From a virus, in IMG/VR virus record IMGVR_UViG_3300044644_001125, positions 83,623-147,622 of that record: 64,000 nt of DNA; one strand, given 5' to 3'. Below, piece by piece: positions 1-64,000 of the stretch. The notes beneath the pieces were generated by a model. It was not told where the DNA came from. It ran no database searches and was given only the letters and a program-made list of their open reading frames with translations. The position numbers and the translations under genes are program-made. How positions within the stretch are numbered: position 1 is the stretch's first letter; every line of letters starts with the position of its first letter.

Positions 1-164
1 CCATCGGTTCTTCTACACATGGGTTGCCTCTATGTTGGATAGATAGTTGTGCCGTAGACTTCTACGGGTTCGAGTAGAATAGTATCATACTCGACTGTCA
101 CTGTCAATAAGGCGACCAGTACTATTATTGCGATTGATTGTAGTATAATTATAGTTCGCATTGC

Positions 165-374
165 TTATCTCTTGAACAGGTAATAACCGACAGCTAACAT
201 GACTAGGTATCCCGCGCCACCACTGCCAATGATTCCAGCAGTGCCAAAGATAAGCAATCCAACCATAACAAACCAGAAAGCAACCTTAATGAATAAGGTT
301 AGCACTGTTGCGAATATAGATAGCATTATCAATGCAAAAATGATAGTGGCGGCTAGTTCGGGTGCGTTTTCCAT
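165..374 (-). CDS. small membrane protein (hydrophobic, 2 predicted TM)
   Basis: 69-aa ORF. Upstream class-B leader TTACCCGCTGTG...TATACGCACATACGAGAGCAACCA-ATG at 375-420. Confidence 0.5.
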   Translation of the reverse strand: MENAPELAATIIFALIMLSIFATVLTLFIKVAFWFVMVGLLIFGTAGIIGSGGAGYLVMLAVGYYLFKR

Positions 375-466
375 TGGTTGCTCTCGTATGTGCGTATAGG
401 TGTGTTATGTCACAGCGGGTAAAGAGGCTAAAAGATGATTGAGTTATCTTTTAGCCTTGTTGATAT

Positions 467-769
467 TTACCCTTGTAGTTCTTCTAGGGTAACTCTGGTT
501 ACTCGTTCAATGATGAGTTGGTCTGGTGTAACCGCAGTGAGTTCGAGATACCAAGCGTCAAAATCTTCATCCTGTGTAAACGTTTTAACTGTTACTTCAT
601 CGGTATCTGAATCAAACTCGAATTCATCAACTAGGTGTGGGTATCCCTCGTGTTCTACTTTGATTTGAAAACCTGTGTTAAGGTTATAATACGTTACGGT
701 TTCTTGCCATTCTGCTTGATTGGCTGTTAATACGTTTACTGCTGTTAATGCGTCTAGGTATGCTTTCAT
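467..769 (-). CDS. hypothetical acidic protein
   Basis: 100-aa ORF. Class-A promoter/UTR cassette at 770-840 (ctccggtagtgctttgttaaggtgg, IR, ttgtcaa). Confidence 0.6.
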   Translation of the reverse strand: MKAYLDALTAVNVLTANQAEWQETVTYYNLNTGFQIKVEHEGYPHLVDEFEFDSDTDEVTVKTFTQDEDFDAWYLELTAVTPDQLIIERVTRVTLEELQG

Positions 770-839
770 CTTGTTTACTCCGGTAGTGCTTTGTTAAGGT
801 GGTGATAGTTTATTTGAAAACTATCACCGTGTCAAGTTG

Positions 840-1766
840 TTAGTGTAATATTTTTGAACCTTTGGTTCTGTTACATCTCCAACATAATGTTTGTAAGTTA
901 CTTTCTACAGTAAAACCGCCTTTCGATAATGGTATAATATGGTCGATTTCTAATAGTAGATTCTTTTCATCATTAGTTGATAGATTACACATTTGGCAAG
1001 TATGGCTATCTCTGTTCTTTATCTTAGTTCTAAGTGCCGATGTCATCAATGCGCGTTGTCCAGCGATACTCTTTTTGAATTTGATGTTATCATTCAAGTA
1101 AGCAATAAATCTGTTTAAGTTTGATATATCGAATTGAATGTCATTTTTCATAAAACTGTTACCACCAGCCGACACGTATTGAAACGAATAAACTGGAAAA
1201 TACAACTCGCTCAAGTCAACATAATTCAAACCCAACTTCTGTTTCAACAATTCTGAATCAAAACGCATAATCAATGGTGGTATGCAATTTGATATACTTG
1301 CAATAATCTCATCTCTTTCAGTGGTTAGTAATCTTTTACCCTCTTGAACCGACCCGTAATCATTTAACATACTTTCAAAGTTCGATAATGCGTCTTCATC
1401 AATTCCAATATTGAAATACTTACACAGGTACTTGAATGGTTGATTGTTTGAGTTTTTCAGCACAGAAGACGAACAGCGATGAACAAATGTATTACTTTTT
1501 CTGATATTTGCCCAGTTTGGTCTTTTGAAATTATAATTGCTACTATCACGCAACGTACTTACACCCATATTGTTAGCTGGTATATGAACGTGAGATTGTT
1601 TTAACTTCTCTATGTACTCGTTTAATTCGTTGCAATTGTTAACATGATAATATACGGTATCGCGTATATTCAAGAAAATCTGACTTTTAAAATATCTATT
1701 TCTATATACTACATATACAATCCACATCACACATAACAATCCAATCACAGCAATTGCCAATTTCAT
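840..1766 (-). CDS. HNH endonuclease with N-terminal transmembrane anchor
   Basis: C-terminal EIDHIIPLSKGG...NLQTLCWRCNRTKG HNH motif. N-terminal hydrophobic helix. Class-A cassette at 1767-1846. Confidence 0.7.
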   Translation of the reverse strand: MKLAIAVIGLLCVMWIVYVVYRNRYFKSQIFLNIRDTVYYHVNNCNELNEYIEKLKQSHVHIPANNMGVSTLRDSSNYNFKRPNWANIRKSNTFVHRCSSSVLKNSNNQPFKYLCKYFNIGIDEDALSNFESMLNDYGSVQEGKRLLTTERDEIIASISNCIPPLIMRFDSELLKQKLGLNYVDLSELYFPVYSFQYVSAGGNSFMKNDIQFDISNLNRFIAYLNDNIKFKKSIAGQRALMTSALRTKIKNRDSHTCQMCNLSTNDEKNLLLEIDHIIPLSKGGFTVESNLQTLCWRCNRTKGSKILH

Positions 1767-1839
1767 CTTGTTTACTCCGTAGTGCTTTGTTAAGGTGGGT
1801 ACATTATAGTTGCAATGTACCCAGTTGTCAAGTTATCTT

Positions 1840-2166
1840 TTAGATGAGTTCACCATCTTCGTCAAATTCTGAATCAAAGTCAACGACTTTGTATTCGTCA
1901 TCTGCTGGTATTTCAGTAACAACATAGTTCAAACGGTCACAGTAATGCCAACCACTTAAGATTGGGTTGTTGCCATAGCACATAATTGTCCAAACACGTT
2001 TAGGGTCTGTTACTTTCATCTGGTTGATATATTCTTCTTCCTCACCGTATGTTTCGTATGAGATGCCACCAAAGCTCGCAAATTCTACATCTTCATCTTC
2101 TGGTAAGAAGTGGTTGATTTGTGGTTTGAATTGTTCTTCGAATTGTTCCCAAGATATTGTTTTCAT
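1840..2166 (-). CDS. hypothetical protein
   Basis: 108-aa ORF. Stop codon embedded in CTAAAAGATAA motif. Class-A cassette upstream at 2167-2247. Confidence 0.6.
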   Translation of the reverse strand: MKTISWEQFEEQFKPQINHFLPEDEDVEFASFGGISYETYGEEEEYINQMKVTDPKRVWTIMCYGNNPILSGWHYCDRLNYVVTEIPADDEYKVVDFDSEFDEDGELI

Positions 2167-2247
2167 GTTTTGTTACTCCGTAGTGCTTTGTTAAGGTGGG
2201 TACAGTATAGTTGTTCTGTACCCAGTTGTCAACGATTATCTTTTAGG
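2167..2247 (-). promoter_or_regulatory. class-A early promoter/5'UTR cassette (representative copy)
   Basis: Gene orientation: CTAAAAGATAAT-cg-TTGACA-17nt(IR GGGTACAG..CTGTACCC)-TATACT-CCACCTTAACAAAGCACTACGGAGTAACAAAAC-ATG. Perfect sigma70 spacing. GGAG SD 9 nt before ATG. Confidence 0.7.
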
Positions 2248-2562
2248 TTATAGTTCTAGTATGAGTTCGTTATTATCGTACTTAGACTTCCAAACCAGTT
2301 TTGCGGTGTACATATTAACGTCTAGTTCTGGTTCAAGCCATGTTAGTTCACTGTTTGACATATCGAATACATCGTCAACTTCTTCCGATGCAAGGAAAGT
2401 TCCAGTGGGAATGATCGACCAATAAGTAACTTGGTTGATGTCATTACTTGATATAATCTCACGACCTTTCTCGATTTTTTCATTAAGAAAGTCTAAGTTG
2501 CCATAGTAAAACAACGGTGTGTCTGAGTATTCTTCGGTGGTTGAAAGTTCGTATAGTTTCAT
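2248..2562 (-). CDS. hypothetical protein
   Basis: 104-aa ORF. Variant leader AGAGGCACTACAATG and CTAAAAGATAAC-TTGACA upstream. Confidence 0.55.
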   Translation of the reverse strand: MKLYELSTTEEYSDTPLFYYGNLDFLNEKIEKGREIISSNDINQVTYWSIIPTGTFLASEEVDDVFDMSNSELTWLEPELDVNMYTAKLVWKSKYDNNELILEL

Positions 2563-2619
2563 TGTAGTGCCTCGTTGTTGTTTAAAGTGGGTGTATTCTA
2601 AAAGATAACTGCTTTACTG

Positions 2620-2967
2620 TCAAGTGTTATATACTAATGGAATTGGTCTAATACCTAGTTGTTTTCTCATTAGAATCGCAATATCTTCTGTTTTTCTTAC
2701 AAGCACTTTACCCTTTTTATTAAGAAGATTCGTTGATGCAACAATTCTGTTGTTGACTACATAAAACGTGTTTATTTTATGCTCGGTGCGTGCATGAATA
2801 TTGAATGCTATTATCTCGTACCCAGCATCTATTTTGTAAGCGTACACACTAGGTGGGCATACCAGTTCTTTTGTCAAAAGTCCAGTAGCAACTCTTTTAT
2901 CTAGTATTGCTATAATTCTGCTTGATTCTTTCTTTAACCATCTTTGTTTAATTTTACCTTTTTTCAT
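2620..2967 (-). CDS. hypothetical basic protein
   Basis: 115-aa ORF with class-A cassette upstream. Confidence 0.55.
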   Translation of the reverse strand: MKKGKIKQRWLKKESSRIIAILDKRVATGLLTKELVCPPSVYAYKIDAGYEIIAFNIHARTEHKINTFYVVNNRIVASTNLLNKKGKVLVRKTEDIAILMRKQLGIRPIPLVYNT

Positions 2968-3057
2968 CTTGTTTACTCCGTAGTGCTTTGTTAAGGTGGG
3001 TATATTCTAAAAGATAACTGCCTCAAAGTCAACAGTTATCTTTTAGGTTAATCTAGG

Positions 3058-3357
3058 TTAAATGTGATAGAATTCTTTAGCCTCTTGGATAATTGCATCG
3101 ATGTCCACTTGGCTATGTTGGGTTTCTACTACTTTAGAAGTGGTACGTTTATGTTTAACATAGCGTAAGGTTTTGAAGAAGTCTTGGTACATTGCGTGTG
3201 ATACAAAGTTACCTTCTACTCTGCCTACCGATGCGCAGGTGTGTAACGCTCCATCTGACGCTTTACTTGTTCTGATACTAAGTTGAAGTTTACCGTTAAG
3301 CATGGTTACTGTTTCTGCTCTCCATGCGTTGCCATATTTATTGATTAGTGTTTGCAT
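3058..3357 (-). CDS. hypothetical protein
   Basis: 99-aa ORF with cassette variant (IR GCGAGTAGT..ACTACTCGC) upstream. Confidence 0.55.
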   Translation of the reverse strand: MQTLINKYGNAWRAETVTMLNGKLQLSIRTSKASDGALHTCASVGRVEGNFVSHAMYQDFFKTLRYVKHKRTTSKVVETQHSQVDIDAIIQEAKEFYHI

Positions 3358-3426
3358 TGCTGTTTTCCTGTAGTGCTTTGTTAAGGTGCGAGTAGTATAT
3401 AACTACTCGCTTTATATGTCAACAGT

Positions 3427-3624
3427 TTATCTCAAATGTTCTTCTAGTAATTTCAACTGTTTTTTAGATAGGTTAAGTTCAGCTAATACGTTTCTAAAAG
3501 ATGATGTAAGATAACCTGTAACAAAGGCATAGTTCACCTCTCCTTTGTTAAAATCTGCCGATGCTTGTTCTGCTGTTGTTTTCATATGGTCGATTACTGT
3601 TTCTAATAGGATTGGGTTTGTCAT
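3427..3624 (-). CDS. hypothetical protein
   Basis: 65-aa ORF with class-A cassette upstream. Confidence 0.5.
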   Translation of the reverse strand: MTNPILLETVIDHMKTTAEQASADFNKGEVNYAFVTGYLTSSFRNVLAELNLSKKQLKLLEEHLR

Positions 3625-3699
3625 CGTCTTTACTCCGGTAGTGCTTGTTAAGGTGGGTACAGTATAGTTGTTCTGTACCCATTTGTCAACAGTTATCTT

Positions 3700-4284
3700 T
3701 TAGTCTTCGAGTTCTTCTTCGCGTTCCCATTCTGCCATGTTTTCATATATAGCAAATGCCTCGTTAATGGCTTGTGGTATATGCTTTTTAACCCATGCAC
3801 TATCACCATCAATGCTATATTCATCAACGTCTGTGTATTCTTCATTGCCTTCGTAATAACCACAGAATGCGCAACCACCCTCATAGAAGTAAGCCTCGAT
3901 TTCAAATCCCAATGCGGCTAATGCGTTATAACCTTCTACTGGTGGACTCCATGCACTATCGAAATCTAATGTTAATGTATCGCCTTCTAGTGTGCTTTCT
4001 GTATCAGTTCCGCCAATATCCCACTTCGTACCCCATTTGGCATTGGCAAACTCGTACCAATCAACGTATCCGTATTTTTCTTTATTTGCTTTTTGCTTTG
4101 CCTCTAATTCGAGTTGTTGCTCTGTACCCTCACCATAGAATCCACTGGTTGTGTTTCTTAGTTCTTCTGGGATTGGTATAAACTCGTTAAGTAGTTTGCC
4201 ATTGTCAAACGCCTCTTGAGCGCGGACAAGCATTGCAGGGTCTTTGTGTTTTAAAGTTGCTTTGTTATTGCACCAGTTTGGCAT
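3700..4284 (-). CDS. MPNWC-start family protein (DUF1281-like); paralog of 46206-46769
   Basis: Starts MPNWCNNKATLKH. Shares IPIPxEL and Trp-rich core with 46206-46769. Cassette upstream. Confidence 0.6.
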   Translation of the reverse strand: MPNWCNNKATLKHKDPAMLVRAQEAFDNGKLLNEFIPIPEELRNTTSGFYGEGTEQQLELEAKQKANKEKYGYVDWYEFANAKWGTKWDIGGTDTESTLEGDTLTLDFDSAWSPPVEGYNALAALGFEIEAYFYEGGCAFCGYYEGNEEYTDVDEYSIDGDSAWVKKHIPQAINEAFAIYENMAEWEREEELED

Positions 4285-4369
4285 GGTCGTATCCTCGTTG
4301 TAGTGTTTAATGTAGTGCCTTGTTTCAAGGTGGTGATAGTATATTCTTTTATCACCACCTTGTCAATCT

Positions 4370-4780
4370 TTATTTTGCTAATAATCCAATAACTACTGGT
4401 GTTAATTCTTTTACATCATAGCCGTTGCAATACCACCATTGTTTGCCTTGTAGCAGGTAGAAGTATTCGCCACCCTTACGGAATCTAAGCCATTCTTCTA
4501 CATTGGCATGGTTACGACTTTCAATACCAGTTTCGCCTCTATCACGTCCATAGAACGTGGTGCTTTTGACTTTAGTAGCACGGTCAAAGTTGTGTTTATG
4601 ACCTACAAAATCTTTCAGTGAACTAACGTCACCGTTGGCTAGTAGTTGGACTGTTTTTCTTTTGTTGTAGTGTTCTGCTAAGGTTTGTCCTACGCCTTCT
4701 AGGTAGCCGTCCCAGTGGCAGTAAATTGATTGAATTGTTCCGTTTGGTAATACCATTGCGATTGTGCTTCTTGTTGCCAT
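4370..4780 (-). CDS. hypothetical protein; paralog of 56498-56941
   Basis: Shared TTFYGRD(R/L)G(E/D)T and YCHWDG/YVHQNG motifs. Cassette upstream. Confidence 0.6.
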   Translation of the reverse strand: MATRSTIAMVLPNGTIQSIYCHWDGYLEGVGQTLAEHYNKRKTVQLLANGDVSSLKDFVGHKHNFDRATKVKSTTFYGRDRGETGIESRNHANVEEWLRFRKGGEYFYLLQGKQWWYCNGYDVKELTPVVIGLLAK

Positions 4781-4851
4781 TGTCTTTACTCCGTAGTGCT
4801 TTGTTAAGGTGGGTATATTCTAAAAGATAATACCCACCGTGTCAATACTTT

Positions 4852-5787
4852 TTATTCAATAATGCTATCAACCCATCGCGCAAAAGCATTTATTGGGTGT
4901 TCAAAGTCGGGTGGGATATACCAGAATGATCCTTGTGGTTCCCATCGTGCTCCTAATACCTTCACCATATCTTTTTCACTATATGGAACTTTAAGTTTTA
5001 TCGTCATGCCATTAGTGTATATTAGTTGGTGCTTTGCTAATATACTATCATCACAATTTCCGGTAATATCTGAATTATTAACGGTCTCAAAGAATTTACT
5101 ATGTTTAAACTGCAATTTAATCATGGTTAATCGTAGATCATTCAGTTCTAATTGTTGTTTATCTATATCTGCCTGTAGCTTTTCCAATCGTGTTTTACGC
5201 CGGTGCATCTCTAGTTGACGCATGTTAATGGATTTAAAATACAATTGAATCAAAAATTCTTTCATATCAACCGATGATTTAAAACCAACTCTATAATGTT
5301 GACCAGCATATTCTAACTCATTGAATTCGCCTACGTCTTTACATTCTACTACTCGATAGCTAACAATTTCAGAATACGCCCATCTTGGCAATGATGATTT
5401 GTCGGTGGTGTTAGCAATCCACAATATGTTTCGATAAGCAGTTGTCCGTGATTCCACGTCCTCATCAGATATAGACGACTGTTGCAATTCAACCACCAAG
5501 TAACCATCAGGAAGTCTTGGGTCTCTGATACAAATATCAGCAATGTTATTTGGCCACAATGGGTCTCTAACTTCCACTTCTGATACATCTAGCATATTTT
5601 GCCATTTATAGTGCCATTCGCCTTTTCCCTTGGCATATGCACACGAATTCGCAGAATGCGCCCAATGCCATGTCTTAATCATTCCGGTTTTAGCGATTAC
5701 TACTTCATTACAGCATTGGCAAAGTGCTTTTCTAATTTCCTTATCTGGTCTTACACGGTACCCTTCTTCAGTCACTGCTATATACAT
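4852..5787 (-). CDS. Cys-rich zinc-ribbon N-domain (CoiA-like CxxC..WHWAH..EWHYKWQ) with C-terminal KxLGAxW..WYIP module
   Basis: 311-aa ORF. Motifs read by eye. C-terminal 45 aa similar to N-terminus of 21254-21745. Non-cassette promoter, AGGA SD. Confidence 0.55.
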   Translation of the reverse strand: MYIAVTEEGYRVRPDKEIRKALCQCCNEVVIAKTGMIKTWHWAHSANSCAYAKGKGEWHYKWQNMLDVSEVEVRDPLWPNNIADICIRDPRLPDGYLVVELQQSSISDEDVESRTTAYRNILWIANTTDKSSLPRWAYSEIVSYRVVECKDVGEFNELEYAGQHYRVGFKSSVDMKEFLIQLYFKSINMRQLEMHRRKTRLEKLQADIDKQQLELNDLRLTMIKLQFKHSKFFETVNNSDITGNCDDSILAKHQLIYTNGMTIKLKVPYSEKDMVKVLGARWEPQGSFWYIPPDFEHPINAFARWVDSIIE

Positions 5788-5861
5788 GATTATTCCTCGT
5801 AACTAAAATCAATTATTATACGACATTATCTTTTAGTTTTTACCCATTGTCAATACCCTAG

Positions 5862-5891
5862 ACAAAAAAATGCCCAGCTACAAGAACTGGG
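5862..5891 (-). terminator. rho-independent terminator downstream of tRNA unit
   Basis: Minus strand CCCAG-9nt-CTGGG followed by CAUUUUUUUGUC. Confidence 0.6.
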
Positions 5892-5911
5892 CGAGGTGAG
5901 TGTACATCAGG

Positions 5912-6025
5912 TGCTAATATCAGGCACTACTCCGATACTAGCCTCCTTTGGGTGGTAGATCCGCAAGGCACTACTCCTGCAAATCTATCTGGGTTGCCAA
6001 TACAAGGCACTACTCCTGCATTGAC
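5912..6025. repeat. three direct copies of a GGCACTACTCC(T/G) core
   Basis: caggcactactccgata, caaggcactactcctgca x2, lying between terminator and tRNA. The core resembles the conserved leader GCACTACGGAG. Confidence 0.4.
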
Positions 6026-6233
6026 GGGTACTACCTTAACACAACGAATTGTCTGTTTCATGTCTATTCTCCTAAGAGTAAAACTGTTTGATTACTTTCT
6101 TTGACTGGGTTCTATTCAACGCAATGCCAGTGGATAGAAAGTATCTTATATAATCTTCAACGAATTGTTCACGTTTTGCTTGTCTAATTTGTAATTTGCT
6201 TTTTGCTTTCATTGTCTTTACCTTTATGTTTGT

Positions 6234-6309
6234 TGGTGCCATTACAGGGATTCGAACCCCGATCTTACGCATTATGAGTACGCGGCATTAACCGTTATGC
6301 TATAATGGC
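6234..6309 (-). tRNA. tRNA-Met (anticodon CAU; could be elongator Met or Ile2 if lysidinylated), CCA encoded
   Basis: Manual cloverleaf: acceptor GCCATTA/TAATGGC; D stem GCAT/ATGC; anticodon loop CTCATAA; T arm CGGGG-TTCGAAT-CCCTG; discriminator A; CCA end. Confidence 0.8.
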
Positions 6310-6386
6310 ATTTGTATATTCTAAAAGATAATTGAATCATTGTCAAGCATTATCTTTTAGGGTTGCCGTCCTTGGCAGTGAGTGTT

Positions 6387-6632
6387 TTATTGGTTTGTTA
6401 ATTGTTCATCTAATGCACGTTTTGCAATTACTGCCCATAAGTAAGGGTGGCTAAATTCAGTATCATTCAATGCTTGTTCAACACGTTCATTGTCATCAGC
6501 ATTCAAAGGTATTTCCAATTCAGTTACAGTTTCATCAATGAATGCTAGATACTCTGTGCCTCTAACATGACTGATAAGGTCAAATATTCTTTCTACTGCA
6601 TTTTCTGTTAATGTTATTGTATAGGTTTTCAT
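6387..6632 (-). CDS. hypothetical protein
   Basis: 81-aa ORF. AGAGGCACTACAT-ATG leader variant and CTAAAAGATAAT upstream. Confidence 0.55.
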   Translation of the reverse strand: MKTYTITLTENAVERIFDLISHVRGTEYLAFIDETVTELEIPLNADDNERVEQALNDTEFSHPYLWAVIAKRALDEQLTNQ

Positions 6633-6703
6633 ATGTAGTGCCTCTTTGTTTTATTAATGTGGTGATAGTCTAAAAGATAATCACCACATTGTCAAGTTAT
6701 ATA

Positions 6704-7087
6704 TTAAGCCGCTAATGCGTATGCTTTGTTCCACTGTCCGATATTGATGTCAACATAAAAGCCTCTATCGTGATAATCTGACATAATGTCCGAATTATCA
6801 TAGTTGCCTTCATTCATGATTTCAAGTGCTTTAGTCAAGAACTCGTGTGCAACACCTTTGTTAAACTGGTCGTCTAACCAATAAGGATTGACTTGTATAT
6901 AATCTTTGCTGTAGTTACTGTCTACTTCTTTTAACGCGCCATAGAAGTCGATTTTACCACCTTGTATATTAAGAACGATGGTGTAGCAATGTTTACGCGC
7001 CACAGTTGCTTTGATACCGTATTCTTTTGCTAATGCTCTTAATCTTACTGCTTTCAACTCTTTTTGTTCTTTACTAATGTATGGCAT
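6704..7087 (-). CDS. hypothetical protein
   Basis: 127-aa ORF with class-A cassette. Confidence 0.55.
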   Translation of the reverse strand: MPYISKEQKELKAVRLRALAKEYGIKATVARKHCYTIVLNIQGGKIDFYGALKEVDSNYSKDYIQVNPYWLDDQFNKGVAHEFLTKALEIMNEGNYDNSDIMSDYHDRGFYVDINIGQWNKAYALAA

Positions 7088-7162
7088 GATTTTTACTCCG
7101 TAGTGCTTTGTTAAGGTGGGTACATTCTAGTTTAAAATGCACCCAAAGTCAAGCATTATCTT

Positions 7163-7483
7163 TTAGATATATTCACGTCCTGTTTCTTCAATCAACGCAG
7201 GTGTGAACCAATCACGGTATCTGGTGGCATTCTCACGACCAGCACCCCAGCCAAAATCTTCTACCCAGTATAACTGTTCACCATCAAACTCATCTATCTT
7301 ACCTAAGATAACAAACTGTTTACCAAATACGTCATCATCACTAAAGCCTTGATTGGCTACTGCATCATCTTGAATGAAGTCTAAGAAGTGTGCCAAACCC
7401 ATTGCGTGGTCTGAACCATTGTTCAGTAACCATTCTTTTTGTTCTCTAAGTAACGCCCAGTCTATGTTTTTAAGTGTAATCAT
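7163..7483 (-). CDS. hypothetical protein
   Basis: 106-aa ORF with class-A cassette. Confidence 0.55.
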   Translation of the reverse strand: MITLKNIDWALLREQKEWLLNNGSDHAMGLAHFLDFIQDDAVANQGFSDDDVFGKQFVILGKIDEFDGEQLYWVEDFGWGAGRENATRYRDWFTPALIEETGREYI

Positions 7484-7550
7484 TTTCTATTCTCCGTAGT
7501 GCTTTGTTAAAGTGGCTCTAGTATCTCATATAAGAACCACCTTGTCAACT

Positions 7551-7726
7551 TTAATATTCTTCGTGTGTGATAATTCTTTCTACATCGTCTGGGACTGTTT
7601 CAATCGTATAATCTAAGATTTCTTCATCACCAGTCAATCTTTCGTTGATTTCTTCGGGTAACCAGTAGTCTAGTTTGTGGTCATCGTTTACTGTCAATAA
7701 GAATGTTACTTTTACTGTTTTCATTT
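7551..7726 (-). CDS. hypothetical small protein (start moved to internal ATG)
   Basis: AGAGGCACTACAAATG leader directly precedes ATG at 7724-7726. The longer ORF to 7808 would overlap the neighbouring gene. Confidence 0.4.
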
Positions 7727-7737
7727 GTAGTGCCTCT

Positions 7738-7941
7738 TTAGATTGTTTGATATATTTCTCGCTGTACTGTTTCTTCGTATGCGTCTGCGCAGTCCTCTTG
7801 ATTTGCATCGCATTCGCTACACGCTAATTGTGATTTCGGTCTGACGTAATTGTCATTGCATTCACATTCCCAATAAGAATGGTTTAGCGTAATCAAACCG
7901 TAGTTTTCAATCACATCACCTTGTGCGTTTGTGTCTAACAT
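7738..7941 (-). CDS. Cys-rich small protein (zinc-ribbon-like CxC..CxxC)
   Basis: 67-aa ORF with WECECNDN...CSEC. Class-A cassette upstream. Confidence 0.55.
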   Translation of the reverse strand: MLDTNAQGDVIENYGLITLNHSYWECECNDNYVRPKSQLACSECDANQEDCADAYEETVQREIYQTI

Positions 7942-8016
7942 GGTTATTGCTCCGTAGTGCTTTGTTGAGGTGGGTACATTCTAAAAGATGATGTACCCAA
8001 AGTCAAGCATTATCTT

Positions 8017-8241
8017 TTAGTCAAACGCTTTGACTATTGAATCAATAAGATTGTCCATATATTCCACCACTTCACTGATAGTATCATCTTCAAATTTTTC
8101 CCATATCGTAGCATAATCAATACAGTCAAAACTATCTGCTAATTCATTTGATAACATTTCATACGTTTTAACGGCATCATTATCATATTCAGATAAGAAT
8201 GTGTTAATTGCGATTTCAATTGCTTTTTCTTTTGTAGTCAT
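8017..8241 (-). CDS. hypothetical acidic protein
   Basis: 74-aa ORF with cassette. Confidence 0.55.
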   Translation of the reverse strand: MTTKEKAIEIAINTFLSEYDNDAVKTYEMLSNELADSFDCIDYATIWEKFEDDTISEVVEYMDNLIDSIVKAFD

Positions 8242-8316
8242 GTCTATTACTCCGTAGTGCTTTGTTAAGGTGCGAGTAGTTTAATCTATCTCACACCAGT
8301 TGTCAACTATTATCTT

Positions 8317-8517
8317 TTAGTTTGCGGTTAACAAATCTAAAAATTCTTGGTATGGAATCATTACTTCAAATCCCATGTTGTTATCATAAACTACCCATGT
8401 TGAATTTTTAGATGACAGGCTTATGAACTTAATGAGTGCCGTGTTTAGTATTACTAATGTTTCATGCGTTGCAGTTGAACCGCGTAGTTTTTCTGTTTTA
8501 GTTGCTTTAATGAACAT
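8317..8517 (-). CDS. hypothetical protein
   Basis: 66-aa ORF with cassette. Confidence 0.5.
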   Translation of the reverse strand: MFIKATKTEKLRGSTATHETLVILNTALIKFISLSSKNSTWVVYDNNMGFEVMIPYQEFLDLLTAN

Positions 8518-8587
8518 GGTCTTTACTCCGTAGTGCTTTGTTAAGGTGCGAGTAGTATATTACTACTCGCTTTAGTTGTCAACTGTT

Positions 8588-9088
8588 TTATATAATCATT
8601 GTTTTTGGTATTCTGTAAACAATACCACTTGCAACACCTAATAGCGGTTTAACGCTTACCACTTTCACTACTGCGACATATGAATTCCTCAACTGGATAA
8701 TGTCACCAATCATCAAGTTAGCGGCACGTTTGCGTGTTTTACTAGCATTTTCGTGAAACTTAACTACATTATCGCGCCATTCTTGGCAAGTAACTGTTGC
8801 CTCTTTTAAAAACTTTAGTGGGCAGTTATATTGATAAGGGTGCATACTTTCACACATATCTTTGTAACCATAGCCTTTATCGTTTTTAAAGTATTCAAGT
8901 CTGAATAGCAGAATAACCTTTTGACCTAACACATTGTTAGGATTATAATCAACGTCTTTTTGTGATACTGTGTACAAACCCCATAGGTTATTGCCAACCA
9001 ACGACCATTGAGTTATTGCATCATTGTCTAATTTAATTTGTCTAACTAATGCTTGTTTGCCAGTGTTGCTATAAGATAACCAACCCAT
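8588..9088 (-). CDS. hypothetical protein
   Basis: 166-aa ORF with class-A cassette at 9089-9160. Confidence 0.6.
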   Translation of the reverse strand: MGWLSYSNTGKQALVRQIKLDNDAITQWSLVGNNLWGLYTVSQKDVDYNPNNVLGQKVILLFRLEYFKNDKGYGYKDMCESMHPYQYNCPLKFLKEATVTCQEWRDNVVKFHENASKTRKRAANLMIGDIIQLRNSYVAVVKVVSVKPLLGVASGIVYRIPKTMII

Positions 9089-9285
9089 TGTCTTTACTCC
9101 GTAGTGCTTTGTTAAGGTGGGTACAGTATAGTTGTTCTGTACCCAGTTGTCAACTCTTTTTTTTCAACTATCAGTAAGTAAGTCTACCATTATTAAGATT
9201 TAACGTATTAACGAAAAATGTACTGGCTCAAGCCTTGTATTGGGTGCTTGAGGACACCCGCAGACCCACTTACTGATAGCTCTTA

Positions 9286-9308
9286 GGCTCGTGCCTATCG
9301 GCACTCGC
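9286..9308. repeat. GC-hairpin element (GGCTCG-tgcc-tatc-ggca-CTCGC)
   Basis: Member of covarying hairpin family in AT-rich intergenic region. Confidence 0.6.
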
Positions 9309-9357
9309 TAAGTTGGGTACATTATCTTTTAGAATGTACCCATTGTCAAGTATTATT

Positions 9358-9669
9358 TTAAACTACCTTACCTACGAAAACGTAATTATGTCTACTCATA
9401 TCAGCTAGATTACCAATCGAGTTAATCCAAAAAGGATCTGTATTTTGTGAATCAAGTATAACCTTATTGGCAACTTCTTCTAGGTGGTGTACCTTGTTTA
9501 CTTGAGTTTTACCTAGTAAGATACTATTGTCTAAATTATCTTTTAGTGCTTTAGCCACTTGCGCTAAGTCACTTTCGTGTCTGGTAAAACTACCAGCAAT
9601 GGATATTGGGTTTATGTTCATATTAGCACCTATCACTTTGATGTGGCAAACAATGCCGTAAATGCCCAC
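9358..9669 (-). CDS. hypothetical protein (true start possibly 9621)
   Basis: ORF without cassette. Internal Met at MNINPISIAG. Confidence 0.45.
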   Translation of the reverse strand: MGIYGIVCHIKVIGANMNINPISIAGSFTRHESDLAQVAKALKDNLDNSILLGKTQVNKVHHLEEVANKVILDSQNTDPFWINSIGNLADMSRHNYVFVGKVV

Positions 9670-9826
9670 AGCATACTCTTAATGCCGCGCCATTGAGCGG
9701 CGCGTATTGCTGTAATAGATACTGTGGTGACCTGTGTTCTTCGTATGGTGGTGGCATCATTACTGTTGGTGACATTTGGCAACCATACAAAGAAACTAAA
9801 AGTATATAGGCTATTTTACGCATGAC
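9623..9826 (-). CDS. putative small lipoprotein
   Basis: MRKIAYILLVSLYGC lipobox-like signal. Start at internal ATG of six-frame ORF. Confidence 0.4.
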   Translation of the reverse strand, partial: VMRKIAYILLVSLYGCQMSPTVMMPPPYEEHRSPQYLLQQYAPLNGAALRVCCGHLRHCLPHQSDRC

Positions 9827-9989
9827 TGAGTACCTAACAAAACAAAACCGAAACAGATTAACCCAAAGCCAACTGCTATTGCAATAATTGCCGTTAACCA
9901 CTGGCTAGTCATTAAACCTAAGTCACCAATCGAACCTAGTGCCATACCTGTTGCGATTGAAGTCATCGCTTTACTTAAATTTGTCATAG
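9811..9989 (-). CDS. small membrane protein
   Basis: Start MTNLSK preceded by class-B leader TTACCCGCTGTG..GAGGCACTCT-ATG. Two hydrophobic segments. Confidence 0.45.
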
Positions 9990-10036
9990 AGTGCCTCGTG
10001 TGCGTAGGTGTACCCGCCTTCACAGCGGGTAATCTG

Positions 10037-10540
10037 TTAGTGTCTTGTTGCTGGCTTGATACCAAAGATGGTATACATCCGTTCATCAAACTTATCTAAG
10101 ATAACGTCTGGTAGGATTTCCATAAGTTCATCTATGATTTCTGCCTTGAGTTGTTCAACATCAATCATTTCAACTTCGGTTTGTTTAGTTGTAAACTCGT
10201 TCTCTTGGCTTAATTGCAAGAGTACCGTTTCAAGGTTATGCAATGTTTTATCCTGTCGAGTGGCAACTTCCCAAAAACCAATTCGATTATAGATAAAGAT
10301 ATAATCAGCATTAGTTTCATCTAAAAGATGATTGAGTGTCTTGTGTATCTCACTTTCATCTAGGTCACCAGTATCATCCGTTATTTCTGCTCTATCTCCT
10401 ATCAACATCAATTTAGAGATGTTACTTTGGTCGATGTTAGCTAAAAGATAACGTCCAACATCTTTTAGAGTTCCTTCGTGGATATAGACGGATTCAACGA
10501 CACCACCTTCTCTTACCCATGCAACTGTACTACTAGGCAT
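10037..10540 (-). CDS. hypothetical protein
   Basis: 167-aa ORF overlapping upstream gene by 8 nt (coupled). Confidence 0.6.
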   Translation of the reverse strand: MPSSTVAWVREGGVVESVYIHEGTLKDVGRYLLANIDQSNISKLMLIGDRAEITDDTGDLDESEIHKTLNHLLDETNADYIFIYNRIGFWEVATRQDKTLHNLETVLLQLSQENEFTTKQTEVEMIDVEQLKAEIIDELMEILPDVILDKFDERMYTIFGIKPATRH

Positions 10541-10832
10541 TTTCTACCTCTCTTGCGATTATATCTGCTATTGTTTCGTCAGTGGCTTTATAGATAAGCC
10601 AGTTACCAATCTGTACCTTATGCTTTGCGTTCATGTACTTTAAACCAAAGTTACCCTCAAAGATTCGTTGTTTAGCGGCTGGGATGATGATAACATCCTC
10701 GCCAATGTACAAGTGGGTTCTGTCGGTATTATCAGTCAACAACGCCTTAAAGGTTGTTTCACTGGTATGGTTATCAACGTACTGTTGGAACAAATCCGCC
10801 ATTGGACTTGTTACTACTTCTTCAAACTTCAT
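10533..10832 (-). CDS. hypothetical protein
   Basis: 99-aa ORF. Imperfect IR CACCGCTAACG..CGTTAACGGTG upstream. Confidence 0.55.
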   Translation of the reverse strand: MKFEEVVTSPMADLFQQYVDNHTSETTFKALLTDNTDRTHLYIGEDVIIIPAAKQRIFEGNFGLKYMNAKHKVQIGNWLIYKATDETIADIIAREVENA

Positions 10833-10893
10833 GTTATCGTTCCTTGTTAGCTCACCGCTAACGCGGTTCGCACGTTAACGGTGAAGTTGTTAG

Positions 10894-11142
10894 TTAAGCT
10901 GGGTTAAGTATCTGTAATCCGTAGATTAAATCTTCGTCTGTAATCTCATCGTATGAGAGTATGTATTGTTCGCCATCATCAACTGTATGTACATGAATCA
11001 TCTTATCCTCTGGTGATAAGCCATCAATCACATAATCAACGTCATCTTTTACAATTAAGAATGCTTGTTCGATTAAGGTATTAAGTTGTTCTCTTGTTCT
11101 CATTGGTAGTGCCTCTTTGTTAGTGTAGTGGTATGGTATCAA
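10894..11142 (-). CDS. hypothetical acidic protein
   Basis: 82-aa ORF with AGAGGCACTACCAATG leader. Confidence 0.55.
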   Translation of the reverse strand: MIPYHYTNKEALPMRTREQLNTLIEQAFLIVKDDVDYVIDGLSPEDKMIHVHTVDDGEQYILSYDEITDEDLIYGLQILNPA

Positions 11143-11162
11143 TTATCTTTTAGGTTGTCAAC

Positions 11163-11411
11163 TTATTTCTTACTGTCCATTAAGTCTTGCATACCGTCTA
11201 AGTGGTAGATTCGATTCTTATGGAATACAAACCCACCTATGTTTGTAAAGTAAATTTTGCAGTAGTTAGTTGCAATGTCTTTTTGGAAGTGGGTGAATAC
11301 TGCAATACCCGCAATCAACGCGCCAATCGCAATACCACTAACAAATGCTCTTAATCCCCTAAAGTTATCTGATACTTCTACTAATCTTGGTTTCTGTTCG
11401 TAAGTTGCCAT
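11163..11411 (-). CDS. small membrane protein
   Basis: 82-aa ORF with one TM helix. AGAGGCACTACAGATG leader. Confidence 0.55.
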   Translation of the reverse strand: MATYEQKPRLVEVSDNFRGLRAFVSGIAIGALIAGIAVFTHFQKDIATNYCKIYFTNIGGFVFHKNRIYHLDGMQDLMDSKK

Positions 11412-11443
11412 CTGTAGTGCCTCTTTGTTAAGTTGTGGCTATT

Positions 11444-11632
11444 CTAAAAGATAATCGAACTGCTGTCAACAACTTTCTGTAACAAGGTTCTCATGTCTTG
11501 GCATTCGCTGTCATCTTCTTCTGAAAACTCATAACCAAACGCAATAATATATTCTAAGGCAGTTTTAATCAAGTCTACTTCATTTGCGTCAAAGTTCATG
11601 TTACTGTACTCTATAGTTATGTTTAAGGTCAA
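11444..11632 (-). CDS. hypothetical acidic protein
   Basis: 62-aa ORF. CTAAAAGATAATCG..TTGACAGCAG upstream. Confidence 0.45.
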   Translation of the reverse strand: MTLNITIEYSNMNFDANEVDLIKTALEYIIAFGYEFSEEDDSECQDMRTLLQKVVDSSSIIF

Positions 11633-11867
11633 TGTCTGGTGTCAATGGCATTGGTTTAGCTTTCGTATCAGTTCTTGGTAAGTGGATTTGTTTATGGTTA
11701 ACGATAACATACTCTACCGTAAACTTATCTGGGCAAATCTGATACAAGGTTTCACCACTGCAATGTACATGGTCATAGAATCCTGTTTCATCTGGGAAGT
11801 CTGGTACATCAATAACCGCGTGTGCATTGGTGGTAAAAATGGCTAGTGCTAGTAGTAATTTCTTCAT
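11601..11867 (-). CDS. secreted small protein
   Basis: Signal peptide MKKLLLALAIFTTNAHA. Confidence 0.55.
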   Translation of the reverse strand: MKKLLLALAIFTTNAHAVIDVPDFPDETGFYDHVHCSGETLYQICPDKFTVEYVIVNHKQIHLPRTDTKAKPMPLTPDIDLKHNYRVQ

Positions 11868-12052
11868 TGTCTTTTCTCGATTGTTGCTATTGTTCCAACT
11901 AAGTTTTGTGCAAATGTTGCTTTGAATTCTTGGTTATTCAGTGAAGTTGTTTTAACCCATTCATCGATAAAGTAACTTACTGGTGTTAACTTTCTTACTT
12001 GGGACTTAGCCACTCCTGTATGGGTTGCTAAGGTTTGTTCTATTGTGGTCAT
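11864..12052 (-). CDS. hypothetical protein
   Basis: 62-aa ORF, 4-nt overlap with downstream gene. Confidence 0.5.
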   Translation of the reverse strand: MTTIEQTLATHTGVAKSQVRKLTPVSYFIDEWVKTTSLNNQEFKATFAQNLVGTIATIEKRQ

Positions 12053-12116
12053 GTCGCTATCCTCTGTTAAGTTGCAGGTATCTTACCCTAAAATACCTGC
12101 ATTTGTCAACAACTCG

Positions 12117-12575
12117 TTAGTAAAATTCCGGCATGAATTCTTCTTCAAAGTCATCGATAAAATCGAGTTCATTAAAGTCATTATCTGCAAACTGTTCCAT
12201 GTCTACATCACTTGGTGTATAATTGCCTTTCTTTGCCGCTACATAGCTTGTAACTCTATCAACCAGTCTTTCCATTGGCTTGTCTAAGTTCTTCCCAGTG
12301 ACGGTGCCTGTGTTGCATTCTAACTTGATGTCAAATAACACATCCGCCAAGCCTACTGAATATTTAATGTCGCAATCGAATAAGAAGTTTACCGCGCCAC
12401 TGGTGTTAGATTTTAAACCGTTTTGATAGTAATCATAGTATACGCGTCCAATGGCTCTCATCATCTCACCTTCAACACTTCCAGCATTACCTGCTTTTGG
12501 TACGATTTCTTTTAATGCGTTATATTCGTTTTGCATTTTGCCTAGATTGTTCCAGTATATGTTTTTCATTTTCAT
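12117..12575 (-). CDS. hypothetical protein
   Basis: 152-aa ORF with class-A cassette. Confidence 0.6.
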   Translation of the reverse strand: MKMKNIYWNNLGKMQNEYNALKEIVPKAGNAGSVEGEMMRAIGRVYYDYYQNGLKSNTSGAVNFLFDCDIKYSVGLADVLFDIKLECNTGTVTGKNLDKPMERLVDRVTSYVAAKKGNYTPSDVDMEQFADNDFNELDFIDDFEEEFMPEFY

Positions 12576-12642
12576 TTACTCCGTAGTGCTTGTTAAGGTG
12601 GTGATAGTTTAATTGGAAACTATCACCGTGTCAAGTTATCTT

Positions 12643-12806
12643 TTAGTCTTCAGATTCTCTGCGGTCTAATTCAATGGCTAGTAACTCTTGCATAACTTCA
12701 GTAAAGGCATCTCTTGATTCTAATTCTGAATACAACTCAAACTTGAGTTCCAGTTCATCGTATGTCATTTCACTGATTTGGTTTTTGATTTCATTTATGT
12801 TCATTG
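12643..12806 (-). CDS. hypothetical acidic small protein
   Basis: Start at internal ATG 12804-12806 preceded by AGAGGCACTACCAATG leader. Confidence 0.45.
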
Positions 12807-12832
12807 GTAGTGCCTCTGGGTTGGTTAGGTTA

Positions 12833-12857
12833 GGCTCGCGCGTTGCGCTCGCGAGCC
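12833..12857. repeat. GC-hairpin element (GGCTCG-cgc-gtt-gcg-CTCGCGAGCC), left copy of a 45-bp direct repeat
   Basis: ttaggttaggctcgcgcgttgcgctcgcgagccatgtatgtt repeated at 13141-13182. Confidence 0.6.
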
Positions 12858-12868
12858 ATGTATGTTGT

Positions 12869-13066
12869 TTAGATGATACAATCGTTATCTGCATCAATTT
12901 CCAATGTTACGCATTCGGTGGAAATATCGTCACCATTATCAATCCATGCCAATCCAACACGATTTTTATCTATTGTGAATTGTTCATCTGCGTATGCAAC
13001 CGATACCACTACCGGTAAGTCTGCATCGAATGTGGATAATACTGCAATTAGTTCTTTGATTGTCAT
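12869..13066 (-). CDS. hypothetical protein (cassette flanked by direct repeats)
   Basis: 65-aa ORF with class-A cassette. Bracketed by hairpin-containing direct repeats at 12826-12868 and 13141-13182. Confidence 0.55.
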   Translation of the reverse strand: MTIKELIAVLSTFDADLPVVVSVAYADEQFTIDKNRVGLAWIDNGDDISTECVTLEIDADNDCII

Positions 13067-13146
13067 TATCTTTACTCCGTAGTGCTTGTTAAGGTGGTGA
13101 TAGTTTAATTGGAAACTATCACCTTGTCAAGTTATCTTTTAGGTTA

Positions 13147-13171
13147 GGCTCGCGCGTTGCGCTCGCAAGCC
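13147..13171. repeat. GC-hairpin element, right copy of direct repeat
   Basis: Identical to 12833-12857 except one base. Confidence 0.6.
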
Positions 13172-13277
13172 TTGTATGTTTAGGTTGACACCTACTTGAT
13201 TAGAGTAGTTAGAAGGTGCAGTTTCCTTCCATGCCAAGTATCACTTGCACTGCACCCTTATGTCATTATCTTTTAGG

Positions 13278-13517
13278 TTATTGGTCTTCGTATGCTCTGG
13301 CTAGTAACTCTGCCGTTTTAAAGATATGGTGAACTCTATCATCTTTTAGTGCGATTTCAAGAGCCTCCTCGTCATCAATCGAGAAGTCATTGTCAAAGTG
13401 TTCTACCATGTACTCCTCGAAACTATCTGCCTCAGATTCTAGCAAGTAGTCTAAGATACTAGACAAACGGTTTAAGTTGGTTTCTGTTAAGGTGATTGTT
13501 CTGTATTGTTCGCTCAT
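13278..13517 (-). CDS. hypothetical acidic protein
   Basis: 79-aa ORF with cassette. Confidence 0.55.
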   Translation of the reverse strand: MSEQYRTITLTETNLNRLSSILDYLLESEADSFEEYMVEHFDNDFSIDDEEALEIALKDDRVHHIFKTAELLARAYEDQ

Positions 13518-13586
13518 TGTCTATTACTCCGTAGTGCTTTGTTAAGGTGCGAGTAGTATATTACTACTCGCTAAGTTTGTCAACTT

Positions 13587-13838
13587 CTATTCATGGTACA
13601 TTTTACCGTTAAATTCTACTGCTTGTGGTTCATCGTCAGAATCTGCCCAATCAGTCCAGTAAATCGCGTCATCCGCGTAAGCATCTTCGTAAGTGGCATA
13701 TCCAGCCGCAATACTCCATTCAACTGCATCTTTGATATTCTTAAAGTATTGGTCTGCCTCGCTGGTAACCCATCCTGCGTTCATACCTTCACCAGTGATT
13801 GAACAAACTCGCATCCAAGTTTTAAATTCTGTAGTCAT
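13587..13838 (-). CDS. hypothetical protein
   Basis: 83-aa ORF with cassette. Confidence 0.55.
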   Translation of the reverse strand: MTTEFKTWMRVCSITGEGMNAGWVTSEADQYFKNIKDAVEWSIAAGYATYEDAYADDAIYWTDWADSDDEPQAVEFNGKMYHE

Positions 13839-13922
13839 TGTCTTTACTCCGTAGTGCTTTGTTAAGGTGCGAGTAGTATATTACTACTCGCTTTAAATGT
13901 CAACTATTTTTTTCTTCGTACT

Positions 13923-13945
13923 GGCTCGTGCCTATCGGCACTCGC
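13923..13945. repeat. GC-hairpin element
   Basis: ggctcgtgcctatcggcactcgc placed between stop of 13952-14245 and the A-run/TTGACA of the next promoter. Confidence 0.6.
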
Positions 13946-13951
13946 AGAAAT

Positions 13952-14245
13952 TTAATCGATGGTTCTAACTGCTCTGACGTATCCGTCACCGTAACTCTTA
14001 CCGTAGTAACTCTGAATCCCGATTGACATATGATTACTCCATGCGTTGACATCATTATACTCAGTAGATGACCAGTAGTAATCTTCCTCAAACTCATTTT
14101 CCGATTCATAAATCTGCGTTAGTTCGTCTGTGGTTGGTAAACGCCATCCTGTTTTCTCGTTGATATTAAGCGAAAAGCAGTATTGGCTGGCATCATACCA
14201 GTTGGCTTGAATCTCTGTTTCTTTTGGTGCGATTTCAATGTTCAT
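13952..14245 (-). CDS. DUF1566/Lcl C-terminal domain-like small protein
   Basis: MNIEIAPKETEIQANW..YCFSLNINEKTGWRLPTTDEL..YYWSSTEY..AW..YVRAVRTID. Confidence 0.65.
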   Translation of the reverse strand: MNIEIAPKETEIQANWYDASQYCFSLNINEKTGWRLPTTDELTQIYESENEFEEDYYWSSTEYNDVNAWSNHMSIGIQSYYGKSYGDGYVRAVRTID

Positions 14246-14319
14246 ATCTTTTACTCCGTAGTGCTTGTTAAGGTGGGTACATTCTAGTTGAAATATACCC
14301 AGTTGTCAACTATTTGTTT

Positions 14320-14580
14320 TTAGATTATTCTGGTTTGTTTTATTACTGCACATTCGATTCTATCTGCTGAAATTTCTTCACCAAACTCGCCATCCGTGCC
14401 TTTGAATAGTACAGTGCTACCAGCTACTTCAACTAAAGCAACCTCGACCACTTCGCCACAATCTTTAACATATATTTGATAGTCTTTGGCAACCTCGTAA
14501 TCGATTGAATCCGCATAATCCGAGTATTCTACCAAGTATGGCATGATTTCAGCTAAGGTGGTTTCTGTCATTGTGTACAT
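14320..14580 (-). CDS. hypothetical protein; paralog of 15294-15557
   Basis: Both start MYTMTETT and end IECAV(I/M)KQ(T/N)R(I/L)I. Identical upstream cassettes. Confidence 0.55.
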   Translation of the reverse strand: MYTMTETTLAEIMPYLVEYSDYADSIDYEVAKDYQIYVKDCGEVVEVALVEVAGSTVLFKGTDGEFGEEISADRIECAVIKQTRII

Positions 14581-14652
14581 GGATATTCTCCGTAGTGCTT
14601 TGTTAAGGTGGGTATATTCTAGTTGAAATATACCCAGTTGTCAAGTTATCTT

Positions 14653-14889
14653 TTAGGTTAAATCGTGTTCTAATTTAGGGTATGTTGCGCGTAAGGTTTC
14701 AATCTTTGCTATTAAGGCAGTTATATCTGCTACTATCTCGTCCCTAGCAGTGACTTCACTCTCTGTCAGTGACTTTAAGTAATCAGTGTCATAGATGTCA
14801 AACATAGCTTTAATGTCACGTCTGTATGACTGTACCATGCTATAAAGGTCTGACCGTTTTTGAATGCCGTTCCAGTATAAACTACTCAT
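14653..14889 (-). CDS. hypothetical protein
   Basis: 78-aa ORF with cassette. Confidence 0.55.
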   Translation of the reverse strand: MSSLYWNGIQKRSDLYSMVQSYRRDIKAMFDIYDTDYLKSLTESEVTARDEIVADITALIAKIETLRATYPKLEHDLT

Positions 14890-14960
14890 TGGCTTTACTC
14901 CGTAGTGCTTTGATAAGGTGGTGATAGTTTAATTGAAAACTATCACATTGTCAATCTTTT

Positions 14961-15218
14961 TTACCCGTGAGTTAGTTCTGCCTCAGCATCTTCTAGTGCA
15001 TCAGCGACTTCTTCTTTAAAGTTGATATTATGACAATCACAGTAACGAATAATATCTACTAACAAATCTGCTACGGTTGTTTCATAACCATAATCTTCTA
15101 ATTTTAATATTGCCGCAATCTTTTCAACACCAGTGTAAAAAGAAAACTTTTTAAATACTTCTTCTCCTTCTGGCATTTCCTGTAGTTCTGCTAACACAAG
15201 TTTAATCGAATTGTTCAT
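14961..15218 (-). CDS. hypothetical acidic protein
   Basis: 85-aa ORF with cassette. Confidence 0.55.
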   Translation of the reverse strand: MNNSIKLVLAELQEMPEGEEVFKKFSFYTGVEKIAAILKLEDYGYETTVADLLVDIIRYCDCHNINFKEEVADALEDAEAELTHG

Positions 15219-15293
15219 GTTGTTTACTCCGTAGTGCTTTGTTAAGGTGGGTATATTCTAGTTGAAATATACCCAGTTGTCAACTATTTGTTT

Positions 15294-15557
15294 TTAGATT
15301 AGTCTGTTTTGTTTCATTACAGCGCATTCAATACTATTGACTTTGGCAGTACCGCATTTACCACCACCAATGTTTCTGAATGTCACGCTATCACCTAAGA
15401 CTTCTACTGTTCCTACTTCTACCACATCACCAAACTCTTTTACATAGAGTTGAATATGACGTGCTGGTTCGTATTGGAAGAATCCATTGTCCTCCTCGTC
15501 AAACAATTCCAAGTAAGGTAATAAATCAGCAAAGGTGGTTTCTGTCATTGTGTACAT
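15294..15557 (-). CDS. hypothetical protein; paralog of 14320-14580
   Basis: See 14320-14580. Confidence 0.55.
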   Translation of the reverse strand: MYTMTETTFADLLPYLELFDEEDNGFFQYEPARHIQLYVKEFGDVVEVGTVEVLGDSVTFRNIGGGKCGTAKVNSIECAVMKQNRLI

Positions 15558-15624
15558 GGATATTCTCCGTAGTGCTTTGTTAAGGTGGGTACATTCTAAA
15601 AGAAAATACCCACCATGTCAATCT

Positions 15625-16338
15625 TTATTTTGTGCGAATAACGAATCCGCTAGTATCTTTTTTCGCGCGTCCTTTGGCTTTCAATCCAATAACCAAGTCT
15701 AGGTTAGTATTATTGAATCTTAAGTCATCCAAGTCACCATCAACTACAGGAACACCATTCCAAGTGGCGGGTACTTCATCGAATACCACTGCAATAGAGT
15801 AACCTTGTTCCAATGCTTTCATTACGTCTGCATCGTTTGATTCTGCTCTACTGAATGTTAAATGGTAGTTACCTAGGTGCTTAACCTTACGATTAAGAAT
15901 CTTACTGTAGTCGTAGAATTGTACTGTAGGGAAGTGTTCAAACACGTTCTTACCACCAACGTAAATGTTTTCCCATAGAATGTCACTTGTACCATTTAAA
16001 CGGAATACAGGTGTCATACCTTTACGCTCTGCTTGTTTAATGGCTTTTGTTATATCAGTGATTAAGGTTTCCATGAAAACCTCTCTGTTTGTTTTAAAGA
16101 ACACGGTTCTACGTTTACGAGCCTCTTGTACCGCGTTAGTGGTTTCACCTGCTTTAAACATACCACCATGTCCAGCAGTATTCAAACAAGCCGCTCTGCA
16201 TCCAGCAGTAGCCTTTGGGCAAGTGTTCATTACACCAGATAAGTCACTTGGTGCTAGGTGAAGAATGTAGGATTTATAACCTTGTGATTCACCTTTAATG
16301 ATTTTAAGGTTTGAAGTAGTGAGAAGTGAAAATGCCAT
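15625..16338 (-). CDS. hypothetical protein with Cys-cluster (CPKATAGCRAAC)
   Basis: 237-aa ORF with class-A cassette. No motif confidently assigned. Confidence 0.6.
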   Translation of the reverse strand: MAFSLLTTSNLKIIKGESQGYKSYILHLAPSDLSGVMNTCPKATAGCRAACLNTAGHGGMFKAGETTNAVQEARKRRTVFFKTNREVFMETLITDITKAIKQAERKGMTPVFRLNGTSDILWENIYVGGKNVFEHFPTVQFYDYSKILNRKVKHLGNYHLTFSRAESNDADVMKALEQGYSIAVVFDEVPATWNGVPVVDGDLDDLRFNNTNLDLVIGLKAKGRAKKDTSGFVIRTK

Positions 16339-16409
16339 TGTAGTAACTCCGTAGTGCTTTGTTAAGGTGGGTACATTGTATTCTCAATGTACCCATTTGT
16401 CAAATCTTT

Positions 16410-16604
16410 TTATCCGATTGCTTGTAACAAGTACGCGTATGTGATTTCTTTCTTCGTTCCTTTTGGTAAACCTAGCAACTGGCAAGCCATTGTATTAGCC
16501 GATTTTCCACGACCTTTCAATCCTTTGATTTCTAATCCAAGTGCTGATTTCAAGGTTAATAACTGGAATCTGTTGATTTGTTCTGGTGTAGTTAATACGC
16601 TCAT
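16410..16604 (-). CDS. hypothetical basic small protein
   Basis: 64-aa ORF. Upstream: hairpin-A8-TTGACA...TATACC-leader. Confidence 0.5.
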   Translation of the reverse strand: MSVLTTPEQINRFQLLTLKSALGLEIKGLKGRGKSANTMACQLLGLPKGTKKEITYAYLLQAIG

Positions 16605-16689
16605 CTTTGTAACTCCGTAGTGCTTTGTTAAGGTGGGTATAGTTTAGTGGATCTTTACCCTGTTGTCAACTCTTTTTTTTCTTCTTATT

Positions 16690-16712
16690 GGCTCGTGCCT
16701 ATCGGCACTCGC
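16690..16712. repeat. GC-hairpin element
   Basis: ggctcgtgcctatcggcactcgc adjacent to A-run and -35. Confidence 0.6.
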
Positions 16713-16997
16713 AAACAAGTGGGTACATCCTACTCGAAAATACCCACCTTGTCAAATCTTCTTTTAGTGTGATGCAATTATCGAATCATTGGACAATGAA
16801 AACCAATAACCACGTCGCTTATAGTCTGCAATGATTGCAAAGGCCTCCTCCTCTGGCATAGCTTGCAGCTCGTCCAAGTCTAGTTTAATCGAATCATTAC
16901 GTGGTTTTGTGCCTAGTATAAATGTCGGTTCGTTCATTTTGTTTGCTCCTGTATGTTTATGTTTCGGCGTATAGCCTACCAGTAGTTAGCCGAGTTG

Positions 16998-17189
16998 TCA
17001 ACAACCCACTAACTCATCATACAGTTCTTGGTAAACACTGCCTTGGTATGCACCATCATCAAAGTCCATGACAGCACATCTCTCAATAAAATCCAGATTG
17101 GATTCACCCTCATATTGCTCGTACAGCACAGAATACTTCTCATAAGCCTCTGGGATTTGTTTAACTTTCTCAATATATGAATCTATCAT
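16998..17189 (-). CDS. hypothetical acidic protein
   Basis: 63-aa ORF; TTGACA upstream. Confidence 0.45.
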   Translation of the reverse strand: MIDSYIEKVKQIPEAYEKYSVLYEQYEGESNLDFIERCAVMDFDDGAYQGSVYQELYDELVGC

Positions 17190-17245
17190 CGTAGTATCCT
17201 CTTGGGTTTAAGTTGGCATTAGTCTACCAAGTTACTGGTTACTTG

Positions 17246-17446
17246 TCAACTCTGTATACCAAACTCCCTATCAATCCACTCCTGCTCATCTGGATACACA
17301 TAAGTGAAGATGACTTCCCCATCTTTTAGGGATCTCAAATCCTCCATGAAGTCATGGGGATACAGGATGTCTGCGCCTTCAGGCAGAACTGATGAGTCGA
17401 TGATGGTTACGCCAGTTGCTGTTGTTGCTTGTAAGTAGTTTGCCAT
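17246..17446 (-). CDS. hypothetical acidic protein
   Basis: 66-aa ORF. CTAAAAGATAAT-gc-TTGACA upstream. Confidence 0.45.
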   Translation of the reverse strand: MANYLQATTATGVTIIDSSVLPEGADILYPHDFMEDLRSLKDGEVIFTYVYPDEQEWIDREFGIQS

Positions 17447-17525
17447 GCGGTTTCTCTGGGTTGTGGTTATTTGTGGGTACAGTCTAAAAGATAATTAACC
17501 CAATGTCAAGCATTATCTTTTAGGC

Positions 17526-17558
17526 ATAAAAAAGCCATCGTTTTTCGATGGCGTTTTT
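17526..17558. terminator. bidirectional rho-independent terminator
   Basis: AAAAAA-GCCATCG-ttttt-CGATGGC-GTTTTT. Confidence 0.65.
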
Positions 17559-17562
17559 GATT

Positions 17563-17868
17563 TTATTTAGCACCAGCCCTTACTAAAAGATCATTGACTA
17601 TCTCTTCACAGCGTGGTGAATGGCATTCAACCCTTTTGATCCGCTCTACCATCGCAGGATCTGGTATGTATGCAGCGGGTACGAAGTACCATACCTGCAT
17701 TAATATAACCCCTACCTGCATTCCAAGGATCGCACATATCCCAAGTGTATTCCACGGACTTTCCCTCCATAGCTCAATGAACTTAAGTTTACCTACATGG
17801 ATTAACGTAACAATCCATACAAACCCACCTATCCATAGTGCGGTTATTACGAATGACTCTAATGACAT
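17563..17868 (-). CDS. membrane protein (multi-TM)
   Basis: 101-aa hydrophobic ORF. Class-B leader at 17869-17915. Confidence 0.55.
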   Translation of the reverse strand: MSLESFVITALWIGGFVWIVTLIHVGKLKFIELWRESPWNTLGICAILGMQVGVILMQVWYFVPAAYIPDPAMVERIKRVECHSPRCEEIVNDLLVRAGAK

Positions 17869-17915
17869 TTTCTTCTCCTATACGTGTATATGCATGATGC
17901 TCACAGCGGGTAACC
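17869..17915 (-). promoter_or_regulatory. class-B leader/promoter element (representative)
   Basis: Gene orientation TTACCCGCTGTGAGCATCATGCATATACACGTATAGGAGAAGAA-ATG. Same architecture at 375-420, 9990-10030, 18120-18180, 18421-18440, 18838-18850, 21746-21840, 21976-22020. Confidence 0.5.
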
Positions 17916-18119
17916 TGACTCTACCATACGTGCACACTCAATAGCTTCCAGTGCACTAGCACGGATAGTCTTGAAATCTATCTGATCAGCATCCCAAGTG
18001 GCCTGCCAAACAAACTGCCACCAGAACTTCCAATGCTTCCGGTATACATGAATCTCTACTGCATTCTTACCTGCATAGAAAATCCGGGCCTGGTAGATAC
18101 CATCATCAACTTTTAACAT
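17901..18119 (-). CDS. hypothetical protein
   Basis: 72-aa ORF with class-B leader ACCCGCTGAAGG..CATATAGGAGAGCACAC-ATG. Confidence 0.5.
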   Translation of the reverse strand: MLKVDDGIYQARIFYAGKNAVEIHVYRKHWKFWWQFVWQATWDADQIDFKTIRASALEAIECARMVESGYPL

Positions 18120-18439
18120 GTGTGCTCTCCTATATGTGTGAATGCAGGTATATTATCATATATCCTTCAGCGGGTAAAGTAGAATTTAAAGGTAAGTGAA
18201 TCAATAACTTACAAGCGTTCGTTTCATTTTTTGTGTATTGTAGATTATTGACCCTGTAGGGTAACCAGGGTAAGATACTGTTTAAAGGTACTGTTTGTAA
18301 GTCATTGATTTATATCATTATTATTTTAAGGGTCTAAAAGATAATAGCTTTATAATTCAATGACTTACAAGAAAGTAGTTGAAAATTGAATGAAAACACG
18401 TGTATATTAGCACGAGCTACTAACACGCACAGCGGGTAA

Positions 18440-18772
18440 CTAGGATTTGATCAACCATACAAACGATTGATTGGCAGCACAACCAAGCACGAGTCCAGGG
18501 TTATTCACTATCATTTCGATTCTACCATCAGCGGTATTCTCCTGAGTTACATGTGGATAGTTCATCTCTTTAATCATAGAGTTGGTATAGAGATCACATT
18601 GATAACGACTCATCCCACGCTTCCAAGCTACTATGATATGTGAATTCTGTTTCATTGCATCATAGTCAACTAAGAACCCGGCGTTCAACATGTTCTGTTT
18701 GATATCATCCAAGGTATATGCATTGGCGTTTAACGATGCTAGTAATGCGATTACTGCTAATAACTTTTTCAT
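18440..18772 (-). CDS. secreted small protein
   Basis: Signal peptide MKKLLAVIALLASLNANA. Stop followed immediately by TTACCCGCTGTG. Confidence 0.55.
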   Translation of the reverse strand: MKKLLAVIALLASLNANAYTLDDIKQNMLNAGFLVDYDAMKQNSHIIVAWKRGMSRYQCDLYTNSMIKEMNYPHVTQENTADGRIEMIVNNPGLVLGCAANQSFVWLIKS

Positions 18773-18859
18773 TTTGATTTACTCGGTTAGTTAGAAAGTT
18801 ACTATTATACATGTATATGTACAGATGTCAAGTACCTGCACAGCGGGTAGATAGGTATA

Positions 18860-18882
18860 GCGAGGCACGCTAGTGCCGAGCC
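18860..18882. repeat. GC-hairpin element (GCGAG-gcac-gcta-gtgc-CGAGCC)
   Basis: Covarying stem variant. Confidence 0.6.
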
Positions 18883-20663
18883 TAGTCTTCGTCATCCTCG
18901 TCGTCATATTCATACAAGTACTCTTCATCCCCATACTGAACACTATCGTATCTATGATCAGAACCATCGAAGTAATCTGTACCCCAAGAGTCACGATGGC
19001 GTTTAGCATAACGTTCGCGTTCCTCCTTAATGGCTCGCATCTCTGGTTCAATTAATGAATCATCAATATCCGATTCAATGATCCGAGTAGTATTACCACG
19101 TGACAATTCATATTCCTGTTCACGTATGACTAATCTATGAATGGCAACCTTACGGTCATTATCCTCAACTCTAGGACCAACCATCGCAGTATACCCAGTA
19201 AGTTTCTCACCCACTAACTTCCAATATGGCATACCAAACGCTGTTTTGATACGCAACTCGATCTCCTGCAGATCATCAAATGCAATCTTATTTCGCACAA
19301 TGAACGCGTCATGCACACCGATTAGTATCTCATGTCCCATAGTTTCCGCAATCGATGTAGCACTAGTCATGATCGCAGTCTCAGCATGCTGGTACAAGTA
19401 AGCCATCTCTTTGGCCTTATTACGACACCCTTTGTCTGTTTTAGTACAGGTTAACGGAGCCAATATACTTTTATTCTTCTCTAGGATAAACTCAGCTAAC
19501 TCCATATGCTCATGGATAAATCCACTAATCAAATCATGATTCAAAAATGCATCACGAATTTCATTATCTTTTAGGATAACACCTAACGAATTAACCAATG
19601 GATTGTCTGGATCTTTTGGGTTGGGTATGACAATCCCGAATACCTTCGCACCAAAAGATATGGCATTCATCATAGCCTTGATCTTTTTACGACACCACTC
19701 AGGATCATACCGGTGAACATTACCCGCTTTGTCTTTGTAAGTACGGCATAAGAACACGTGCTTCAAACAGTCCTGTATAAAGTCTTCCTTATCTGTCAGG
19801 TAATGATTAGTATACTGGAACCTTTCTGGTTTTACTTCTCGGTTATACGCAGCTGCATAACTATACTTCCAGGCAATGGATGAAGAACTGATATCATACT
19901 GCCATGAATCACCCAATACATTCTTACGCATTTCCCTTGGGATGTTATGCATCGATAACCCAACATAATACAATCGGCCAAATACACTCTGCTTCTTCCG
20001 CTGGAACCAATACCCATCACCTTTATGTGCTAGGGCCAAGATCATCTTAGCCTTACGTATATAACTCTTGCGTTGGTCCTCATCCAACTTAGTACTGTCA
20101 TAGATAAGCCAATTCAAGTAATTAGTTAACGTTGTAGTATTAACTTCAATTGGGTGAAACATCGCTAAACAATCATCAGCTGACATTAATCCCTGACTTG
20201 CATATAAAACCTCTGGATATTCCCTGTAGAATAAATCATCATACATTTCATTATCAAGGAAATCATCAGTCTGGATGTTAAGTTGTTTTTCTTCGTATTC
20301 TTCTAGGCTCATGTCAAATAGATCTGTGTAAGTACAACGGTTGTCAATTAGGGAGATAGTAGATTTTACCTTCTGTAAACTATTACCCATGTTTAGAACT
20401 TTTATGATTGGCTTATTATCTTTTAGCCAGGAATGAACTCGTACCTTCTTACCTTTCGAATCGGTAATTCTCCCACCGGTATCATGTAATACCTTCATTG
20501 GGATCTGATACTGACTATACGCAGTACATGCGTAATCGTTTGTAATTGATATATGTATCAAGTTAGACAAGACCTTAGAATACTTCTCAAGTGCTTTATC
20601 TACTGATTTTTTAGAAAACTCCGCATACATTGCTTCGTACACAGACTCGTGGATTTCGATCAT
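18882..20663 (-). CDS. large hypothetical protein with poly-acidic C-terminal tail
   Basis: 593-aa ORF, the largest in the window. Ends YEYDDEDDED. Contains GVHDAF and RNKAK..Y segments of uncertain meaning. AGGAAGAATAAG-ATG SD. Confidence 0.7.
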   Translation of the reverse strand: MIEIHESVYEAMYAEFSKKSVDKALEKYSKVLSNLIHISITNDYACTAYSQYQIPMKVLHDTGGRITDSKGKKVRVHSWLKDNKPIIKVLNMGNSLQKVKSTISLIDNRCTYTDLFDMSLEEYEEKQLNIQTDDFLDNEMYDDLFYREYPEVLYASQGLMSADDCLAMFHPIEVNTTTLTNYLNWLIYDSTKLDEDQRKSYIRKAKMILALAHKGDGYWFQRKKQSVFGRLYYVGLSMHNIPREMRKNVLGDSWQYDISSSSIAWKYSYAAAYNREVKPERFQYTNHYLTDKEDFIQDCLKHVFLCRTYKDKAGNVHRYDPEWCRKKIKAMMNAISFGAKVFGIVIPNPKDPDNPLVNSLGVILKDNEIRDAFLNHDLISGFIHEHMELAEFILEKNKSILAPLTCTKTDKGCRNKAKEMAYLYQHAETAIMTSATSIAETMGHEILIGVHDAFIVRNKIAFDDLQEIELRIKTAFGMPYWKLVGEKLTGYTAMVGPRVEDNDRKVAIHRLVIREQEYELSRGNTTRIIESDIDDSLIEPEMRAIKEERERYAKRHRDSWGTDYFDGSDHRYDSVQYGDEEYLYEYDDEDDED

Positions 20664-21134
20664 CTTATTCTTCCTATGGTTTGTGTTACCAGTTCTCTGA
20701 TCAAACCACCCCTAATTCGGTTGGCCAACCTAGCTAGGGGTTTAAGAAAAATGATTATGATCAATCGAACTTTTAACTCATGTATTTAGTACAGGACCTC
20801 CATTATCTTTTAGTCGAATTAATACTATCACAGCCATAACCAATCAGTCAACTAATATATCTAAAAGATAACTTCATTAATAGTTCAATTATCTTTTAGT
20901 GATATAGACCATCAATAGTTCAATTATCTTTTAGTGATATCTCCAATTGCTCGATGGATTTCTTGTGCAATTACTAGAGGGATTCTGAGGAGAATCCAGG
21001 AGAAGAAGCAAAGACCAAGGAAGCCACCAAAGGCATAAGGAGAAGATCAACAAATCTCTTCTCCCTTAGGGAGACACTTTTTCGGTCTGCAGGCCGCATT
21101 CTATATATACCTGATTATGACAGTTATGTTACAA

Positions 21135-21156
21135 GCTCGTGCCTACCGGCACTCGC
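21135..21156. repeat. GC-hairpin element
   Basis: gctcgtgcctaccggcactcgc. Confidence 0.55.
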
Positions 21157-21202
21157 AATCGAAAAAATTCACACACTAGTCAACCCAGGGAACTTTTCAG
21201 GC

Positions 21203-21229
21203 AATAAAAAGGCAGAACTAAGTCTGCCT
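21203..21229 (-). terminator. rho-independent terminator after 21254-21745
   Basis: Minus strand GGCAGA-cttagt-TCTGCC followed by TTTTTATT. Confidence 0.5.
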
Positions 21230-21253
21230 GTGTATGAGTCAAATACATCATTG

Positions 21254-21745
21254 TTATAGGTATGAATCCACCTTAACTACTTTAATACAATTACCTTCAT
21301 CTTCGGTAACGGTAAAATCAGAAACAAATGCATCTGGTCTTAGCAAATACGCTTCGGAGATTGGTTCTTTGTACCAAACAGCCAACCCATTAAATATAGA
21401 ATACGATCTATGAATTGCTTTACATGACCAGCATCTATTACCATACTTATTTTCCCATCCATGATCTTCCGTACCTTTTAAAACTTCACCATACAATTCT
21501 ATCTCATAGGTTGGAATAACTCGTTTAATAAGATTAACATTGTTTATGGCAGTCCAACGATTAAACAACTGTGGATTAGTATGAAACTTTGGTATATACC
21601 ACGATTTCTGCTCGGGTGACCAACAGGCACCAAGTTTCTTCGCTATGGGTTTATGTGTAAATGGTACATCAATTATTATACCACCCGAAAAATGTAACGA
21701 TTGCTTTTTCCTTTTTTCCTCACGGAATTTTTCAAGAATATTCAT
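21254..21745 (-). CDS. hypothetical protein with N-terminal KxLGAxW..WYIP module
   Basis: 163 aa. N-terminal IAKKLGACWSPEQKSWYIPKF resembles C-terminus of 4852-5787. Confidence 0.6.
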   Translation of the reverse strand: MNILEKFREEKRKKQSLHFSGGIIIDVPFTHKPIAKKLGACWSPEQKSWYIPKFHTNPQLFNRWTAINNVNLIKRVIPTYEIELYGEVLKGTEDHGWENKYGNRCWSCKAIHRSYSIFNGLAVWYKEPISEAYLLRPDAFVSDFTVTEDEGNCIKVVKVDSYL

Positions 21746-22125
21746 AATTCACACCTAAAAGATAATTGCCAACTATTAACTCTATACACACATATACACA
21801 CGTATATACACCAACATGCACAGCGGGTATACTACAAGCTATTACCAAACTTATCCACTGGCTTACCTATTCGATCACACTCAACCAGAGGTACCGTCAC
21901 TGTTATACGGATTGACAACACCATTACTATCAACAAAAACACTATACACAAAATTACATTATCTCTACTCATAAAACTCTCCTATACGTATGGGTACATA
22001 ACGCTACAGCGGGTATATTACCCTAAAAGATAATGGGCATACAGCATCTCCCAATACTGTACACCCAACTGTTGTAAAACTATTCTTTATTATATCCAAC
22101 TATATACCTATAGTCAAGATATATT

Positions 22126-22148
22126 GCGAGCACCGCTAGGTGCGAGCC
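22126..22148. repeat. GC-hairpin element (GCGAG-cacc-gcta-ggtg-CGAGCC)
   Basis: Covarying stem variant. Confidence 0.6.
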
Positions 22149-22751
22149 TTAGTCAAAAACAAACAACTGCTTAACGGTTTTAGCTCTAGTTAAGGCTGGG
22201 TAATCACCATACCAGTTCTTATAACAAATTCTGAAACTAGTCGCATTGGCATATCCACACTTACTAGCAATGTCATCTACTGAAGCATATCGACCACTAT
22301 CCAACAACGACTTAGCCAATGTCATACGCACATCTCTACTTACCATAGAAAACGTGTTATCAAAGAAGGCACTAAACAAAGCATCTACCTTATGCACAGG
22401 TAACCCAGCTGCCAAGTATACCCCTTCCTTATCCACACCAGCCTCAATCTTAGCTACTAACTTCTGAATCAATGCCAAGTCACTCATCTGATAACCAGCA
22501 GCTGCCACTCTCTCAGTTAAATCAGCAGCAGTTGGCTTGTATCGCATGTTAGTATATAGGGTCTGCAACGCAGTATTCACTAATAATGAATTACCAGACA
22601 TCAACCCACTACGCAATTCCGCTACCGGTAAAGTTTTACCTAGGGCTAAACCCAACTCCACATGAAACGCACTTGCCTCTTCTTCAGTCAACCCTTCTGC
22701 CGCTGCCCAACTAAATGTTTTAACTGCTTCGATTTTAATCATTGTATACAC
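22149..22751 (-). CDS. AraC/XylS-type HTH domain protein
   Basis: C-terminal VDDIASKCGYANATSFRICYKNWYGDYPALTR. N-terminal region shares LGxxxxKLPVAELR with 23279-23983. Confidence 0.6.
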   Translation of the reverse strand: MYTMIKIEAVKTFSWAAAEGLTEEEASAFHVELGLALGKTLPVAELRSGLMSGNSLLVNTALQTLYTNMRYKPTAADLTERVAAAGYQMSDLALIQKLVAKIEAGVDKEGVYLAAGLPVHKVDALFSAFFDNTFSMVSRDVRMTLAKSLLDSGRYASVDDIASKCGYANATSFRICYKNWYGDYPALTRAKTVKQLFVFD

Positions 22752-23168
22752 CTATCTGTAATTGTTAATCTGTTGAGAAATGTTATTCTGTAAGTTAGAT
22801 AACTGATAATTAAACATACTGTTCATTGCACCAAGTACCGCAACACCAATTCCTTCCTGTACTACCTTCTGGATAGTCGCATTAACCTCTTCCGTATGAC
22901 TACCAATGTACTCCCGAACAGCCGCTTGAACATTAGCCTCCATTACCTCCTTTACTAACTCATGCAACAACGGTGGTATCGTCGCTGGCTCACCAGCATT
23001 ATAATAGGATGCATGTTTTGGATTCGAACGAGGTTTAAAGAATACCTCCTCCAAGGATCTATCCACCATCTTAGTCAAATCCTCATCAGAGATCAAATCA
23101 CCTATCGAATCCCTAATACGTTCCTTCATCCGCTGCTCAAACGTCTTACTTTCTACTATGTCTGTCAT
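22752..23168 (-). CDS. hypothetical protein
   Basis: 138-aa ORF between the two AraC-like genes; abuts 22149-22751. Confidence 0.55.
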   Translation of the reverse strand: MTDIVESKTFEQRMKERIRDSIGDLISDEDLTKMVDRSLEEVFFKPRSNPKHASYYNAGEPATIPPLLHELVKEVMEANVQAAVREYIGSHTEEVNATIQKVVQEGIGVAVLGAMNSMFNYQLSNLQNNISQQINNYR

Positions 23169-23226
23169 TCTATCACCTTCAAAGGTTTATGTCAAGTATT
23201 TTTTACTTGGTTGTTACTCGTGGGTT

Positions 23227-23275
23227 GCGAGTGCCGATAGGCACGAGCCATTGACTCGCACCTATCGGTGCTCGT
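23227..23275. repeat. two tandem GC-hairpin elements in opposite orientation
   Basis: gcgagtgccgataggcacgagcc + actcgcacctatcggtgctcgt. Confidence 0.6.
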
Positions 23276-23278
23276 AAC

Positions 23279-23983
23279 TTATGCGTGTACTAACTCTGCC
23301 AACGCTTTCTTACCCTTCTCACGCTGCGCATTCTGTCTGTACTCCAATGGCGAAACACCCATCAACTGCCCAAAAGCACTGCGGAACCCGGCTTTAGAAA
23401 ATGCCAATGATTTTGCCACATCCGAGATCTTAGCAATTGACCCATCTTCTAACATCTTAGCACCACGCATCAAGGTAATCTCACGATGCGTAGATGCAAA
23501 CGTACCCTCAAAGAATACTTCGAATAACTTCTCAAACTGGAATGGTCTCAATCCCAAGTCTCGTTGCATCTTATCCTGCTTTAAGTTAACATAGGTAGAT
23601 AACATAGTCACTACGTTCTTTGCTACTGATAACTCTTCACCAGTAAATCCTGCAGCAGCAATACGACCTGCCAAGTCAGATTCTTCTGGGGTATACTTCG
23701 TACCAGTATAAAGTTCACCTAGGGCCTGTTTAGCCAACTTGATGTCACTGCTAGATGGTGCAGCCTTAGCTACCACCTTCTTTACGTCAGGTTGTACCAC
23801 TGGGTCTACTACCTCAGCACTAGCCTTTAACTCAGCCACCGGTAACTTCGTATGGGTTTGTCCCAGTGCAATTGTAAAGTCTTTAAGGAACTGCTCCGCT
23901 TCTTCCCTACTAGCATTTACTCCTGCCTTCCAATTGTATGTTTCTACGGTAATAGTGTGCTTTGATACTTGAACTAAACTCAT
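23279..23983 (-). CDS. AraC/XylS-type HTH domain protein (paralog of 22149-22751)
   Basis: C-terminal ISDVAKSLAFSKAGFRSAFGQLMGVSPLEYRQ. Confidence 0.6.
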   Translation of the reverse strand: MSLVQVSKHTITVETYNWKAGVNASREEAEQFLKDFTIALGQTHTKLPVAELKASAEVVDPVVQPDVKKVVAKAAPSSSDIKLAKQALGELYTGTKYTPEESDLAGRIAAAGFTGEELSVAKNVVTMLSTYVNLKQDKMQRDLGLRPFQFEKLFEVFFEGTFASTHREITLMRGAKMLEDGSIAKISDVAKSLAFSKAGFRSAFGQLMGVSPLEYRQNAQREKGKKALAELVHA

Positions 23984-24269
23984 GGTTTATCCTTGTTGTG
24001 GTTGTGAAAGATTGTATGTTACTCTGTTTTCTACTTGCTGTCAACTTCTTTTTGCGATTTTCTCCCTGGGAAAACTTTGAAATCTTCCTAAAAGATAACT
24101 TTTCTACAATACCCAACATAACCAAATCCTCTACAGGCCTTGAATTTACTGGGTTCCTTATTTCTTCCATCTTCAAAACATTTTCAACTTTTTACAGGGA
24201 GAAAAACAGTACCTAAAAGATGATTTTCGTTCTAGTAATAATGCGGCCTGTAGCCCAGGGAACTCGGCT

Positions 24270-24569
24270 TCAACTTTCTCTAGGGGAGAAAGTCATCTTT
24301 TTTACTAATACCAACATCCTCTTTATGTTAGGTCTAGTAACAGATAAGGCAATCTGCACTGCATCGTCCTCTATCCACAAGTTAACATACGGATTATCGT
24401 AGTACATATCATTAACATCCGCTATAGTCAAAGGTCTCCAGTGTTCAGCTTGGGCGAATGCGTATAGCTTCGCTTCCGTGTATGTCAACGGTATTGGTGC
24501 TATATGGGTTGTTTCTTGAGTTTCTTGGGTCGCGAGCACCGATAGGTGCGAGCCATTGTCAGTTGACAT
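24270..24569 (-). CDS. hypothetical protein
   Basis: 99-aa ORF. Start overlaps stop of 24559-24846. Confidence 0.45.
   Translation of the reverse strand: MSTDNGSHLSVLATQETQETTHIAPIPLTYTEAKLYAFAQAEHWRPLTIADVNDMYYDNPYVNLWIEDDAVQIALSVTRPNIKRMLVLVKKMTFSPRES
24273..24302 (+). terminator. possible plus-strand terminator in intergenic region
   Basis: CTTTCTC-tagg-GAGAAAG followed after 5 nt by TTTTTT. Spacing makes it weak. Confidence 0.35.
24533..24555. repeat. GC-hairpin element (inside coding overlap region)
   Basis: gcgagcaccgataggtgcgagcc. Confidence 0.55.
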
Positions 24570-24846
24570 CTCGCACCGCCCGTATACTTGCTACCCTAGT
24601 CTTAACTATTCTACTAGTACTATTGTCACTGAAACTATGTGCTAACGCAAAGTTCTCCGCTTCATCCGAACTCCAGTAGTTAGATAGCGTAAAGTCGTTA
24701 TCTTGCTTGTATATGTCGATAAGTTCCGCTAACGTCGGCAATCTCCAGTTATCGTGCTCATTTACTCGCATACTCTTTATTATAAGGGTGGCCTCGTACC
24801 AATCTCCAAACATTTCAGCCTCCCTAGGTGATACTTCTATACTCAT
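24559..24846 (-). CDS. divergent DUF1566-like small protein
   Basis: MSIEVSPREAE..NWRLPTLAEL..YWSS..IRAVRDVN. Confidence 0.5.
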   Translation of the reverse strand: MSIEVSPREAEMFGDWYEATLIIKSMRVNEHDNWRLPTLAELIDIYKQDNDFTLSNYWSSDEAENFALAHSFSDNSTSRIVKTRVASIRAVRDVN

Positions 24847-25173
24847 TGTGAATTCTCCTAGTGGTTTGTCTCAATATAGCCCATTTTGAGGGTGCTGTCA
24901 AGTGATCTTTTAGCGTAAGATAGCGTACTTTAGAAAAAAGTTTTCGACTTTTAAAAACACTTCATCGATGTCGATCGAGTATAAACAATATGGGATAAAG
25001 GGAAAAAACACACACGAAAATACTCCAGATTTATAAACGTAAGTCATTGATTTATAAGGGTTAAATACGTGTATTTTTGGTTATTTTCATGCTAAATACT
25101 GGTTTTAGGCTCCTTCGCATTCGCTCAGTCGCAAGTCAAATATCGACTAAAAATCAGTAATATTCGAACAAAT

Positions 25174-25195
25174 GCTCGTGCCTAGCGGCACTCGC
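25174..25195. repeat. GC-hairpin element
   Basis: gctcgtgcctagcggcactcgc in AT-rich 360-bp noncoding region. Confidence 0.55.
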
Positions 25196-25246
25196 AACTG
25201 TATTATGTAAGGTATTATATAGGGTATTATGTAAGTCAATTATCTT

Positions 25247-25534
25247 TTAGAGGTCTCTGACTGCTCTTACATAGCCGTCATTGTTCTTACTGTATTGATA
25301 CTGGCAGCCATTACCGAAGTTCAGACCTGCTACTCGGAAGTCATCCCATACATCAGATGACCAGTAGTAGGCAGGAGCGAAATCGTTTTTTGATCTTCCT
25401 ATTATAATGAGTTCTTCCTCGGTAGGTAAACGCCATCCAGTTTTGTTGTTTGTATTGAGTGCGAAGCAGTAGAGTTTTGCATCTTCCCACGTGAGTTTTG
25501 CTACAGTTTCTTTAGGTGCTATTTCGAATTTCAT
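25247..25534 (-). CDS. DUF1566/Lcl C-terminal domain-like small protein
   Basis: MKFEIAPKET..LYCFALNTNNKTGWRLPTEEEL..YYWSS..YVRAVRDL. First of a tandem triplet; 4-nt overlap with the next gene. Confidence 0.65.
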   Translation of the reverse strand: MKFEIAPKETVAKLTWEDAKLYCFALNTNNKTGWRLPTEEELIIIGRSKNDFAPAYYWSSDVWDDFRVAGLNFGNGCQYQYSKNNDGYVRAVRDL

Positions 25535-25848
25535 GTTAAGTCTCTTACTGCACGCACGTAGCTGATGTAATTCTTGCCGTAGTTACTGAGCTGAACACCA
25601 TTCGATAAATTCTGACACCAGGCGTAGTTAGCATTGTACTCAGAAGACGACCAGTAGAAGGAATCAACAAAGTCCCAGTAGTAGGTACAGCCAAAGTCAT
25701 TTTTGTATTCATAGATATGATTTAATTCATCTTTAGTGGGTAATCGCCATCCAGTCTTACCATCGATATTAAGAGAAAAGCAGTAGAGCTTGGCATCAAA
25801 CCAATTGAGAAATGCCTCTGTTTCTTTTGGACTTATTTCGAATTTCAT
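25531..25848 (-). CDS. DUF1566-like small protein
   Basis: Same motif set. ATGA-type overlaps on both sides. Confidence 0.65.
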   Translation of the reverse strand: MKFEISPKETEAFLNWFDAKLYCFSLNIDGKTGWRLPTKDELNHIYEYKNDFGCTYYWDFVDSFYWSSSEYNANYAWCQNLSNGVQLSNYGKNYISYVRAVRDLT

Positions 25849-26138
25849 TGTAAATCCCTGATTGCTCTTACGTAGTTGTAGTCATAATCTTTAGCCCCAT
25901 CAAATTGACCACCAGTACCAAACGACTGAAACCATGCTTTTGAGCCATCGACCTCGGTAGAGGACCAATATCCCCATTTTTCAAAATCATGTTTTGTATC
26001 GAATATTTTATCTAGTTCTTCAAATGTTGGTAATCTCCAACCGGTTTTACCATTTATACGAAGAGCAAAGCAATACAACTTGGCATCATCCCAATTGGCT
26101 TGGATCTCTGTTTCCTTGGGTGCTATTTCGATGTTCAT
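25845..26138 (-). CDS. DUF1566-like small protein
   Basis: MNIEIAPKETEIQANW..GWRLPTFEEL..YVRAIRDLQ. Confidence 0.65.
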   Translation of the reverse strand: MNIEIAPKETEIQANWDDAKLYCFALRINGKTGWRLPTFEELDKIFDTKHDFEKWGYWSSTEVDGSKAWFQSFGTGGQFDGAKDYDYNYVRAIRDLQ

Positions 26139-26201
26139 GATGGTTTCCTAAAAGATAATGGAACCATGCGCGTAGGTTAGTACGCGCGATTGTCTGGTTG
26201 A

Positions 26202-26432
26202 CTATCTGAATAGTCGTTTAATGTCTGGTATAATATCTTTAAATGAAAGTACTAACAGTCCAATTACAATACATGGTAGTATTGTTGGCCATGCGATTAC
26301 TGCTATAAGTTTTGTTATAACTCGTAATAGTCGGTTTGTAATCCAATCAAATAATCCATCGTAATCCATGTTTATGATCCAAAACATTCCCATAAACAGC
26401 CAAAAAATTCCTATTAGTACAAGATCTATCAT
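26202..26432 (-). CDS. small membrane protein
   Basis: 76-aa hydrophobic ORF with 2-3 TM helices. Confidence 0.5.
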   Translation of the reverse strand: MIDLVLIGIFWLFMGMFWIINMDYDGLFDWITNRLLRVITKLIAVIAWPTILPCIVIGLLVLSFKDIIPDIKRLFR

Positions 26433-26713
26433 AGTAATCTCCTAGTCAAATAAGTACTGCCAAAATCAATCCGATTGTCCAGAATGCTTGCGAAGTTGTT
26501 TGAGTTCTGGGTTTCTGTATAGAATCCATTTAAGCCGCAACTTGTTAAAACATACTTTTATCCAATCAACGGCTTCCATGAGGTAATATATTGGAATCAT
26601 CCAAAGACAATGGTATCCAAACTTGTTATGCATGTTGTTCTCCTGTTTAGGTTTAAGATGTGGTTAGTATACTGGATTAATTATGAATGTCAAGCAAATT
26701 ATGGGTTGGTGTT

Positions 26714-27199
26714 TCAATCTATATATTCAGTTACTCCACGACTTACTGTTAACTGATTGATAATTTGATCATCAGTTTTAGCTTCACACAATTTTTCATT
26801 TACTTTACCCCAGTGAAAAGTAGAATTATACTGCCTATTAAAAATGGGGTTTAGTTGACTAATTAACGATATTTCTAATATCTCAGCATTAGTGATGTTT
26901 TTGGTAATGCATACATCAACATTATCCATCAAAGGAGTAACCTTTTGTAAATCAGTTAAATTGTATTTTAACAAGTTGCTAACGTTAGATAACGTTAAAT
27001 GCGTTGACAGTCTAGTTCGTAAATTAGCAGCCTTGCCAATGTAGAGTAACTCTGATTGTTTAGTATATATCAAGTATACTCCGCAATTATCAGGTCGGTT
27101 AATTTCAACTGGTACATCAATGTTATATTTGAACCAGTTCTTTATATTAACTCTATCATATTCAATGCTAATATTGGTAGTTTCTTTCATCTGTTTCAC
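26714..27199 (-). CDS. GIY-YIG nuclease domain protein (small homing-endonuclease-like)
   Basis: CGVYLIYTKQSELLYIGKAANLRTRLSTH matches GIY-x10-YIG...R...H. Confidence 0.6.
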   Translation of the reverse strand: MKQMKETTNISIEYDRVNIKNWFKYNIDVPVEINRPDNCGVYLIYTKQSELLYIGKAANLRTRLSTHLTLSNVSNLLKYNLTDLQKVTPLMDNVDVCITKNITNAEILEISLISQLNPIFNRQYNSTFHWGKVNEKLCEAKTDDQIINQLTVSRGVTEYID

Positions 27200-27217
27200 T
27201 CAGGAAGTTGACTCTAT

Positions 27218-27240
27218 GGCTCGCCACTAGCGTGGCTCGC
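27218..27240. repeat. GC-hairpin element (GGCTCG-ccac-tag-cgtgg-CTCGC)
   Basis: Covarying stem variant just upstream of GIY-YIG gene. Confidence 0.6.
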
Positions 27241-27269
27241 AAGATTGTATAATTACATGTAAGAAGGTT

Positions 27270-27686
27270 TTAGTCAAGGCTATTGATGAAATCGGTATAT
27301 TTGGTTTTGTATTTTGGGTTAAGTTGAATCGCTGGTTCGCCTAGTTCGAAACGCCCTTTAATAACTTCTGAAGCATACCAGTAAGAGTATGATGCACCAG
27401 TTGCAATCGCTGGTTCGCCTAGTTCGAAACGTCCATTAATAAAATCAGCATATTCATAAGATGTTTCTGCGTCGGTTGCAATGGCAGGTTCGCCTAGTTC
27501 AAAACGTCCATTGAGTATACTACACGCATAACAGTAAGCACTTCTCGGATCTGATGCAATAATCTCTACAAGTTCTGGAATGCGAGTATGCGTTTCCTCG
27601 TCGGTGTAAGCCTGGCGAATAGTGTCTAAAATATCGAGTGCTGCAAGCGGTGTTGGTTTAGAAGGTAAGGTGAGTTGAAAAGTCAT
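27270..27686 (-). CDS. tandem-repeat protein (3 x ~30 aa INGRFELGEPAIAT..)
   Basis: Protein-level repeats mirrored by DNA repeats gctggttcgcctagttcgaaacg at 27330-27530. Confidence 0.55.
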   Translation of the reverse strand: MTFQLTLPSKPTPLAALDILDTIRQAYTDEETHTRIPELVEIIASDPRSAYCYACSILNGRFELGEPAIATDAETSYEYADFINGRFELGEPAIATGASYSYWYASEVIKGRFELGEPAIQLNPKYKTKYTDFINSLD

Positions 27687-27734
27687 GATTGTTCTCCGAG
27701 GTTGTTTAAGTTGTGGTTAGTATACTGAATTAAT

Positions 27735-27986
27735 TTAGGATGTCAAGTGTTTTTCATTATCTTTTAGATCTCTTACTGGTATGCAGGTTGCTGTATTATG
27801 ATCAAAGTAATTGCAATTTTGAAAAAGTACATTGTACCGGTCTGGTAGTTCAAAGACGTATTCTTTATCTGTCGGTAATCGCCATCCAATTTTACCATCA
27901 ATATTAAGTGAGAAGCAATAGACCAATGCTTCCGAGTAGGTTATTTCTTCTTTGTGATATTCTTCTGGTGCTATTTCGATGGCCAT
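27735..27986 (-). CDS. DUF1566-like small protein (short variant)
   Basis: MAIEIAPEEY..LVYCFSLNIDGKIGWRLPTDKEY..CIPVRDL. Confidence 0.55.
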   Translation of the reverse strand: MAIEIAPEEYHKEEITYSEALVYCFSLNIDGKIGWRLPTDKEYVFELPDRYNVLFQNCNYFDHNTATCIPVRDLKDNEKHLTS

Positions 27987-28082
27987 GCGATTCTCTAAAA
28001 GATAATTGAGTTACCGTGTATTATACCGAAACAATCAATTATGTCAATAACAAAAAAGGGTATCTTTCGATACCCTTGTAGA

Positions 28083-28802
28083 TTAGCAGTTCCACTTTCT
28101 CAGTGCCAGTGCTTTTCTGGTTGGCTTGCCATGTTCATCCTTCATTGGTCCTTTCATACCACTCATTCTAGCACAGAAACTTTTACGTCGTTTGGCTGCT
28201 TTGCTACCTGGTTTGAGTTTACTTGGTTTAGTAGTGACTGCTGTTTGAAGTTTACTTCCAGGGTGTTCTCTGCGATAGCTAGCTACACCTTTCTTGTTCA
28301 AACCACCTCGTTTGTTCTTGCCTTCTTTACGTTGCCAAGCAGCTGTTTCAAAGAGTTCACGATCACTGACTGATTCAAAGTCTTCCCAAATGACGTCACT
28401 ATCAACGTTATGTTGTATGGCTAAACTTTCTACCATGTCTTCGATCATGTCGAACATCTCGTCAACAGTTGGGTTGACTCCTTGGTCTTCTTGACTTTGT
28501 AGGTAATCCCAAACAGAAACCAGCATGCTTTCTGCTTTTGCGATTTTCTCTTGAGCCCATTCTGGTAGGTTTTCATTGTCGTCAATTGTATCGAGAAGCC
28601 CATCAACTGCTCTTCGAAGCGTATGAAGATTGCTGTGAGCCATCCCAGCTTCGTCATCATATTCTGCATTGAAGTTTTCGTTTGGTACACAGTTATTGAC
28701 TCGGATACCACCTTTCATCTTAGTACCTTCTTTGTGTTTGCCCTTCCAACAACTTGGGTCTAGGCGTTGTTTTGATTCTGTAATTAGTTCACTGATGCGC
28801 AT
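28083..28802 (-). CDS. hypothetical protein, MRISELI N-terminus, Lys/Arg-rich Cys-containing C-terminus
   Basis: 239 aa. C-terminal KRRKSFCARMSGMKGP...ALALRKWNC resembles 61224-61484. Confidence 0.55.
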   Translation of the reverse strand: MRISELITESKQRLDPSCWKGKHKEGTKMKGGIRVNNCVPNENFNAEYDDEAGMAHSNLHTLRRAVDGLLDTIDDNENLPEWAQEKIAKAESMLVSVWDYLQSQEDQGVNPTVDEMFDMIEDMVESLAIQHNVDSDVIWEDFESVSDRELFETAAWQRKEGKNKRGGLNKKGVASYRREHPGSKLQTAVTTKPSKLKPGSKAAKRRKSFCARMSGMKGPMKDEHGKPTRKALALRKWNC

Positions 28803-28871
28803 TTTGGTAATCCTCTTAGTTTTGTGTATTTATTTGGTGCTGGTAAGTTAAATACATGTTTAAGGTGTATT

Positions 28872-29588
28872 ATGAGAATCGAAGAAATACTAAGTGAAGT
28901 AAAACTAAAGCCACGCATATCAAATAAGTCTACAAGTGGCGTTTTGAAATCACCGAACTTACAGTTTATCGCAACTGGTACCCAAGCTATTGCGTATTAT
29001 CACAAAACGCATCCGAATACTGTTGTTAAAGTTGCTGCGGTATCTGGTGAAGGAGACCCCATTTGGCAGTTCTTGCGTATTTGCATCAATAATCAAAAGA
29101 ATCCGTATTTTCCAAAAATCTTTAACTACAAGATATTCAATTTAAAATCGATAACCGATGAAGAAGAAGCGTACTTGGAAAACAATCCAGAGTTTGAATA
29201 CTTACCTATTCATGATAATAGAAAGATGCAAATACTAATGGTAACTGAACGGCTTGATGAAATCACTGCACCTGAGTTTGAACAAGCATTGAGTAAACTA
29301 GGATTAGACAAATTGATCAACTATACTAAAAGAAAATGGCAACCTGGTTACAGCTATCCATTAACAACAGAACTAATATGGAAAATGTTAATGGATAAAG
29401 AAGTTGGTAGACGGTATTTACGGTCTGAATCAACTGACAAGCACTTTTCGGATGCCATTAGGCTATTGAGTCCATTGATAGCAACCGGTAGAATGTATGC
29501 TGATGTTCATCTTGGGAATATGATGTTGAGAAAAGATGGGCATTTGGTATTTAATGATCCACTAGCTATTACCCTTTCAGATGAATAG
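28872..29588 (+). CDS. hypothetical protein (MRIEEIL N-terminus)
   Basis: Start at second ATG, with AAGGTG SD. The six-frame ORF begins 48 nt earlier. Confidence 0.55.
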   Translation: MRIEEILSEVKLKPRISNKSTSGVLKSPNLQFIATGTQAIAYYHKTHPNTVVKVAAVSGEGDPIWQFLRICINNQKNPYFPKIFNYKIFNLKSITDEEEAYLENNPEFEYLPIHDNRKMQILMVTERLDEITAPEFEQALSKLGLDKLINYTKRKWQPGYSYPLTTELIWKMLMDKEVGRRYLRSESTDKHFSDAIRLLSPLIATGRMYADVHLGNMMLRKDGHLVFNDPLAITLSDE

Positions 29589-29612
29589 CAAACTCACATT
29601 CTCGGCAGGGAA

Positions 29613-29858
29613 CTAATCGACATCTCGCACTGGATAGCAAAAGTACTTTACGGTATCCAGTTCCGAATCCATCAATGATGGTTTGTCTTCTTGCACCCAA
29701 CCAATAGACAGCACTGGTTTGCTATTGCTATCGCGGAAGTCTTTATACGATGGTATTCTCCAACCAATCTTACCATCGATGTTTAATGAAAAGCAATATA
29801 GTATTGATTCGTTCCACGTTATTTTTTTGTGGTATTCTTCTGGTGCTATTTCGATCAT
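29613..29858 (-). CDS. DUF1566-like small protein (short variant)
   Basis: MIEIAPEEYHKKITWNESILYCFSLNIDGKIGWRIPS..YPVRDVD. Confidence 0.55.
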   Translation of the reverse strand: MIEIAPEEYHKKITWNESILYCFSLNIDGKIGWRIPSYKDFRDSNSKPVLSIGWVQEDKPSLMDSELDTVKYFCYPVRDVD

Positions 29859-29912
29859 TGGTTTTCTCTAAAAGATAATAAACAAACAGTCTACATTATC
29901 TTTTAGTTTCGG

Positions 29913-30719
29913 TCAACTTAAACTTGATTGATAATCAGTAAGATGTTGGTAGATTGATTTCAAGTATCTGCGGTATACTTTCTCGTAGCCTGGTTCTTGT
30001 CTATTCTTAAAATCAGAATAGGTAGTTGCTTGCTTTGGAATTTCTTTTAGGAATACAGTAATAGCAGTGGCTTGTTCAGCTACAGGTAACTTGTGTATCT
30101 TATTGATTAGATCCGATGCAGCTTCTTGTGCGTATGCTGCTATTTCATCAGGTTGAGATTTGTAGATTTCGTGTGCTCTTACTTTCTCTTCTTCTGATTT
30201 GAATTCATCTTGAATCAAGGCTGTAAAGAATTTGATTTTGTCTTTTTCAATATAGCCACGTTTGTATTTGTATCGTTGTCCGTGACTTACTTGCGTAGCA
30301 TGAGTAACTTCATGCAGGAATACTGAAGTCAAGTAACCAATGATAGTATCTAGTTCAGTAGAAACGTCAATCTTTTCTGTCAACTGTTTATATAGCAGTG
30401 TGATAAGTTTTGAAAGTACTTTAGGTGAAATAGTTATCGTGTTGGTGTCTTCGAGGTACTGGCCGGTTCCATTGGGTAGGGATTTAAACTGAATAGTAAC
30501 CTCACTGTTTGTTATTTGTTTTGCGTAATCTGTTAGAATAGGTTTGATCGCATTAACAAACGCAGTATTGTACTTGACCATAAACTGCATATCCATTTTC
30601 GCTGGCGGTTGCGTTGGCGTTTTGAATATCGTTGCAACAGCGGTGTGTAATGCTCGGTTAATCGTTGGTGTGTAGTTTGATAACGATATACGTTCACTTA
30701 AGATTTCTGCGATTCTCAT
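29913..30719 (-). CDS. hypothetical protein with HExxH motif (possible metallopeptidase-like), MRIAEIL N-terminus
   Basis: VFLHEVTHATQVSHG. 4-nt overlap with upstream gene. Confidence 0.55.
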   Translation of the reverse strand: MRIAEILSERISLSNYTPTINRALHTAVATIFKTPTQPPAKMDMQFMVKYNTAFVNAIKPILTDYAKQITNSEVTIQFKSLPNGTGQYLEDTNTITISPKVLSKLITLLYKQLTEKIDVSTELDTIIGYLTSVFLHEVTHATQVSHGQRYKYKRGYIEKDKIKFFTALIQDEFKSEEEKVRAHEIYKSQPDEIAAYAQEAASDLINKIHKLPVAEQATAITVFLKEIPKQATTYSDFKNRQEPGYEKVYRRYLKSIYQHLTDYQSSLS

Positions 30720-31528
30720 ACTGATGCCTTTCTTGTAAGGATGAAGCTATCACCGTAGGTTTCGATATTCCAAGTATTAGAAAAGAACTTGTTAAGGATT
30801 TTAGAATAGACTGCGAATCTACGATTTTGTCTAACGTGTACGCCTTCTGGTGAGTAACTAGTGATCACTGACATGAATCGTTCTAGTTGTTTGAAGGCTT
30901 CGTTCATCTCTGGATATTTGCTGAGTTTCATGTCAGCAGCTTTGCGTATTTGCCAGTATAGTTTATCAAACTCACTTGAACTATATTTTTCAACTGGCTG
31001 GGTAAGATATTGTTTGATTGCCTCGATTGTTTCTAATACCAGGTTGTACTTATTCTTTCTAATCTCATCTTCTTCAGTTTTTAGTAACTCGTTTGTCACT
31101 GAACTTAAACCTTGCAATGATGCGAGTAATTCTCTTTTAGGTCTTTCTACTGGTATATTGAATTTGTGTTTGGTATCACTAGGAGTTGAATGCGCAGAGA
31201 AAGTGCACCGGTCGATTTTGGCTTTGTCGAGATAGGTTTTAACGATGTAGCCAACCCCAGATAGAATATCAAAATCATTATCAATATCTTTTCCTTCAGT
31301 CGATGCGGTATCATACATTGTACCATTAACATAGAAAACAACATCGGTTGTTTTCTCATCGCCATCGGTTGTTGTTTTGAATTGAATGTCTACTTGATTA
31401 CCTTTGTTTGTGGTAAAAGTACGTTGTGCTATTTTGTTCTTAGAACCTTGCATACCGGCTTTTGATACAGTTGAACTTTTAACTGTAGTTAAAGGTTTCT
31501 TTGGTTCTAGTAGTTCGTGAATTCGCAT
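30716..31528 (-). CDS. hypothetical protein (MRIHELL N-terminus)
   Basis: 270-aa ORF. Confidence 0.55.
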   Translation of the reverse strand: MRIHELLEPKKPLTTVKSSTVSKAGMQGSKNKIAQRTFTTNKGNQVDIQFKTTTDGDEKTTDVVFYVNGTMYDTASTEGKDIDNDFDILSGVGYIVKTYLDKAKIDRCTFSAHSTPSDTKHKFNIPVERPKRELLASLQGLSSVTNELLKTEEDEIRKNKYNLVLETIEAIKQYLTQPVEKYSSSEFDKLYWQIRKAADMKLSKYPEMNEAFKQLERFMSVITSYSPEGVHVRQNRRFAVYSKILNKFFSNTWNIETYGDSFILTRKASV

Positions 31529-31589
31529 TGGATAATGTCCTCTTTTGGTATTGAAGTATTTATGGAGGACATTATCTTTTAGGTTGTGG

Positions 31590-32378
31590 TTACTTCGACA
31601 TCGAGAACATAGTCATGTCGTGGGGGATAAGAATAGTTTGAACTTTTCCATCTCTTACTGCTTCAGCAATAGTTACCTGAGCAGTTGCTAACATATAGTC
31701 AATAGCACCTTTATTCGCATTTAACACTGCAATTCGTTCTGCTTCTTGTTTAGCAGTTTGTACTTCAATCTCTTTTTGTTTGTATGCGTTTTTAGCACGA
31801 ACTAGAGAGTTTGCAGAATCTACCACCGTATCAGCTGGAGTAATACTACGTACTAGAACTTGGCTAATAGTCAAAGCAGTATCTAATTTTTCATCCCTTA
31901 AGGTTTGAACAATAGTATCTTTGACTTCTTGTTCGATGGCTTGTCTTGCATCACTCATGTCCAACGCATCATACTTTCTTGCCGACTTGTAAACTGCATT
32001 ACGTGCGGCTGCTGTGATGTAATTGTACATTAGATACGTATCACCATGAGTGTCAGTGGTATTGAATGAACGATTCTTAGTTGAGTAAAGTTCAGCCACT
32101 GAATCTGGATTAACATTGTAGATGACTACAAGATCAAAGTCTTTCATGGTTGAGTTGTCTTTTGCTACTGGCGTTAAATCATCAATTGAAACACCAACAT
32201 CCTTGACTGGGATAGTAATCACATCACCAAGTAGAACTTGATTGAATGAGCCTGGTTGTAACTCATCAAGTTCAACTTGTTTGGATACATTGACACGAAC
32301 ACCTCGATGCCCAGATTCGATACGTGTACAACCAGTGGCTAAGATAGTTGCGAGTAATACTAATAGTAGTTTGTTCAT
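31590..32378 (-). CDS. SPFH/band-7-like lipoprotein
   Basis: Start at MNKLLLVLLATILATGC (lipobox). C-terminal region with coiled AERIAVLNANKGAIDY segment typical of SPFH proteins. Confidence 0.55.
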   Translation of the reverse strand: MNKLLLVLLATILATGCTRIESGHRGVRVNVSKQVELDELQPGSFNQVLLGDVITIPVKDVGVSIDDLTPVAKDNSTMKDFDLVVIYNVNPDSVAELYSTKNRSFNTTDTHGDTYLMYNYITAAARNAVYKSARKYDALDMSDARQAIEQEVKDTIVQTLRDEKLDTALTISQVLVRSITPADTVVDSANSLVRAKNAYKQKEIEVQTAKQEAERIAVLNANKGAIDYMLATAQVTIAEAVRDGKVQTILIPHDMTMFSMSK

Positions 32379-32561
32379 TTTGTTTTCCTTAGAATAAGAA
32401 TACAACTGTCATAAGAACAGTAATGGTTAAAATTGCGCATTGTGCTACCAATGCGAGTAGATATTTTGCAAGTTTGATCTGATCATCAGTCATTTGCCTT
32501 AATACTAAAGTACCCAAGAAAAATGCGATGAATACAATTAAGAATATTAACGTGGTTTTGA

Positions 32562-32870
32562 TCATGTTAGATCCTTAGAAGATAATATCAGTTGTTGAAT
32601 AGCTTTGCCAAACTCTTCTTTAGTTTGTGGTAGCGGAATACTTTCACCAGAACTGTTAGCCCAACGATCAAAATGTTCCAATGGACAAGAAACTTGGAAT
32701 CTGAGTTCTCCGTTTTCTGGTACCAAGAAACGCCATCTGCGATCATTGCCAATAAAGTAAGGTGGGTACTTTGAGAATATCTGTCTCCATAATTTTGATT
32801 TTCTCGTACCTTCTGGTTTTAAACCGTTTGAATTAAGCCAGCGTTTAAAGTCTCTGTGAAGTTTTTGCAT
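32562..32870 (-). CDS. hypothetical basic protein
   Basis: 102-aa ORF. Confidence 0.5.
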   Translation of the reverse strand: MQKLHRDFKRWLNSNGLKPEGTRKSKLWRQIFSKYPPYFIGNDRRWRFLVPENGELRFQVSCPLEHFDRWANSSGESIPLPQTKEEFGKAIQQLILSSKDLT

Positions 32871-32928
32871 GTTGTACTCCTGTGTTAAGTTAAGAGTATT
32901 ATACCTGTAGTTGACTGGATGTCAACTA

Positions 32929-33165
32929 CTATTCGTCGAGGTCGTCCATGTATTCCATGTCTTGCTGAATCATATCGTACATACTACTGTAGCAGGTTGG
33001 ACAAAATGCAACTGGAAGTATTCCAAAGTATCCTTGAATTCCGCCCTCGTCATCCGAAAATTCGCAAGAACAAACATTGCAAATATGGTCGGTACCTATA
33101 TGTGAAAATTGTTCAATCATGTGTAACTCCATTGTGTTCATTGTTAAGGAGTGGTTATTATACAT
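32929..33165 (-). CDS. Cys-rich zinc-ribbon small protein
   Basis: CNVCSCEF...CPTCYSS. Confidence 0.45.
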   Translation of the reverse strand: MYNNHSLTMNTMELHMIEQFSHIGTDHICNVCSCEFSDDEGGIQGYFGILPVAFCPTCYSSMYDMIQQDMEYMDDLDE

Positions 33166-33228
33166 AAGGGCGACTGGATGTCAAGAGTTTTTGGTGTGGA
33201 TATAACGAGAACAGGGGGCTCACCTACT

Positions 33229-33453
33229 TCAATCATCTTTTAGATCTCTTACTGGCGTTACGTACCACTTACCCTTACCAGAAGTTCTTCCAATGCACCA
33301 GCACATAGAATTGGTAATTCCCTTAGTATTCATGTATTCGTCGATGGTTGGTAATCTCCAACCGATTTTACCATCGATGATTAACGAAAAGCAATACATC
33401 AATGCTTCCTCATACGTCATTTCGAATTTTGTTCGTTCACCTATTTCAATCAT
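33229..33453 (-). CDS. DUF1566-like small protein
   Basis: MIEIGERTKF..MYCFSLIIDGKIGWRLPTIDEY..YVTPVRDLKDD. In a tandem quartet with 4-8 nt overlaps. Confidence 0.6.
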   Translation of the reverse strand: MIEIGERTKFEMTYEEALMYCFSLIIDGKIGWRLPTIDEYMNTKGITNSMCWCIGRTSGKGKWYVTPVRDLKDD

Positions 33454-33694
33454 CTTTTAGATCTCTTACTGGAGTAACATACCACACAATATTCGCTGTA
33501 GGTCTACCAACGTACCACGAGCCGTATATATACTTATTGCCGTAATATTCCTCTTGCGTTGGCAATCTCCAACCTATCTTACCATCAATATTAAGTGAGA
33601 AGCAATACATAACGGCTTCTTCATGCGACAGTTCGACTTCTGTTCTTATGGCTACTTCAATCATTTCAAATCTCTTACTGGAGTTACGTACCAT
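33446..33694 (-). CDS. DUF1566-like small protein
   Basis: Same motif set; coupled to neighbours. Confidence 0.6.
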   Translation of the reverse strand: MVRNSSKRFEMIEVAIRTEVELSHEEAVMYCFSLNIDGKIGWRLPTQEEYYGNKYIYGSWYVGRPTANIVWYVTPVRDLKDD

Positions 33695-33870
33695 TTAAGA
33701 CCCATATTTCTACTAAGATGCCAAGACTCGGTAATCTTCGAATTCTGCATGTATTCGTTACTTGTTGGCATTCTCCAACCAATCTTACCATCTACGTTTA
33801 ATGAAAAGCAATACATCCTTGCTTCGTCGTATGTCATTAGAAATTTAGTTCGTTCACCTATTTCAATCAT
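33661..33870 (-). CDS. DUF1566-like small protein
   Basis: Same motif set. Confidence 0.6.
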   Translation of the reverse strand: MIEIGERTKFLMTYDEARMYCFSLNVDGKIGWRMPTSNEYMQNSKITESWHLSRNMGLKWYVTPVRDLK

Positions 33871-34100
33871 CGCAAATCCCTCACTGGCGTAACTCGTCGT
33901 GGAAAAGTACTATCACTTGCCAACTTGTTTTCGTACCATCCGGCAATAGGTGGAATGATTTCCCATTCATCGTAGCTTGGTAATCTCCAACCAATCTTAC
34001 AATCATAAGATAAGGTAAAGCAATACAGTTTTGCTTCGGAATATGACATGGCGGATTCTGACAGTGGTGCTAGTTCAATCCCAAATTCTTCAATTATCAT
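33867..34100 (-). CDS. DUF1566-like small protein
   Basis: LYCFTLSYDCKIGWRLPSYDEW..RVTPVRDLR. Confidence 0.6.
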   Translation of the reverse strand: MIIEEFGIELAPLSESAMSYSEAKLYCFTLSYDCKIGWRLPSYDEWEIIPPIAGWYENKLASDSTFPRRVTPVRDLR

Positions 34101-34104
34101 AGCT

Positions 34105-34473
34105 TCACCACTTCAATGCAGTTTTTAATTCAAATTCTTTGTATGCGATATCAGCAATTGGAATTTCATATCGCATGGCTTTTGCTGCTATAACTGCTAA
34201 GTCTCCATTGCAAGAAATAAACTTAAACAACTTGTCTTCACACTCATAGAAGATATCAGCATCTTGTAGTTTCTCTAGGGTAGAAGTATGAATCAAGTAT
34301 TTCAAACAGTTGTTACCAAACTCATATTCTAGTTTGCCAATGATTTTGTTTGGTACAAGTTTATGAACTACGCCTTTGTTTGTTTCTAGTGTTAATAGTT
34401 TTACAGTATCGAATTCCACATGGGTTCTTTGTACTGTATACCAATCGTGATAATGCCATTTGTTTTCTGCCAT
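34105..34473 (-). CDS. hypothetical protein
   Basis: 122-aa ORF. Confidence 0.5.
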   Translation of the reverse strand: MAENKWHYHDWYTVQRTHVEFDTVKLLTLETNKGVVHKLVPNKIIGKLEYEFGNNCLKYLIHTSTLEKLQDADIFYECEDKLFKFISCNGDLAVIAAKAMRYEIPIADIAYKEFELKTALKW

Positions 34474-34520
34474 TTGATTTTCCTTTGGTTATTTTCTAAA
34501 AGATAATAGCTTACTTTGGT

Positions 34521-34748
34521 TTAATTGTCAATGCTTCGTACTGGGATAATTGTATGCGTTTCTGTAGTCCAATTGTCATTGATGTCTTCATCATACCAAT
34601 AACCGTCTTCATTTGTCATTATAACAAGCGACGTCAGGCATTCTTCACATGTGGGTAATCTCCAACCATCACCTAAACAAAAACAATACAAGACTGCTTC
34701 TGTGATGGTACCCTCTTTCCACAATACTCTAGGTGCTATTTCAATCAT
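34521..34748 (-). CDS. DUF1566-like small protein (degenerate)
   Basis: MIEIAPRVLWKEG..LYCFCLGDGWRLPTCEEC..IIPVRSIDN. Confidence 0.55.
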   Translation of the reverse strand: MIEIAPRVLWKEGTITEAVLYCFCLGDGWRLPTCEECLTSLVIMTNEDGYWYDEDINDNWTTETHTIIPVRSIDN

Positions 34749-34965
34749 CTTTTAGATCTCGTACTGGGGCAAGCAACCAGTTACCTTTACTGGGTCTGGG
34801 TCTACCAATATACCAACAACCCATTAATTGATCGTTACCATACCATTCATCTTTGGTTGGTAATCTCCATCCAGTCTTACCATCTATATTCAACAAAAAG
34901 CAATACATAATTGCTTCCTCGTAAGATAGTCTTAATTCACGGTCAATTGGTGCTATCTCAATCAT
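34741..34965 (-). CDS. DUF1566-like small protein
   Basis: Start moved to MIEIAPIDREL; the longer six-frame ORF lacks family features upstream. Confidence 0.55.
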   Translation of the reverse strand: MIEIAPIDRELRLSYEEAIMYCFLLNIDGKTGWRLPTKDEWYGNDQLMGCWYIGRPRPSKGNWLLAPVRDLKDD

Positions 34966-35203
34966 CGTCAGGTACCTCGCGAACAGGTTGTAAAAAGTAA
35001 ACGTCATCAGGATTGTACCACTGTTTACGGTCAACGTACAACCAATCACGGTCAACGTACCACCAATCACTGTACATTTCGTATAGTAAGCATTCATCCA
35101 AGGTTGGAAAACGCCAACCATCAGCTAGGCAAAACAGGTAGAATTTTGCATCTTCGTAAGTTACTCTTGTTGTGGTTGGCTTACCCATTTCTAATCTAAT
35201 CAT
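34958..35203 (-). CDS. DUF1566-like small protein
   Basis: Start moved to MIRLEMGKPTT. FYLFCLADGWRFPTLDEC..LQPVREVPDDD. Confidence 0.5.
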   Translation of the reverse strand: MIRLEMGKPTTTRVTYEDAKFYLFCLADGWRFPTLDECLLYEMYSDWWYVDRDWLYVDRKQWYNPDDVYFLQPVREVPDDD

Positions 35204-35399
35204 CTTTAATATCTCGCACTGGTCTAACAAAAAACGTACTAACTTGTGAGATTCTATCAACATACCAAGAACCTTGCAATTCATACTCAATGTATTCGGC
35301 TTCAGTTGGCAATCTCCAACCATCACCCAAGCAAAAACAATATAAGATTGCCTCGTCATACGTGATTCGTTTGTTATAGTACTTCCCAATCTCAATCAT
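35196..35399 (-). CDS. DUF1566-like small protein
   Basis: MIEIGKYYNKRITYDEAILYCFCLGDGWRLPTEAEY..VRPVRDIKDD. Confidence 0.55.
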   Translation of the reverse strand: MIEIGKYYNKRITYDEAILYCFCLGDGWRLPTEAEYIEYELQGSWYVDRISQVSTFFVRPVRDIKDD

Positions 35400-35634
35400 C
35401 GTCAACATCTCTCACTGGTACAAGTGGGCATAACCCAACACTATGAATCGAGTCTTCAGCAACCCAGGCATGTATTATGGTTGGCGATTCACCGTGGATA
35501 ACAGCCATGATGTTGTTAAGTTCACGTCTAGTCGGTAGTCGCCATCCAATATCTAATTTTAATAGATGCAATTCTGCATCGGATCGTGATATATTATGGG
35601 TTGGGCGTAATTCTATTGGCGATACTTCTATCAT
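35392..35634 (-). CDS. DUF1566-like small protein (divergent)
   Basis: MIEVSPIEL..LHLLKLDIGWRLPTRREL..LVPVRDVDDD. Confidence 0.5.
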   Translation of the reverse strand: MIEVSPIELRPTHNISRSDAELHLLKLDIGWRLPTRRELNNIMAVIHGESPTIIHAWVAEDSIHSVGLCPLVPVRDVDDD

Positions 35635-35684
35635 TGGTAGCCCTCGGTTGGTGGCTTACTAAACCTTAATAAGCCACCAGGTTA

Positions 35685-35915
35685 TTAAAGGTTAGGTAAT
35701 ACCCAGTTGTTAATGATGAGTAATATCCCACCAAGAATCAACAATGGTCCTAAAACCAATCTTGTAACATAACCACAGATTTCACTATCAACCACAGGTT
35801 CTTCTGATTGAACTTCTGGTTTGATACGATTTTTGTTTGATTCTTTTAAAGCCATGATTGTCTCCGTTTGTAATTTAGAAAGGGCTATTCTATCGAACAA
35901 TCTATCGGTTGTCAA
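35685..35915 (-). CDS. small membrane protein
   Basis: C-terminal hydrophobic helix. Confidence 0.45.
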   Translation of the reverse strand: MTTDRLFDRIALSKLQTETIMALKESNKNRIKPEVQSEEPVVDSEICGYVTRLVLGPLLILGGILLIINNWVLPNL

Positions 35916-35966
35916 CTACAAAACAGCACCTAAATATAACTAATCTTACCACAAAGGAAACCAAAC

Positions 35967-36191
35967 ATGAGAGCAGCAGAGTTTATGCGAACCCTGGCGG
36001 ATTTAATCGACCAGCTAGAAAACAAAACCGATGATACTAAATCATCTGAATCAGAAACACCAATGGATTCTGGTGATATAATGGTACCACCTCTACAGCA
36101 AAAGATCGAGTTGATGAAAAAGATGACAAACTCGGATGATGATAACTTTAATACAGCAGCGGCTGAAGAAGACGAACCATTCGAAGGATAA
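35967..36191 (+). CDS. hypothetical acidic protein
   Basis: AAAGGAAACCAAAC-ATG SD. Immediately precedes the tail fibre gene. Confidence 0.45.
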   Translation: MRAAEFMRTLADLIDQLENKTDDTKSSESETPMDSGDIMVPPLQQKIELMKKMTNSDDDNFNTAAAEEDEPFEG

Positions 36192-36193
36192 CA

Positions 36194-38158
36194 ATGGGTT
36201 TTACTCAAGACTTTCTTACTAGTAGAAGAAACAACGACGATGGTAGTACCAGAATCGGTGAACATGATCGCCTCTGGTATTCGAGCTCAGACAACACCAT
36301 CAGGATTGGTGACAATGTTACGCCTGGTGGTATTATTGTCTGTGGTGGCGGTACAGGTGATGGAATTTATGTATTACCAACTGCCAGTACTACCGTAAAA
36401 GGTGGTGTTAAAATTGACGGAACTTCTATCACAATCAATAACGAAGTTATTAGTGGATTTGATGGTAACTACAATTCGTTGTCTAACAAACCAGTTCTGT
36501 TTAGTGGTAACTATAATGATCTAACGAATAAACCAGTTTTATTCAGTGGGTCATATAACGACTTAACTAATAAGCCTACCATCCCAGCAGCACAGGTTCA
36601 ATCGGATTGGTTGGCAACAAGTGGCGTTGCCGAAATCCTAAACAAACCAGCTATACCAGATATCACCGGTATAACAGAAGTGTTTGCGGCAACCGGTGAA
36701 CCAATGGGCCATGCCGACAAAACCCATTCGTTGATTTCATTTGATGATGCAAGTAGAACTTTCACTATATCACCGGTGAATAGTTCATTTGATATCTGGG
36801 TAAAAGGAACTAAGTGGGTAATCACCAACTCAAGATCAGTAACTATACCAGATAATACTGGCCTGTATTACATTTATTTTGATGCCACTGGTACGTTGCA
36901 TTATAAAACAACGTTCTTTGATTGGCCAAATGATTGTATGACAGCTTATGTTTATTGGAATAAACTAACCGGTAAAGCGCCATACGTTGCAGATGAAAGA
37001 CATGGTATAACCTTAGATTGGCAAACCCATGAATACCTGCACAGAACACGTGGTGCAGCAATTGCAAGTGGTTTCACTGCCTCCAATTTTATAATAAACG
37101 GTGATGGTTCTCTCAATTCACATCTTCAATTAGATATAGAATCTGGTACGTTCTTTGATGAAGATTTACAAGTTGATGTTATTAGTACCAATACACCAGT
37201 AGCAAATTCTTGGCAACAAGACTTAGCTGGCCCTGCACGAATACCAATGTTCTATATTAACAGTGGCGGTGGTTGGGTAATGGATCCAGCTACTGACTTT
37301 CCAGTAAAACAAGGTTTGTTACCAAAGTATAACTTGTATAGCGGTGGTAACTGGACTACACCTGATATCGATAATAACAAGTTTGGTGTTAGTTTCATCT
37401 TAGCAACCAATAACATCAATTATCCTGTTATTGGAATTATTGGTCAATCATCGCATGCCAACCAAGGCGATGCAGAAGCAGTTAATTTCACTGATTTGTC
37501 ATTACCCGGATTCCCAGTTGTAGAATTAAGACAGCTATATAAACTGGTATTCCAATGCAAAACAAGTTATACCAATACGGTACATGCTAGACTTACATCG
37601 ATATTTGACTTAAGAAGTTTTAGTAGCACAACATCGGCAATGGCTACTTATACCGATCATGGATCTTTAAGTGGATTACTAGATGATGATCATCCGCAAT
37701 ATCTACTAAGAACCGATGTGAGTGCACTTAATGGTCCCGCATTTAGTGTGTATCGAGATGCAGTGCAAACCATACCAACTGATGTGTTAACCGCAATGAC
37801 TTGGACTGTCGAAGAGTACGATACCCATAACTGCGTAACATCAACTAGATTCACACCAACCGTTGCAGGTTACTATGCCCTTGTTGCTACTGTTAGAATT
37901 GATGGTGGTATCGGTACAGGTGAACGTATGATTTGTATTAAGAAAAATGGTACAGAATATCGACGAGGTATGAACTCTAAAGGTACTGCTAGTGTTGGAG
38001 ATAGTTGGTTTCAACTAGATATTTCATGCCAAGTACATGCTAATGGTACTGGTGATTACTTTGAAGTGTTTGTTCAACAGGGTGCTGGTGCTGATAGAAA
38101 TACGACAAGTGGACAACCATTCACTGCATTCCAAGGATGCATGTTGCGTGCTGCATAG
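36194..38158 (+). CDS. tail fibre / receptor-binding protein
   Basis: N-terminal repeats S(G/N)YNDLTNKP(V/T). Tail-fibre signature LLDDDHPQYLLRTD near C-terminal domain. AAGGATAACA-ATG SD. Confidence 0.7.
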   Translation: MGFTQDFLTSRRNNDDGSTRIGEHDRLWYSSSDNTIRIGDNVTPGGIIVCGGGTGDGIYVLPTASTTVKGGVKIDGTSITINNEVISGFDGNYNSLSNKPVLFSGNYNDLTNKPVLFSGSYNDLTNKPTIPAAQVQSDWLATSGVAEILNKPAIPDITGITEVFAATGEPMGHADKTHSLISFDDASRTFTISPVNSSFDIWVKGTKWVITNSRSVTIPDNTGLYYIYFDATGTLHYKTTFFDWPNDCMTAYVYWNKLTGKAPYVADERHGITLDWQTHEYLHRTRGAAIASGFTASNFIINGDGSLNSHLQLDIESGTFFDEDLQVDVISTNTPVANSWQQDLAGPARIPMFYINSGGGWVMDPATDFPVKQGLLPKYNLYSGGNWTTPDIDNNKFGVSFILATNNINYPVIGIIGQSSHANQGDAEAVNFTDLSLPGFPVVELRQLYKLVFQCKTSYTNTVHARLTSIFDLRSFSSTTSAMATYTDHGSLSGLLDDDHPQYLLRTDVSALNGPAFSVYRDAVQTIPTDVLTAMTWTVEEYDTHNCVTSTRFTPTVAGYYALVATVRIDGGIGTGERMICIKKNGTEYRRGMNSKGTASVGDSWFQLDISCQVHANGTGDYFEVFVQQGAGADRNTTSGQPFTAFQGCMLRAA

Positions 38159-38194
38159 GACTAAAAGATAATTGAAGTTAGTTTCGATTATCTT

Positions 38195-38527
38195 TTAGCA
38201 ATCCCGCACTGGTCTAACTAGGGTAGTATTCACGTATTTGTCATCCCAAGTGGTGTGCATGTCAACCAGCAGTGGCATCGCAAGCCACGCACATCCTGAG
38301 TAATCAACATGCTCCTCGCTGGACCAGTATCTAGGATACTTCCGATAATTCATTGTCTGGGTATGTTCCGAAGTGATTAACCCTCTTGACCCAAGCCAAT
38401 GCAATTCTCGCATCGTTGGTAATCTCCAACCAACCTTTCCATCGATGTTCAACGAAAAACAATACAAACGGGCTTCATCCCATGCGAGTGCTTTGATGTA
38501 TTCTAATGGTGCAAGTTCTATGTTCAT
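38195..38527 (-). CDS. DUF1566-like protein (long variant)
   Basis: Start moved to MNIELAPLEY. LYCFSLNIDGKVGWRLPTMREL..LVRPVRDC. Confidence 0.55.
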   Translation of the reverse strand: MNIELAPLEYIKALAWDEARLYCFSLNIDGKVGWRLPTMRELHWLGSRGLITSEHTQTMNYRKYPRYWSSEEHVDYSGCAWLAMPLLVDMHTTWDDKYVNTTLVRPVRDC

Positions 38528-38556
38528 TGGATAAATATTAATAAAAGGAAAAGACA

Positions 38557-38814
38557 ATGTCACTAAACGGTATTTCAACATTAGCAACTAGACAAGCTCG
38601 GCTTGAAGCTAAACTAAATTTGGCACAAGCAAAACGCCAAGGTAAAGTCGTAGCAGCTGATGGTACTATCACTGGTTCTATTGACCCAACCAAACCTTAC
38701 TTTCGTGCGTTGAATGTATATGATGTAAATCTTTTACCAACTAAGTATAGTGGCAACACTTTGGTTCAAAACAGTCATCCATTGTTGTTAAGTTTACATC
38801 ACCCATGGGTATAG
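38557..38814 (+). CDS. hypothetical protein (possible fibre-associated)
   Basis: AAAGGAAAAGACA-ATG SD. Located right after the tail fibre gene. Confidence 0.4.
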   Translation: MSLNGISTLATRQARLEAKLNLAQAKRQGKVVAADGTITGSIDPTKPYFRALNVYDVNLLPTKYSGNTLVQNSHPLLLSLHHPWV

Positions 38815-38832
38815 CCTCGCAATATCAATATA

Positions 38833-39360
38833 TTAGACATTCCTAACCGGAATAGTAACCCTGTTACTATCTAAATCCTCGAAGTCATATTCATCATCTT
38901 CGAATCCATAAGTGGTAACAGGCCCATCACTTGGCATTTCATAGGGACGAGAACCATACACGTGATTCTCCTCGTCGTAGAATGGTTCAGTAGATGTATA
39001 CACCCAGTTTTCTTGTTTCAATGCTGTTAGTAAATTGGGTTCTGCTTGTTTACGAATAATCTCGCATTCATAAACAGTTGGTAATCGCCATCCAATCTTA
39101 CCATCGATATTCAAAGAAAAGCAATACAACTTTGCATGCTCAAAAAGAAAGTCTTGACTCCAATAATCCCTCGGTGAAATCTCAAGTTTAGCATAATCCA
39201 ACTCGTCAGCTTTGTTATGTAACGCAATAGCAAATTCACGTGCAGTTGCTGTATCAACCTCACCAACTGATGCCCAACTAATGGTAGATGGATTTACTGT
39301 TTCAAAATCAACAGAAGATATGTACGGTTCAGAAACCGTTATCAATTTTTTAACGTTCAT
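38833..39360 (-). CDS. two-domain protein with C-terminal DUF1566-like domain
   Basis: C-terminal LYCFSLNIDGKIGWRLPTVYECE...IPVRNV. N-terminal 80 aa unrelated. Confidence 0.55.
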   Translation of the reverse strand: MNVKKLITVSEPYISSVDFETVNPSTISWASVGEVDTATAREFAIALHNKADELDYAKLEISPRDYWSQDFLFEHAKLYCFSLNIDGKIGWRLPTVYECEIIRKQAEPNLLTALKQENWVYTSTEPFYDEENHVYGSRPYEMPSDGPVTTYGFEDDEYDFEDLDSNRVTIPVRNV

Positions 39361-39710
39361 CGGATTGCTTCTAAGGTAACTGAGGTTTCAGTAACAGACC
39401 AAACATGGACTGGTTTCTTTTTTGATTTAGCATATTCAATTGATTCTGATGTACTGTCAGATACTGAATCGCAAATGGCAATCAACATATCGGCTGAATC
39501 AATGATAGCATGATTTCTTTCTGGTGAATAATGTTCTGCAAATACTTGCGGTGGTCTTCTTAGATTCTTGTAAGCATACATAACGGCATTACCATCAACA
39601 CCAGATGAATGTGAAGTACTGATCTCATCCAACTGACTATAATCTTTTAGGATACGTTCGATGGTAGGATAACTAACGATTGTGCGTGAACCAATTACTG
39701 CTGCTTTCAT
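39357..39710 (-). CDS. SLOG/DUF2493-like Rossmann-fold protein
   Basis: MKAAVIGSRTIVSY...SGVDGNAVMYA pattern typical of YspA/DprA-like SLOG domains. Confidence 0.45.
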   Translation of the reverse strand: MKAAVIGSRTIVSYPTIERILKDYSQLDEISTSHSSGVDGNAVMYAYKNLRRPPQVFAEHYSPERNHAIIDSADMLIAICDSVSDSTSESIEYAKSKKKPVHVWSVTETSVTLEAIR

Positions 39711-39752
39711 GTGAACACCTCTCTGTTAAAAGTTGGTAGTGTATACTGGTAT

Positions 39753-39998
39753 TTAAGGATTGTCAATAGTTCTTACTGCTCTGACTGACAAGTTCTGATC
39801 AACCAAGTAATCGTCATCAGATGACCAATACCAAGCCCAGTGCGAAGATTCGGAATTTTTAGAAAGTTCTTTAAGCTCGTCACTTGTTGGTAATCTCCAA
39901 CCTATCTTACCATCAACACTAAGAGAAAAGCAATACAATTTTGCAGCATCTAATGAATTAGTGAATGTTTCGGTTTCGATTGGTGACAACTCAATCAT
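39753..39998 (-). CDS. DUF1566-like small protein
   Basis: MIELSPIETE..LYCFSLSVDGKIGWRLPTSDEL..YWSS..VRAVRTIDNP. Confidence 0.6.
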   Translation of the reverse strand: MIELSPIETETFTNSLDAAKLYCFSLSVDGKIGWRLPTSDELKELSKNSESSHWAWYWSSDDDYLVDQNLSVRAVRTIDNP

Positions 39999-40282
39999 AG
40001 CGTTCTGACTGGTCTAGCCTGCGAAAGCATTGTGGGTAAGTGCTCTATTGTAGTGACTCCACCGTATTGGATATGGAAGATGCAACCATGATTGTTGTCT
40101 TTTGCATTGATCCAGCATGAGCCTGGAACTTCAATATCCATTCGTCCTAGTTCTTGCATTTCAGATATAGTAGGTAAACGCCATCCAGTTTTACCGTCGA
40201 TGTTTAATGAAAAACAATATACAATTGCTTCATCAATAGTTAAGGTCTTTTCGTATTCAGGTGGTGATAATTCAAAGTGCAT
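39995..40282 (-). CDS. DUF1566-like small protein
   Basis: MHFELSPPEY..VYCFSLNIDGKTGWRLPTISEM..ARPVRTL. Confidence 0.6.
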   Translation of the reverse strand: MHFELSPPEYEKTLTIDEAIVYCFSLNIDGKTGWRLPTISEMQELGRMDIEVPGSCWINAKDNNHGCIFHIQYGGVTTIEHLPTMLSQARPVRTL

Positions 40283-40329
40283 ATAGTGCCCAATGTAACA
40301 TTCAATTAAACTATAGGATATTAAATATC

Positions 40330-40416
40330 GCGAGGCACGTTAGTGCCGAGCCATTACTAATATCCGGGAGTGTGTTAATATTATGGTTATGATTGCGAGG
40401 CACGTTAGTGCCGAGC
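40330..40416. repeat. pair of GC-hairpin elements (GCGAG-gcac-gtta-gtgc-CGAGC) upstream of HNH gene
   Basis: Copies at 40330-40352 and 40395-40416. Confidence 0.6.
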
Positions 40417-40514
40417 TAATCTCTCTTTTTCTGTTATAAGGATAAATAAGTGTAGTCCACGGATTTGGCGATCCTGACTACTTTAGAACTATTAACTTTA
40501 GAGGAGTTCCAACT

Positions 40515-41822
40515 ATGACTATTTATGCCAAAATTTTAGCAACAAAAGAACACAACGAACGTCAACTAAGAATCTACGTAAAATACATCGCAAAATGTGC
40601 AGTATTAAACGAGAATCTTTCAGAAGATACCTACACAGAGCTTCATCATATCTGCCCTAGAGTATTCTTTCCTGAATACAAAAATCTAAAAGATCATCCT
40701 TGGAATGGGATACGATTAACACTAGGCCAACACTTCACAGCCCATTTGATTCTTTCAAACGCATATACGTTTAACGGTGCTATGTCTCAAGCATTTTACC
40801 TTATGTGCACACAGAATGGAAGTAAAGGTCAAGCAGTTGTTGATAGGTTCAAAAACTTGAAAACCTACTACGAAGATGCTCGTAACCTAGTCATCAACTC
40901 TCAACGCGGTTTAACTATGGTTAAAAACAAAGAAACCGGTGTGTTTGGTCTGATTCCGGTAGAAGAGTACACTGCAAATCCTGATTTATACGAAACTGCC
41001 ACTACTGGCATGGTAACAGTTCGCGATATTGAAACCGGTGAAATAATGAGTATGTCATGCGAAATTTACCACGCGAATAAGGACAAGTTTACTGCCATGA
41101 ATACTGGAATCGTGCACGTCACAGACAAATTGACTGGTGAGAAGAAACGCATACCATCAGAAGAATATCAAGCAAATAAAGAAAGCTACACAACTTCTGG
41201 GTCTGGAGTGACTACTGTTAGAGAATTAGCAACTGGTATTGTAATGAGTGTACCCGTCGATGAGTACTCAAACAATAAAGATCGATTCGAAAGCATTGTT
41301 ACTGGAACTACAACTGCAAGATTAATAAGCACCGGTGAGATGGTTGTTATCCCAGTAGAAACATACCATGCAAATCGTGATTTATACGAAACTGCTACTA
41401 CTGGTCTATTGACTGCAAAAAACAAATTAACAGGTGAATCTGTTAGATTGACCAGAGAGGAATATGAGGCAAATAAGGATTTGTATCACTTCCACACATC
41501 TGGAGTGTCAGTTATATCGACTATTACCGGTAAGAAATCGCGCATATCATGGGATGAATTTGAAAACAATCCTACCTTGTATTATAGAGTAAGCAATGTA
41601 CGGTCAATATACGAACTAGGGAGTTACTCAAAACCAATAGATTATGTAAAACTACCACACGAAGTCAGTAATAAGTCCAGTTGGGTTCATAACCCAACCA
41701 CTGGTGAATGTAAAAAGATATCAAAACACGAATACGTTGAATTAGATTGGTTAGCTGGTATCACACCAGAATATAAAAAACAATTAGAACGTGAACGTTA
41801 CCATGCTAACAAAGTAAAGTAA
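40515..41822 (+). CDS. HNH homing endonuclease with C-terminal ~28-aa tandem repeats
   Basis: MTIYAK..ELHHICPRVFF..WNGIRLTLGQHFTAH (HNH). At least 8 repeats of TG..T(V/A)R..(E/T)G. Conserved leader AAGGATAAATAAG..CGGAT..GGC shared with 48072-49133. Confidence 0.7.
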   Translation: MTIYAKILATKEHNERQLRIYVKYIAKCAVLNENLSEDTYTELHHICPRVFFPEYKNLKDHPWNGIRLTLGQHFTAHLILSNAYTFNGAMSQAFYLMCTQNGSKGQAVVDRFKNLKTYYEDARNLVINSQRGLTMVKNKETGVFGLIPVEEYTANPDLYETATTGMVTVRDIETGEIMSMSCEIYHANKDKFTAMNTGIVHVTDKLTGEKKRIPSEEYQANKESYTTSGSGVTTVRELATGIVMSVPVDEYSNNKDRFESIVTGTTTARLISTGEMVVIPVETYHANRDLYETATTGLLTAKNKLTGESVRLTREEYEANKDLYHFHTSGVSVISTITGKKSRISWDEFENNPTLYYRVSNVRSIYELGSYSKPIDYVKLPHEVSNKSSWVHNPTTGECKKISKHEYVELDWLAGITPEYKKQLERERYHANKVK

Positions 41823-41829
41823 TTATCTT

Positions 41830-42180
41830 TTAGTACCCTGTCGTGTTGGAATCATTGCGTGGTTCCTGCACTTCAGGTTTTTGATGGAACTTCTTTCTAT
41901 CAGGTTTTTCCGGTTGAAACTTTTGAAATTTACCAGAAGTTGATCTTACTGGTGGCGAAATTTTAAATTTTCCATCTCTTTGATCCGCTGCATTCTTTGC
42001 ACAAGATTTAGAAAATGAAGGATGACCATTATTTGAAATGCAGTTGGATGGGTCCGTTATTTTGTGTTTTTTGGACCAGTCAAATCCACTTTTCGACCCG
42101 GAACAGTCTTTCGTGCACGGTAATCCGTTGTATGATAACCCTGAATAGGTCAACTCTGTTATAATTTCATGTATTCTCAT
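41830..42180 (-). CDS. hypothetical Lys/Cys-rich protein (MRIHEII N-terminus)
   Basis: 116-aa ORF with Cys/Lys-rich core, loosely similar to 61224-61484. Confidence 0.5.
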   Translation of the reverse strand: MRIHEIITELTYSGLSYNGLPCTKDCSGSKSGFDWSKKHKITDPSNCISNNGHPSFSKSCAKNAADQRDGKFKISPPVRSTSGKFQKFQPEKPDRKKFHQKPEVQEPRNDSNTTGY

Positions 42181-42217
42181 GTTTGTATTTATTCACTAAA
42201 AGATAATCAACCCAACT

Positions 42218-42282
42218 AGCTCGAGCCTATCGGCTCTCGCAAATTCACATAACCCAACAAGCTCGGCACTAACGTGCCTCGC
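42218..42282. repeat. pair of GC-hairpin elements downstream of HNH cassette
   Basis: agctcgagcctatcggctctcgc and gctcggcactaacgtgcctcgc. Confidence 0.6.
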
Positions 42283-42354
42283 AATCAACAATTCAACCTA
42301 TATTATATCACATCTAACATAACCACCCAATAAATACCTATAGGTACTAAAACT

Positions 42355-43110
42355 ATGGAGGGTTTGTACGTGAAGAAATTACTAACCGTGGCTATCAATA
42401 GCTACAATGTTGCACCGCTACGCGGTTGCGTAAATGACAGCAATAATATACTAAATGTGTGCGCAGCTAATGGTTATCAAACAGTTCAACTTATTGAAGA
42501 CCAAGCAACCAAACACAATATTATGACTAAGTTACTAGAAATCAGCAAAGAACTAGTTGACGGAGATAAGTTTATGTTTCACTACTCTGGTCATGGTTCA
42601 CAAATTCCATGCAACGATGGCACTGAAACCGATGGTTTAATGGAAGTGCTTTGCCCATTTGATTTAATCAATCCGAATGGTAGTTGGAACAATACATTCA
42701 TCATGGATAACGAGTTACATGATATATTCTGTCAGTTTGCACCAGGTGTTGAAATCGAATGCTTACTTGATTGCTGTCATTCAGGTACTGCAACTAGAGA
42801 TTTAAAACCAAATGTTGCTTATCGTTATATTAGTGCAGGTGTTATCAACTCAGAACCTATGGTTATTAAGTTTAATGTCTCTTGTACACGTGAAGTTATC
42901 TGTTGGTCTGGGTGTAAAGACGAACAAACATCTGCTGATGCATTCTTAGATGGTACGTATCAAGGTGCATTTACAGCAGCACTGCTAAAAACTACAGGTA
43001 CTAGACGTGAACGATTTGCAATGCTTACTGCTATTTTAAAGCAAGTTGGCTTTCCGCAAGAGCCGCAGTTAACTTGCGCGGAATCTCTGTTGGATCAACC
43101 TTTGTTTTAA
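42355..43110 (+). CDS. caspase-like (peptidase C14) domain protein
   Basis: His site FHYSGHGS and Cys site LLDCCHSGTA in canonical order and spacing. Start may be GTG at 42370 after GGAGGG. Confidence 0.65.
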   Translation: MEGLYVKKLLTVAINSYNVAPLRGCVNDSNNILNVCAANGYQTVQLIEDQATKHNIMTKLLEISKELVDGDKFMFHYSGHGSQIPCNDGTETDGLMEVLCPFDLINPNGSWNNTFIMDNELHDIFCQFAPGVEIECLLDCCHSGTATRDLKPNVAYRYISAGVINSEPMVIKFNVSCTREVICWSGCKDEQTSADAFLDGTYQGAFTAALLKTTGTRRERFAMLTAILKQVGFPQEPQLTCAESLLDQPLF

Positions 43111-43249
43111 TTCTGTACTGGCTTGCTATTTCGGATACTGCGGCATGCCAATTGGCTTCAGTATCCAAACTACCATTTAACCACCGGTAATAAGCAGCTT
43201 CTTCGACCATCTTGCTGTATTGTGTGTAATTAACTAAACCGCTTCTCAT
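43031..43249 (-). CDS. hypothetical protein (uncertain; overlaps 3' end of caspase gene)
   Basis: 72-aa ORF. Start codon overlaps stop of GT gene by 4 nt. Has a convergent 80-nt overlap with 42355-43110. Confidence 0.35.
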   Translation of the reverse strand: MRSGLVNYTQYSKMVEEAAYYRWLNGSLDTEANWHAAVSEIASQYRIKTKVDPTEIPRKLTAALAESQLALK

Positions 43250-44247
43250 CTTACACCTACCAAGTTTGATTTAAAGATTTCCCAGCAATTCTCCCAAGTC
43301 CATTTGGCAGCACTAGACTTCACTGTCTCACGGTCCAAATGTAAGCATTTCGTGATAGCATACTCTAAGTTTTCATTCATCACGCCATTGACTCCTTGCA
43401 CAAGTATATCAATTGGACCAGGAACTGGATACGCAGCAACACCACACCCCATAGCCAGCGCTTCGATAATAACAATCCCGAATGTATCTACACGGCTTGT
43501 GAATACAAATACATCTGCTTGGTTATAATACTCTGCTAACTCAACACCATGTTTGTATCCAACGAAGTTTACTAGCGGATAACGTTCCTCAAGCTCTGCT
43601 CTATGTGGACCATCACCAATAACAGTAATTGCATAAGCAGGATTAACCGATAACTCACATAAGTCTTCAATGCCTTTTTCTTTAGAGACTCGACCAACTG
43701 AAAGTAACTTAATCTCGTTATCAGAAGTTCTTGGTTCAGTTGGAATGAACTTTTCTCGGTCAACGCCACGTGTCCAAGGAATAACAGGAACTTTGAAACC
43801 GTGTACTTGTAATTCTTTAACCATACTCGTAGTTGTAGTTAATACTAAATTAGAACGAGCATGGAACCAACGAACATAAGCATAGGTTAAGAACTCAGGA
43901 ATGTTATACAGCGTCTTAACAAACTCTGGAAAACGCGTATGATAGGATGTGTTGTATTTGTACCCATTAAAACAGCACCAGTTACGAACTGCCACCCCAA
44001 TAGGCCCTTCGGTACTGATGTGAATAAAATCTGGGTTAATTGATTTGATAAGTTTACCAACCCCAAATGGAATGCTTAACTTGACTTCTGGGTATCTAGG
44101 TGCAGAAAAGTAACAGAAGTCACTAGGTGTAATATACTTTACCTGATAACCATCTAGCAGTGCTTGCTTTTCAATATTAACAAAGGTAGTTACTACCCCG
44201 TTGATTTGACCATGAAGATTGTCTGATACTATTAAAATTGTTTGCAT
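43246..44247 (-). CDS. GT4-family (GT-B) glycosyltransferase
   Basis: 333 aa. C-terminal VGRVSKEKGIEDL..VIGDGP..LEE pattern of retaining GT4 enzymes. Confidence 0.7.
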   Translation of the reverse strand: MQTILIVSDNLHGQINGVVTTFVNIEKQALLDGYQVKYITPSDFCYFSAPRYPEVKLSIPFGVGKLIKSINPDFIHISTEGPIGVAVRNWCCFNGYKYNTSYHTRFPEFVKTLYNIPEFLTYAYVRWFHARSNLVLTTTTSMVKELQVHGFKVPVIPWTRGVDREKFIPTEPRTSDNEIKLLSVGRVSKEKGIEDLCELSVNPAYAITVIGDGPHRAELEERYPLVNFVGYKHGVELAEYYNQADVFVFTSRVDTFGIVIIEALAMGCGVAAYPVPGPIDILVQGVNGVMNENLEYAITKCLHLDRETVKSSAAKWTWENCWEIFKSNLVGVR

Positions 44248-44402
44248 TCTGCGACTACCTTGAACCCTGAGAATTTTAGTTTGTACTCTAACGTTTTAGC
44301 TGTTTGAATACATTCTTGTTCTGATTTTAAATTTAGTTTGATTTCCCCTGGAATGTCAGTTGGATCAAACAGGTTAATTGCGAGTAAGACTAAGGTCCAC
44401 AT
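44230..44402 (-). CDS. unlisted small ORF (57 aa) using cassette-type SD
   Basis: ACGGAGTTAAAGT-ATG mimics the conserved leader. Not in the six-frame track (<60 aa). Confidence 0.35.
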
Positions 44403-44542
44403 ACTTTAACTCCGTTGTTTGGTTAGTTTGTATTCTCTATCTTGTTTTATCATCTCTTTGATGATGATTGGTGATATTAAAATCACGATGATGGTTACAA
44501 CGGTATTAACTGCAATTGTGAAAAGACATTTGCCCACTTGTT
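44403..44542 (-). CDS. unlisted small hydrophobic peptide (GTG start)
   Basis: GGAGAAACAAGTG start context mimics GGAGTAAACAAGATG. Single TM. Confidence 0.3.
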
Positions 44543-44586
44543 TCTCCTAACTTAAATGTATTTAAGAAGAGTATAACATGTAAGTA

Positions 44587-45015
44587 TTACAGGAGTGTGT
44601 CAGTTGGTTCTAAAAGATAATCTAAATCATCTTTTAGGTCAGGGAATTGGTTCTTTAGCCTAGCAGCCAATGACTTCTGTAGTTTGTTATTCTTAGTATT
44701 ACCAGTACCAGATTCGTTATGTGAGAACAAACCAAACAAATATAGTTTTGATGGTGAACCAGCTATTCGGTATACTATGCTAATATCCTGTGACAAATGC
44801 GCATGTTTAAGTTTCATTTTTCCAAGAGGACCATCCGAGTTGTATGGATAATCAGACGATCCAAATTTCTGGGCTGGGTTTTGTGCTTTCATTCGAATGA
44901 AGTCATTTGCCTTATTTTCCAATGTTCGATACTTAATAAGTGATTCGTCATACGCAGGACACATTTCAACCTTAAGCATCAGCTTCACCACTGCAGATTT
45001 TTCTATTATGTGCAA
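44587..45015 (-). CDS. RelE/YafQ-fold-like protein (possible toxin)
   Basis: C-terminal KHAHLSQDISIVYRI..LYLFGLFSH resembles YafQ H..xD..LIYK...F.TGTH. Confidence 0.4.
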   Translation of the reverse strand: MHIIEKSAVVKLMLKVEMCPAYDESLIKYRTLENKANDFIRMKAQNPAQKFGSSDYPYNSDGPLGKMKLKHAHLSQDISIVYRIAGSPSKLYLFGLFSHNESGTGNTKNNKLQKSLAARLKNQFPDLKDDLDYLLEPTDTLL

Positions 45016-45160
45016 TAGCTTCTTCGACTGTCATTTCAGTCCATGGTCCATTAAGTGCAGCATCCAATATCTTAGCACGGTCTTCATCACTGAACAACTG
45101 ATCATCGTCAGGTCTTGCAAATTCATTTAATCTCATCGTTTTCTCCTCTTGTATTTTCAC
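44972..45160 (-). CDS. small protein with GPWTxMTxEE repeat unit
   Basis: One copy of a ~30-aa unit present three times across 44972-45455. Confidence 0.45.
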   Translation of the reverse strand: MKIQEEKTMRLNEFARPDDDQLFSDEDRAKILDAALNGPWTEMTVEEAIAHNRKICSGEADA

Positions 45161-45455
45161 AAAGTTTTCGGGTATGCTCTATCATCTCATCTGCCGTTCT
45201 AGTAACCCATTTGCCATTTTCAGCAGCATCTAAAACTGTAGCAATATCTTCTTCACTAAAATGATCGCCACACGCGCAGTATTCTACATCTTCTTCATTA
45301 TCTTTTAGTGCAGACTGGGCAATCTTATCATGCAACTCAAGTAACTCTTCTAAAGTCATTTTAGTCCAAGGACCATTCTCAGACGCGATTATTCTAGCAA
45401 TATCCGCTTCACTAATCAAGTCATATTCGTTTGTGAATTCTTCATCTTCGTCCAT
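45123..45455 (-). CDS. acidic protein with two GPWT/GKWV repeat units
   Basis: ENGPWTKMTLEELLELHDKI and ENGKWVTRTADEMIEHTRKL. Confidence 0.5.
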   Translation of the reverse strand: MDEDEEFTNEYDLISEADIARIIASENGPWTKMTLEELLELHDKIAQSALKDNEEDVEYCACGDHFSEEDIATVLDAAENGKWVTRTADEMIEHTRKLCENTRGENDEIK

Positions 45456-45456
45456 A

Positions 45457-45666
45457 TCAAAACCTATCCAAGTTGTCTTTAACCCATTTTAGAACACTTA
45501 TGCGTTCATTATCTTTTAGGTCACTGCAAAGTACGGATGCTTTAATCGCATCTCCACGTACAGTGATTATCATTCGCGGTTTTGAATCAATCGTATCTGA
45601 CCAAGAAATGGATTCTCCAATTTTCAAATAGCCGTTTAGTTTTGTATCATCTGGTGCCAGTATCAT
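45457..45666 (-). CDS. hypothetical protein
   Basis: 69-aa ORF. Confidence 0.45.
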   Translation of the reverse strand: MILAPDDTKLNGYLKIGESISWSDTIDSKPRMIITVRGDAIKASVLCSDLKDNERISVLKWVKDNLDRF

Positions 45667-46039
45667 ATAGTCTCTCTTTTATACTTAATATTGAAATCAT
45701 GTGTAAGTTCTTGAGTTCTTCTTTCTCTTCGCATTCAGGTAATACATCTAAATCAAAATACCTAAACGCGCTGTCATCTTGTAAAGCTGCATTTAAACAA
45801 ACCGCAGGTGTTAACTCATAAACATACAGCAGAGCTTCTAAGTTTTGTGCAACTGCTGCTTCACAAATAGCAGCAGTTTGTTGTTCTACAAATTGAAGTG
45901 CTAATCCGTTTTGAGTCACTGCAGCCAAACAAATTTCAAAAGTCTGCGTATCGACCCATTCCAAAGTCATGCCATCACGCCGTACCGACGCAAGACATTG
46001 TTCAACTGTTTGATTAGGAATAGCACGTAAATCGATCAT
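45647..46039 (-). CDS. DUF4116-like repeat protein
   Basis: Repeats LAAVTQNGLALQFV and AAVAQNLEALLYV. Confidence 0.45.
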   Translation of the reverse strand: MIDLRAIPNQTVEQCLASVRRDGMTLEWVDTQTFEICLAAVTQNGLALQFVEQQTAAICEAAVAQNLEALLYVYELTPAVCLNAALQDDSAFRYFDLDVLPECEEKEELKNLHMISILSIKERLYDTGTR

Positions 46040-46205
46040 ACCGGCAAGACTTGAATGGTTACACTTATCTTTTCATCTAACGCTTCGATAAACGAATCAT
46101 CATGGATTAATTCCTGCATAGTCAAGTCGATCATATTCTCGACCATCCCGACGTTAGCCCTTCCATCGCCACCACATTCAATGGTAAACATATACTGATA
46201 TTTTC

Positions 46206-46769
46206 TCACGCAAACTGCTCCTCTATACTCGCTGTTATCCCAAAAATAGAATCTAATTCTGGATCGATTAGGTTCTTAACTGTCTCTGACGAGTAATGAC
46301 TAATGTCAACAAAATCATCTAACCCATTGTCCCAAATACCACAATAACCCAATCTTCTTTCCCAATAATAAGCAACCACATCAAACCCAAGTTCAACCAA
46401 CCGTTCATACACATCAAATGGTGCTGTATCAACAGTATCGAACTCTAGTACGGCAGTCCCATCAACCACTTCCGATTTCAAGAATGTAGAATCGATATCA
46501 CGTGTACATCCCCATTCTGCAATACAAAACTCGTAAGCATCGGAATAGCCAAACTTAACTCTATTGGCTTCTCTAGTCAAGTCAATGTCTTCAGACTCAA
46601 CGTCCAAAAACAATTCACGCGGAATTGGCATCAACGCACGTAACAAACCAGAACCATTAAAACCAGCCACTGCTTTATCCAATAAAGCAGCATCTGAATG
46701 TTGTAACTTTACAATGTTAGTAACTTTGTTTAACATAACAACTCCTAGATTACTCGGATGATTGACCAT
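46206..46769 (-). CDS. paralog of 3700-4284 (DUF1281-like)
   Basis: Shared MPIPRELF and core. 187 aa. Confidence 0.6.
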   Translation of the reverse strand: MVNHPSNLGVVMLNKVTNIVKLQHSDAALLDKAVAGFNGSGLLRALMPIPRELFLDVESEDIDLTREANRVKFGYSDAYEFCIAEWGCTRDIDSTFLKSEVVDGTAVLEFDTVDTAPFDVYERLVELGFDVVAYYWERRLGYCGIWDNGLDDFVDISHYSSETVKNLIDPELDSIFGITASIEEQFA

Positions 46770-47238
46770 TTTCTATTTTCTGTGCATGATACTTTAAAAT
46801 ATCACCTAATGAGTTTAAGTACTCAGCTGTTTGCATCGGTGTTTCTGCAGTTTTTAATCTGAATAACCCAGTCTCAATAATACTAATAATACTTTCAAGT
46901 TTAGCAGGTGGACTTTCTGTTTTGTTCTGCCAAGCATAATCAACTTTCAGCAAGTCTATAGTTTCAAGAACCTTGTCAACTGCCTTTGCGTCATACCCAC
47001 CAATAATCCAAGAGTGCAAATGAAATGGCGTAGTAATCGTATCCCAGTCATAGATAGTCGCTACTATACCATCCTCGAACTGGATTGTCCACATGCAAGT
47101 GACTTTCGAATCTACTGGGTCTGGTGATGGTCCAATGTTTGGTTGTCCAAAGGTATTGACTAAGGTATCGTAGTCAGTGGCTATCTGGCCTTGTTGATGG
47201 GCACCAGTGGCATTGACTTGGTCTGTTGTGAACTTCAT
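46750..47238 (-). CDS. hypothetical protein
   Basis: 162-aa ORF. Confidence 0.55.
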   Translation of the reverse strand: MKFTTDQVNATGAHQQGQIATDYDTLVNTFGQPNIGPSPDPVDSKVTCMWTIQFEDGIVATIYDWDTITTPFHLHSWIIGGYDAKAVDKVLETIDLLKVDYAWQNKTESPPAKLESIISIIETGLFRLKTAETPMQTAEYLNSLGDILKYHAQKIENGQSSE

Positions 47239-47266
47239 ACTAATCCTCTTTTGTGGTTGTTTAAGG

Positions 47267-47491
47267 CTATTTAACTGGTTTGTAAAAGGCTAAGAAATAC
47301 AAGATGACTAAGATCGAATCGTTAAACAGAAAGAATTTCAAATCAGCTTCAAAAGTTTCAATTTCTTTTAGATATTCGTCAACTATTATTGCTGCAGATA
47401 GGGCAAACATTAAGGGTACTCCTACATCTGCTATTCGTTTGTGCATGGCTTTTCTCCTAGGTATACTAGTATATATCTCGCACTGGTACAA
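47267..47491 (-). CDS. small membrane protein
   Basis: 74 aa with two hydrophobic segments. Confidence 0.4.
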   Translation of the reverse strand: MYQCEIYTSIPRRKAMHKRIADVGVPLMFALSAAIIVDEYLKEIETFEADLKFFLFNDSILVILYFLAFYKPVK

Positions 47492-47759
47492 TACTATAAT
47501 GCAATTTTAATTTCTCGCCATCACCCAGTTCCAGGTATCCAGATCTTATGTCAACTATACCAGTATCACAGATGTACCAAAAGTCTAAGTATGCAAACGT
47601 CGAAACTCCATGGACTTTTCCACGTATCGAAAATAATTCCGCATAAGTAGGAAATCTCCAGCCTACTTGATCGTTTATAACAAGTGAGAAACAATACAAC
47701 TTTGCTTCATTTATGGTCAAATCTTTCCAGTATTCGATTGGTGCTATTTGTATAGTCAT
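47466..47759 (-). CDS. DUF1566-like small protein
   Basis: MTIQIAPIEY..LYCFSLVINDQVGWRFPTYAEL..IVPVRDIY. Confidence 0.55.
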   Translation of the reverse strand: MTIQIAPIEYWKDLTINEAKLYCFSLVINDQVGWRFPTYAELFSIRGKVHGVSTFAYLDFWYICDTGIVDIRSGYLELGDGEKLKLHYSIVPVRDIY

Positions 47760-47809
47760 TGTTTGTAATTATAACTTAAAGATAATTGATGTCAAGTTCA
47801 TGATTGATT

Positions 47810-47935
47810 GCGAGGCCTGATAGGGCCGAGCCTAATGTTAATGCGTTATTTGCTCTTCTTGATTAATGTAATTACTTGCGAGGCCTGATAGGGCCGAGCC
47901 TTGCTGTATTTTGCGAGGCCTGATAGGGCCGAGCC
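47810..47935. repeat. three tandem GC-hairpin elements (GCGAG-gcc-tgatag-ggc-CGAGCC)
   Basis: Copies at 47810-47832, 47878-47900 and 47913-47935, directly upstream of HNH gene. Confidence 0.65.
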
Positions 47936-48071
47936 TTTGTTTAGGTAGATTCTATTATCTTTTAGAAAGGTTGTCAAGAGGTTTTCTTAGTGGAAGGATA
48001 AATAAGGGTGTAACTCGCGGATGGCCGTCCCAGTTACTCTAATGCTTTCAATCTTACAGGAGAACATCAGC

Positions 48072-49133
48072 ATGACTATTTATACGTTTGAAAAAGTAAC
48101 AGAATTACTTACAGAATTAAACTTGGAAACAGTTTATCACGGGAAACGTGAACCTCATATCAAATCTAAGTATCCAGATATACACCGAGCAGTTTATGAT
48201 ACAACCTCGTTCTTGGTAAAACCAACGTTTACTGAACGTTTATTCTACTATGCAAACGGTGTAACATCAATTGAACAAATACCAGAATGTAAATGGTGTG
48301 GAAAACCTGTCAATTACAGTATACAGGCTCGTGCATTTAATGATTTTTGTTCAAGTAACACTGGATGTGGTTTTAAATATTTCTGTGAACAGAATGGTGT
48401 TGAGGGTTCAGCTCAGTTGCAATCAGTTAAAGATTCGTATAAAGCAACCTGTTTAAAAAAACACGGTGTTGATAATGCGAGTAAATCACCTGCAGTTCGT
48501 GCTAAGATATCAGCTGGTAAGAAAGCTGGAAAAGATAGAGCAATGGTAGATCTAGTTGAACATCTCGGATGTACTCCGTTGAATATGACAAAGGACGAGT
48601 ATTATCTAGCAGTAACTCGTATTACCGAACACGCATATTCCAGAAATATCGACACCCTAGACCCAGATAGACTAAGATCACCCGATTACCATATCGACCA
48701 CCAAGTCAGTATTTTTTATGGGTACCAAAACGAAATTCCTCCATTTATAATTGGTGATATAACCAATCTTAGAATGATGGATCGCACTAGTAATATATCT
48801 AAAGGATATCGTAATTCTATTACAATTCACGAACTAATTGCGAAATATAACAACCACTATGGCACCGACGAGCAAGCACCATTAACCGAAAATCTTGAAA
48901 TACCTAAAGCTCAAATCGGTGTTGATAATGGTTTGAAGATGACGTACTACGTTGAAGAAGCAGGTGTATGTCATGTATGCGGTGGTGAGGCTCATTATAT
49001 GCGAAAAGATGATGGATCCCACCAGTGTACACCACAGAAGAAGCATTGTCCAGAGATGCAAAAATACTACCTTGAACTAAAAAAACAGAGATACAAACAG
49101 AAAAGACTTTTGGAAAATCAAACGTCTCAGTAA
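48072..49133 (+). CDS. HNH homing endonuclease (MTIY family)
   Basis: DYHIDHQVSIFYG...NLRMMDRTSNISKG HNH core. Starts MTIYTF like 40515. AGGAGAACATCAGC-ATG SD. Conserved leader shared with 40440-40514. Confidence 0.7.
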   Translation: MTIYTFEKVTELLTELNLETVYHGKREPHIKSKYPDIHRAVYDTTSFLVKPTFTERLFYYANGVTSIEQIPECKWCGKPVNYSIQARAFNDFCSSNTGCGFKYFCEQNGVEGSAQLQSVKDSYKATCLKKHGVDNASKSPAVRAKISAGKKAGKDRAMVDLVEHLGCTPLNMTKDEYYLAVTRITEHAYSRNIDTLDPDRLRSPDYHIDHQVSIFYGYQNEIPPFIIGDITNLRMMDRTSNISKGYRNSITIHELIAKYNNHYGTDEQAPLTENLEIPKAQIGVDNGLKMTYYVEEAGVCHVCGGEAHYMRKDDGSHQCTPQKKHCPEMQKYYLELKKQRYKQKRLLENQTSQ

Positions 49134-49137
49134 TTTG

Positions 49138-49178
49138 AACAAAAGCCAGTAGACTCAACATCCACTGGCTTTTCTATT
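49138..49178. terminator. bidirectional rho-independent terminator
   Basis: AGCCAGT-12nt-ACTGGCT flanked by A-run and TTTCTATT. Confidence 0.6.
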
Positions 49179-49183
49179 ATCTT

Positions 49184-50386
49184 TTAGTCTGTATAGTGAA
49201 CGGTTTGTCCATACGAAGCGGTAGCGGATTCATTACCGAATACGATAAACAATGTATCCACTAGTTCACCGATGGCTGGCACCTCGTCGCTCACATACAG
49301 GTCAGTAAAATTAAGGAGTTTTTTAGGGCTTAGATTATTCTCTTTTAGGTATTCTAAAATACATCTATAATCTGTGCCACCACCACCAACTGGTTCATAA
49401 GTTAACAAATCACCAGCATTGTCATGCGTAATTAAAATTGGATTGTAAATGTCAACATCATAACAGAATAAATGAATTTTATAATCAGTATACTGACTCA
49501 TGATACCAGAGATCTCACCTAAGAATATAGAGATTTCGTTTTGTCCAATAGATCCACTCATGTCTAAAGCAATTGCAATGTCAATCGTTTGTTCTGGAAT
49601 CATACCAGGTAGAATAGCTCCAGATGCCCAACCTTTACGACTAGGTCTACTGAATGAATAGTTACTACGAACAATCGATTGAATGTTCATCTGTAATAGT
49701 TCACGCCAATTCATTTTAGGTTCAGTCATATCTTGAATCAGTCTTTTAATAGCAGCAGGTACATTACCAGCGGCGGCCGCATGTGCTTGGACCATCGCTT
49801 CTTTCAAAGAATCTCTGATCTCCTGCCATTCTGCTTTTGAAAACTTAGGTCTACCGCTACCTTCTTTACCATCTTCGTCGCCGTCGCCATCACCGCTATC
49901 ATCTTGAGAGAGGTGGTCGTCTAATGAATCCATGCCTGCGAGTATGTCATCGAGTGACACTACGGTCGCGTTTTCAATAAGTAATTCGTAGATCTCCTCC
50001 CAAGATTTTCCACGATAGACTGGATCCAAGCACAGAGGAACTTGATCAATAACCGTTCCAATCTTTTCATCTACGAGCAGTATGTTTATGGCGAAATCTT
50101 GGGCTATATTTGACAACCGAGCATCTCGTGAGCCACGCCGCAAAAAATGTTCAAAACAAATGTGAAGAATCTCATGACCGAATAAGAATTCAAGTTGTTT
50201 AACTGATAGTTTTTCAACGAATTCGGTGTTGTAATAGAAGTCTTTCCCATTAGTGGCCGCCGTTTGGCACCACGAACTGCTCTCCACAAGTTTCATCCGA
50301 GATGCCAAATTACCAAAAAAGCTAGCCCGTAGCATGAGACCGATGCGAGCAACCGTGAGTTTTTCTTCGATGGGAGTTAGTAACAT
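49184..50386 (-). CDS. vWA domain protein with N-terminal HExxH (DUF2201-like) domain; partner of MoxR ATPase
   Basis: FGHEILHICFEHF. C-terminal MIDAS IDIAIALDMSGSIG. Acidic linker. Confidence 0.7.
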   Translation of the reverse strand: MLLTPIEEKLTVARIGLMLRASFFGNLASRMKLVESSSWCQTAATNGKDFYYNTEFVEKLSVKQLEFLFGHEILHICFEHFLRRGSRDARLSNIAQDFAINILLVDEKIGTVIDQVPLCLDPVYRGKSWEEIYELLIENATVVSLDDILAGMDSLDDHLSQDDSGDGDGDEDGKEGSGRPKFSKAEWQEIRDSLKEAMVQAHAAAAGNVPAAIKRLIQDMTEPKMNWRELLQMNIQSIVRSNYSFSRPSRKGWASGAILPGMIPEQTIDIAIALDMSGSIGQNEISIFLGEISGIMSQYTDYKIHLFCYDVDIYNPILITHDNAGDLLTYEPVGGGGTDYRCILEYLKENNLSPKKLLNFTDLYVSDEVPAIGELVDTLFIVFGNESATASYGQTVHYTD

Positions 50387-50615
50387 AATGTATATTCCTG
50401 TTGTTTAGTTGTTAAGGTGAGTGTATTGTAGCTAAAAGATAATTGACTGTCAAGTTGTTTCTAAAAGATAACTAAAAGATAATTGATTCATAATGCACCA
50501 TATACTAAAAGATAATTGGTATATCTGGGACCTAAAAGATAATTGACTGTCAAGATGTTTCTAAAAAATAACTAAAAGATAAGGTACCCATAATACAAAT
50601 CCAAGAATACCAAAT
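50387..50615. promoter_or_regulatory. array of 9 CTAAAAGATAA(T/C) motifs with overlapping divergent TTGAC boxes
   Basis: Minus orientation: TTGACAGTCAATTATCTTTTAGC-TACAAT promoter for 49184-50386, with the motif inside the spacer. Palindromic TTGACTGTCAA x2. Confidence 0.5.
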
Positions 50616-50831
50616 CTACTTATCAAGTTTCATAACTACGGAACCGTTACAATTGTAGAATCCAACCTGATGTATATCACGAGAAGCACCAAGGTATTCA
50701 CAACCCGATTCTGTTGCTATTTGAGTTCTGGTATCTTTTCTAGTATAGTCCAAGTAACCACCGATTAGGGTGAAGGCTACAGAGCCTACTAAGACAACTA
50801 CAATGATAATAGCAAGTACGATATCTTTCAT
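50616..50831 (-). CDS. small membrane protein
   Basis: N-terminal TM helix; 71 aa. Confidence 0.5.
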   Translation of the reverse strand: MKDIVLAIIIVVVLVGSVAFTLIGGYLDYTRKDTRTQIATESGCEYLGASRDIHQVGFYNCNGSVVMKLDK

Positions 50832-50895
50832 GTTTGAAGCCTCTATATAATTGAAAAGACTAAAAGATAATCCCTCATCTTTTAGTCTATAAAGT

Positions 50896-51180
50896 TTAAG
50901 CTAAGATAGCCAGTACGTCATCTTCGATCATCTGGGTTAGGGTATCATCGTCGATTTTGATATCAGTACCAGCGGTTTTAAGGAATAGAACACGGTCACC
51001 GACTGCTACGTGCATTGGTCTTGTAGAGCCATCTGGCATTTCCTTACCTGGACCAGCTGCAATGACTTCACCGATACTTGGTTTTTCGGCAGCAGCACCA
51101 GGGAGTACAATACCGCCTGCGGTAACAGTTTCAGTTGGAATCTTTTTGATAAAGAGTCGGTCGTTTAAAGGTTGAATCAT
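50896..51180 (-). CDS. groES: GroES-family co-chaperonin
   Basis: MIQPLNDRLFIKK..AGGIVLPGAAAEKP..GEVIAAGPG..VGDRVLF. Alignable by eye to E. coli GroES over its full 94 aa. Confidence 0.8.
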   Translation of the reverse strand: MIQPLNDRLFIKKIPTETVTAGGIVLPGAAAEKPSIGEVIAAGPGKEMPDGSTRPMHVAVGDRVLFLKTAGTDIKIDDDTLTQMIEDDVLAILA

Positions 51181-51198
51181 AGGGAACCTCTTAGAATT

Positions 51199-51229
51199 GA
51201 AAAAAGGTAGCGGCTTTTACACCGCTACC
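51199..51229 (-). terminator. rho-independent terminator between MoxR and GroES genes
   Basis: Minus strand GGTAGCGG-8nt-CCGCTACC followed by TTTTTTCAATTC. Confidence 0.55.
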
Positions 51230-51237
51230 AGAAGAAC

Positions 51238-52323
51238 TTACTTATCTGACATCGCTTGGATGATCAATTTGCCATATTTTTCAGAGAACTGGTGGAATGA
51301 AGGCATTTTGGTTGCATCGAATGGTAAGTTATAAGATACCAAGCCGGTTCTTGCACCCATCACAACTAATTCAGTTGGGAAGTTAGCCATCATGTAGGTA
51401 AAGAAGTTGTTAGCCATGTCATTCCAACCGGCTGCTTTCTTGTCAGCACGATCTTTTAACTCGTAGCAAAGTGAAATAGTCAACGAGTACATAGCTGAGA
51501 TTTCTTTAACGTCTAGTTTAGTTACTTTACCATCTAAGATATCATCAGCAGTTGGCATTTTACCAGCGATTTTGCGATGAGCCATAAACTTGATACTTAG
51601 ACCATCACCGATAGCACCAGCAACTAAGGTATGTAAGGTTTCGCTATCGATAGTAGATTCATCATCTAGCAATTCAGATACGAAAGACCAAGAGCGTGGT
51701 GTAGCGAATGCTTTACTAGAGCTTGCTGGTTTAAAGTCATACAAGTCTTGTTTAGCAAAACCCAAGTAACCAATAACTTCAGGATGGATTTGGTTTTGGA
51801 TTGCCCATTCTTGCCAGTCATCGAAATCTGTGGTAGTTTCCAAATGGACGAAACGGTTTGCTAGAGGACTTGGCATACGGAATGTTACACCTCTATCGCC
51901 ATCGCGGTTACCAGCTGCCACAATATCTACACCTTCTGGTAAGACATAGTTACCTACTCTACGGTTTAAGATAAGTTGGTAAGCAGCGGCTTGAACTGCT
52001 GGTGGTGCTGAGTTTAATTCGTCTAAGAAGAGAATCGCAGTTGATTCTGGATCACTAGGTAATTCAGCAGGTTCTGCCCATAGCATGGTTTTAGCTTCTT
52101 GGTTGTAATAAGGAATACCTTTGATATCGGTAGGTTCCCAGAGTGCTAAACGGATGTCAATAACTTCACGGTGTTGTTCTTGACCGATTTGTTTGACCAG
52201 ATCCGACTTACCAATGCCTGGTGCGCCCCAGACAAAAATAGGACGGCGTTTTTTGATTGAGTGTTGAATTGCTTTTTTTGCTGCTTTAGGGCCAACTAAA
52301 CGTGTGCTGATATCTGTGCTCAT
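51238..52323 (-). CDS. MoxR-family AAA+ ATPase (CobS/CbbQ-like)
   Basis: Walker A VWGAPGIGKSDL. Walker B ILFLDELN. 361 aa. Adjacent to vWA partner. Confidence 0.75.
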   Translation of the reverse strand: MSTDISTRLVGPKAAKKAIQHSIKKRRPIFVWGAPGIGKSDLVKQIGQEQHREVIDIRLALWEPTDIKGIPYYNQEAKTMLWAEPAELPSDPESTAILFLDELNSAPPAVQAAAYQLILNRRVGNYVLPEGVDIVAAGNRDGDRGVTFRMPSPLANRFVHLETTTDFDDWQEWAIQNQIHPEVIGYLGFAKQDLYDFKPASSSKAFATPRSWSFVSELLDDESTIDSETLHTLVAGAIGDGLSIKFMAHRKIAGKMPTADDILDGKVTKLDVKEISAMYSLTISLCYELKDRADKKAAGWNDMANNFFTYMMANFPTELVVMGARTGLVSYNLPFDATKMPSFHQFSEKYGKLIIQAMSDK

Positions 52324-52406
52324 TGTAATCTCGCTTTTGAAGTTAATGTTAAGGGTTTTTGTAAATCAGGTTGTAGTTTAAATCTAAAAGATGATGTTGT
52401 CAATCT
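52324..52406 (-). promoter_or_regulatory. type-B-spacer promoter (TTGACA-ACATCATCTTTTAGATT-TAAACT)
   Basis: The 12-mer in reverse orientation occupies the -35/-10 spacer. The same promoter repeats at 52674-52760. Confidence 0.5.
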
Positions 52407-52673
52407 TTATTTTAGAGTTTTTGAAATCTTTTCTGCTGGAATGCTCCATTCTTTCATTGTTCCATTATCAAATGTATTCTTTACGTAAGCAAAGAAACGT
52501 TTTTGCAATGCAGGATCCAACGAGTCCAATTTTTGTCTGGCGCTTGGAATGTCAATTATTTCTGATTTAAGCAACGCGGACCAAGAAATAGAAAGATCTC
52601 GTAGTTCTGCATCGGTAAATTCAGATGCATTGTTTTCTGGTATGATTAAAGAATCGATAATGTCAGTAGTCAT
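52407..52673 (-). CDS. hypothetical protein
   Basis: 88-aa ORF with identical promoter to MoxR gene. Confidence 0.5.
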   Translation of the reverse strand: MTTDIIDSLIIPENNASEFTDAELRDLSISWSALLKSEIIDIPSARQKLDSLDPALQKRFFAYVKNTFDNGTMKEWSIPAEKISKTLK

Positions 52674-53023
52674 GATATTTACTCCAGTATTAATGTTAAG
52701 TGTAGTTTAAATCTAAAAGATGATGTTGTCAAGTATTTAATTTGGTTCGTTTCATCTTGGGTTACATTCTATTCCTAAAAGATAATGCTGTCAAGTGTTA
52801 TTTTCTAGGTTTCTCGTCTCGGTGACGATGTGGCTATTATAGACTAAAATTAGATGTTGTCAACAGTTATTTTCAAAAAGTTTTCTAAACTGTTATTCAA
52901 TTATCTTTTAGGTCAATACTGCCAACCACGAAACGAATCATACACTATAGGTATATAGGTGTCAACTGACTTTAAATAAAATCATACTAAATACAATATA
53001 TCATTACCACTTGAACTAATAAA
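52674..53023. promoter_or_regulatory. non-coding region with four CTAAAAGAT(G/A)ATG(T/C)TGTCAA repeats preceding tnpB
   Basis: Copies near 52713, 52774, 52838 and 52900 (the last inverted). Confidence 0.4.
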
Positions 53024-54360
53024 ATGACCAGCATCATCAAAACCAGTCAACATAGTACCAAGTTTGCCAATACAGGCAAGCAGGATATATTGTCTGAATT
53101 TTTAACCGAATATGATAGAATGATATGGTGGTTTGTTGATTACTTATGGGAAACTAAGATCGTGTGGGGATTAAATCAAGTACTAGACGTGAAGAATAAT
53201 CGTTTAGATGTACCTAATTTTATCAATACCGCAGATATAGAATACCATTCCGATTTATCAGCTAGGGCTATAAAATTAGCATCTAGCGAAGCTCTCGCGT
53301 TAGTCAAAGGGCAAACAGAAAAAAGAAGAAAGCAATTCCACGTTCTAGCTAAAAACATGAAAATGGGAACTGTCGGAGAGGTTAAACGACTTCAATCAAA
53401 AATAGATAGCAATCCTCTCACAAAACCAACTACTAATTCCAAAAACCCAAGTGCTAGACTCGATAGTATGTGTTGCAAGTACATACCAACAGAATCGTCA
53501 ATATTCGATGGATGGCTTAAACTCAAATCGATTGGTAAGGTATACGGTCATATCTTCATTCCAATTAAGTTAACCAAACATTCTAATAAGTTAGCCAAGA
53601 AAGGATATTCGATGATGACAACTTGGCGCATTTGTAATAATGTGGTTTCTTCGACTTGGCAAATTGAAAGAAAACCAAGCAGTGGAACTAAAGTTTTAGG
53701 CGCTGACCAAGGAATTAGTACGTGTCTATCACTAAGCGATAGTCAGACCACTGGGGTTTGTAAACATGGACATGATTTAAAATCAATTATAAATAAGCTA
53801 TCAAAAAAGAAAAAGGGTAGTAAGGCTTTTGCTAAGGCACAAGCCCATAGAACCAATTATATCAATTGGTCAATTAACCAATTAAACCTACAAGATGTCA
53901 AAGAACTCAGGCTTGAAAAGTTATTTCAGATGAGGAAGGGTCATAATATAGGTAAACTATTAAGTCATTGGACTTACACACAAATCAATGCACAGATAAA
54001 AAGCAGATGCGAGGAACTAGGCGTCCTAGTTACCGAGCAATCCGCTGTTTATAGAAGTCAGAGATGCAGTGATTGTGGTTGGACGCAGAAATCAAATAGG
54101 AAGGGAAAGGAGTTTATATGCAAGTCATGTGGCCATCACATCGATGCGGATATAAATGGCGCCCTTAATCACGAAGTGGACTTATATCCGCTCCCTATGG
54201 GATTTCGTCATTTGAATATGAATAGAAAAGGTTTCTTTTGGTATGAAACCCAGCTATTCGATTCAACTGGTCAGGAGATTACAGTCCCTGACGTGAAAAA
54301 TATATAACTGTCAACCTTTTTCATAAGTATTAACATTGTATAACTGTCAATCGTTTTACG
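52940..54360 (+). mobile_element. putative TnpB-only IS element (IS1341-like); ends not defined
   Basis: tnpB on opposite strand to flanking backbone genes. TATAACTGTCAA direct repeat at 54304-54352 downstream of stop. Confidence 0.35.
53024..54307 (+). CDS. tnpB: IS200/IS605-family TnpB (OrfB) RNA-guided nuclease homolog
   Basis: C-terminal zinc finger CSDCGW..CKSCGH. RuvC-III IDADINGALN. 427 aa. No adjacent tnpA. Confidence 0.8.
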   Translation: MTSIIKTSQHSTKFANTGKQDILSEFLTEYDRMIWWFVDYLWETKIVWGLNQVLDVKNNRLDVPNFINTADIEYHSDLSARAIKLASSEALALVKGQTEKRRKQFHVLAKNMKMGTVGEVKRLQSKIDSNPLTKPTTNSKNPSARLDSMCCKYIPTESSIFDGWLKLKSIGKVYGHIFIPIKLTKHSNKLAKKGYSMMTTWRICNNVVSSTWQIERKPSSGTKVLGADQGISTCLSLSDSQTTGVCKHGHDLKSIINKLSKKKKGSKAFAKAQAHRTNYINWSINQLNLQDVKELRLEKLFQMRKGHNIGKLLSHWTYTQINAQIKSRCEELGVLVTEQSAVYRSQRCSDCGWTQKSNRKGKEFICKSCGHHIDADINGALNHEVDLYPLPMGFRHLNMNRKGFFWYETQLFDSTGQEITVPDVKNI

Positions 54361-54953
54361 TGATTTAATTTCGTAGTATGATCCACATTGACTGATTTGA
54401 TACTAGCATCAATATGATAGTGACCGTCTATAAACTCACGATTCCAAAATTCAACTAAGGTTTCACCTAGGATGGCTGTGACTTTATACTTACGATAGTT
54501 CTCGTTATAAACACAAGACACAACGGTAATCGTATCTATAACTTTATCACCAACATGGCCTGGTAAGGTTAGATAGGGTGTCATATCAACTGTTTGTCGT
54601 ACCAAATCCATTTGCATTACCATTGGTAGACAAGCAACGACCGAAAACTCAAAAAGATGATGGCTTGTAAATGTATCCATTTGAGCAATCTTTAGTGCTA
54701 GGTGTTGGAATTCTGATATGGTACCTGCGATTTCTAGGAACAGGTATCCTTTGATATGATTACGGCAATCGATAGCGGCTTGGTAGTCTTCATCGGTTGC
54801 TGGAATCTTATTCGTATAAAGCCATTGTTTGATTAGGGCTTTATTTGAAAGACGTGGAGATTCTGAACTCCATTCGTCTGAATTTTGAAGATACTCTCCA
54901 TTGATTCGTTGGGCGGCGATAGCAGCTGCCCAAACTTGTTCGGCCTTGAACAT
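54330..54953 (-). CDS. hypothetical protein
   Basis: 207-aa ORF. Confidence 0.55.
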   Translation of the reverse strand: MFKAEQVWAAAIAAQRINGEYLQNSDEWSSESPRLSNKALIKQWLYTNKIPATDEDYQAAIDCRNHIKGYLFLEIAGTISEFQHLALKIAQMDTFTSHHLFEFSVVACLPMVMQMDLVRQTVDMTPYLTLPGHVGDKVIDTITVVSCVYNENYRKYKVTAILGETLVEFWNREFIDGHYHIDASIKSVNVDHTTKLNHVKRLTVIQC

Positions 54954-55031
54954 TCCATCTACCTCCTTTACTTGATGTATACTAGTATTTACCAGTTTTT
55001 TGGAGGTAGTGTGGTTGGATTGTGGTATTTT

Positions 55032-55877
55032 TTAATGTTTCATGATGGTAACATGAGCCATCTTTTGCCAAGTATCCGCAAATGACTTTTTAAGGTCTGC
55101 TGCTTTGAGAACTGTTCTAATGGATAATTCTCTTAGCTTGTCTGCATTACTCATAACAAAATGAACGATTTCGTCTTCGTGATGGGTTGGGAATTCATAG
55201 TCATCTAGTAGACCATCACTTACGATTTGTTTGATTCTAAGAATACGTTCATGTTGGGTATTCATCTTTAAGTCAATAAAGTGGCATCTTGATTCTAAAG
55301 CAGCCAAATGTTCTTGTAGCTTTTTGCTTTTGATAGAACCAAACTGGACATTAGTAATAAAGATAACACCTGCTTTAAACTCAAATCTTTCTGGGATGTG
55401 TTCACGTCTTAAGAGGTGACTATCGGTATTCCAGCTGACCCATCGTCTTTTAGAAGTATCTAAACAGGCTTTAACGATGTTAAGTGAAACTTCATCCATG
55501 AAGATACCATCAGCATCATCGAATACTAAAACATTACCTTCACCGCTGTATTCGTAGAGTTTACGGTATAAGCCCAATGCACTGATAGCACCTTTAATGA
55601 TTTCGTATTTTGGTTTTCTGTTGGCGATGGTATCGAACAAGTCTTGTTTAGAAAGGATATTCTCGACCCCAAAACTCTTGCCAACTCCTGGTGGGCCTGT
55701 GACAATTAAGGCCCTGATGTTGCCATCTTTTACTGCGGTGGTCATGTGGTCAAGAACTTCAAATCGTTCTCTGATTCTGGTGATGATTTGTTCGTCGGTT
55801 TCGGTTTCTGTAATTTTCATGTAATTGTCCTGTGATGTAGTAAATGTAAGTATATTTGATTTTGTAAGTAATGTCAA
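55032..55877 (-). CDS. AAA-family ATPase
   Basis: Walker A IVTGPPGVGKSF. Walker B VLVFDDADG. 281 aa. Confidence 0.65.
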   Translation of the reverse strand: MTLLTKSNILTFTTSQDNYMKITETETDEQIITRIRERFEVLDHMTTAVKDGNIRALIVTGPPGVGKSFGVENILSKQDLFDTIANRKPKYEIIKGAISALGLYRKLYEYSGEGNVLVFDDADGIFMDEVSLNIVKACLDTSKRRWVSWNTDSHLLRREHIPERFEFKAGVIFITNVQFGSIKSKKLQEHLAALESRCHFIDLKMNTQHERILRIKQIVSDGLLDDYEFPTHHEDEIVHFVMSNADKLRELSIRTVLKAADLKKSFADTWQKMAHVTIMKH

Positions 55878-56065
55878 TCTTTAGTATTTACGATTTCACA
55901 TTTTATTTTCCAGTTACCGAATACTAGGTCATGGTCGTTTGGCACGTCATAACCTTCCTGATTTGCTTTTTCTACCATCGCATCGACAAGATACTTGAAT
56001 ATTGGATCTGGCATCTTGGCAATATCCTCTCTTGTCAATGCGATTTTGACAGGTAACTTCTTCAT
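55874..56065 (-). CDS. hypothetical small protein
   Basis: 63 aa. 4-nt overlap with the AAA ATPase gene. Confidence 0.45.
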   Translation of the reverse strand: MKKLPVKIALTREDIAKMPDPIFKYLVDAMVEKANQEGYDVPNDHDLVFGNWKIKCEIVNTKD

Positions 56066-56382
56066 CTGCAGTCGCGTTTGTAGTAATTTGAGTTGCGATT
56101 TAAAATAATGTATTCATCACACTCACGTTGTCTCCAAGTTTCAACATAGTTAAACTCTTCTTGTCTACGCATTTCGCGTTCACGTTGTAGTTCATAGTTG
56201 AATCTTAGTTCATCCATCTCACGTTGATTCGCTAGTTCTCTATGCAATTCTAAATTGTATTGATAGATAGCATCTTTAGGTGTACCGTATGGTACTGTTT
56301 CTGAGTAGAAGTAAGTACGTTCACCTGCGATAGATGCGGTTGAAGCTACTAATAAGGTCAATGCTGCAATTTTTGATTTCAT
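56062..56382 (-). CDS. secreted charged/coiled small protein
   Basis: Signal peptide MKSKIAALTLLVASTASIAG. Arg/Glu-rich. Confidence 0.5.
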   Translation of the reverse strand: MKSKIAALTLLVASTASIAGERTYFYSETVPYGTPKDAIYQYNLELHRELANQREMDELRFNYELQREREMRRQEEFNYVETWRQRECDEYIILNRNSNYYKRDCR

Positions 56383-56497
56383 TTTTTTCTCCTGGTTAAA
56401 AGTACGATGGCAGAATACTAATATTCTGCCATTTTGTCAACCTTTAGTTGATATAATTGATACCATCAACGCTAGTATTACTGAAAGTGCCAGATAA

Positions 56498-56941
56498 CTA
56501 AGCATATTCTAATACGTCCGATACGGAAACCCAATCATCACTATCAGCAACATAGTACATCCAACCACGTTTTACGCGAACGTAGACATGTTTACTACCA
56601 CGGTGCTTTGTATAGAAATCTTTAAGTTTATCTGCGTTAAAGAATTGTTCGCTGGTCAACTCGGTATCACCTAAGTCACGACCATAGAACGTTGTTTCAT
56701 CAGGTACTGGTGTTTCAATCCCTTGAACTTTCGTTGTTGGAATTACGGTTTCTGCTGTATGGATTGAACCGATGGTAGCACCTAATTCATAGACATCACC
56801 GTATCTAACTAGTGTATTTGAACGTACACAGTCGTAGTATTTGTCTAAAATAGCACCTACGTTTTCGGGTTCACCGTTTTGGTGAACGTAAATCCCTACA
56901 AACATATCCCCCTGTTGCACACCAATTGCACAAGCTGTCAT
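56498..56941 (-). CDS. paralog of 4370-4780
   Basis: Shared TTFYGRDLGDTE motif. Confidence 0.55.
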   Translation of the reverse strand: MTACAIGVQQGDMFVGIYVHQNGEPENVGAILDKYYDCVRSNTLVRYGDVYELGATIGSIHTAETVIPTTKVQGIETPVPDETTFYGRDLGDTELTSEQFFNADKLKDFYTKHRGSKHVYVRVKRGWMYYVADSDDWVSVSDVLEYA

Positions 56942-56959
56942 CTTTTCTCCTACTGGAAG

Positions 56960-57265
56960 TTAATTACAAAAAACATTTGGTGATGCTGTTATGATGACTG
57001 CATCATAAGGTCCATCACCGATCTTATCACCGAGTCTCGCGGTGTGTCTGTTGGTACTGGTATTACCAGATGCCGTTATAATAATACTGGTATGTCCACA
57101 ATCTGTTTCAACTGTATCACCTAATCTAGCAACTTTTCGATTATTAGCAGATACGTTACCGGATGCAGTAATAATCTTGCCAGTTGTTTCAATTGGTGAA
57201 GCATGTGACGAATGTGAACAAGTACCTTGTGTTGTATCGCCTAGTCGTGCTACGCCTCTAGCCAT
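56960..57265 (-). CDS. PAAR-repeat spike-tip protein (T4 gp5.4-like)
   Basis: Three VARLGD / ITASGN(V/T)S repeats; 101 aa. Confidence 0.75.
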   Translation of the reverse strand: MARGVARLGDTTQGTCSHSSHASPIETTGKIITASGNVSANNRKVARLGDTVETDCGHTSIIITASGNTSTNRHTARLGDKIGDGPYDAVIITASPNVFCN

Positions 57266-57909
57266 TAGATTGAATCCAGTTCGCCTAAAACACTTGGGTC
57301 AAAACCAGTATCAGCCAATGCTGCACTTGAAGCACCTGCTGAACCCAATGCTTTATCTGCAGCTGCTTTGATACTTGCTTCTGCTGGGAATGGGTCTTCT
57401 GAAGTCATGGAATCAATCATATCAGAAACACCACCACCGATTACTGAGGCTGCGCCCATAACCAACGAACACCCTCCAGCTATTATAGCACGAACTGCTT
57501 TACCAAGTACAGAGGCCATATCATCAATCACACCAATGATATCTGAGATAACTGATTTCAATTTGTTAATTGCACCAGTAATCATCGATCCAATCTTGGA
57601 AATGACTTCATTTATTTTGGCAATAGCTGCACTGGCTAGTTCACCAATTTTAGCCATGAATTCTTGAACTTTACCAGCAACATTTGCAATCATGTCGGTG
57701 ATACCCTTCATCATAGAACCAATCTTAGCCATTGCGTCGGTAATACCTTTTTGAATATTGGCAAACATAGCAGACGTCTCGGCACTAACCATAGTGCCTA
57801 ATGTTCCGAATATATCACATCCACTACCGGCTTTTGCAGTGAGTGAATCCATATCAGCTGACAACGCTTTTGTTGCAACTGACATATCTGGTAAACCTGG
57901 AATACTCAT
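57265..57909 (-). CDS. Ala/Gly/Ile-rich repetitive protein (possible baseplate/ejection component)
   Basis: Repeats AKIGSMMKGITDMIANVAGK / ISKIGSMITGAINKLKSVIS. Shares stop/start junction with PAAR gene. Confidence 0.55.
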   Translation of the reverse strand: MSIPGLPDMSVATKALSADMDSLTAKAGSGCDIFGTLGTMVSAETSAMFANIQKGITDAMAKIGSMMKGITDMIANVAGKVQEFMAKIGELASAAIAKINEVISKIGSMITGAINKLKSVISDIIGVIDDMASVLGKAVRAIIAGGCSLVMGAASVIGGGVSDMIDSMTSEDPFPAEASIKAAADKALGSAGASSAALADTGFDPSVLGELDSI

Positions 57910-58364
57910 TTGGTCTCCCTCGTTAAAATTTGTTTAATTTTGAAAATGTCATCGGATGTTATACCCGTATGATCGTTTGTTCTGACAAACCGTGATTTTT
58001 GATATGGTAAGAACTCGTCAATATCATCGATTATCGCATAGTTGTAATCTTCTGCCTTAGAACATAACCACTTTTCTATCTCGTATCCACGTCGATATCT
58101 ATTCAATCCAGCATCCATAATACCATTTATTGGAGTTGTATCGATAATACGCGTTCTACAATGAAAACCGGTACGGTAAAGTAATTCCTTTATTTCAGCC
58201 AACGTGTGTATGACGCGCCATGATGAACTGATAACTACCTGGCAATCTAACTCGATGCACAAGTTTCTAACCATGATAACCTTTTCTGGACAAAGGTGAA
58301 TACCTTCAGCCAAGGATGCGGTATTGTTTAATACCCCGTCAAAATCCAGGAATATTAAGTTCAC
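57906..58364 (-). CDS. HAD-like hydrolase (5'-nucleotidase/phosphatase-like)
   Basis: N-terminal MNLIFLDFDGVLNN (DxDG motif I). Confidence 0.5.
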   Translation of the reverse strand: MNLIFLDFDGVLNNTASLAEGIHLCPEKVIMVRNLCIELDCQVVISSSWRVIHTLAEIKELLYRTGFHCRTRIIDTTPINGIMDAGLNRYRRGYEIEKWLCSKAEDYNYAIIDDIDEFLPYQKSRFVRTNDHTGITSDDIFKIKQILTRETK

Positions 58365-58612
58365 TTGGTTAAGCTATCAAGTAGCTTTTGCAATTGGGAA
58401 TTTACAGTTTTGGTTTCTAATACGAACTCACGGTATTCGTCAATTAACTTACGTTCACGGTTTAACGTTTCGAGGATTTGCACTCGTAATTCTGTATTAA
58501 TATCACATTGTTTCATGATAGATGAAATTGACAAAGCATAACCAACCAACATCGAAACCACCGAAATAACAGCATATAGTATCATAGTGCAATCCTCAAC
58601 CGATAGCATCAC
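58361..58612 (-). CDS. small membrane protein
   Basis: N-terminal TM helix; 83 aa. Confidence 0.45.
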   Translation of the reverse strand: MMLSVEDCTMILYAVISVVSMLVGYALSISSIMKQCDINTELRVQILETLNRERKLIDEYREFVLETKTVNSQLQKLLDSLTK

Positions 58613-58812
58613 GCTTCAGTTTCCACTTCTTCAGCAAAGAAGTCGGGCATTTCTAATGCCGCACGATGTAAGTCATAAGTACTTGGATAATGACGTAAAA
58701 TGCTTCTAGCACGTGCTACTACGTCTTTGTTCATGTTTGGTCGAGTGCTGATATCTTTCAAGAATTGCCCAGCCATTTGGACTGCGCGATATCTTTCATC
58801 TGGTGATGTCAT
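58609..58812 (-). CDS. hypothetical small protein
   Basis: 67 aa; 4-nt overlap. Confidence 0.45.
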   Translation of the reverse strand: MTSPDERYRAVQMAGQFLKDISTRPNMNKDVVARARSILRHYPSTYDLHRAALEMPDFFAEEVETEA

Positions 58813-58878
58813 ATGTTGATCCTCTGTTGTTTGTAAAATCTTAGTTTACCGGAATTGGTATGCCTTGTCAACAACTTT

Positions 58879-59037
58879 CTATGCTTTAGTTACAGCGCCT
58901 TGTACGCCAGATAAAGCCAATACAACTGCAATAATAGCTTGTGATTGGTCTGCTGTGTATAAGTTATATGCTGCACCTAGTGATACCAAAGAAACCCAAG
59001 TTGATGGTTCTTTTAATCTAGCTTTGATGTATTCCAT
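58879..59037 (-). CDS. small two-TM membrane peptide (holin-like topology)
   Basis: Start at MEYIKARL after TAGGAGATTTTAAA-ATG. A competing plus-strand ORF overlaps. Confidence 0.35.
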   Translation of the reverse strand: MEYIKARLKEPSTWVSLVSLGAAYNLYTADQSQAIIAVVLALSGVQGAVTKA

Positions 59038-59125
59038 TTTAAAATCTCCTAAAGTTGACAACCGTATTTATCAATTTTTAGGAAGTTGATATTTAGGTTT
59101 TAGGCGTGAAGTACGAGGTTTAAAG

Positions 59126-59152
59126 CCGAGGAGGGCTGATCGCCCTCCTCGG
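59126..59152. other. GC-rich 11-bp-stem hairpin (CCGAGGAGGGC-tgat-CGCCCTCCTCGG)
   Basis: Strong hairpin downstream of 59275-59514. No clean U-tract, so terminator status uncertain. Confidence 0.4.
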
Positions 59153-59274
59153 AACAATTCAAGTTGATTTGCATATCTAAAAGATAATCGTAATAATCTT
59201 CAAGTTCAGATTGAACATCCGGTATGTACTCATTTTTTAATTGATGAGAACCGCCTTTTCCCATAATGCTTGGA

Positions 59275-59514
59275 CTATGTCCAAGTGAGATTTTTGCCTT
59301 CACTTTTTACCACCTCGCTCCAATTATGGATATCGCGTAACGCGAAATCTCTGTAGTCTTGCTTTGCTACATCGTAAGCATGCAGCATCCATTGTTTCTG
59401 TGTATGAAACTTTGTTGTTCCAAAAAAGATACCTTTTGGTACAATGTTTCTATCAGCAGTTTCTCCGCGATAGTTTGTATAGTTGATTGTTACTGTTTTT
59501 TCAGCTAATGACAT
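59275..59514 (-). CDS. hypothetical protein
   Basis: 79-aa ORF. Confidence 0.5.
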   Translation of the reverse strand: MSLAEKTVTINYTNYRGETADRNIVPKGIFFGTTKFHTQKQWMLHAYDVAKQDYRDFALRDIHNWSEVVKSEGKNLTWT

Positions 59515-59613
59515 ACGTCCTCCTTATTGTTAAGATGCGTAGTATATAGGCAAAAACAGAAACTGTCAACCTTTAATATTTAAGTAAATATAGCTATTAA
59601 TCAGGAATAACCT

Positions 59614-60585
59614 ATGAGATTGTACGAATTAAAAGAATCCCAATACACCCGAGATGAGTTACTAGAACTTGACTGGGATGAGCTATGCGAAATGGCCTAT
59701 GGAGTCAAGACAGGTGATATTATCCAACTTGATCCACGAAAAATCAAAATCAAATATACTGATATGGAAAATCCACAGGACTTATTCAACAAGTATGGAA
59801 TGGCTTGGGTTCGTACTGTTAAATTTGATGAGCCAGTTCAGGTATCTCTAGGATTGGATGGGAATCATACTAAAGAAGATTGGTATTTAGAAGATGGGCA
59901 TCACCGAGTATTCGCTGCTCGTAAACTAAAAATGCCAACTATCACCGCTGAAGTGGAACGCATTAACTTAAAAGCGGTTGAGAAGTTACTTGGATTTCCC
60001 AATGCGAAAAAACGTCGTATCAAAGAAGATGAAGATTATCGCGGTGAGCATACCGCACCTTATAATAATGGATATGATAGACCGTTACATGATTTGACTG
60101 GTATCTATCCAGATGATATCTACACGAGTAATGCTGCTAGATTATATAGTTCAGGTGAATCTTACGACAATGCAAGTATTAGTATCATGCAAGGTGCGCG
60201 TGGTAGACCTAATCAAGCAATTAAAATCTACCGCGCCGTACCTCACGAGTTAACCAACGATGAATTAATCAAAAAGTATGAAAAAGAAAAAGCTCTGATG
60301 CTTAAAACTGGTAGACTTCCAACTGGTATCACTGGTTATACGAAAAGTCAGTACTACGAGTTTGTATCCAATGAGCTAGATCGATTAGCTAATGCACCTG
60401 CCACTGCTGCTACCAAAATAGGAATCAATCCAGGTGATTGGGTTTCTATTTCTAAGCAGTATGCTATTGATCACGGTAGAGCAAATCTTGGTAACAAGTT
60501 TAAAGTTATCACCAAGACTGTTAAAGCAAAAGACTTGTACACCGATGGTAACTCGATCCATGAATGGGGCTATTCCCCAATGTAA
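59614..60585 (+). CDS. ParB/sulfiredoxin-domain (ParB-like nuclease) protein
   Basis: WYLEDGHHRVFAARKL contains the DGHHR ParB N-domain motif. 323 aa. Confidence 0.65.
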   Translation: MRLYELKESQYTRDELLELDWDELCEMAYGVKTGDIIQLDPRKIKIKYTDMENPQDLFNKYGMAWVRTVKFDEPVQVSLGLDGNHTKEDWYLEDGHHRVFAARKLKMPTITAEVERINLKAVEKLLGFPNAKKRRIKEDEDYRGEHTAPYNNGYDRPLHDLTGIYPDDIYTSNAARLYSSGESYDNASISIMQGARGRPNQAIKIYRAVPHELTNDELIKKYEKEKALMLKTGRLPTGITGYTKSQYYEFVSNELDRLANAPATAATKIGINPGDWVSISKQYAIDHGRANLGNKFKVITKTVKAKDLYTDGNSIHEWGYSPM

Positions 60586-60812
60586 TATTCTACACGTTTG
60601 TAGATAGTAACATCCAATTCTGCATCCCATGTATAGATATGATGATTGTAGTTACTGTCTACTAACTCGATTTTATCGTCTTTTTCTATAATCTGAATTA
60701 GTTTCAGAGTGGATAGTCCAATCATAACAGTGATCTCAAACGCTTTAGGTACTGAGTAGATAGTATCGTAGGTTAAGATTTCTTTGAGTAAACTGAGTTT
60801 AATATTTTGCAT
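60570..60812 (-). CDS. hypothetical protein
   Basis: 80-aa ORF. Confidence 0.45.
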   Translation of the reverse strand: MQNIKLSLLKEILTYDTIYSVPKAFEITVMIGLSTLKLIQIIEKDDKIELVDSNYNHHIYTWDAELDVTIYKRVEYYIGE

Positions 60813-61153
60813 AATAGTTTCCTTGTTGTTGAGTATTTACCGATATCACGAACTGGTCTGACCGGATAGACCCGATCAGGTTTCCATCCTAGTTCAGCAT
60901 TAGAGTAATGCATTATTATCACATTCCCGTAAAACAAACCAGCTGCGCCAATTTCTTCGAAGGTAGGCAATCTCCAACCTGTTTTACCATCGATGTTCAA
61001 CGAAAAACAATACATGATTGCTTCATCATGAGTAACTTGGATTTGATATTCGAGTGGTGCTACTTCAAAATCCAGTAACAGGAAATCAAGATGATAGCCT
61101 GTAAACCACCATCGGTTATCAAAATCTTGTAATCGTTTTAAATACTTGTTCAT
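60773..61153 (-). CDS. DUF1566-like protein with N-terminal extension
   Basis: Start at MNKYLKRL. MYCFSLNIDGKTGWRLPTFEEI..VYPVRPVRDI. Confidence 0.55.
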   Translation of the reverse strand: MNKYLKRLQDFDNRWWFTGYHLDFLLLDFEVAPLEYQIQVTHDEAIMYCFSLNIDGKTGWRLPTFEEIGAAGLFYGNVIIMHYSNAELGWKPDRVYPVRPVRDIGKYSTTRKLLCKILNSVYSKKS

Positions 61154-61223
61154 GGTTAGTTCCATTATCTTTTAGGTTACTGGCTAAATACCTTTATATT
61201 AACATATTATAGGTGACAAATAC

Positions 61224-61484
61224 ATGAGAATTTCAGAAGTAATCGCAGATTTAGAACTCGATGAAAACGCAGCTGGGTACAAGAAACTAGGTACTAAGAA
61301 ACGTTGTACTAGCATCAACCCAACATCAATGTCTGCAGTCGAATTAAGTAAATGCAAAGCTCGTGGTCATATCGCACGTTCTAATCATAGAAAGATTCGT
61401 GGTCAAGATGGTAAAATGCGTTCTGTCTACGGACAAAAAGAAAAAAGTGAACTATTCGGTGGAGAGTTCCCTTACGACGATTAA
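61224..61484 (+). CDS. hypothetical Lys/Cys-rich protein (MRISEVI N-terminus)
   Basis: KKRCTSINPTSMSAVELSKCKARGHIARSNHRK resembles the C-terminus of 28083-28802. Confidence 0.5.
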   Translation: MRISEVIADLELDENAAGYKKLGTKKRCTSINPTSMSAVELSKCKARGHIARSNHRKIRGQDGKMRSVYGQKEKSELFGGEFPYDD

Positions 61485-61495
61485 GGATTAATCAA

Positions 61496-62239
61496 ATGAT
61501 TTCACAGTTAACAGTATACAAGCAAGCACTACTAATGGCTCAACTGAGCAATTTAGCATATAACGATAACCAACTGTTTAACGACTTTGGTTATGATAGT
61601 ATTTTTCTATCAACGAACGATTCAGAAGCCTATTTCCTTTGGAATGGTAGCGATGCTATCATTGTATGCCGTGGTACACAACCGACTCAATGGAATGACA
61701 TAAAGACAGATTTAGAATTTAAACTAGTTCCAAGTAGCAGCCATCATGGATTGGTTCATCATGGATTTAAACAATATGTAGACAACGTTTGGCCTGATTT
61801 ACTTATCTTATTGAAAAAGTTTGGAAGCAATAGACAACTTTGGTGTACGGGTCATAGTTTAGGTGCAGCGATGGCAACCTTGATTACGTCAAGATGCCAT
61901 CAATTAACTTATCTACAAAATCCAGTGCTATTCACATTCGGTAGCCCAAGAGTCGGTAATGCTGAATACGTTGAGTTTATGAATAGTTTGAATATCGAAC
62001 ATCATAGATGGGTTAATAACTCGGATATCGTTACTAGAAATCCAATAGGCAGTTATATTCATCATGGTGAATTAAATTACATGGACCACGATGGACATGT
62101 AGCAGTGATGAGTTGGTTGCGTAGAGTGATTGACAGATTAAAAGGATTTTGGGTTGGTATTAAGAAAGGCCAGATTAACTTCTATGAAAACCATTCTATT
62201 ACCAACTACGTCAGGAATTTACAGGAGATATCAAAATGA
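61496..62239 (+). CDS. lipase class 3 (alpha/beta hydrolase)
   Basis: CTGHSLGAAMATL nucleophile elbow. FGSPRVGN. 247 aa. Confidence 0.7.
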   Translation: MISQLTVYKQALLMAQLSNLAYNDNQLFNDFGYDSIFLSTNDSEAYFLWNGSDAIIVCRGTQPTQWNDIKTDLEFKLVPSSSHHGLVHHGFKQYVDNVWPDLLILLKKFGSNRQLWCTGHSLGAAMATLITSRCHQLTYLQNPVLFTFGSPRVGNAEYVEFMNSLNIEHHRWVNNSDIVTRNPIGSYIHHGELNYMDHDGHVAVMSWLRRVIDRLKGFWVGIKKGQINFYENHSITNYVRNLQEISK

Positions 62240-62433
62240 AGAAACTAGTAGTTGTTCTTGCGTTATTAATGTCAGGTTGTGCTGCCATTAAAACAACAGA
62301 GTTAATATTATCAGAAGTAGTTGCGGATTACTGCAAGGCCCCAGAAGCAGGTAGAGCAATCATCCAAGCACAGGTTCATTCAGTGCTTGATCCTAACACA
62401 ATCAAAATTGTGTGCGCTGCTGACCAACAGTAA
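62236..62433 (+). CDS. small lipoprotein
   Basis: MKKLVVVLALLMSGC lipobox. 4-nt overlap with the lipase gene. Confidence 0.5.
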   Translation: MKKLVVVLALLMSGCAAIKTTELILSEVVADYCKAPEAGRAIIQAQVHSVLDPNTIKIVCAADQQ

Positions 62434-62440
62434 TTTGCCG

Positions 62441-62995
62441 ATGACTAAAGTTAGTTCAGGCTCGTTACTTATTGCACCACCTACATTTCCAGAAGGATGT
62501 TTCACTGAAACAGTTCATTTGGTAACACACCATACAAAAGGTGGTACTTTTGCACTTTGCTTAAATCAACCAACAGACTTGACACTTCAAGATGTTTTAG
62601 TTGACTTGAATATCGCGGCTGATGTTAACTTTCCAATGTATTGGGGTGGTCCAGTAGATCCAACTTCGGTTTGGATGCTACATGATGCTGAATGGGAATG
62701 TGGTAGTACAATTCAATTTCACAAAGATTGGGCAATGACTTCTAATAAAGACATGCTTTACATGATGGCTGATGGGAATGTTCCCAAATATTTCAGACTC
62801 ATGTATGGTTTTTGTTCTTGGGGTAGAGGTCAACTAGAAGCAGAATTGGCTGGGAATGAACCTTGGTCACCTAATACTTCTTGGTTAATTGCAGATAATC
62901 CAGACCCCTACTGGGTAATGGAAGAACCAATAGAAGACTTATGGCATTCAGCTACTATGCTAAGTGCACATCAAGCAGTAAACAAATGGCTTTAA
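62441..62995 (+). CDS. YqgE/AlgH family (UPF0301) protein
   Basis: Start at ATG 62441 (MTKVSS). LLIAPP..F..TV.L..H...G..G...N.P...YWGGPV motif set. The six-frame ORF extends upstream into the previous gene. Confidence 0.6.
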   Translation: MTKVSSGSLLIAPPTFPEGCFTETVHLVTHHTKGGTFALCLNQPTDLTLQDVLVDLNIAADVNFPMYWGGPVDPTSVWMLHDAEWECGSTIQFHKDWAMTSNKDMLYMMADGNVPKYFRLMYGFCSWGRGQLEAELAGNEPWSPNTSWLIADNPDPYWVMEEPIEDLWHSATMLSAHQAVNKWL

Positions 62996-63009
62996 ACTAG
63001 AATGGGTAC

Positions 63010-63246
63010 CTAGGTACCCATTTCTCTTACTGGCCAACACAGCCTATTAAACGCATCGTGATCAGATTCGCAGTAAGCTAAACACCACATACTATCATTA
63101 GTTTGCTTATACAACTCACCTAACTCAACAATCGTTGGTAACCGCCAACCAGTCTTACCATCAATATTCAAAGAAAAACAATAGAGTTTAGCATCACTGT
63201 ACGACATTACCTGTTGATATTCAGTTGGCGTGGGTTCTAGTTTCAT
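63010..63246 (-). CDS. DUF1566-like small protein
   Basis: MKLEPTPTEY..LYCFSLNIDGKTGWRLPTIVEL..CWPVREMGT. Confidence 0.55.
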   Translation of the reverse strand: MKLEPTPTEYQQVMSYSDAKLYCFSLNIDGKTGWRLPTIVELGELYKQTNDSMWCLAYCESDHDAFNRLCWPVREMGT

Positions 63247-63494
63247 TTGATATGAGCAACGTCATCGATGATAGTCATAGTGCCCTTACAACAAATATTC
63301 CATTTTGTTTCTCCATACTCAACTGTAGTTGAATCAGTAACTGGTACTGTAATATTTAACGATTTAACCAAATTCTCAACGCCATCTTCAAACACACGCC
63401 ATACTAGTGGTGTTTCGTTATTGTGCTTGGTATTAAATCTAATGTGATATTCTTTCATTTTTGTTTCCTTTAAATAGGTATTTAATGCTCGCAC
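63243..63494 (-). CDS. hypothetical protein
   Basis: 83 aa; 4-nt overlap with downstream gene. Confidence 0.5.
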   Translation of the reverse strand: MRALNTYLKETKMKEYHIRFNTKHNNETPLVWRVFEDGVENLVKSLNITVPVTDSTTVEYGETKWNICCKGTMTIIDDVAHIK

Positions 63495-63555
63495 CTAGCG
63501 GTGCTCGCAATATCTAAGTTAAGATACAAGTCGCGAGCACCGCTAGGTGCGAGCC
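63487..63555. repeat. two GC-hairpin elements in inverted orientation
   Basis: gctcgcacctagcggtgctcgc and gcgagcaccgctaggtgcgagcc; same stem variant as 22126-22148. Confidence 0.6.
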
Positions 63556-63562
63556 AATGCAG

Positions 63563-63838
63563 TTATTTTTTCAACAAATCAAACAACCCGTACTTAGACT
63601 TGGGTATCCACTTAGTTGCATTCGGTCCGCATATCTTTTCACTATACCTAGCAGTAGAGCAGTAACCTATGCTAGCTGGTGTGGTTTGTCCTAACACTGG
63701 ATCGTATTCTGCATCAATAACATACAGTAAGCATTTGTAATTGTAACTTTTTGGATTACCAAACGTCATTACCTTATCAATCAAACTGATACTAGAGTAA
63801 ACACAATCTTTACACAACAATTCTGATTGTTCAGTCAT
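63563..63838 (-). CDS. Cys-containing hypothetical protein
   Basis: 91-aa ORF. Confidence 0.5.
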   Translation of the reverse strand: MTEQSELLCKDCVYSSISLIDKVMTFGNPKSYNYKCLLYVIDAEYDPVLGQTTPASIGYCSTARYSEKICGPNATKWIPKSKYGLFDLLKK

Positions 63839-64000
63839 TATATTTTTTCACCTCTTGAAAATCCACGGAATCTGATGAATCGTGGAAAACGTAAACTAAA
63901 AGTGCCATCTTGATTTTGTGAAACTGCATCAGCACGAACTTCTACTACTTGACCAAGCATATTATCTTTACAAGCCCAGTTAGAAGTACGTTCTTCATCG

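Follow-up and report, generated by a model that had tools for sequence, protein, structure and literature searches.

A hyper-abundant asymmetric 12-mer as a putative regulatory site in DNA of an uncultured phage

Introduction

Upstream of a DUF2201/vWA gene in a 64-kb stretch of viral DNA (the window, meaning the whole stretch that was analysed), one short word, CTAAAAGATAAT, is repeated in close succession, and copies of it recur across most of the remaining sequence. What such a word is for, and what might read it, is the question addressed here. The initial annotation had proposed a single phage DNA-binding protein that activates one set of genes from copies abutting the -35 box and represses another from copies within the promoter spacer, with an alternative promoter element or a nicking or modification site as fallbacks.

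Of the roughly 135 ORFs in the window (38% G+C), 112 lie on the minus strand; the majority of the ORFs are small and have no assigned function. Besides a MoxR-type ATPase and the DUF2201/vWA protein (Table 1), it encodes a GroES homologue, a glycosyltransferase, a caspase-like protease and both HNH and GIY-YIG endonucleases, and it also holds a TnpB-like ORF (53024-54307) and 13 Lcl_C-domain paralogues. Its MoxR protein shares 52% identity with the counterpart in PA5oct-type Pseudomonas jumbo phages, and a protein identical to the 234-aa HTH_18 protein of the window is recorded on a 327-kb contig; the window is therefore a fragment of an uncultured jumbo phage, the genome of which probably measures about 330 kb. 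The nearest cultured relative, PA5oct, relies on host RNA polymerase throughout infection and uses TTGAC/TATAATA promoters (PMC7318152). The promoter set of the window fits this pattern.

Abundance, form and placement of the 12-mer

The exact word CTAAAAGATAAT is present 50 times in the 64-kb window, against an expectation of 0.02, and 84 copies are counted when up to one mismatch is allowed, against 1.07 expected. None of 100 dinucleotide shuffles reached either 50 exact or 84 near-exact copies, so that the more than 70 occurrences initially reported are borne out and are not explained by composition. The density amounts to about 1.3 copies per kb. The consensus is CTAAAAGAT(A/G)A(T/C), with nearly all variation confined to position 10 (A/G) and position 12 (T/C) and with positions 1 to 9 nearly invariant. 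Information content falls to about zero in both flanks, which makes the edges sharp at 12 bp, and internal symmetry is absent.

Most copies lie outside the interior of genes. Among the 84 sites, 45 are intergenic, 17 lie across an ORF edge and 22 fall fully within predicted ORFs, so that 62 (74%) lie between genes or at ORF edges in a window of which 86% is coding. The copies previously placed within coding regions were all recovered, the coordinates first given for them being approximate (Table 1). Relative to the nearest gene, 44 copies have the same and 40 the opposite orientation, so there is no strand bias with respect to transcription. In at least 11 cases the upstream gene ends in the TAA of the 12-mer, as a by-product of the stop codons that the 12-mer has in two of its three forward frames. 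Since one of the three reverse frames is also closed, the reading frame of the coding copies is uninformative.

Paired copies are mostly convergent. Within 40 bp of one another, the window has nine convergent and no divergent pairs, and convergent pairs overall number about 11, accounting for 22 of the 84 copies (about a quarter), most copies being single. Relatives contain a few divergent pairs, and the convergent arrangement is therefore a preference and not a rule. Only one close pair, which forms a 14-bp hairpin followed by TTTCAATTAT, scores as terminator-like, and Rfam and tRNA scans of the window returned a single tRNA-Met, so the 12-mer is not a known RNA family. Near 20.9 kb, where a direct duplication had been noticed, a four-copy cluster includes a unit of about 29 bp that is repeated at a spacing of 35 bp. 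The span 52911-59177 has no copy at all.

An optional module at strong promoters

Strong promoters were defined as TTGACA and TATAAT hexamers separated by 16 to 18 nt and with at least 10 of 12 matches. By this definition the window has 89 distinct sites, 80 of which are on the minus strand, where dinucleotide shuffles give about 17.5 for each strand. Copies of the 12-mer, 34 in all, touch 28 of the 89 sites (about a third), while the other 50 copies touch none. The promoter-touching copies occupy at least eight registers: 13 are forward and upstream of the -35, 19 lie in the spacer or on the -10, and two are reverse and upstream of the -35. Their offsets from the -35 are tight (0-2, 2, 4 or 8 nt). 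As the initial annotation had it, forward copies abut the -35 from upstream, 12 of them ending 0-2 nt ahead of TTGACA at about -37 to -50, and reverse copies are found in the 17-nt spacers of the promoters of the MoxR gene (52384), of ORF 52407-52673 (52713) and of the vWA gene (50432). The division into two promoter classes does not survive the full count of registers, since four strong promoters (and one weak) hold an upstream forward copy and a spacer reverse copy together, the two being 26-28 bp apart in the strong promoters and bracketing the -35, and more than half of all copies touch no strong promoter.

Around the promoter, the 12-mer sits in a conserved cassette of about 95 bp. Many homologous cassettes in the window are devoid of it, among them the one upstream of ORF 8317-8517; their -35, their ACCTTAACAAAGCACTACGGAG leader and the covarying stem over their -10 are the same, and A-rich tracts stand at the place of the 12-mer. 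The distance from the 12-mer to the start codon varies. UP elements, the A/T-rich tracts at -40 to -60 bound by the C-terminal domain of the RNA polymerase alpha subunit, have one orientation and lie upstream of the -35 alone, whereas only 13 of the 84 copies are forward and upstream of a -35, and the fixed orientation and distance to genes that mark phage middle or late promoters are absent, given the 44:40 split and the variable distance to the start codon. Variable register, use in both orientations, optional presence and conservation as DNA together characterise an operator rather than an element contacted by the polymerase.

Whether such an operator would act in two opposite ways depends on how these positions are read. 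If forward copies abutting the -35 activated, through class II-like contact with sigma or alpha, and spacer copies repressed, the 12-mer would constitute a temporal switch. The precedent is clear, as MarA, SoxS and Rob work as activators at forward sites between -36 and -55 and as repressors at spacer sites (PMC12052159), and both the tight 0-2 nt offset of the twelve forward copies and the presence of HTH_18 proteins in the window are in keeping with it. Nevertheless, promoters with an upstream copy are near-consensus (10-12 of 12 matches), are no weaker than the motif-less ones and show no sign of needing an activator, upstream and spacer copies occur together on four strong promoters, and the 12-mer abuts an intact TTGACA, whereas typical class II sites overlap the -35. 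We consider a dual activator and repressor unlikely. From the original proposal of one DNA-binding protein serving two gene sets, what gains indirect support is that the 12-mer behaves like a protein site; the clean classes do not.

Table 1. Positions in the window of 12-mer copies, promoters and genes referred to in the text. Offsets are in nucleotides.
Feature	Position	Strand	Remark
Forward copy, 0 nt before -35 of TTGACA-17-TATAAT	1832..1843	-	TAA is the stop of ORF 1840-2166; 4 copies end 0 nt before -35
Same 0-nt forward register as 1832	12635, 13131, 14645
Forward copy, 2 nt before -35	2235..2246	-	8 copies end 2 nt before -35
Same 2-nt forward register as 2235	3035, 3692, 6349, 7155, 8009, 8309, 17512
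Forward copy, end 9 nt before -35			1 copy
Forward copies within spacer			2 copies
Forward spacer copy, start 2 nt after -35	11142..11153	-
Forward copy, start 6 nt after -35	47954-47965
Forward copy with own GATAAT as -10, 17 nt after TTGACA	5825..5836	-	likewise 9321-9332; 2 copies use own GATAAT as -10
Reverse copy, start 8 nt after -35	4820..4831	+	the -10 TAGAAT begins with its TAG; 9 copies
Same 8-nt reverse register as 4820	2598, 3007, 6321, 6670, 7981, 11444, 15596, 17484
Reverse copies, start 2, 3 or 4 nt after -35			5 copies
Reverse copy, start 18 nt after -35			1 copy, over -10 and downstream
Reverse copies upstream of -35			2 copies
Convergent pair around one -35, CTAAAAGATAAT-N16-ATTATCTTTTAG	6321..6360
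Same -35-bracketing pair as 6321	3007/3035, 7981/8009, 17484/17512		weak promoter: 29868/29895
MoxR-ATPase promoter TTGACA-ACATCATCTTTTAGATT-TAAACT, 17-nt spacer	52375..52403	-	reverse copy 52384-52395, 2 nt after -35
Promoter upstream of ORF 52407-52673	52704..52732	-	reverse copy 52713-52724, 2 nt after -35
Further tandem promoter TTGACA-17-TAGAAT	52766..52794	-	reverse copy 52775-52786, 2 nt after -35
Array of 7 copies, one orientation	50432..50583	+	reverse relative to the minus-strand DUF2201/vWA gene
Array copy starts	50432, 50461, 50472, 50505, 50532, 50561, 50572		50561 is CTAAAAAATAAC (2 mismatches)
Proximal DUF2201/vWA promoter TTGACA-GTCAATTATCTTTTAGC-TACAAT	50425..50453	-	one copy in 17-nt spacer
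Distal cassette, TTGACA with spacer 12-mer	50525..50553	-	TCCCAG in place of -10
DUF2201/vWA protein	49184-50386
MoxR-type ATPase	51238-52323
Copies within coding regions	19563, 20415, 10321, 45297		19563 intragenic, not conserved in relatives
Copy in 593-aa ORF, frame L-K-D-N	20415..20426	-	kept in L129 at 66% local identity
Further intragenic copies conserved in relatives	9535, 10321, 10441
Conserved copy, probably intergenic	24088		sole overlapping ORF 23962-24216 (+) looks spurious
Four-copy cluster (20802-, 20861+, 20888-, 20923-)	20802..20934		upstream of 593-aa ORF 18882-20663
Close convergent pair, terminator-like	50857..50888	-	14-bp hairpin, then TTTCAATTAT
Other close convergent pairs	428/443, 10441/10457, 44610/44626
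Convergent pair filling gap between two convergent genes	38161..38198		36-bp gap
Single copies at two more convergent gene junctions	41822, 49176
Candidate reader 1, 234 aa	23279..23983	-	C-terminal AraC-type two-HTH; HTH_18 residues 141-217
Candidate reader 2, 200 aa	22149..22751	-	HTH_18 residues 115-190, 44.5 bits, above Pfam cutoff

Conservation among relatives

A search of deposited phage genomes for near-identity over 8 kb gave no match, and exact-string and paired-motif scans of IMG/VR retrieved nothing but the contig of origin, IMGVR_UViG_3300044655_001269. A paired-motif scan of metagenomes recovered about 35 motif-rich contigs from freshwater, with 66-98% identity to the window, one of them (L129) having 25 copies in 13.4 kb. 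Conservation of the 12-mer was measured on alignments with relatives below 92% identity (66-92% identical). In these, the 12-mer columns are 95% identical and the flanks 80%, and the 12-mer is perfect in 58 of 87 site-by-relative pairs, compared with 19% expected from other 12-mers of the same alignments and coding class; none of 20000 simulations reached this value, a significance that is overstated because the relatives are not independent of one another, the effect still being large. Copies inside ORFs follow the same trend, being perfect in 12 of 20 pairs versus 14% expected. Individual sites have been both gained and lost between relatives.

The 12-mer is absent from 80 IMG/VR loci of phages whose MoxR is 61-74% identical, all of which have the same layout of strong promoter, conserved leader and small genes. 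No equivalent hyper-abundant word resembling an operator module was found in these MoxR-selected relatives, in which the most frequent k-mers correspond to the -35 with its flank, to leader sequences or to a coding repeat. Conservation above both flanks and other 12-mers, combined with absence from the more distant relatives, places the 12-mer, as DNA, under purifying selection that is specific to this clade.

The array upstream of the vWA gene

The locus from which the question arose is the array at 50432-50583. The copies are interleaved with a palindrome, as had been described, and number seven rather than nine. Two 100-bp direct repeats make up the array, each with a TTGACTGTCAA palindrome. 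In the proximal unit, read on the coding strand, a tandem reverse pair with an 11-bp period is followed after 7 nt by TTGACA, GTCA, a reverse copy, C and TACAAT, and then by the leader and the ATG of the vWA gene; more copies lie farther upstream of the tandem pair. In the relative L119, the unit equivalent to the distal one is an intact promoter (with TACAAT) ahead of a 127-aa ORF that is absent from the window, and the proximal unit has three extra 33-bp repeats with one copy each. Because the distal unit is intact in L119 and drives the extra ORF, the array consists of two copies of one multi-site promoter cassette and is not a dedicated origin-like structure. Either the window lost a gene that lay between the two cassettes, which joined them, or L119 gained one that set them apart.

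Repetition of cassettes of this kind raises the prospect that the 12-mer has no dedicated reader and is carried along as an UP-element-like A-rich tract that happens to supply stops and -10 fragments, recombination spreading the cassettes and inverted pairs acting as RNA or DNA hairpins (terminators or processing sites). The location of the 12-mer inside the conserved cassette of about 95 bp, the A-rich sequence of motif-less cassettes at the same place, and the cassette copies that flank gene gain or loss between the window and L119 all speak for such a passenger, as do the one terminator-like pair and the 22 of 84 copies in convergent pairs. In addition, AAAAGATAA matches seven of nine positions of the proximal UP subsite consensus. 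We give this account a low probability, since it leaves unexplained the exact conservation of 12 bp between flanks of zero information, the conservation of copies in unrelated ORFs above the neighbouring codons, and the use of forward and reverse copies at eight registers. Nor does it explain the excess of convergent over divergent pairs, as hairpins form either way, and most copies are unpaired.

Same-orientation arrays with periods of 11, 27-35 and 100 bp, which occur both in the window and in relatives (L119, L147), could alternatively be an origin or centromere, and the dispersed copies could serve replication, partition or genome organisation as protein sites of the Noc/ParB or DnaA-box type, or could be a mark of 'self'. 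A protein with a ParB C-terminal domain is encoded at 59614-60585 and an AAA+ protein with a weak HTH at 55032-55877, and copies do lie in ORFs and at promoter-less gene ends. The tight offsets from the -35 argue instead for a link to transcription, the array resolves into two promoter cassettes that each stand ahead of a gene in L119, and ParB sites are normally palindromic. The AAA+ protein was considered as a DnaA-like reader and set aside, because its family (phrog_1250) is widespread among phages, its resemblance is to clamp or helicase loaders, and its distribution does not follow that of the clade-specific 12-mer. A primary role in DNA metabolism is accordingly regarded as improbable.

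Two fallbacks of the initial annotation fare worse still. That the 12-mer is a middle or late promoter element, of the -10-only type, for a phage-modified or phage-encoded polymerase is very improbable: it does contain a -10-like GATAAT, is twice the -10 of a sigma-70 promoter and often lies directly upstream of genes, but its orientation is unbiased (44:40) though 112 of 135 genes are on one strand, reverse copies in sense promoters would fire antisense, the distance to the start codon is not constant, and PA5oct uses host polymerase throughout infection (PMC7318152). Equally slight is the chance that a site-specific enzyme nicks or modifies the 12-mer or homes to it, for which several HNH and GIY-YIG endonuclease genes and a glycosyltransferase are at hand, as the 74% intergenic or edge placement, the fixed offsets from promoter hexamers and the purifying selection are unexpected for enzyme targets, which are usually avoided or randomly placed.

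Candidate readers

Pfam scans covered all 135 ORFs of the window, and the only clear DNA-binding domains among them are those of two HTH_18 (AraC-type) proteins (Table 1). The 234-aa protein scores 30.1 bits, just below the Pfam cutoff, and two reverse copies of the 12-mer lie upstream of its gene (24088, 24213). Counted from the ATG used in other assemblies, the 200-aa protein is 197 aa long. It is a paralogue of the 234-aa protein, to which it is 28% identical (E = 3e-24). An AlphaFold model of the 234-aa protein has a pLDDT of about 90 over residues 70-234, and its approximately 105 C-terminal residues match AraC-family DNA-binding domains, including 3oio (TM 0.83), AdpA-DNA, SoxS, MarA-DNA and Rob-DNA. 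The model establishes that the AraC-type two-HTH fold is present in the window; it is evidence for the fold and not for binding of the 12-mer.

The distribution of both proteins parallels that of the motif. The two families are confined to the clade (6 and 31 homologue clusters among 5.8 billion proteins), and every contig encoding an HTH_18 homologue of 61-76% identity carries the unchanged 12-mer at high density. Such co-occurrence is weak evidence, because any clade-specific gene would co-occur with the motif. Single-protein searches of IMG/VR for loci of the two HTH_18 proteins found none. Among divergent members of the 234-aa family the DNA-binding half is the more conserved (68% vs 40%), and nearly every aligned member keeps the second recognition helix, SKAGFRSAF. 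The 200-aa family shows no such excess of conservation in its DNA-binding half over the remainder. In two relatives (L148 and L149) a reverse copy lies 8-10 nt ahead of the start codon of the 200-aa homologue. Taken together, these observations make the two AraC/MarA-type proteins the best candidate readers of the 12-mer, in a manner that is suggestive only.

One property of the motif counts against a reader of this type. The contacts of AraC-type domains usually span 15-20 bp, as two blocks separated by one helical turn, and the 12-mer is 12 bp long and has no conserved flanks. The true reader may lie elsewhere in the genome, because the window represents 64 kb of about 330 kb, or it may be a host protein. 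RNA-guided targeting by a TnpB/TldR system was also considered for the TnpB-like ORF 53024-54307 and set aside: the conservation of a guide-plus-TAM target would extend far past 12 bp, and the 12-mer-free span 52911-59177 includes the 3' end of this ORF.

A putative clade-specific operator

The 12-mer is probably a protein-binding regulatory site. It is discrete and asymmetric, is used independently of orientation, is mostly intergenic, occurs at variable registers and is conserved above its flanks, all of which is the behaviour expected of such a site. We infer protein binding, and with it the identity of the protein and the sign of its regulation, from the observed statistics, geometry and conservation of the copies and from the presence, fold and clade distribution of the candidate proteins.

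The most economical model would be that the 12-mer serves as the operator of a sequence-specific DNA-binding protein from a clade of uncultured freshwater jumbo phages, in which host RNA polymerase would transcribe many small phage genes from strong sigma-70-type promoters. The 12-mer would be an optional module on about one-third of these promoters, placed upstream of the -35, in the spacer or as part of the -10. A protein bound at most of the promoter-associated positions would be expected to occlude RNA polymerase, and the most likely role would be a coordinated shut-off or throttling of a promoter subset. Repression is the most economical reading because more than half of the promoter-associated copies would sterically exclude the sigma-70 holoenzyme. 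Occlusion of promoters is unlikely to be the whole story, since only about a third of the strong promoters carry the 12-mer and 50 of the 84 copies touch none; copies at gene ends, at convergent junctions and in ORFs could be roadblocks or insulators. The readers would be the products of ORFs 23279-23983 and 22149-22751, whose fold reads asymmetric sites as monomers and in either orientation. Counted against an operator are the 22 of 84 copies in inverted pairs, which could act as hairpins. The model in full, that is, a clade-specific and mainly repressive operator with an HTH_18 reader, is put forward tentatively, with a chance that we place slightly short of even.

Comparison with known systems

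In kind, the 12-mer resembles the dispersed asymmetric operators of phage regulators, and it is a member of neither the stoperator nor the marbox family. The stoperators of cluster A mycobacteriophages (L5 gp71, TipsytheTRex repressor) are 13-bp asymmetric sites present in more than 20 copies in promoters and short intergenic gaps, where they are bound by a monomeric immunity repressor of a temperate phage that combines an HTH with a stoperator domain (PMC9283540). Like them, the copies of the 12-mer are short, asymmetric and near-identical, are dispersed by the dozen in promoters and short intergenic gaps, often touch stop codons and are clade-specific, and the phage in both cases relies on host RNA polymerase. 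Unlike them, they are split 44:40, whereas the orientation of stoperators strictly follows transcription, which is the defining rule of that family; they are also denser (about 1.3 against about 0.5 per kb) and lie inside ORFs as well. Stoperator phages are temperate, and the window shows no temperate sign, though a 64-kb fragment is too small to judge by.

MarA, SoxS, Rob and RamA are monomeric AraC-type domains with two HTHs that read asymmetric marboxes in either orientation, activating from upstream of or overlapping the -35 and repressing from the spacer (PMC12052159). By position, reverse upstream sites form class I, forward sites at the -35 form class II, and spacer sites bring about repression. 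In the window, forward copies abut the -35 and both orientations occupy spacers; a clear assignment to these classes is opposed by the total of at least eight registers, by the promoters that carry both kinds of copy and by the reverse copies just upstream of the -35 in the array. The marboxes share with the 12-mer their asymmetry, and two proteins of the MarA fold are encoded in the window. They differ in being degenerate and bipartite sites of about 20 bp, with elements about one helical turn apart, whereas the 12-mer is 12 bp long, nearly invariant and sharp-edged; in addition, the phage HTH_18 proteins, unlike MarA, have an extra N-terminal domain of about 130 aa without known relatives. 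Stoperators are thus the closest concept and the pairing of MarA with its marbox the closest protein chemistry.

Two further systems resemble part of the arrangement. The C1 operators of phage P1 are asymmetric sites of about 17 bp, many of them dispersed and some in inverted pairs, that act at many promoters; there are roughly 15-20 in 94 kb of a temperate plasmid-prophage. The 12-mer has in common with them its asymmetry, its dispersal over a large phage genome and the occurrence of some inverted pairs; no homologue of C1 turned up in the window. The promoter-early stem-loops (PeSL) of T4-type phages are mobile cassettes of a strong early promoter and a stem-loop between small early genes. 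Genes are gained or lost between their repeated copies, as is the case for the cassettes of the window when compared with L119. This likeness concerns the cassette only, since the 12-mer is optional in cassettes and is also found far from them.

Significance

Jumbo phages that rely on host RNA polymerase express hundreds of genes in order, by means that are little known. The system described here provides a testable handle on this problem, in the form of one exact 12-mer, two candidate readers and a set of natural promoter variants that have the 12-mer upstream, in the spacer or at both positions, or lack it. Promoter cassettes also emerge, from the alignment with L119, as breakpoints for gene gain and loss. 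In a wider reading, which is speculative and on present evidence unlikely, a lytic jumbo phage would use one monomeric AraC-type protein and several hundred invariant 12-mers, on promoters, at gene ends and within genes, as an orientation-independent, genome-wide layer of control with three functions at once, namely throttling of host-polymerase promoters, insulation of neighbouring transcription units and marking of the phage DNA as 'self'; such a layer would be stoperator-like yet of independent origin, with a different protein fold and different rules. If the operator is confirmed, the promoter, the operator and the protein would form a ready-made orthogonal regulatory toolkit. It would represent a second, independently evolved case of genome-wide control by dispersed asymmetric operators, beside stoperators, and the first such system with an AraC-type reader in a large, lytic-looking phage.

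Architecture of the promoter cassettes

In most early promoter cassettes of the window, the repeated units that place a strong sigma-70-type promoter and a leader before small genes, the -10 is spanned by an inverted repeat (see the table for this and the other features). The arms read GGGTACA/TGTACCC, GGTGATAGT/ACTATCACC or AGCGAGTAGT/ACTACTCGC, and the sequence thus varies between cassettes while pairing is retained, with one instance representing a G-U-compatible change. Because the arms differ and pairing is kept, this pattern suggests a selected nucleic-acid structure, either a fold of read-through transcripts or one extruded from the DNA. In L012, a locus of a related uncultured phage, the cassettes are built alike but from different sequences.

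Cassettes also appear, from the sequence comparison, to be breakpoints of gene gain and loss. In the related contig L119, an additional ORF separates two copies that adjoin in the window upstream of the vWA gene, and three 33-bp repeats, each carrying one copy of the 12-mer (the hyper-abundant word proposed as the operator of a phage regulator), are present 5′ of this gene in addition to what the window contains.

On the opposite strand, a TnpB-like ORF is inserted in the window. The preceding 350 bp (52674-53023) contain four to five sigma-70-type promoters in tandem; every one is directed away from the ORF, and three have the 12-mer within their spacer.

Coordinates of the features discussed (window positions unless a related contig is named)
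Feature	Position	Strand	Remarks
-10-spanning inverted repeat, examples	1790-1831, 12600-12634, 8270-8306, 13520-13586		
Extra 127-aa ORF	L119 2805-3188		between two cassette copies
TnpB-like ORF	53024-54307	+	Cas12f1-like TNB domain, weak OrfB_IS605 match
Doubtful ORFs	12674-13018, 21701-22033, 23962-24216	+	
Lcl_C ORFs, examples	25247-26138, 27735-27986, 29613-29858, 33229-33694, 34521-35121		
25-nt inverted repeat	24058-24082 and 24182-24206		arms TTTTTCTCCCTGTAAAAAGTTGAAA / TTTCAAAGTTTTCCCAGGGAGAAAA; 5′ of 234-aa HTH_18 gene
12-mer array	L147 1860-2260		at least 6 same-orientation copies, 48-79 bp spacing; contig end
TTGCGAGTGCCGATAGGCACGAGCC-type repeats	~9290, ~13900, ~22800-22870, ~25190, ~40300, ~42210-42300, ~47800-48000, ~63500		
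TACCCGCTGTG box	~395-415, ~18190, ~18830, ~21830, ~22008		akin words in relatives L004-L008, L012

Genomic contexts of the 12-mer

Since they overlie minus-strand promoter or intergenic regions, the three doubtful plus-strand ORFs are probably spurious. If so, a few 12-mer copies counted as lying inside ORFs (21755, 24088) would really be intergenic, and the intergenic bias of the word would be stronger. Thirteen small ORFs, at 24.5-35.1 kb and elsewhere, contain an Lcl_C domain. In many, the final residues are PVRDLKD(D/N), and the 12-mer (L-K-D-N/D) is therefore encoded at the C-terminus; several (25845-26138, 27735-27986, 29613-29858) carry a reverse copy 8-9 nt 5′ of the start codon. At 49140-49187 the vWA stop codon lies within a 12-mer, after which the sequence (AGCCAGTGGA...TCTACTGGCT TTTTGTTC) makes a good intrinsic terminator; this 12-mer copy is kept in L119, where both flanks have diverged.

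In contig L147, which encodes a 61% homolog of the 200-aa HTH_18 protein, GGTTACTATT decamer repeats are interspersed among the arrayed 12-mers, an arrangement similar in appearance to iterons. Upstream of the gene for the 234-aa HTH_18 paralog, a 12-mer copy lies 5-6 nt from each arm of the inverted repeat. Palindromes of sequence TTTTCCCTATAGGGAAAA are located immediately 5′ of -35 boxes in the related contigs L148, L149 and L155. The inverted repeat and these palindromes may constitute a second operator, perhaps that of the other HTH_18 paralog.

Further repeats and a candidate regulatory box

A second repeat family, TTGCGAGTGCCGATAGGCACGAGCC and its variants, occupies longer intergenic regions of the window in both orientations, frequently paired, and could represent hairpins resembling REP elements or terminators. 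Several window genes without a sigma-70 promoter are preceded by a TACCCGCTGTG box, and the akin words CCCCGCTGCGG/CAGCGGGGCC are over-represented in distant relatives. The box may serve the whole family as a phage-specific promoter or as a regulatory site.

Follow-up and report, generated by a model that had tools for sequence, protein, structure and literature searches.

What is a gene for the RNA-guided nuclease TnpB doing in the genome of a phage, as selfish cargo or as a domesticated RNA-guided function? Many phage genomes are known to carry TnpB genes, and homing driven by TnpB has been shown for IS605 and IS607 elements of bacteria. Here, we examined a TnpB locus in a 64-kb stretch (64,000 nt; the window hereafter) of a phage genome of about 327 kb, for which a sequence-only reading had left both possibilities open. 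Our analysis favours selfish cargo over a domesticated function, since the catalytic triad is intact and the position of the element varies among related phages. The same reading had described a TnpB-only mobile element oriented against the minus-strand backbone, a description that our data support.

The tnpB gene (53024..54307, plus strand) is an uninterrupted ORF of 427 aa with an ATG start. Its product carries the zinc-finger motifs CSDCGW (aa 348-353) and CKSCGH (aa 366-371) and the RuvC-III motif IDADINGALN (aa 373-382) by which it had been recognised as TnpB, and this identification was confirmed by a Pfam match to the zinc-ribbon family PF07282 (Cas12f1-like_TNB; 55.9 bits, cut-off 26.3). 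The candidate catalytic residues are D228 for RuvC-I (53705-53707), which lies in a GADQG motif on a predicted beta-strand, E298 for RuvC-II (53915-53917), and D376 for RuvC-III (54149-54151), all encoded on the plus strand. In an alignment of 46 proteins of the relatives, the check that had been proposed for the RuvC triad, D/E/D was kept: E298, D376, and the four zinc-finger cysteines (C348/C351/C366/C369, CxxC...CxxC) were invariant, and D228 was retained in at least 90%. E298 and D376 line up with the IQMEDL and NADxNA motifs of Cas12f, and D228 was assigned to RuvC-I on the basis of its motif, its conservation, and a guided_TnpB profile alignment spanning aa 121-382. The AlphaFold2 model of the protein (pLDDT 91) matched AsCas12f (1.3e-16), the IS607 TnpB ISFba1 (8iaz; 7.8e-12), and Fanzor2 (1.1e-9) in Foldseek searches. 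As modelled, the protein thus keeps the full TnpB/Cas12f fold together with the triad and the zinc finger, and the gene apparently encodes an intact nuclease.

This TnpB is a divergent member of its family, as its score with the NCBIfam guided_TnpB model (73.5 bits) stays under the curated cut-off of 100. The more specific models IS607_TnpB (20 bits, cut-off 350) and IS200_TnpB (NF038281; 36 bits, cut-off 425) also scored below their thresholds, and similarity to ISDra2 TnpB was weak (E 4.5e-4). No near-identical DNA was found in cultured or deposited phages, where the best protein matches are only about 25% identical, so that this collection offers no annotated reference. An identical 427-aa protein was recovered from several metagenomes, and comparison of tnpB with its relatives, including other copies that lack the transposase TnpA, gave dN/dS values of 0.17-0.24. 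The gene therefore evolves under purifying selection (dN/dS about 0.2).

To define the ends by comparison with related phages that lack the insertion, as had been suggested, we located empty sites via protein database and contig look-ups; for the two flanking small proteins, no relatives were found in IMG/VR. In silico removal of 52963-54347 recreated the empty alleles exactly, leaving the locus collinear with three syntenic element-less lineages (L030/31, L027-29, and L032/33; 72-86% DNA identity) and restoring the protein end ...KRLTP(I/V)YL* seen in L030 and L027, whose C-termini were compared. The whole inserted element therefore comprises 1,385 bp (52963..54347, plus strand), with a short left end, tnpB, and a structured right end. 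Backbone homology to the element-less loci restarts at 54339-54346, and since CAA comes after TGT at either junction, the boundary may slide by as much as 3 nt. The element was inserted precisely, with neither duplication nor loss of target sequence, behind ...GGTGT and within the final codons of a phage gene of unknown function that encodes 207 aa (54330..54953, minus strand). This gene has the MoxR operon on one side and the AAA ATPase gene on the other, the two neighbours between which the element had originally been placed; the insertion is inside its coding sequence and not in an intergenic gap. Its last residues are now supplied by the right end of the element, so that ...KRLTVIQC* replaces ...KRLTPIYL* with the length unchanged, and its original end (LTPIYL*) survives as a vestige at 52946-52966.

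The backbone bases directly 5' of the element, GGTGT (52958..52962, plus strand), are a candidate target-adjacent motif (TAM) or recombination core (..GT). They are also found in the empty allele of L030/31 (GGTGT|CAAG), the left flanks of about 15 relatives, as inferred, likewise end in RTGT, and the right ends of the subclade to which the window copy belongs all finish in CTGT. From these flanks we infer that GGTGT, or more generally RTGT, would serve as the TAM.

Between the left boundary and tnpB lies a leader of 61 nt (52963..53023, plus strand) that contains no TnpA gene and in which we did not find a sigma-70-like plus-strand promoter. Its last ~45 nt resemble the leaders of the TnpA-less copies L024 (5/300 shuffles scored as high) and L007 (8/300), and comparison with the TnpA-bearing L095 gave no significant left-end similarity (77/300). 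A match to the left terminus of TnpA-bearing elements (GGTGT..CTTyAAwTAAAAT), which would have indicated a retained canonical end, performed no better than shuffles and was dropped. The 12-mer repeats upstream of the element (52369-52421, 52698-52750, 52760-52812, and 52829-52881) had been taken as a sign that it may be decayed or repurposed. The repeats are real, but that reading is not supported, since they lie outside the element, whose boundary at 52963 is 61 nt before the ATG. On the minus strand they read TTGACA-N16/17-TAnAAT, a pattern that identifies them as sigma-70-type promoters of the backbone, and their presence in relatives without the element shows that they are not part of it. 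A further backbone promoter (TTGACA-N17-TATGAT; 52937..52965, minus strand; 11/12 consensus matches) has its -35 box across the left junction; it is still intact after insertion, and the empty alleles carry an identical TTGACA.

As for the family, the element had been labelled as IS200/IS605-type, which our results do not support. The nearest relatives (L095/L096 with 79% identity, L006, L004, L005, L008, L009, and L014, with identity down to about 38%) carry a TnpA gene directly upstream of, or overlapping, tnpB. This TnpA is a serine recombinase of about 200 aa with HTH and Resolvase domains (PF00239 match, 2.8e-22), and remnants of it persist in L010-12. Searched by tblastn with the TnpA proteins of two relatives, the window, which covers 64 kb of the ~327-kb genome, gave no TnpA, consistent with the TnpA-less state noticed at the outset, and it holds no second TnpB copy. 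A Y1 transposase was not found in the window either, and the relatives have the serine recombinase in its place. We therefore rejected membership in IS200/IS605, with neither a Y1 HUH TnpA in the window nor one in the relatives, and with the NF038281 score far below its threshold. Because a serine-recombinase TnpA stands directly upstream of tnpB in the closest relatives, the clade is assigned by sequence to the IS607 type, and the window copy to its TnpA-less derivatives.

The right end of the element has a layout that is fixed in 43 relatives: a covarying hairpin in the last codons of tnpB is followed by an A-rich linker and a second, variable hairpin, after which come the terminus AACTNT and unrelated flank. 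The first hairpin (GTCAGGAG-ATTACAGT-CCCTGAC; 54270..54292, plus strand), with 7 bp and a bulged A, lies inside the codons for GQEITVPD and is a candidate for the core stem of an omega-RNA. Across the 43 relatives, 84.8% of its cells pair, and 63 cells are changed on both sides, compared with 18.1 +/- 2.9 in shuffles (0/500 reach 63) and at most 17 in slid controls. RNAalifold found this helix unaided, with covariation in 6/7 pairs, and the sense strand is indicated by a closing G-U pair, present in 26 sequences. The hairpin is located 3' of the stop codon in L015 and L066. No further conserved helices were found 5' of it when RNAalifold was applied to the last ~300 nt of the 43 sequences, and Rfam searches, at the gathering threshold or with E up to 10, returned neither RAGATH-18 nor any other guide-RNA family. 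Synonymous divergence in the last 50 codons of tnpB is 2-3 times lower than elsewhere in the gene.

Downstream of the A-rich linker (54293-54300, plus strand), the second hairpin (54301-54342, plus strand) is weak and AU-rich and adjoins the terminal ACTGT. The minimum free energy fold of 54262-54347 gives the two hairpins, the linker between them, and 5 unpaired terminal nucleotides, with a z of -0.72 that is not significant. In the family, the second-hairpin segment has a mean z of -2.2, with 26 of the 43 sequences below -1.5 relative to shuffles; the stems are unrelated in sequence and stop 5-6 nt short of the element end. This hairpin is weak in the window copy (z +0.26) and degenerate in L024 as well. 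The family-wide right terminus is (T)AACTNT, with ACTGT, ACTAT, or ACTCT among the relatives, and the flanks beyond it are unrelated. The element ends only 40 nt after the stop codon, and the stretch from the first hairpin through to the terminus measures about 80 nt. This part of the element, from which the omega-RNAs of TnpB systems derive, carries an omega-RNA-like structured module. Directly 3' of the right end, CAATCGTTTTACGTGATTTA (54348..54367, plus strand) is the predicted guide-encoding flank, a guide length of about 16-20 nt being assumed by analogy with known TnpB systems. It is identical at 19/20 positions in L027-29 and at 15/20 in both L030/31 and L032/33. By the same analogy (PMC8612924, PMC10055086), 54348..54367 would act as the guide.

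The right end also accommodates the direct repeat that had been noted in the 3' flank. This repeat is real, with coordinates that needed correction by 1-2 nt, and its second copy turned out to be the true right end of the element. The first copy of the exact 12-mer TATAACTGTCAA (54303-54314, plus strand) overlaps the tnpB stop codon and lies within the 5' arm of the second hairpin, and the second (54339-54350, plus strand) consists of the right terminus ...TATAACTGT to 54347 plus CAA from the backbone. Exact occurrences of TAACTGTCAA in the 64 kb are limited to these two sites. Both copies begin within inserted DNA, and the terminal ACTGT is at 54343-54347. A right end at the first TAACTGT (54305-54311) was rejected: backbone homology restarts only at 54348, there would be no second hairpin, and the distance of 19 nt from the first hairpin would be shorter than in every relative (23-71 nt). 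The first copy resembles the 5' arm of the second hairpin in L006 (GATAACTCGG), and L047 likewise has two copies of AACTGTCA, 39 nt apart. Possible origins of the first copy include a right end that was duplicated in part, what is left of an earlier element, and donor flank that was carried along.

For the clade, we found 58 viral loci compared with 3 loci in 185,579 species genomes, all 3 of them on MAG contigs (1.9, 9.8, and 59.6 kb). The clade is therefore found almost only in phages, many of its members on contigs of jumbo-phage size, and represents an almost phage-only branch of IS607 transposons that was previously uncharacterised. The element is present or absent at one locus among syntenic phages. 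Its mobility is indicated by copies with 75-79% identity that occupy other sites in related phages: the L024-26 copy sits at the equivalent of window position ~16.7 kb, and L022/23, L095, and L097 are in other contexts. The window region at 16.4-16.7 kb was considered as an empty allele of the L024 copy and was too diverged to fix the ends of that element. A single genome may also hold several copies: one 290-kb contig has five, and three further contigs (IMGVR_UViG_3300022871_000506 and two more) have two apiece. The presence of TnpA-less copies at several different sites in related phages implies movement after, or independent of, TnpA loss. At the TAM position, the empty alleles read GGAGT in L027, TCTGT in L032, and GGTGT, with 5 guide mismatches, in L030; none of the empty alleles that were found combined RTGT with a perfect guide match. 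A metagenome scan for an ideal target (GTGT plus a near-perfect guide, with one position free) returned one unrelated chance match only.

Taken together, and judged from sequence, these data are best explained if 52963-54347 is a non-autonomous yet functional IS607-family TnpB element that would be maintained and spread by RNA-guided cutting of empty alleles, a reading to which we give a probability of roughly 60%. The tnpB mRNA would be processed into an omega-RNA consisting of the first hairpin, the linker, the second hairpin, and ACUGU, followed by a copy of ~16-20 nt of the flank (CAAUCGUUUUACGUGAUUUA), so that the predicted guide part after ACUGU would start CAAUCGUUUUACG... The TnpB-RNA complex would recognise an RTGT-type TAM adjoining a guide-matching sequence. 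Because the guide-matching DNA of the carrier is preceded by CTGT, TAM and guide match would come together only in element-less genomes. The complex would then cut such empty alleles, whether carried by a related phage in the same infection or left behind by excision, and recombinational repair off the carrier genome would copy the element in, dragging flanking markers along. The first insertion and jumps to new sites would depend on a serine-recombinase TnpA acting in trans from an autonomous relative, with crossover on a GT core in place of the canonical GG. There is precedent for homing by TnpB and for the IS607 TnpB mechanism (PMC10055086, PMC10690162, PMC11061315), and in the literature searched, TnpB-driven homing from phage to phage during co-infection is treated as no more than theory (PMC13565253).

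Several observations could instead suggest an immobile, functionless remnant that has lost TnpA, does not use its TnpB and RNA, and persists because it is harmless, as the neighbouring promoter is intact and the 207-aa gene has kept its length. The window holds no TnpA, tnpB has no sigma-70-like promoter, the second hairpin is degenerate here and in L024, no significant similarity links the left end to that of the autonomous relatives, and we did not find a TAM-bearing empty allele with a perfect guide match. However, the 427-aa ORF is unbroken with all catalytic and zinc-binding residues present, the first hairpin and the ACTGT terminus are intact, and the identical protein occurs in several metagenomes. 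Considering also the dN/dS of 0.17-0.24, to which TnpA-less copies contribute, and the different sites that such copies occupy in related phages, we regard decay to a remnant as unlikely.

Less probable still is a domesticated phage function, either a weapon against competing relatives or a regulator at adjacent promoters. The missing TnpA and the essentially phage-restricted clade would fit such a role, as would the position of the element, which abuts a strong backbone promoter at its -35 box, a placement shared by the TnpA-less copies in L024 and L097. Precedents also exist in the domesticated TnpB regulators known as TldR (PMC10705468) and in competition between phages that employs an intron endonuclease (cited in PMC13565253). 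We rejected the TldR reading, though, as the RuvC triad is intact, unlike that of nuclease-dead TldR, and the genomic position is variable among related phages. The element is missing from the nearest syntenic relatives, as expected of mobile DNA and not of a fixed phage gene, and its guide would simply be local flank. The cutting of competitors would be compatible with homing, so that this alternative partly overlaps with our main explanation. Finally, Cas12f proteins (such as AsCas12f, PDB 8J12/7WJU) are the top PDB matches by sequence as well as by structure, with the same RuvC-II/III and zinc-ribbon motifs, which could point to a miniature CRISPR-Cas12f-type effector instead of a transposon nuclease. 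We rejected this reading as highly improbable: Tandem Repeats Finder detected no CRISPR-like array anywhere in the window, the context is that of a transposon, 427 aa is a typical TnpB size, and the relatives are flanked by serine-recombinase TnpA and behave as insertion sequences.

Considered as a non-autonomous IS607-family element, the locus shares several features with IS607 of H. pylori and CboIStron of C. botulinum (PMC6188088, PMC10690162), in which, as in the relatives described here, an HTH plus Resolvase TnpA gene overlaps tnpB. In both cases, insertion is precise and does not duplicate the target site, long terminal inverted repeats are lacking, the 5' flank and the right end close with the same dinucleotide, and TnpA-less derivatives exist alongside autonomous copies. 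IS607 inserts at or after GG and ends in GG (PMC13565253, PMC10690162), whereas here the dinucleotide is GT (flank RTGT, end ACTGT), or AT or CT in sister subclades, and not strictly GG. The window copy further differs in lacking TnpA, in belonging to an almost phage-only clade, and in its IS607_TnpB score (20 vs 350 bits). With ISFba1 TnpB (PDB 8IAZ) it has in common the overall fold, the D/E/D triad, the zinc finger, and a guide expected from beyond the right end. The 187-nt scaffold of ISFba1, however, contains RAGATH-18, as in one characterised IS607 subgroup, lies wholly outside the ORF, and is used with an AGGAG TAM (PMC11061315), and here we found no RAGATH-18 match, a conserved hairpin inside the last codons, and RTGT as the candidate TAM. 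The proposed mechanism is identical to that of ISDra2 and IS605 TnpB (PMC8612924, PMC10055086) in its omega-RNA overlapping the 3' end of tnpB, its flank-copied guide, and the cutting of TAM-bearing empty sites followed by recombinational re-copying. It differs in that the partner transposase is a serine recombinase and not a Y1 HUH enzyme, and no subterminal pair of DNA hairpins was recognised. Spread that depends on TnpB and not on TnpA has been reported for plasmids (discussed in PMC13565253).

The locus also resembles free-standing homing endonuclease genes of phages such as T4 Seg/Mob, which are likewise single nuclease genes oriented against the backbone and present or absent at one locus in syntenic relatives; both would be expected to spread when phages co-infect and to convert flanking markers along with the nuclease gene. 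Here, target recognition would be by a flank-copied RNA and not by protein, and, as in intron homing, the interrupted site would distinguish self from non-self. The window contains an HNH-type ORF of its own (40515-41822), of the free-standing phage homing endonuclease type.

A wider and more tentative proposal, which we consider possible though doubtful, is that the clade is a phage-adapted IS607 lineage in which TnpB and a miniature, ORF-embedded guide RNA form a homing drive between co-infecting jumbo phages and a weapon against competitors. The RTGT-type sites it would recognise often coincide with promoter -35 boxes in the window phage, and insertion at such sites would regenerate the promoter, as TGT|CAA is TTGACA on the opposite strand. 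TnpA-less copies would spread through homing alone, and the TAM differences of the empty alleles (GGAGT, TCTGT) would be escape variants.

With its clean filled/empty polymorphism in syntenic phages, the locus is a natural test case for RNA-guided homing between phages, offering an apparently intact nuclease, a predicted guide, a candidate TAM, and relatives both TnpA-bearing and non-autonomous. The clade departs from characterised IS607 elements in ways relevant to mechanism and tool-building, namely its GT ends, its T-rich candidate TAM (RTGT), and a very compact right-end RNA module of about 80 nt that overlaps the ORF. If the proposed activity is confirmed, the homing nucleases known to contribute to the mosaicism of phage genomes would gain an RNA-guided class.

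The 427-aa ORF at 53024-54307, on the plus strand amid minus-strand genes, encodes a TnpB nuclease that appears intact and is presumably active. In a family scan, the product matched Pfam PF07282 (Cas12f1-like TNB; 55.9 bits against a cut-off of 26.3) and, weakly, OrfB_IS605; it also matched the PHROG "transposase" families 12300 and 506, and its NCBIfam guided_TnpB score of 73.5 bits fell below the cut-off of 100. The TnpB motifs named in the sequence-only reading were confirmed at aa 348-353, 366-371 and 373-382. In an alignment of 46 proteins, E298 (LRLEKL), D376 (DADING) and the four zinc-finger cysteines were invariant and D228 (GADQG) was retained in at least 90%, so that the RuvC triad, whose loss would have marked an inactive remnant, is kept. 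When aligned with Cas12f structures, E298 and D376 fall on the motifs IQMEDL and NADxNA, which contain the RuvC-II and RuvC-III catalytic residues. A confident AlphaFold2 model (pLDDT 91) gave full-length structural matches to AsCas12f (1.3e-16), ISFba1 TnpB (7.8e-12) and Fanzor2. The triad of ISFba1, an IS607 TnpB, is D194/E290/D371 (PMC11061315). Comparison of tnpB with seven relatives yielded dN/dS values of 0.17-0.24, and an identical protein has been recorded from a 327-kb contig. This is the only TnpB copy in the window, and tblastn with the TnpA proteins (the serine-recombinase transposase of IS607) of two relatives as queries found no TnpA in the 64 kb, in agreement with the earlier description of a TnpB-only element.

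The assignment of this element to the IS200/IS605 type, also made in that description, proved wrong. A protein search returned 495 relatives of ~400-450 aa, many on 200-335 kb contigs. In the closest one (P0002, 79% identity; loci L095/L096), tnpB lies directly 3' of the gene for a 193-aa Resolvase-domain protein. At other loci (L006, L004, L005, L008, L009, and L014), the upstream gene encodes an HTH plus PF00239 protein (2.8e-22) and overlaps the tnpB start, and remnants of a Resolvase-type gene are present in L010-L012. A serine-recombinase TnpA together with tnpB is the IS607 architecture (PMC6188088, PMC10690162). Because the closest relatives carry a Resolvase-domain protein directly upstream of tnpB, the clade is IS607-type and not IS200/IS605. 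Copies without TnpA were found in a phage ~80% identical to the window backbone, at a site that corresponds to ~16.7 kb in the window (L024-26, 77% identity), in a third and a fourth context (L022/23 and L097, both 75%), and at the locus that in L008 is occupied by a TnpA-bearing copy (L007). Several genomes carry multiple copies (five on one 290-kb contig and two on each of three others, including IMGVR_UViG_3300022871_000506 with L016/L019). Two peptide patterns identified 58 loci among 2.9 million viral contigs, and only 3 in 185,579 bacterial and archaeal species (one genome per species), all on MAG contigs (1.9, 9.8, and 59.6 kb). The varied sites, the multiple copies and the 58 viral versus three cellular loci show that the clade is mobile and essentially phage-restricted.

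The contig with five copies, IMGVR_UViG_3300029288_000059, is a 290 kb jumbo phage carrying a sister subclade (L048, L057, L061, L064, and L067). The last four have a common left end of ~125 nt (TGT/TAATTAAC..., the slash marking the junction), all five right ends read ...T(A/G)ACTGT, and TGTCAAT is common to the left junction and the right flank of L064. These copies suggest active proliferation within the phage genome.

The gene interrupted in the window encodes a 207-aa protein (54330-54953, minus strand) with seven homologues at 58-92% identity. On the contigs inspected for three of them (92%, 79%, and 71% identical), the MoxR gene directly follows the 207-aa gene, 160-317 nt apart and without tnpB, and the contigs remain syntenic with the window for 5-11 kb (DNA identity 72-86%). 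In the window orientation, the empty alleles read ...CTAAAGGTATATAGGTGT/CAAGCGTTTTA... (L030), ...GGAGT/CAAGCGTTTTACGTGATTTA... (L027) and ...TCTGT/CAAGTGGG... (L032), and the left and right window junctions ...CTATAGGTATATAGGTGT/CAACTGAC... and ...TTGTATAACTGT/CAATCGTTTTACGTG..., respectively. This comparison with phages lacking the insertion, proposed in the sequence-only reading, delimits a plus-strand element of 1,385 bp at 52963-54347, with an uncertainty of at most 3 nt as CAA comes after TGT at both junctions. Removing 52963-54347 in silico made the window collinear with all three empty alleles and restored the C-terminus ...KRLTPIYL (stop), as encoded by L030 (...KRLTPVYL in L027). At present the gene ends in ...KRLTVIQC (stop), these residues being encoded by the element's right end, and a vestige of the original end (LTPIYL, stop) lies at 52946-52966. 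Collinearity and the recovered C-terminus show that the insertion was precise, with target bases neither duplicated nor lost.

On the minus strand, the junction TGT/CAA reads TTGACA, the -35 hexamer of a promoter (52965-52937) that matches the consensus at 11 of 12 positions, lies within the last part of the 207-aa gene and is directed at the MoxR operon. This promoter is already present in the empty alleles, and the TnpA-less copies L024 and L097 likewise lie next to a -35 box, in each case that of a leftward promoter. Since the promoter is intact after insertion and the length of the interrupted gene is unchanged, the insertion looks nearly neutral for the phage.

The window comes from a large phage with a distant relationship to Pseudomonas phage PA5oct, whose MoxR-type AAA ATPase is 52% identical to that of the window (51238-52323, minus); no near-identical DNA was found among 50,697 deposited phage records. 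The genes for MoxR, a GroES-like Cpn10 (50896-51180, minus) and a DUF2201 metallopeptidase/VWA protein (49184-50386, minus) share one strand without being strictly adjacent, and all relatives keep them. The repeats 5' of tnpB (52369-52421, 52698-52750, 52760-52812, and 52829-52881) read TTGACA-N16/17-TAnAAT on the minus strand, and a promoter scan found this pattern at five sites on that strand, each agreeing with the consensus at 10-12 of 12 positions; one of them is 52965-52937. The motif NGTTGTCAA is found again and again 5' of minus-strand genes across the window. These repeats are promoters of the backbone itself and, as they also occur in relatives without tnpB, are uninformative on decay of the element, a possibility raised on their account in the sequence-only reading that needs correcting.

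Four strong sigma-70-type promoters lie in tandem within 260 bp (52965-52937, 52863-52836, 52794-52766, and 52732-52704), all directed at an 88-aa ORF (52407-52673, minus) and the MoxR operon, and the same module precedes many minus-strand genes over the whole window. The 88-aa ORF, absent from all syntenic relatives, lies between the direct promoter-module repeats 52369-52421 and 52698-52750 (identical stretch AAATCTAAAAGATGATGTTGTCAA), and looks like a cassette gained or lost via recombination between them. A similar extra cassette lies between GTAGTGCTTTGTTAAGGTGGGTA repeats at 16374-16600. A 435-aa ORF against the backbone (40515-41822, plus) matched PHROG 655 "homing endonuclease" (4.9e-19) and PHROG 12434 "HNH endonuclease", with no Pfam match. 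It is apparently another selfish nuclease gene in the region, one that is protein-guided. Further plus-strand ORFs encode unusual phage cargo: a caspase-like peptidase C14 (42355-43110; 2.3e-20), a class-3 lipase (61496-62239), an AlgH-like protein (62321-62995) and a ParB C-terminal domain protein (59614-60585). Relatives' annotation identifies a PAAR-motif protein at 56960-57265 (minus), and a tandem repeat with a 75-nt unit (2.5 copies, 82% matches) lies inside a minus-strand ORF at 27322-27512.

Downstream of conserved GF(F/Y)W codons, the layout is constant across the family: hairpin 1, an A-rich linker of ~9 nt, hairpin 2, whose sequence is unrelated between subclades, and a terminus (T)AACTNT beyond which sequences are unrelated. 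In the window these correspond to 54270-54292, 54293-54300, 54301-54342 (weak and AU-rich) and the terminal ACTGT at 54343-54347; the MFE fold shows the same layout but is not significant for this single sequence (z -0.72). Hairpin 1 is conserved near its loop (GGAG-yTTAyAG-TCCC) and compensatory in its outer stem (CAGG/CCTG, GCGG/CCGC, CGGG/CCCG, GTGG/CCAC, TCGG/CCGG, and others). Over 43 distinct sequences, 84.8% of cells were paired; double-sided changes were seen in 63 cells, compared with 18.1 ± 2.9 in shuffled data (0 of 500 reached 63) and at most 17 with slid partner columns. RNAalifold without a supplied structure recovered the hairpin-1 helix alone, with a bulged A and compensatory changes in six of seven pairs. 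In 26 sequences the helix closes with G-U, a pair that would mismatch on the other strand, which argues for a sense-strand structure. In L015 and L066 the hairpin is kept although the ORF stop precedes it, so its conservation is not merely a coding constraint. Between hairpin 1 and the terminus, the intervening segment was more stable than its shuffles (mean z -2.2), with z below -1.5 in 26 of 43. The stem of this segment nearly always stops 5-6 nt short of the element end.

Among six close elements, synonymous-codon identity was 0.45-0.65 at aa 50-240 and 0.8-0.94 from aa ~250 on, and pS was 0.18-0.31 in the final 50 codons against 0.44-0.57 in the remainder of tnpB. This fits an overlapping RNA, but could also reflect right-end DNA sites or recombination between elements. 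Synonymous conservation is high over the last ~530 nt (53770-54307), a stretch exceeding a typical guide-RNA scaffold, and milder over the first ~50 codons (53024-53170). Whereas characterised IS607 TnpBs use the RAGATH-18 scaffold (PMC11061315), no Rfam family, RAGATH-18 included, matched the window's right end.

The 3' direct repeat described in the sequence-only reading is real: the exact 12-mer TATAACTGTCAA occupies 54303-54314 and 54339-54350, and the 10-mer TAACTGTCAA has no further exact copy in the 64 kb. The second copy is made up of the right terminus and the three backbone bases next to it; the first lies within the 5' arm of hairpin 2 and overlaps the tnpB stop codon. We take 54347 as the true right end because backbone homology restarts at 54348. 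An end at the first copy was rejected, as it would leave no hairpin 2 and only 19 nt after hairpin 1, versus 23-71 nt in relatives. A similar pair is present in L006 (GATAACTCGG ... TCTAACTGT), and AACTGTCA occurs twice in L047, at a distance of 39 nt.

In canonical IS607 elements, GG is both the insertion site and the terminal dinucleotide, and the TAMs (target-adjacent motifs) include TGGG and AGGAG (PMC10690162, PMC11061315, PMC13565253), whereas the window element ends in ...ACTGT after a 5' flank ending in ...GGTGT. Comparison of copies gave the flanks AGTGT (L008), TGTGT (L009, L061), GGTGT (L007, L095), GATGT (L057), AATGT (L064, L067) and CGTGT (L006), and provisionally GGTGT (L024) and GATGT (L097). 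All placed flanks are RTGT and all right ends of this subclade CTGT, those of sister subclades being ACTAT or ACTCT; most left boundaries come from inter-copy similarity, which leaves flank and first element bases inseparable, and only that of the window is fixed by an empty site. From this pattern, we infer that the core is GT and that the TAM is of the RTGT type.

Such a TAM would separate an empty site (RTGT plus target) from an occupied one (CTGT plus the same sequence). By analogy with ISDra2, GstTnpB and CboTnpB (PMC8612924, PMC10055086, PMC10690162), processing of the tnpB transcript would yield an omega-RNA, the TnpB guide, whose last ~16-20 nt come from the flank (predicted 54348-54367, CAATCGTTTTACGTGATTTA). 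The TnpB-RNA complex would then cut genomes with RTGT beside the guide sequence, either element-less relatives or the post-excision genome, and repair templated by the carrier genome would copy the element back in; a first insertion at a new site would require TnpA in trans. The empty alleles match the guide at 19/20 (L027-29; GGAGT at the TAM position) or 15/20 (L030/31, GGTGT; L032/33, TCTGT), and a scan of JGI metagenome contigs for an ideal target gave only one unrelated sequence. The five bases before the insertion point vary among the empty lineages (L027-L033: GGTGT, GGAGT, TCTGT), though coding, and could be TAM escape variants or ordinary variation.

As read from its sequence, the element combines an intact nuclease, a conserved guide-RNA-like right end and a precise insertion into a phage gene; its nuclease activity, guide, TAM and homing are predicted. 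That TnpB is common in phages was already known (PMC12607003 and references therein). The window element is a member of an uncharacterised, phage-restricted IS607 variant, to whose description the present analysis contributes the defined filled and empty alleles, the non-canonical ends and the RNA module.
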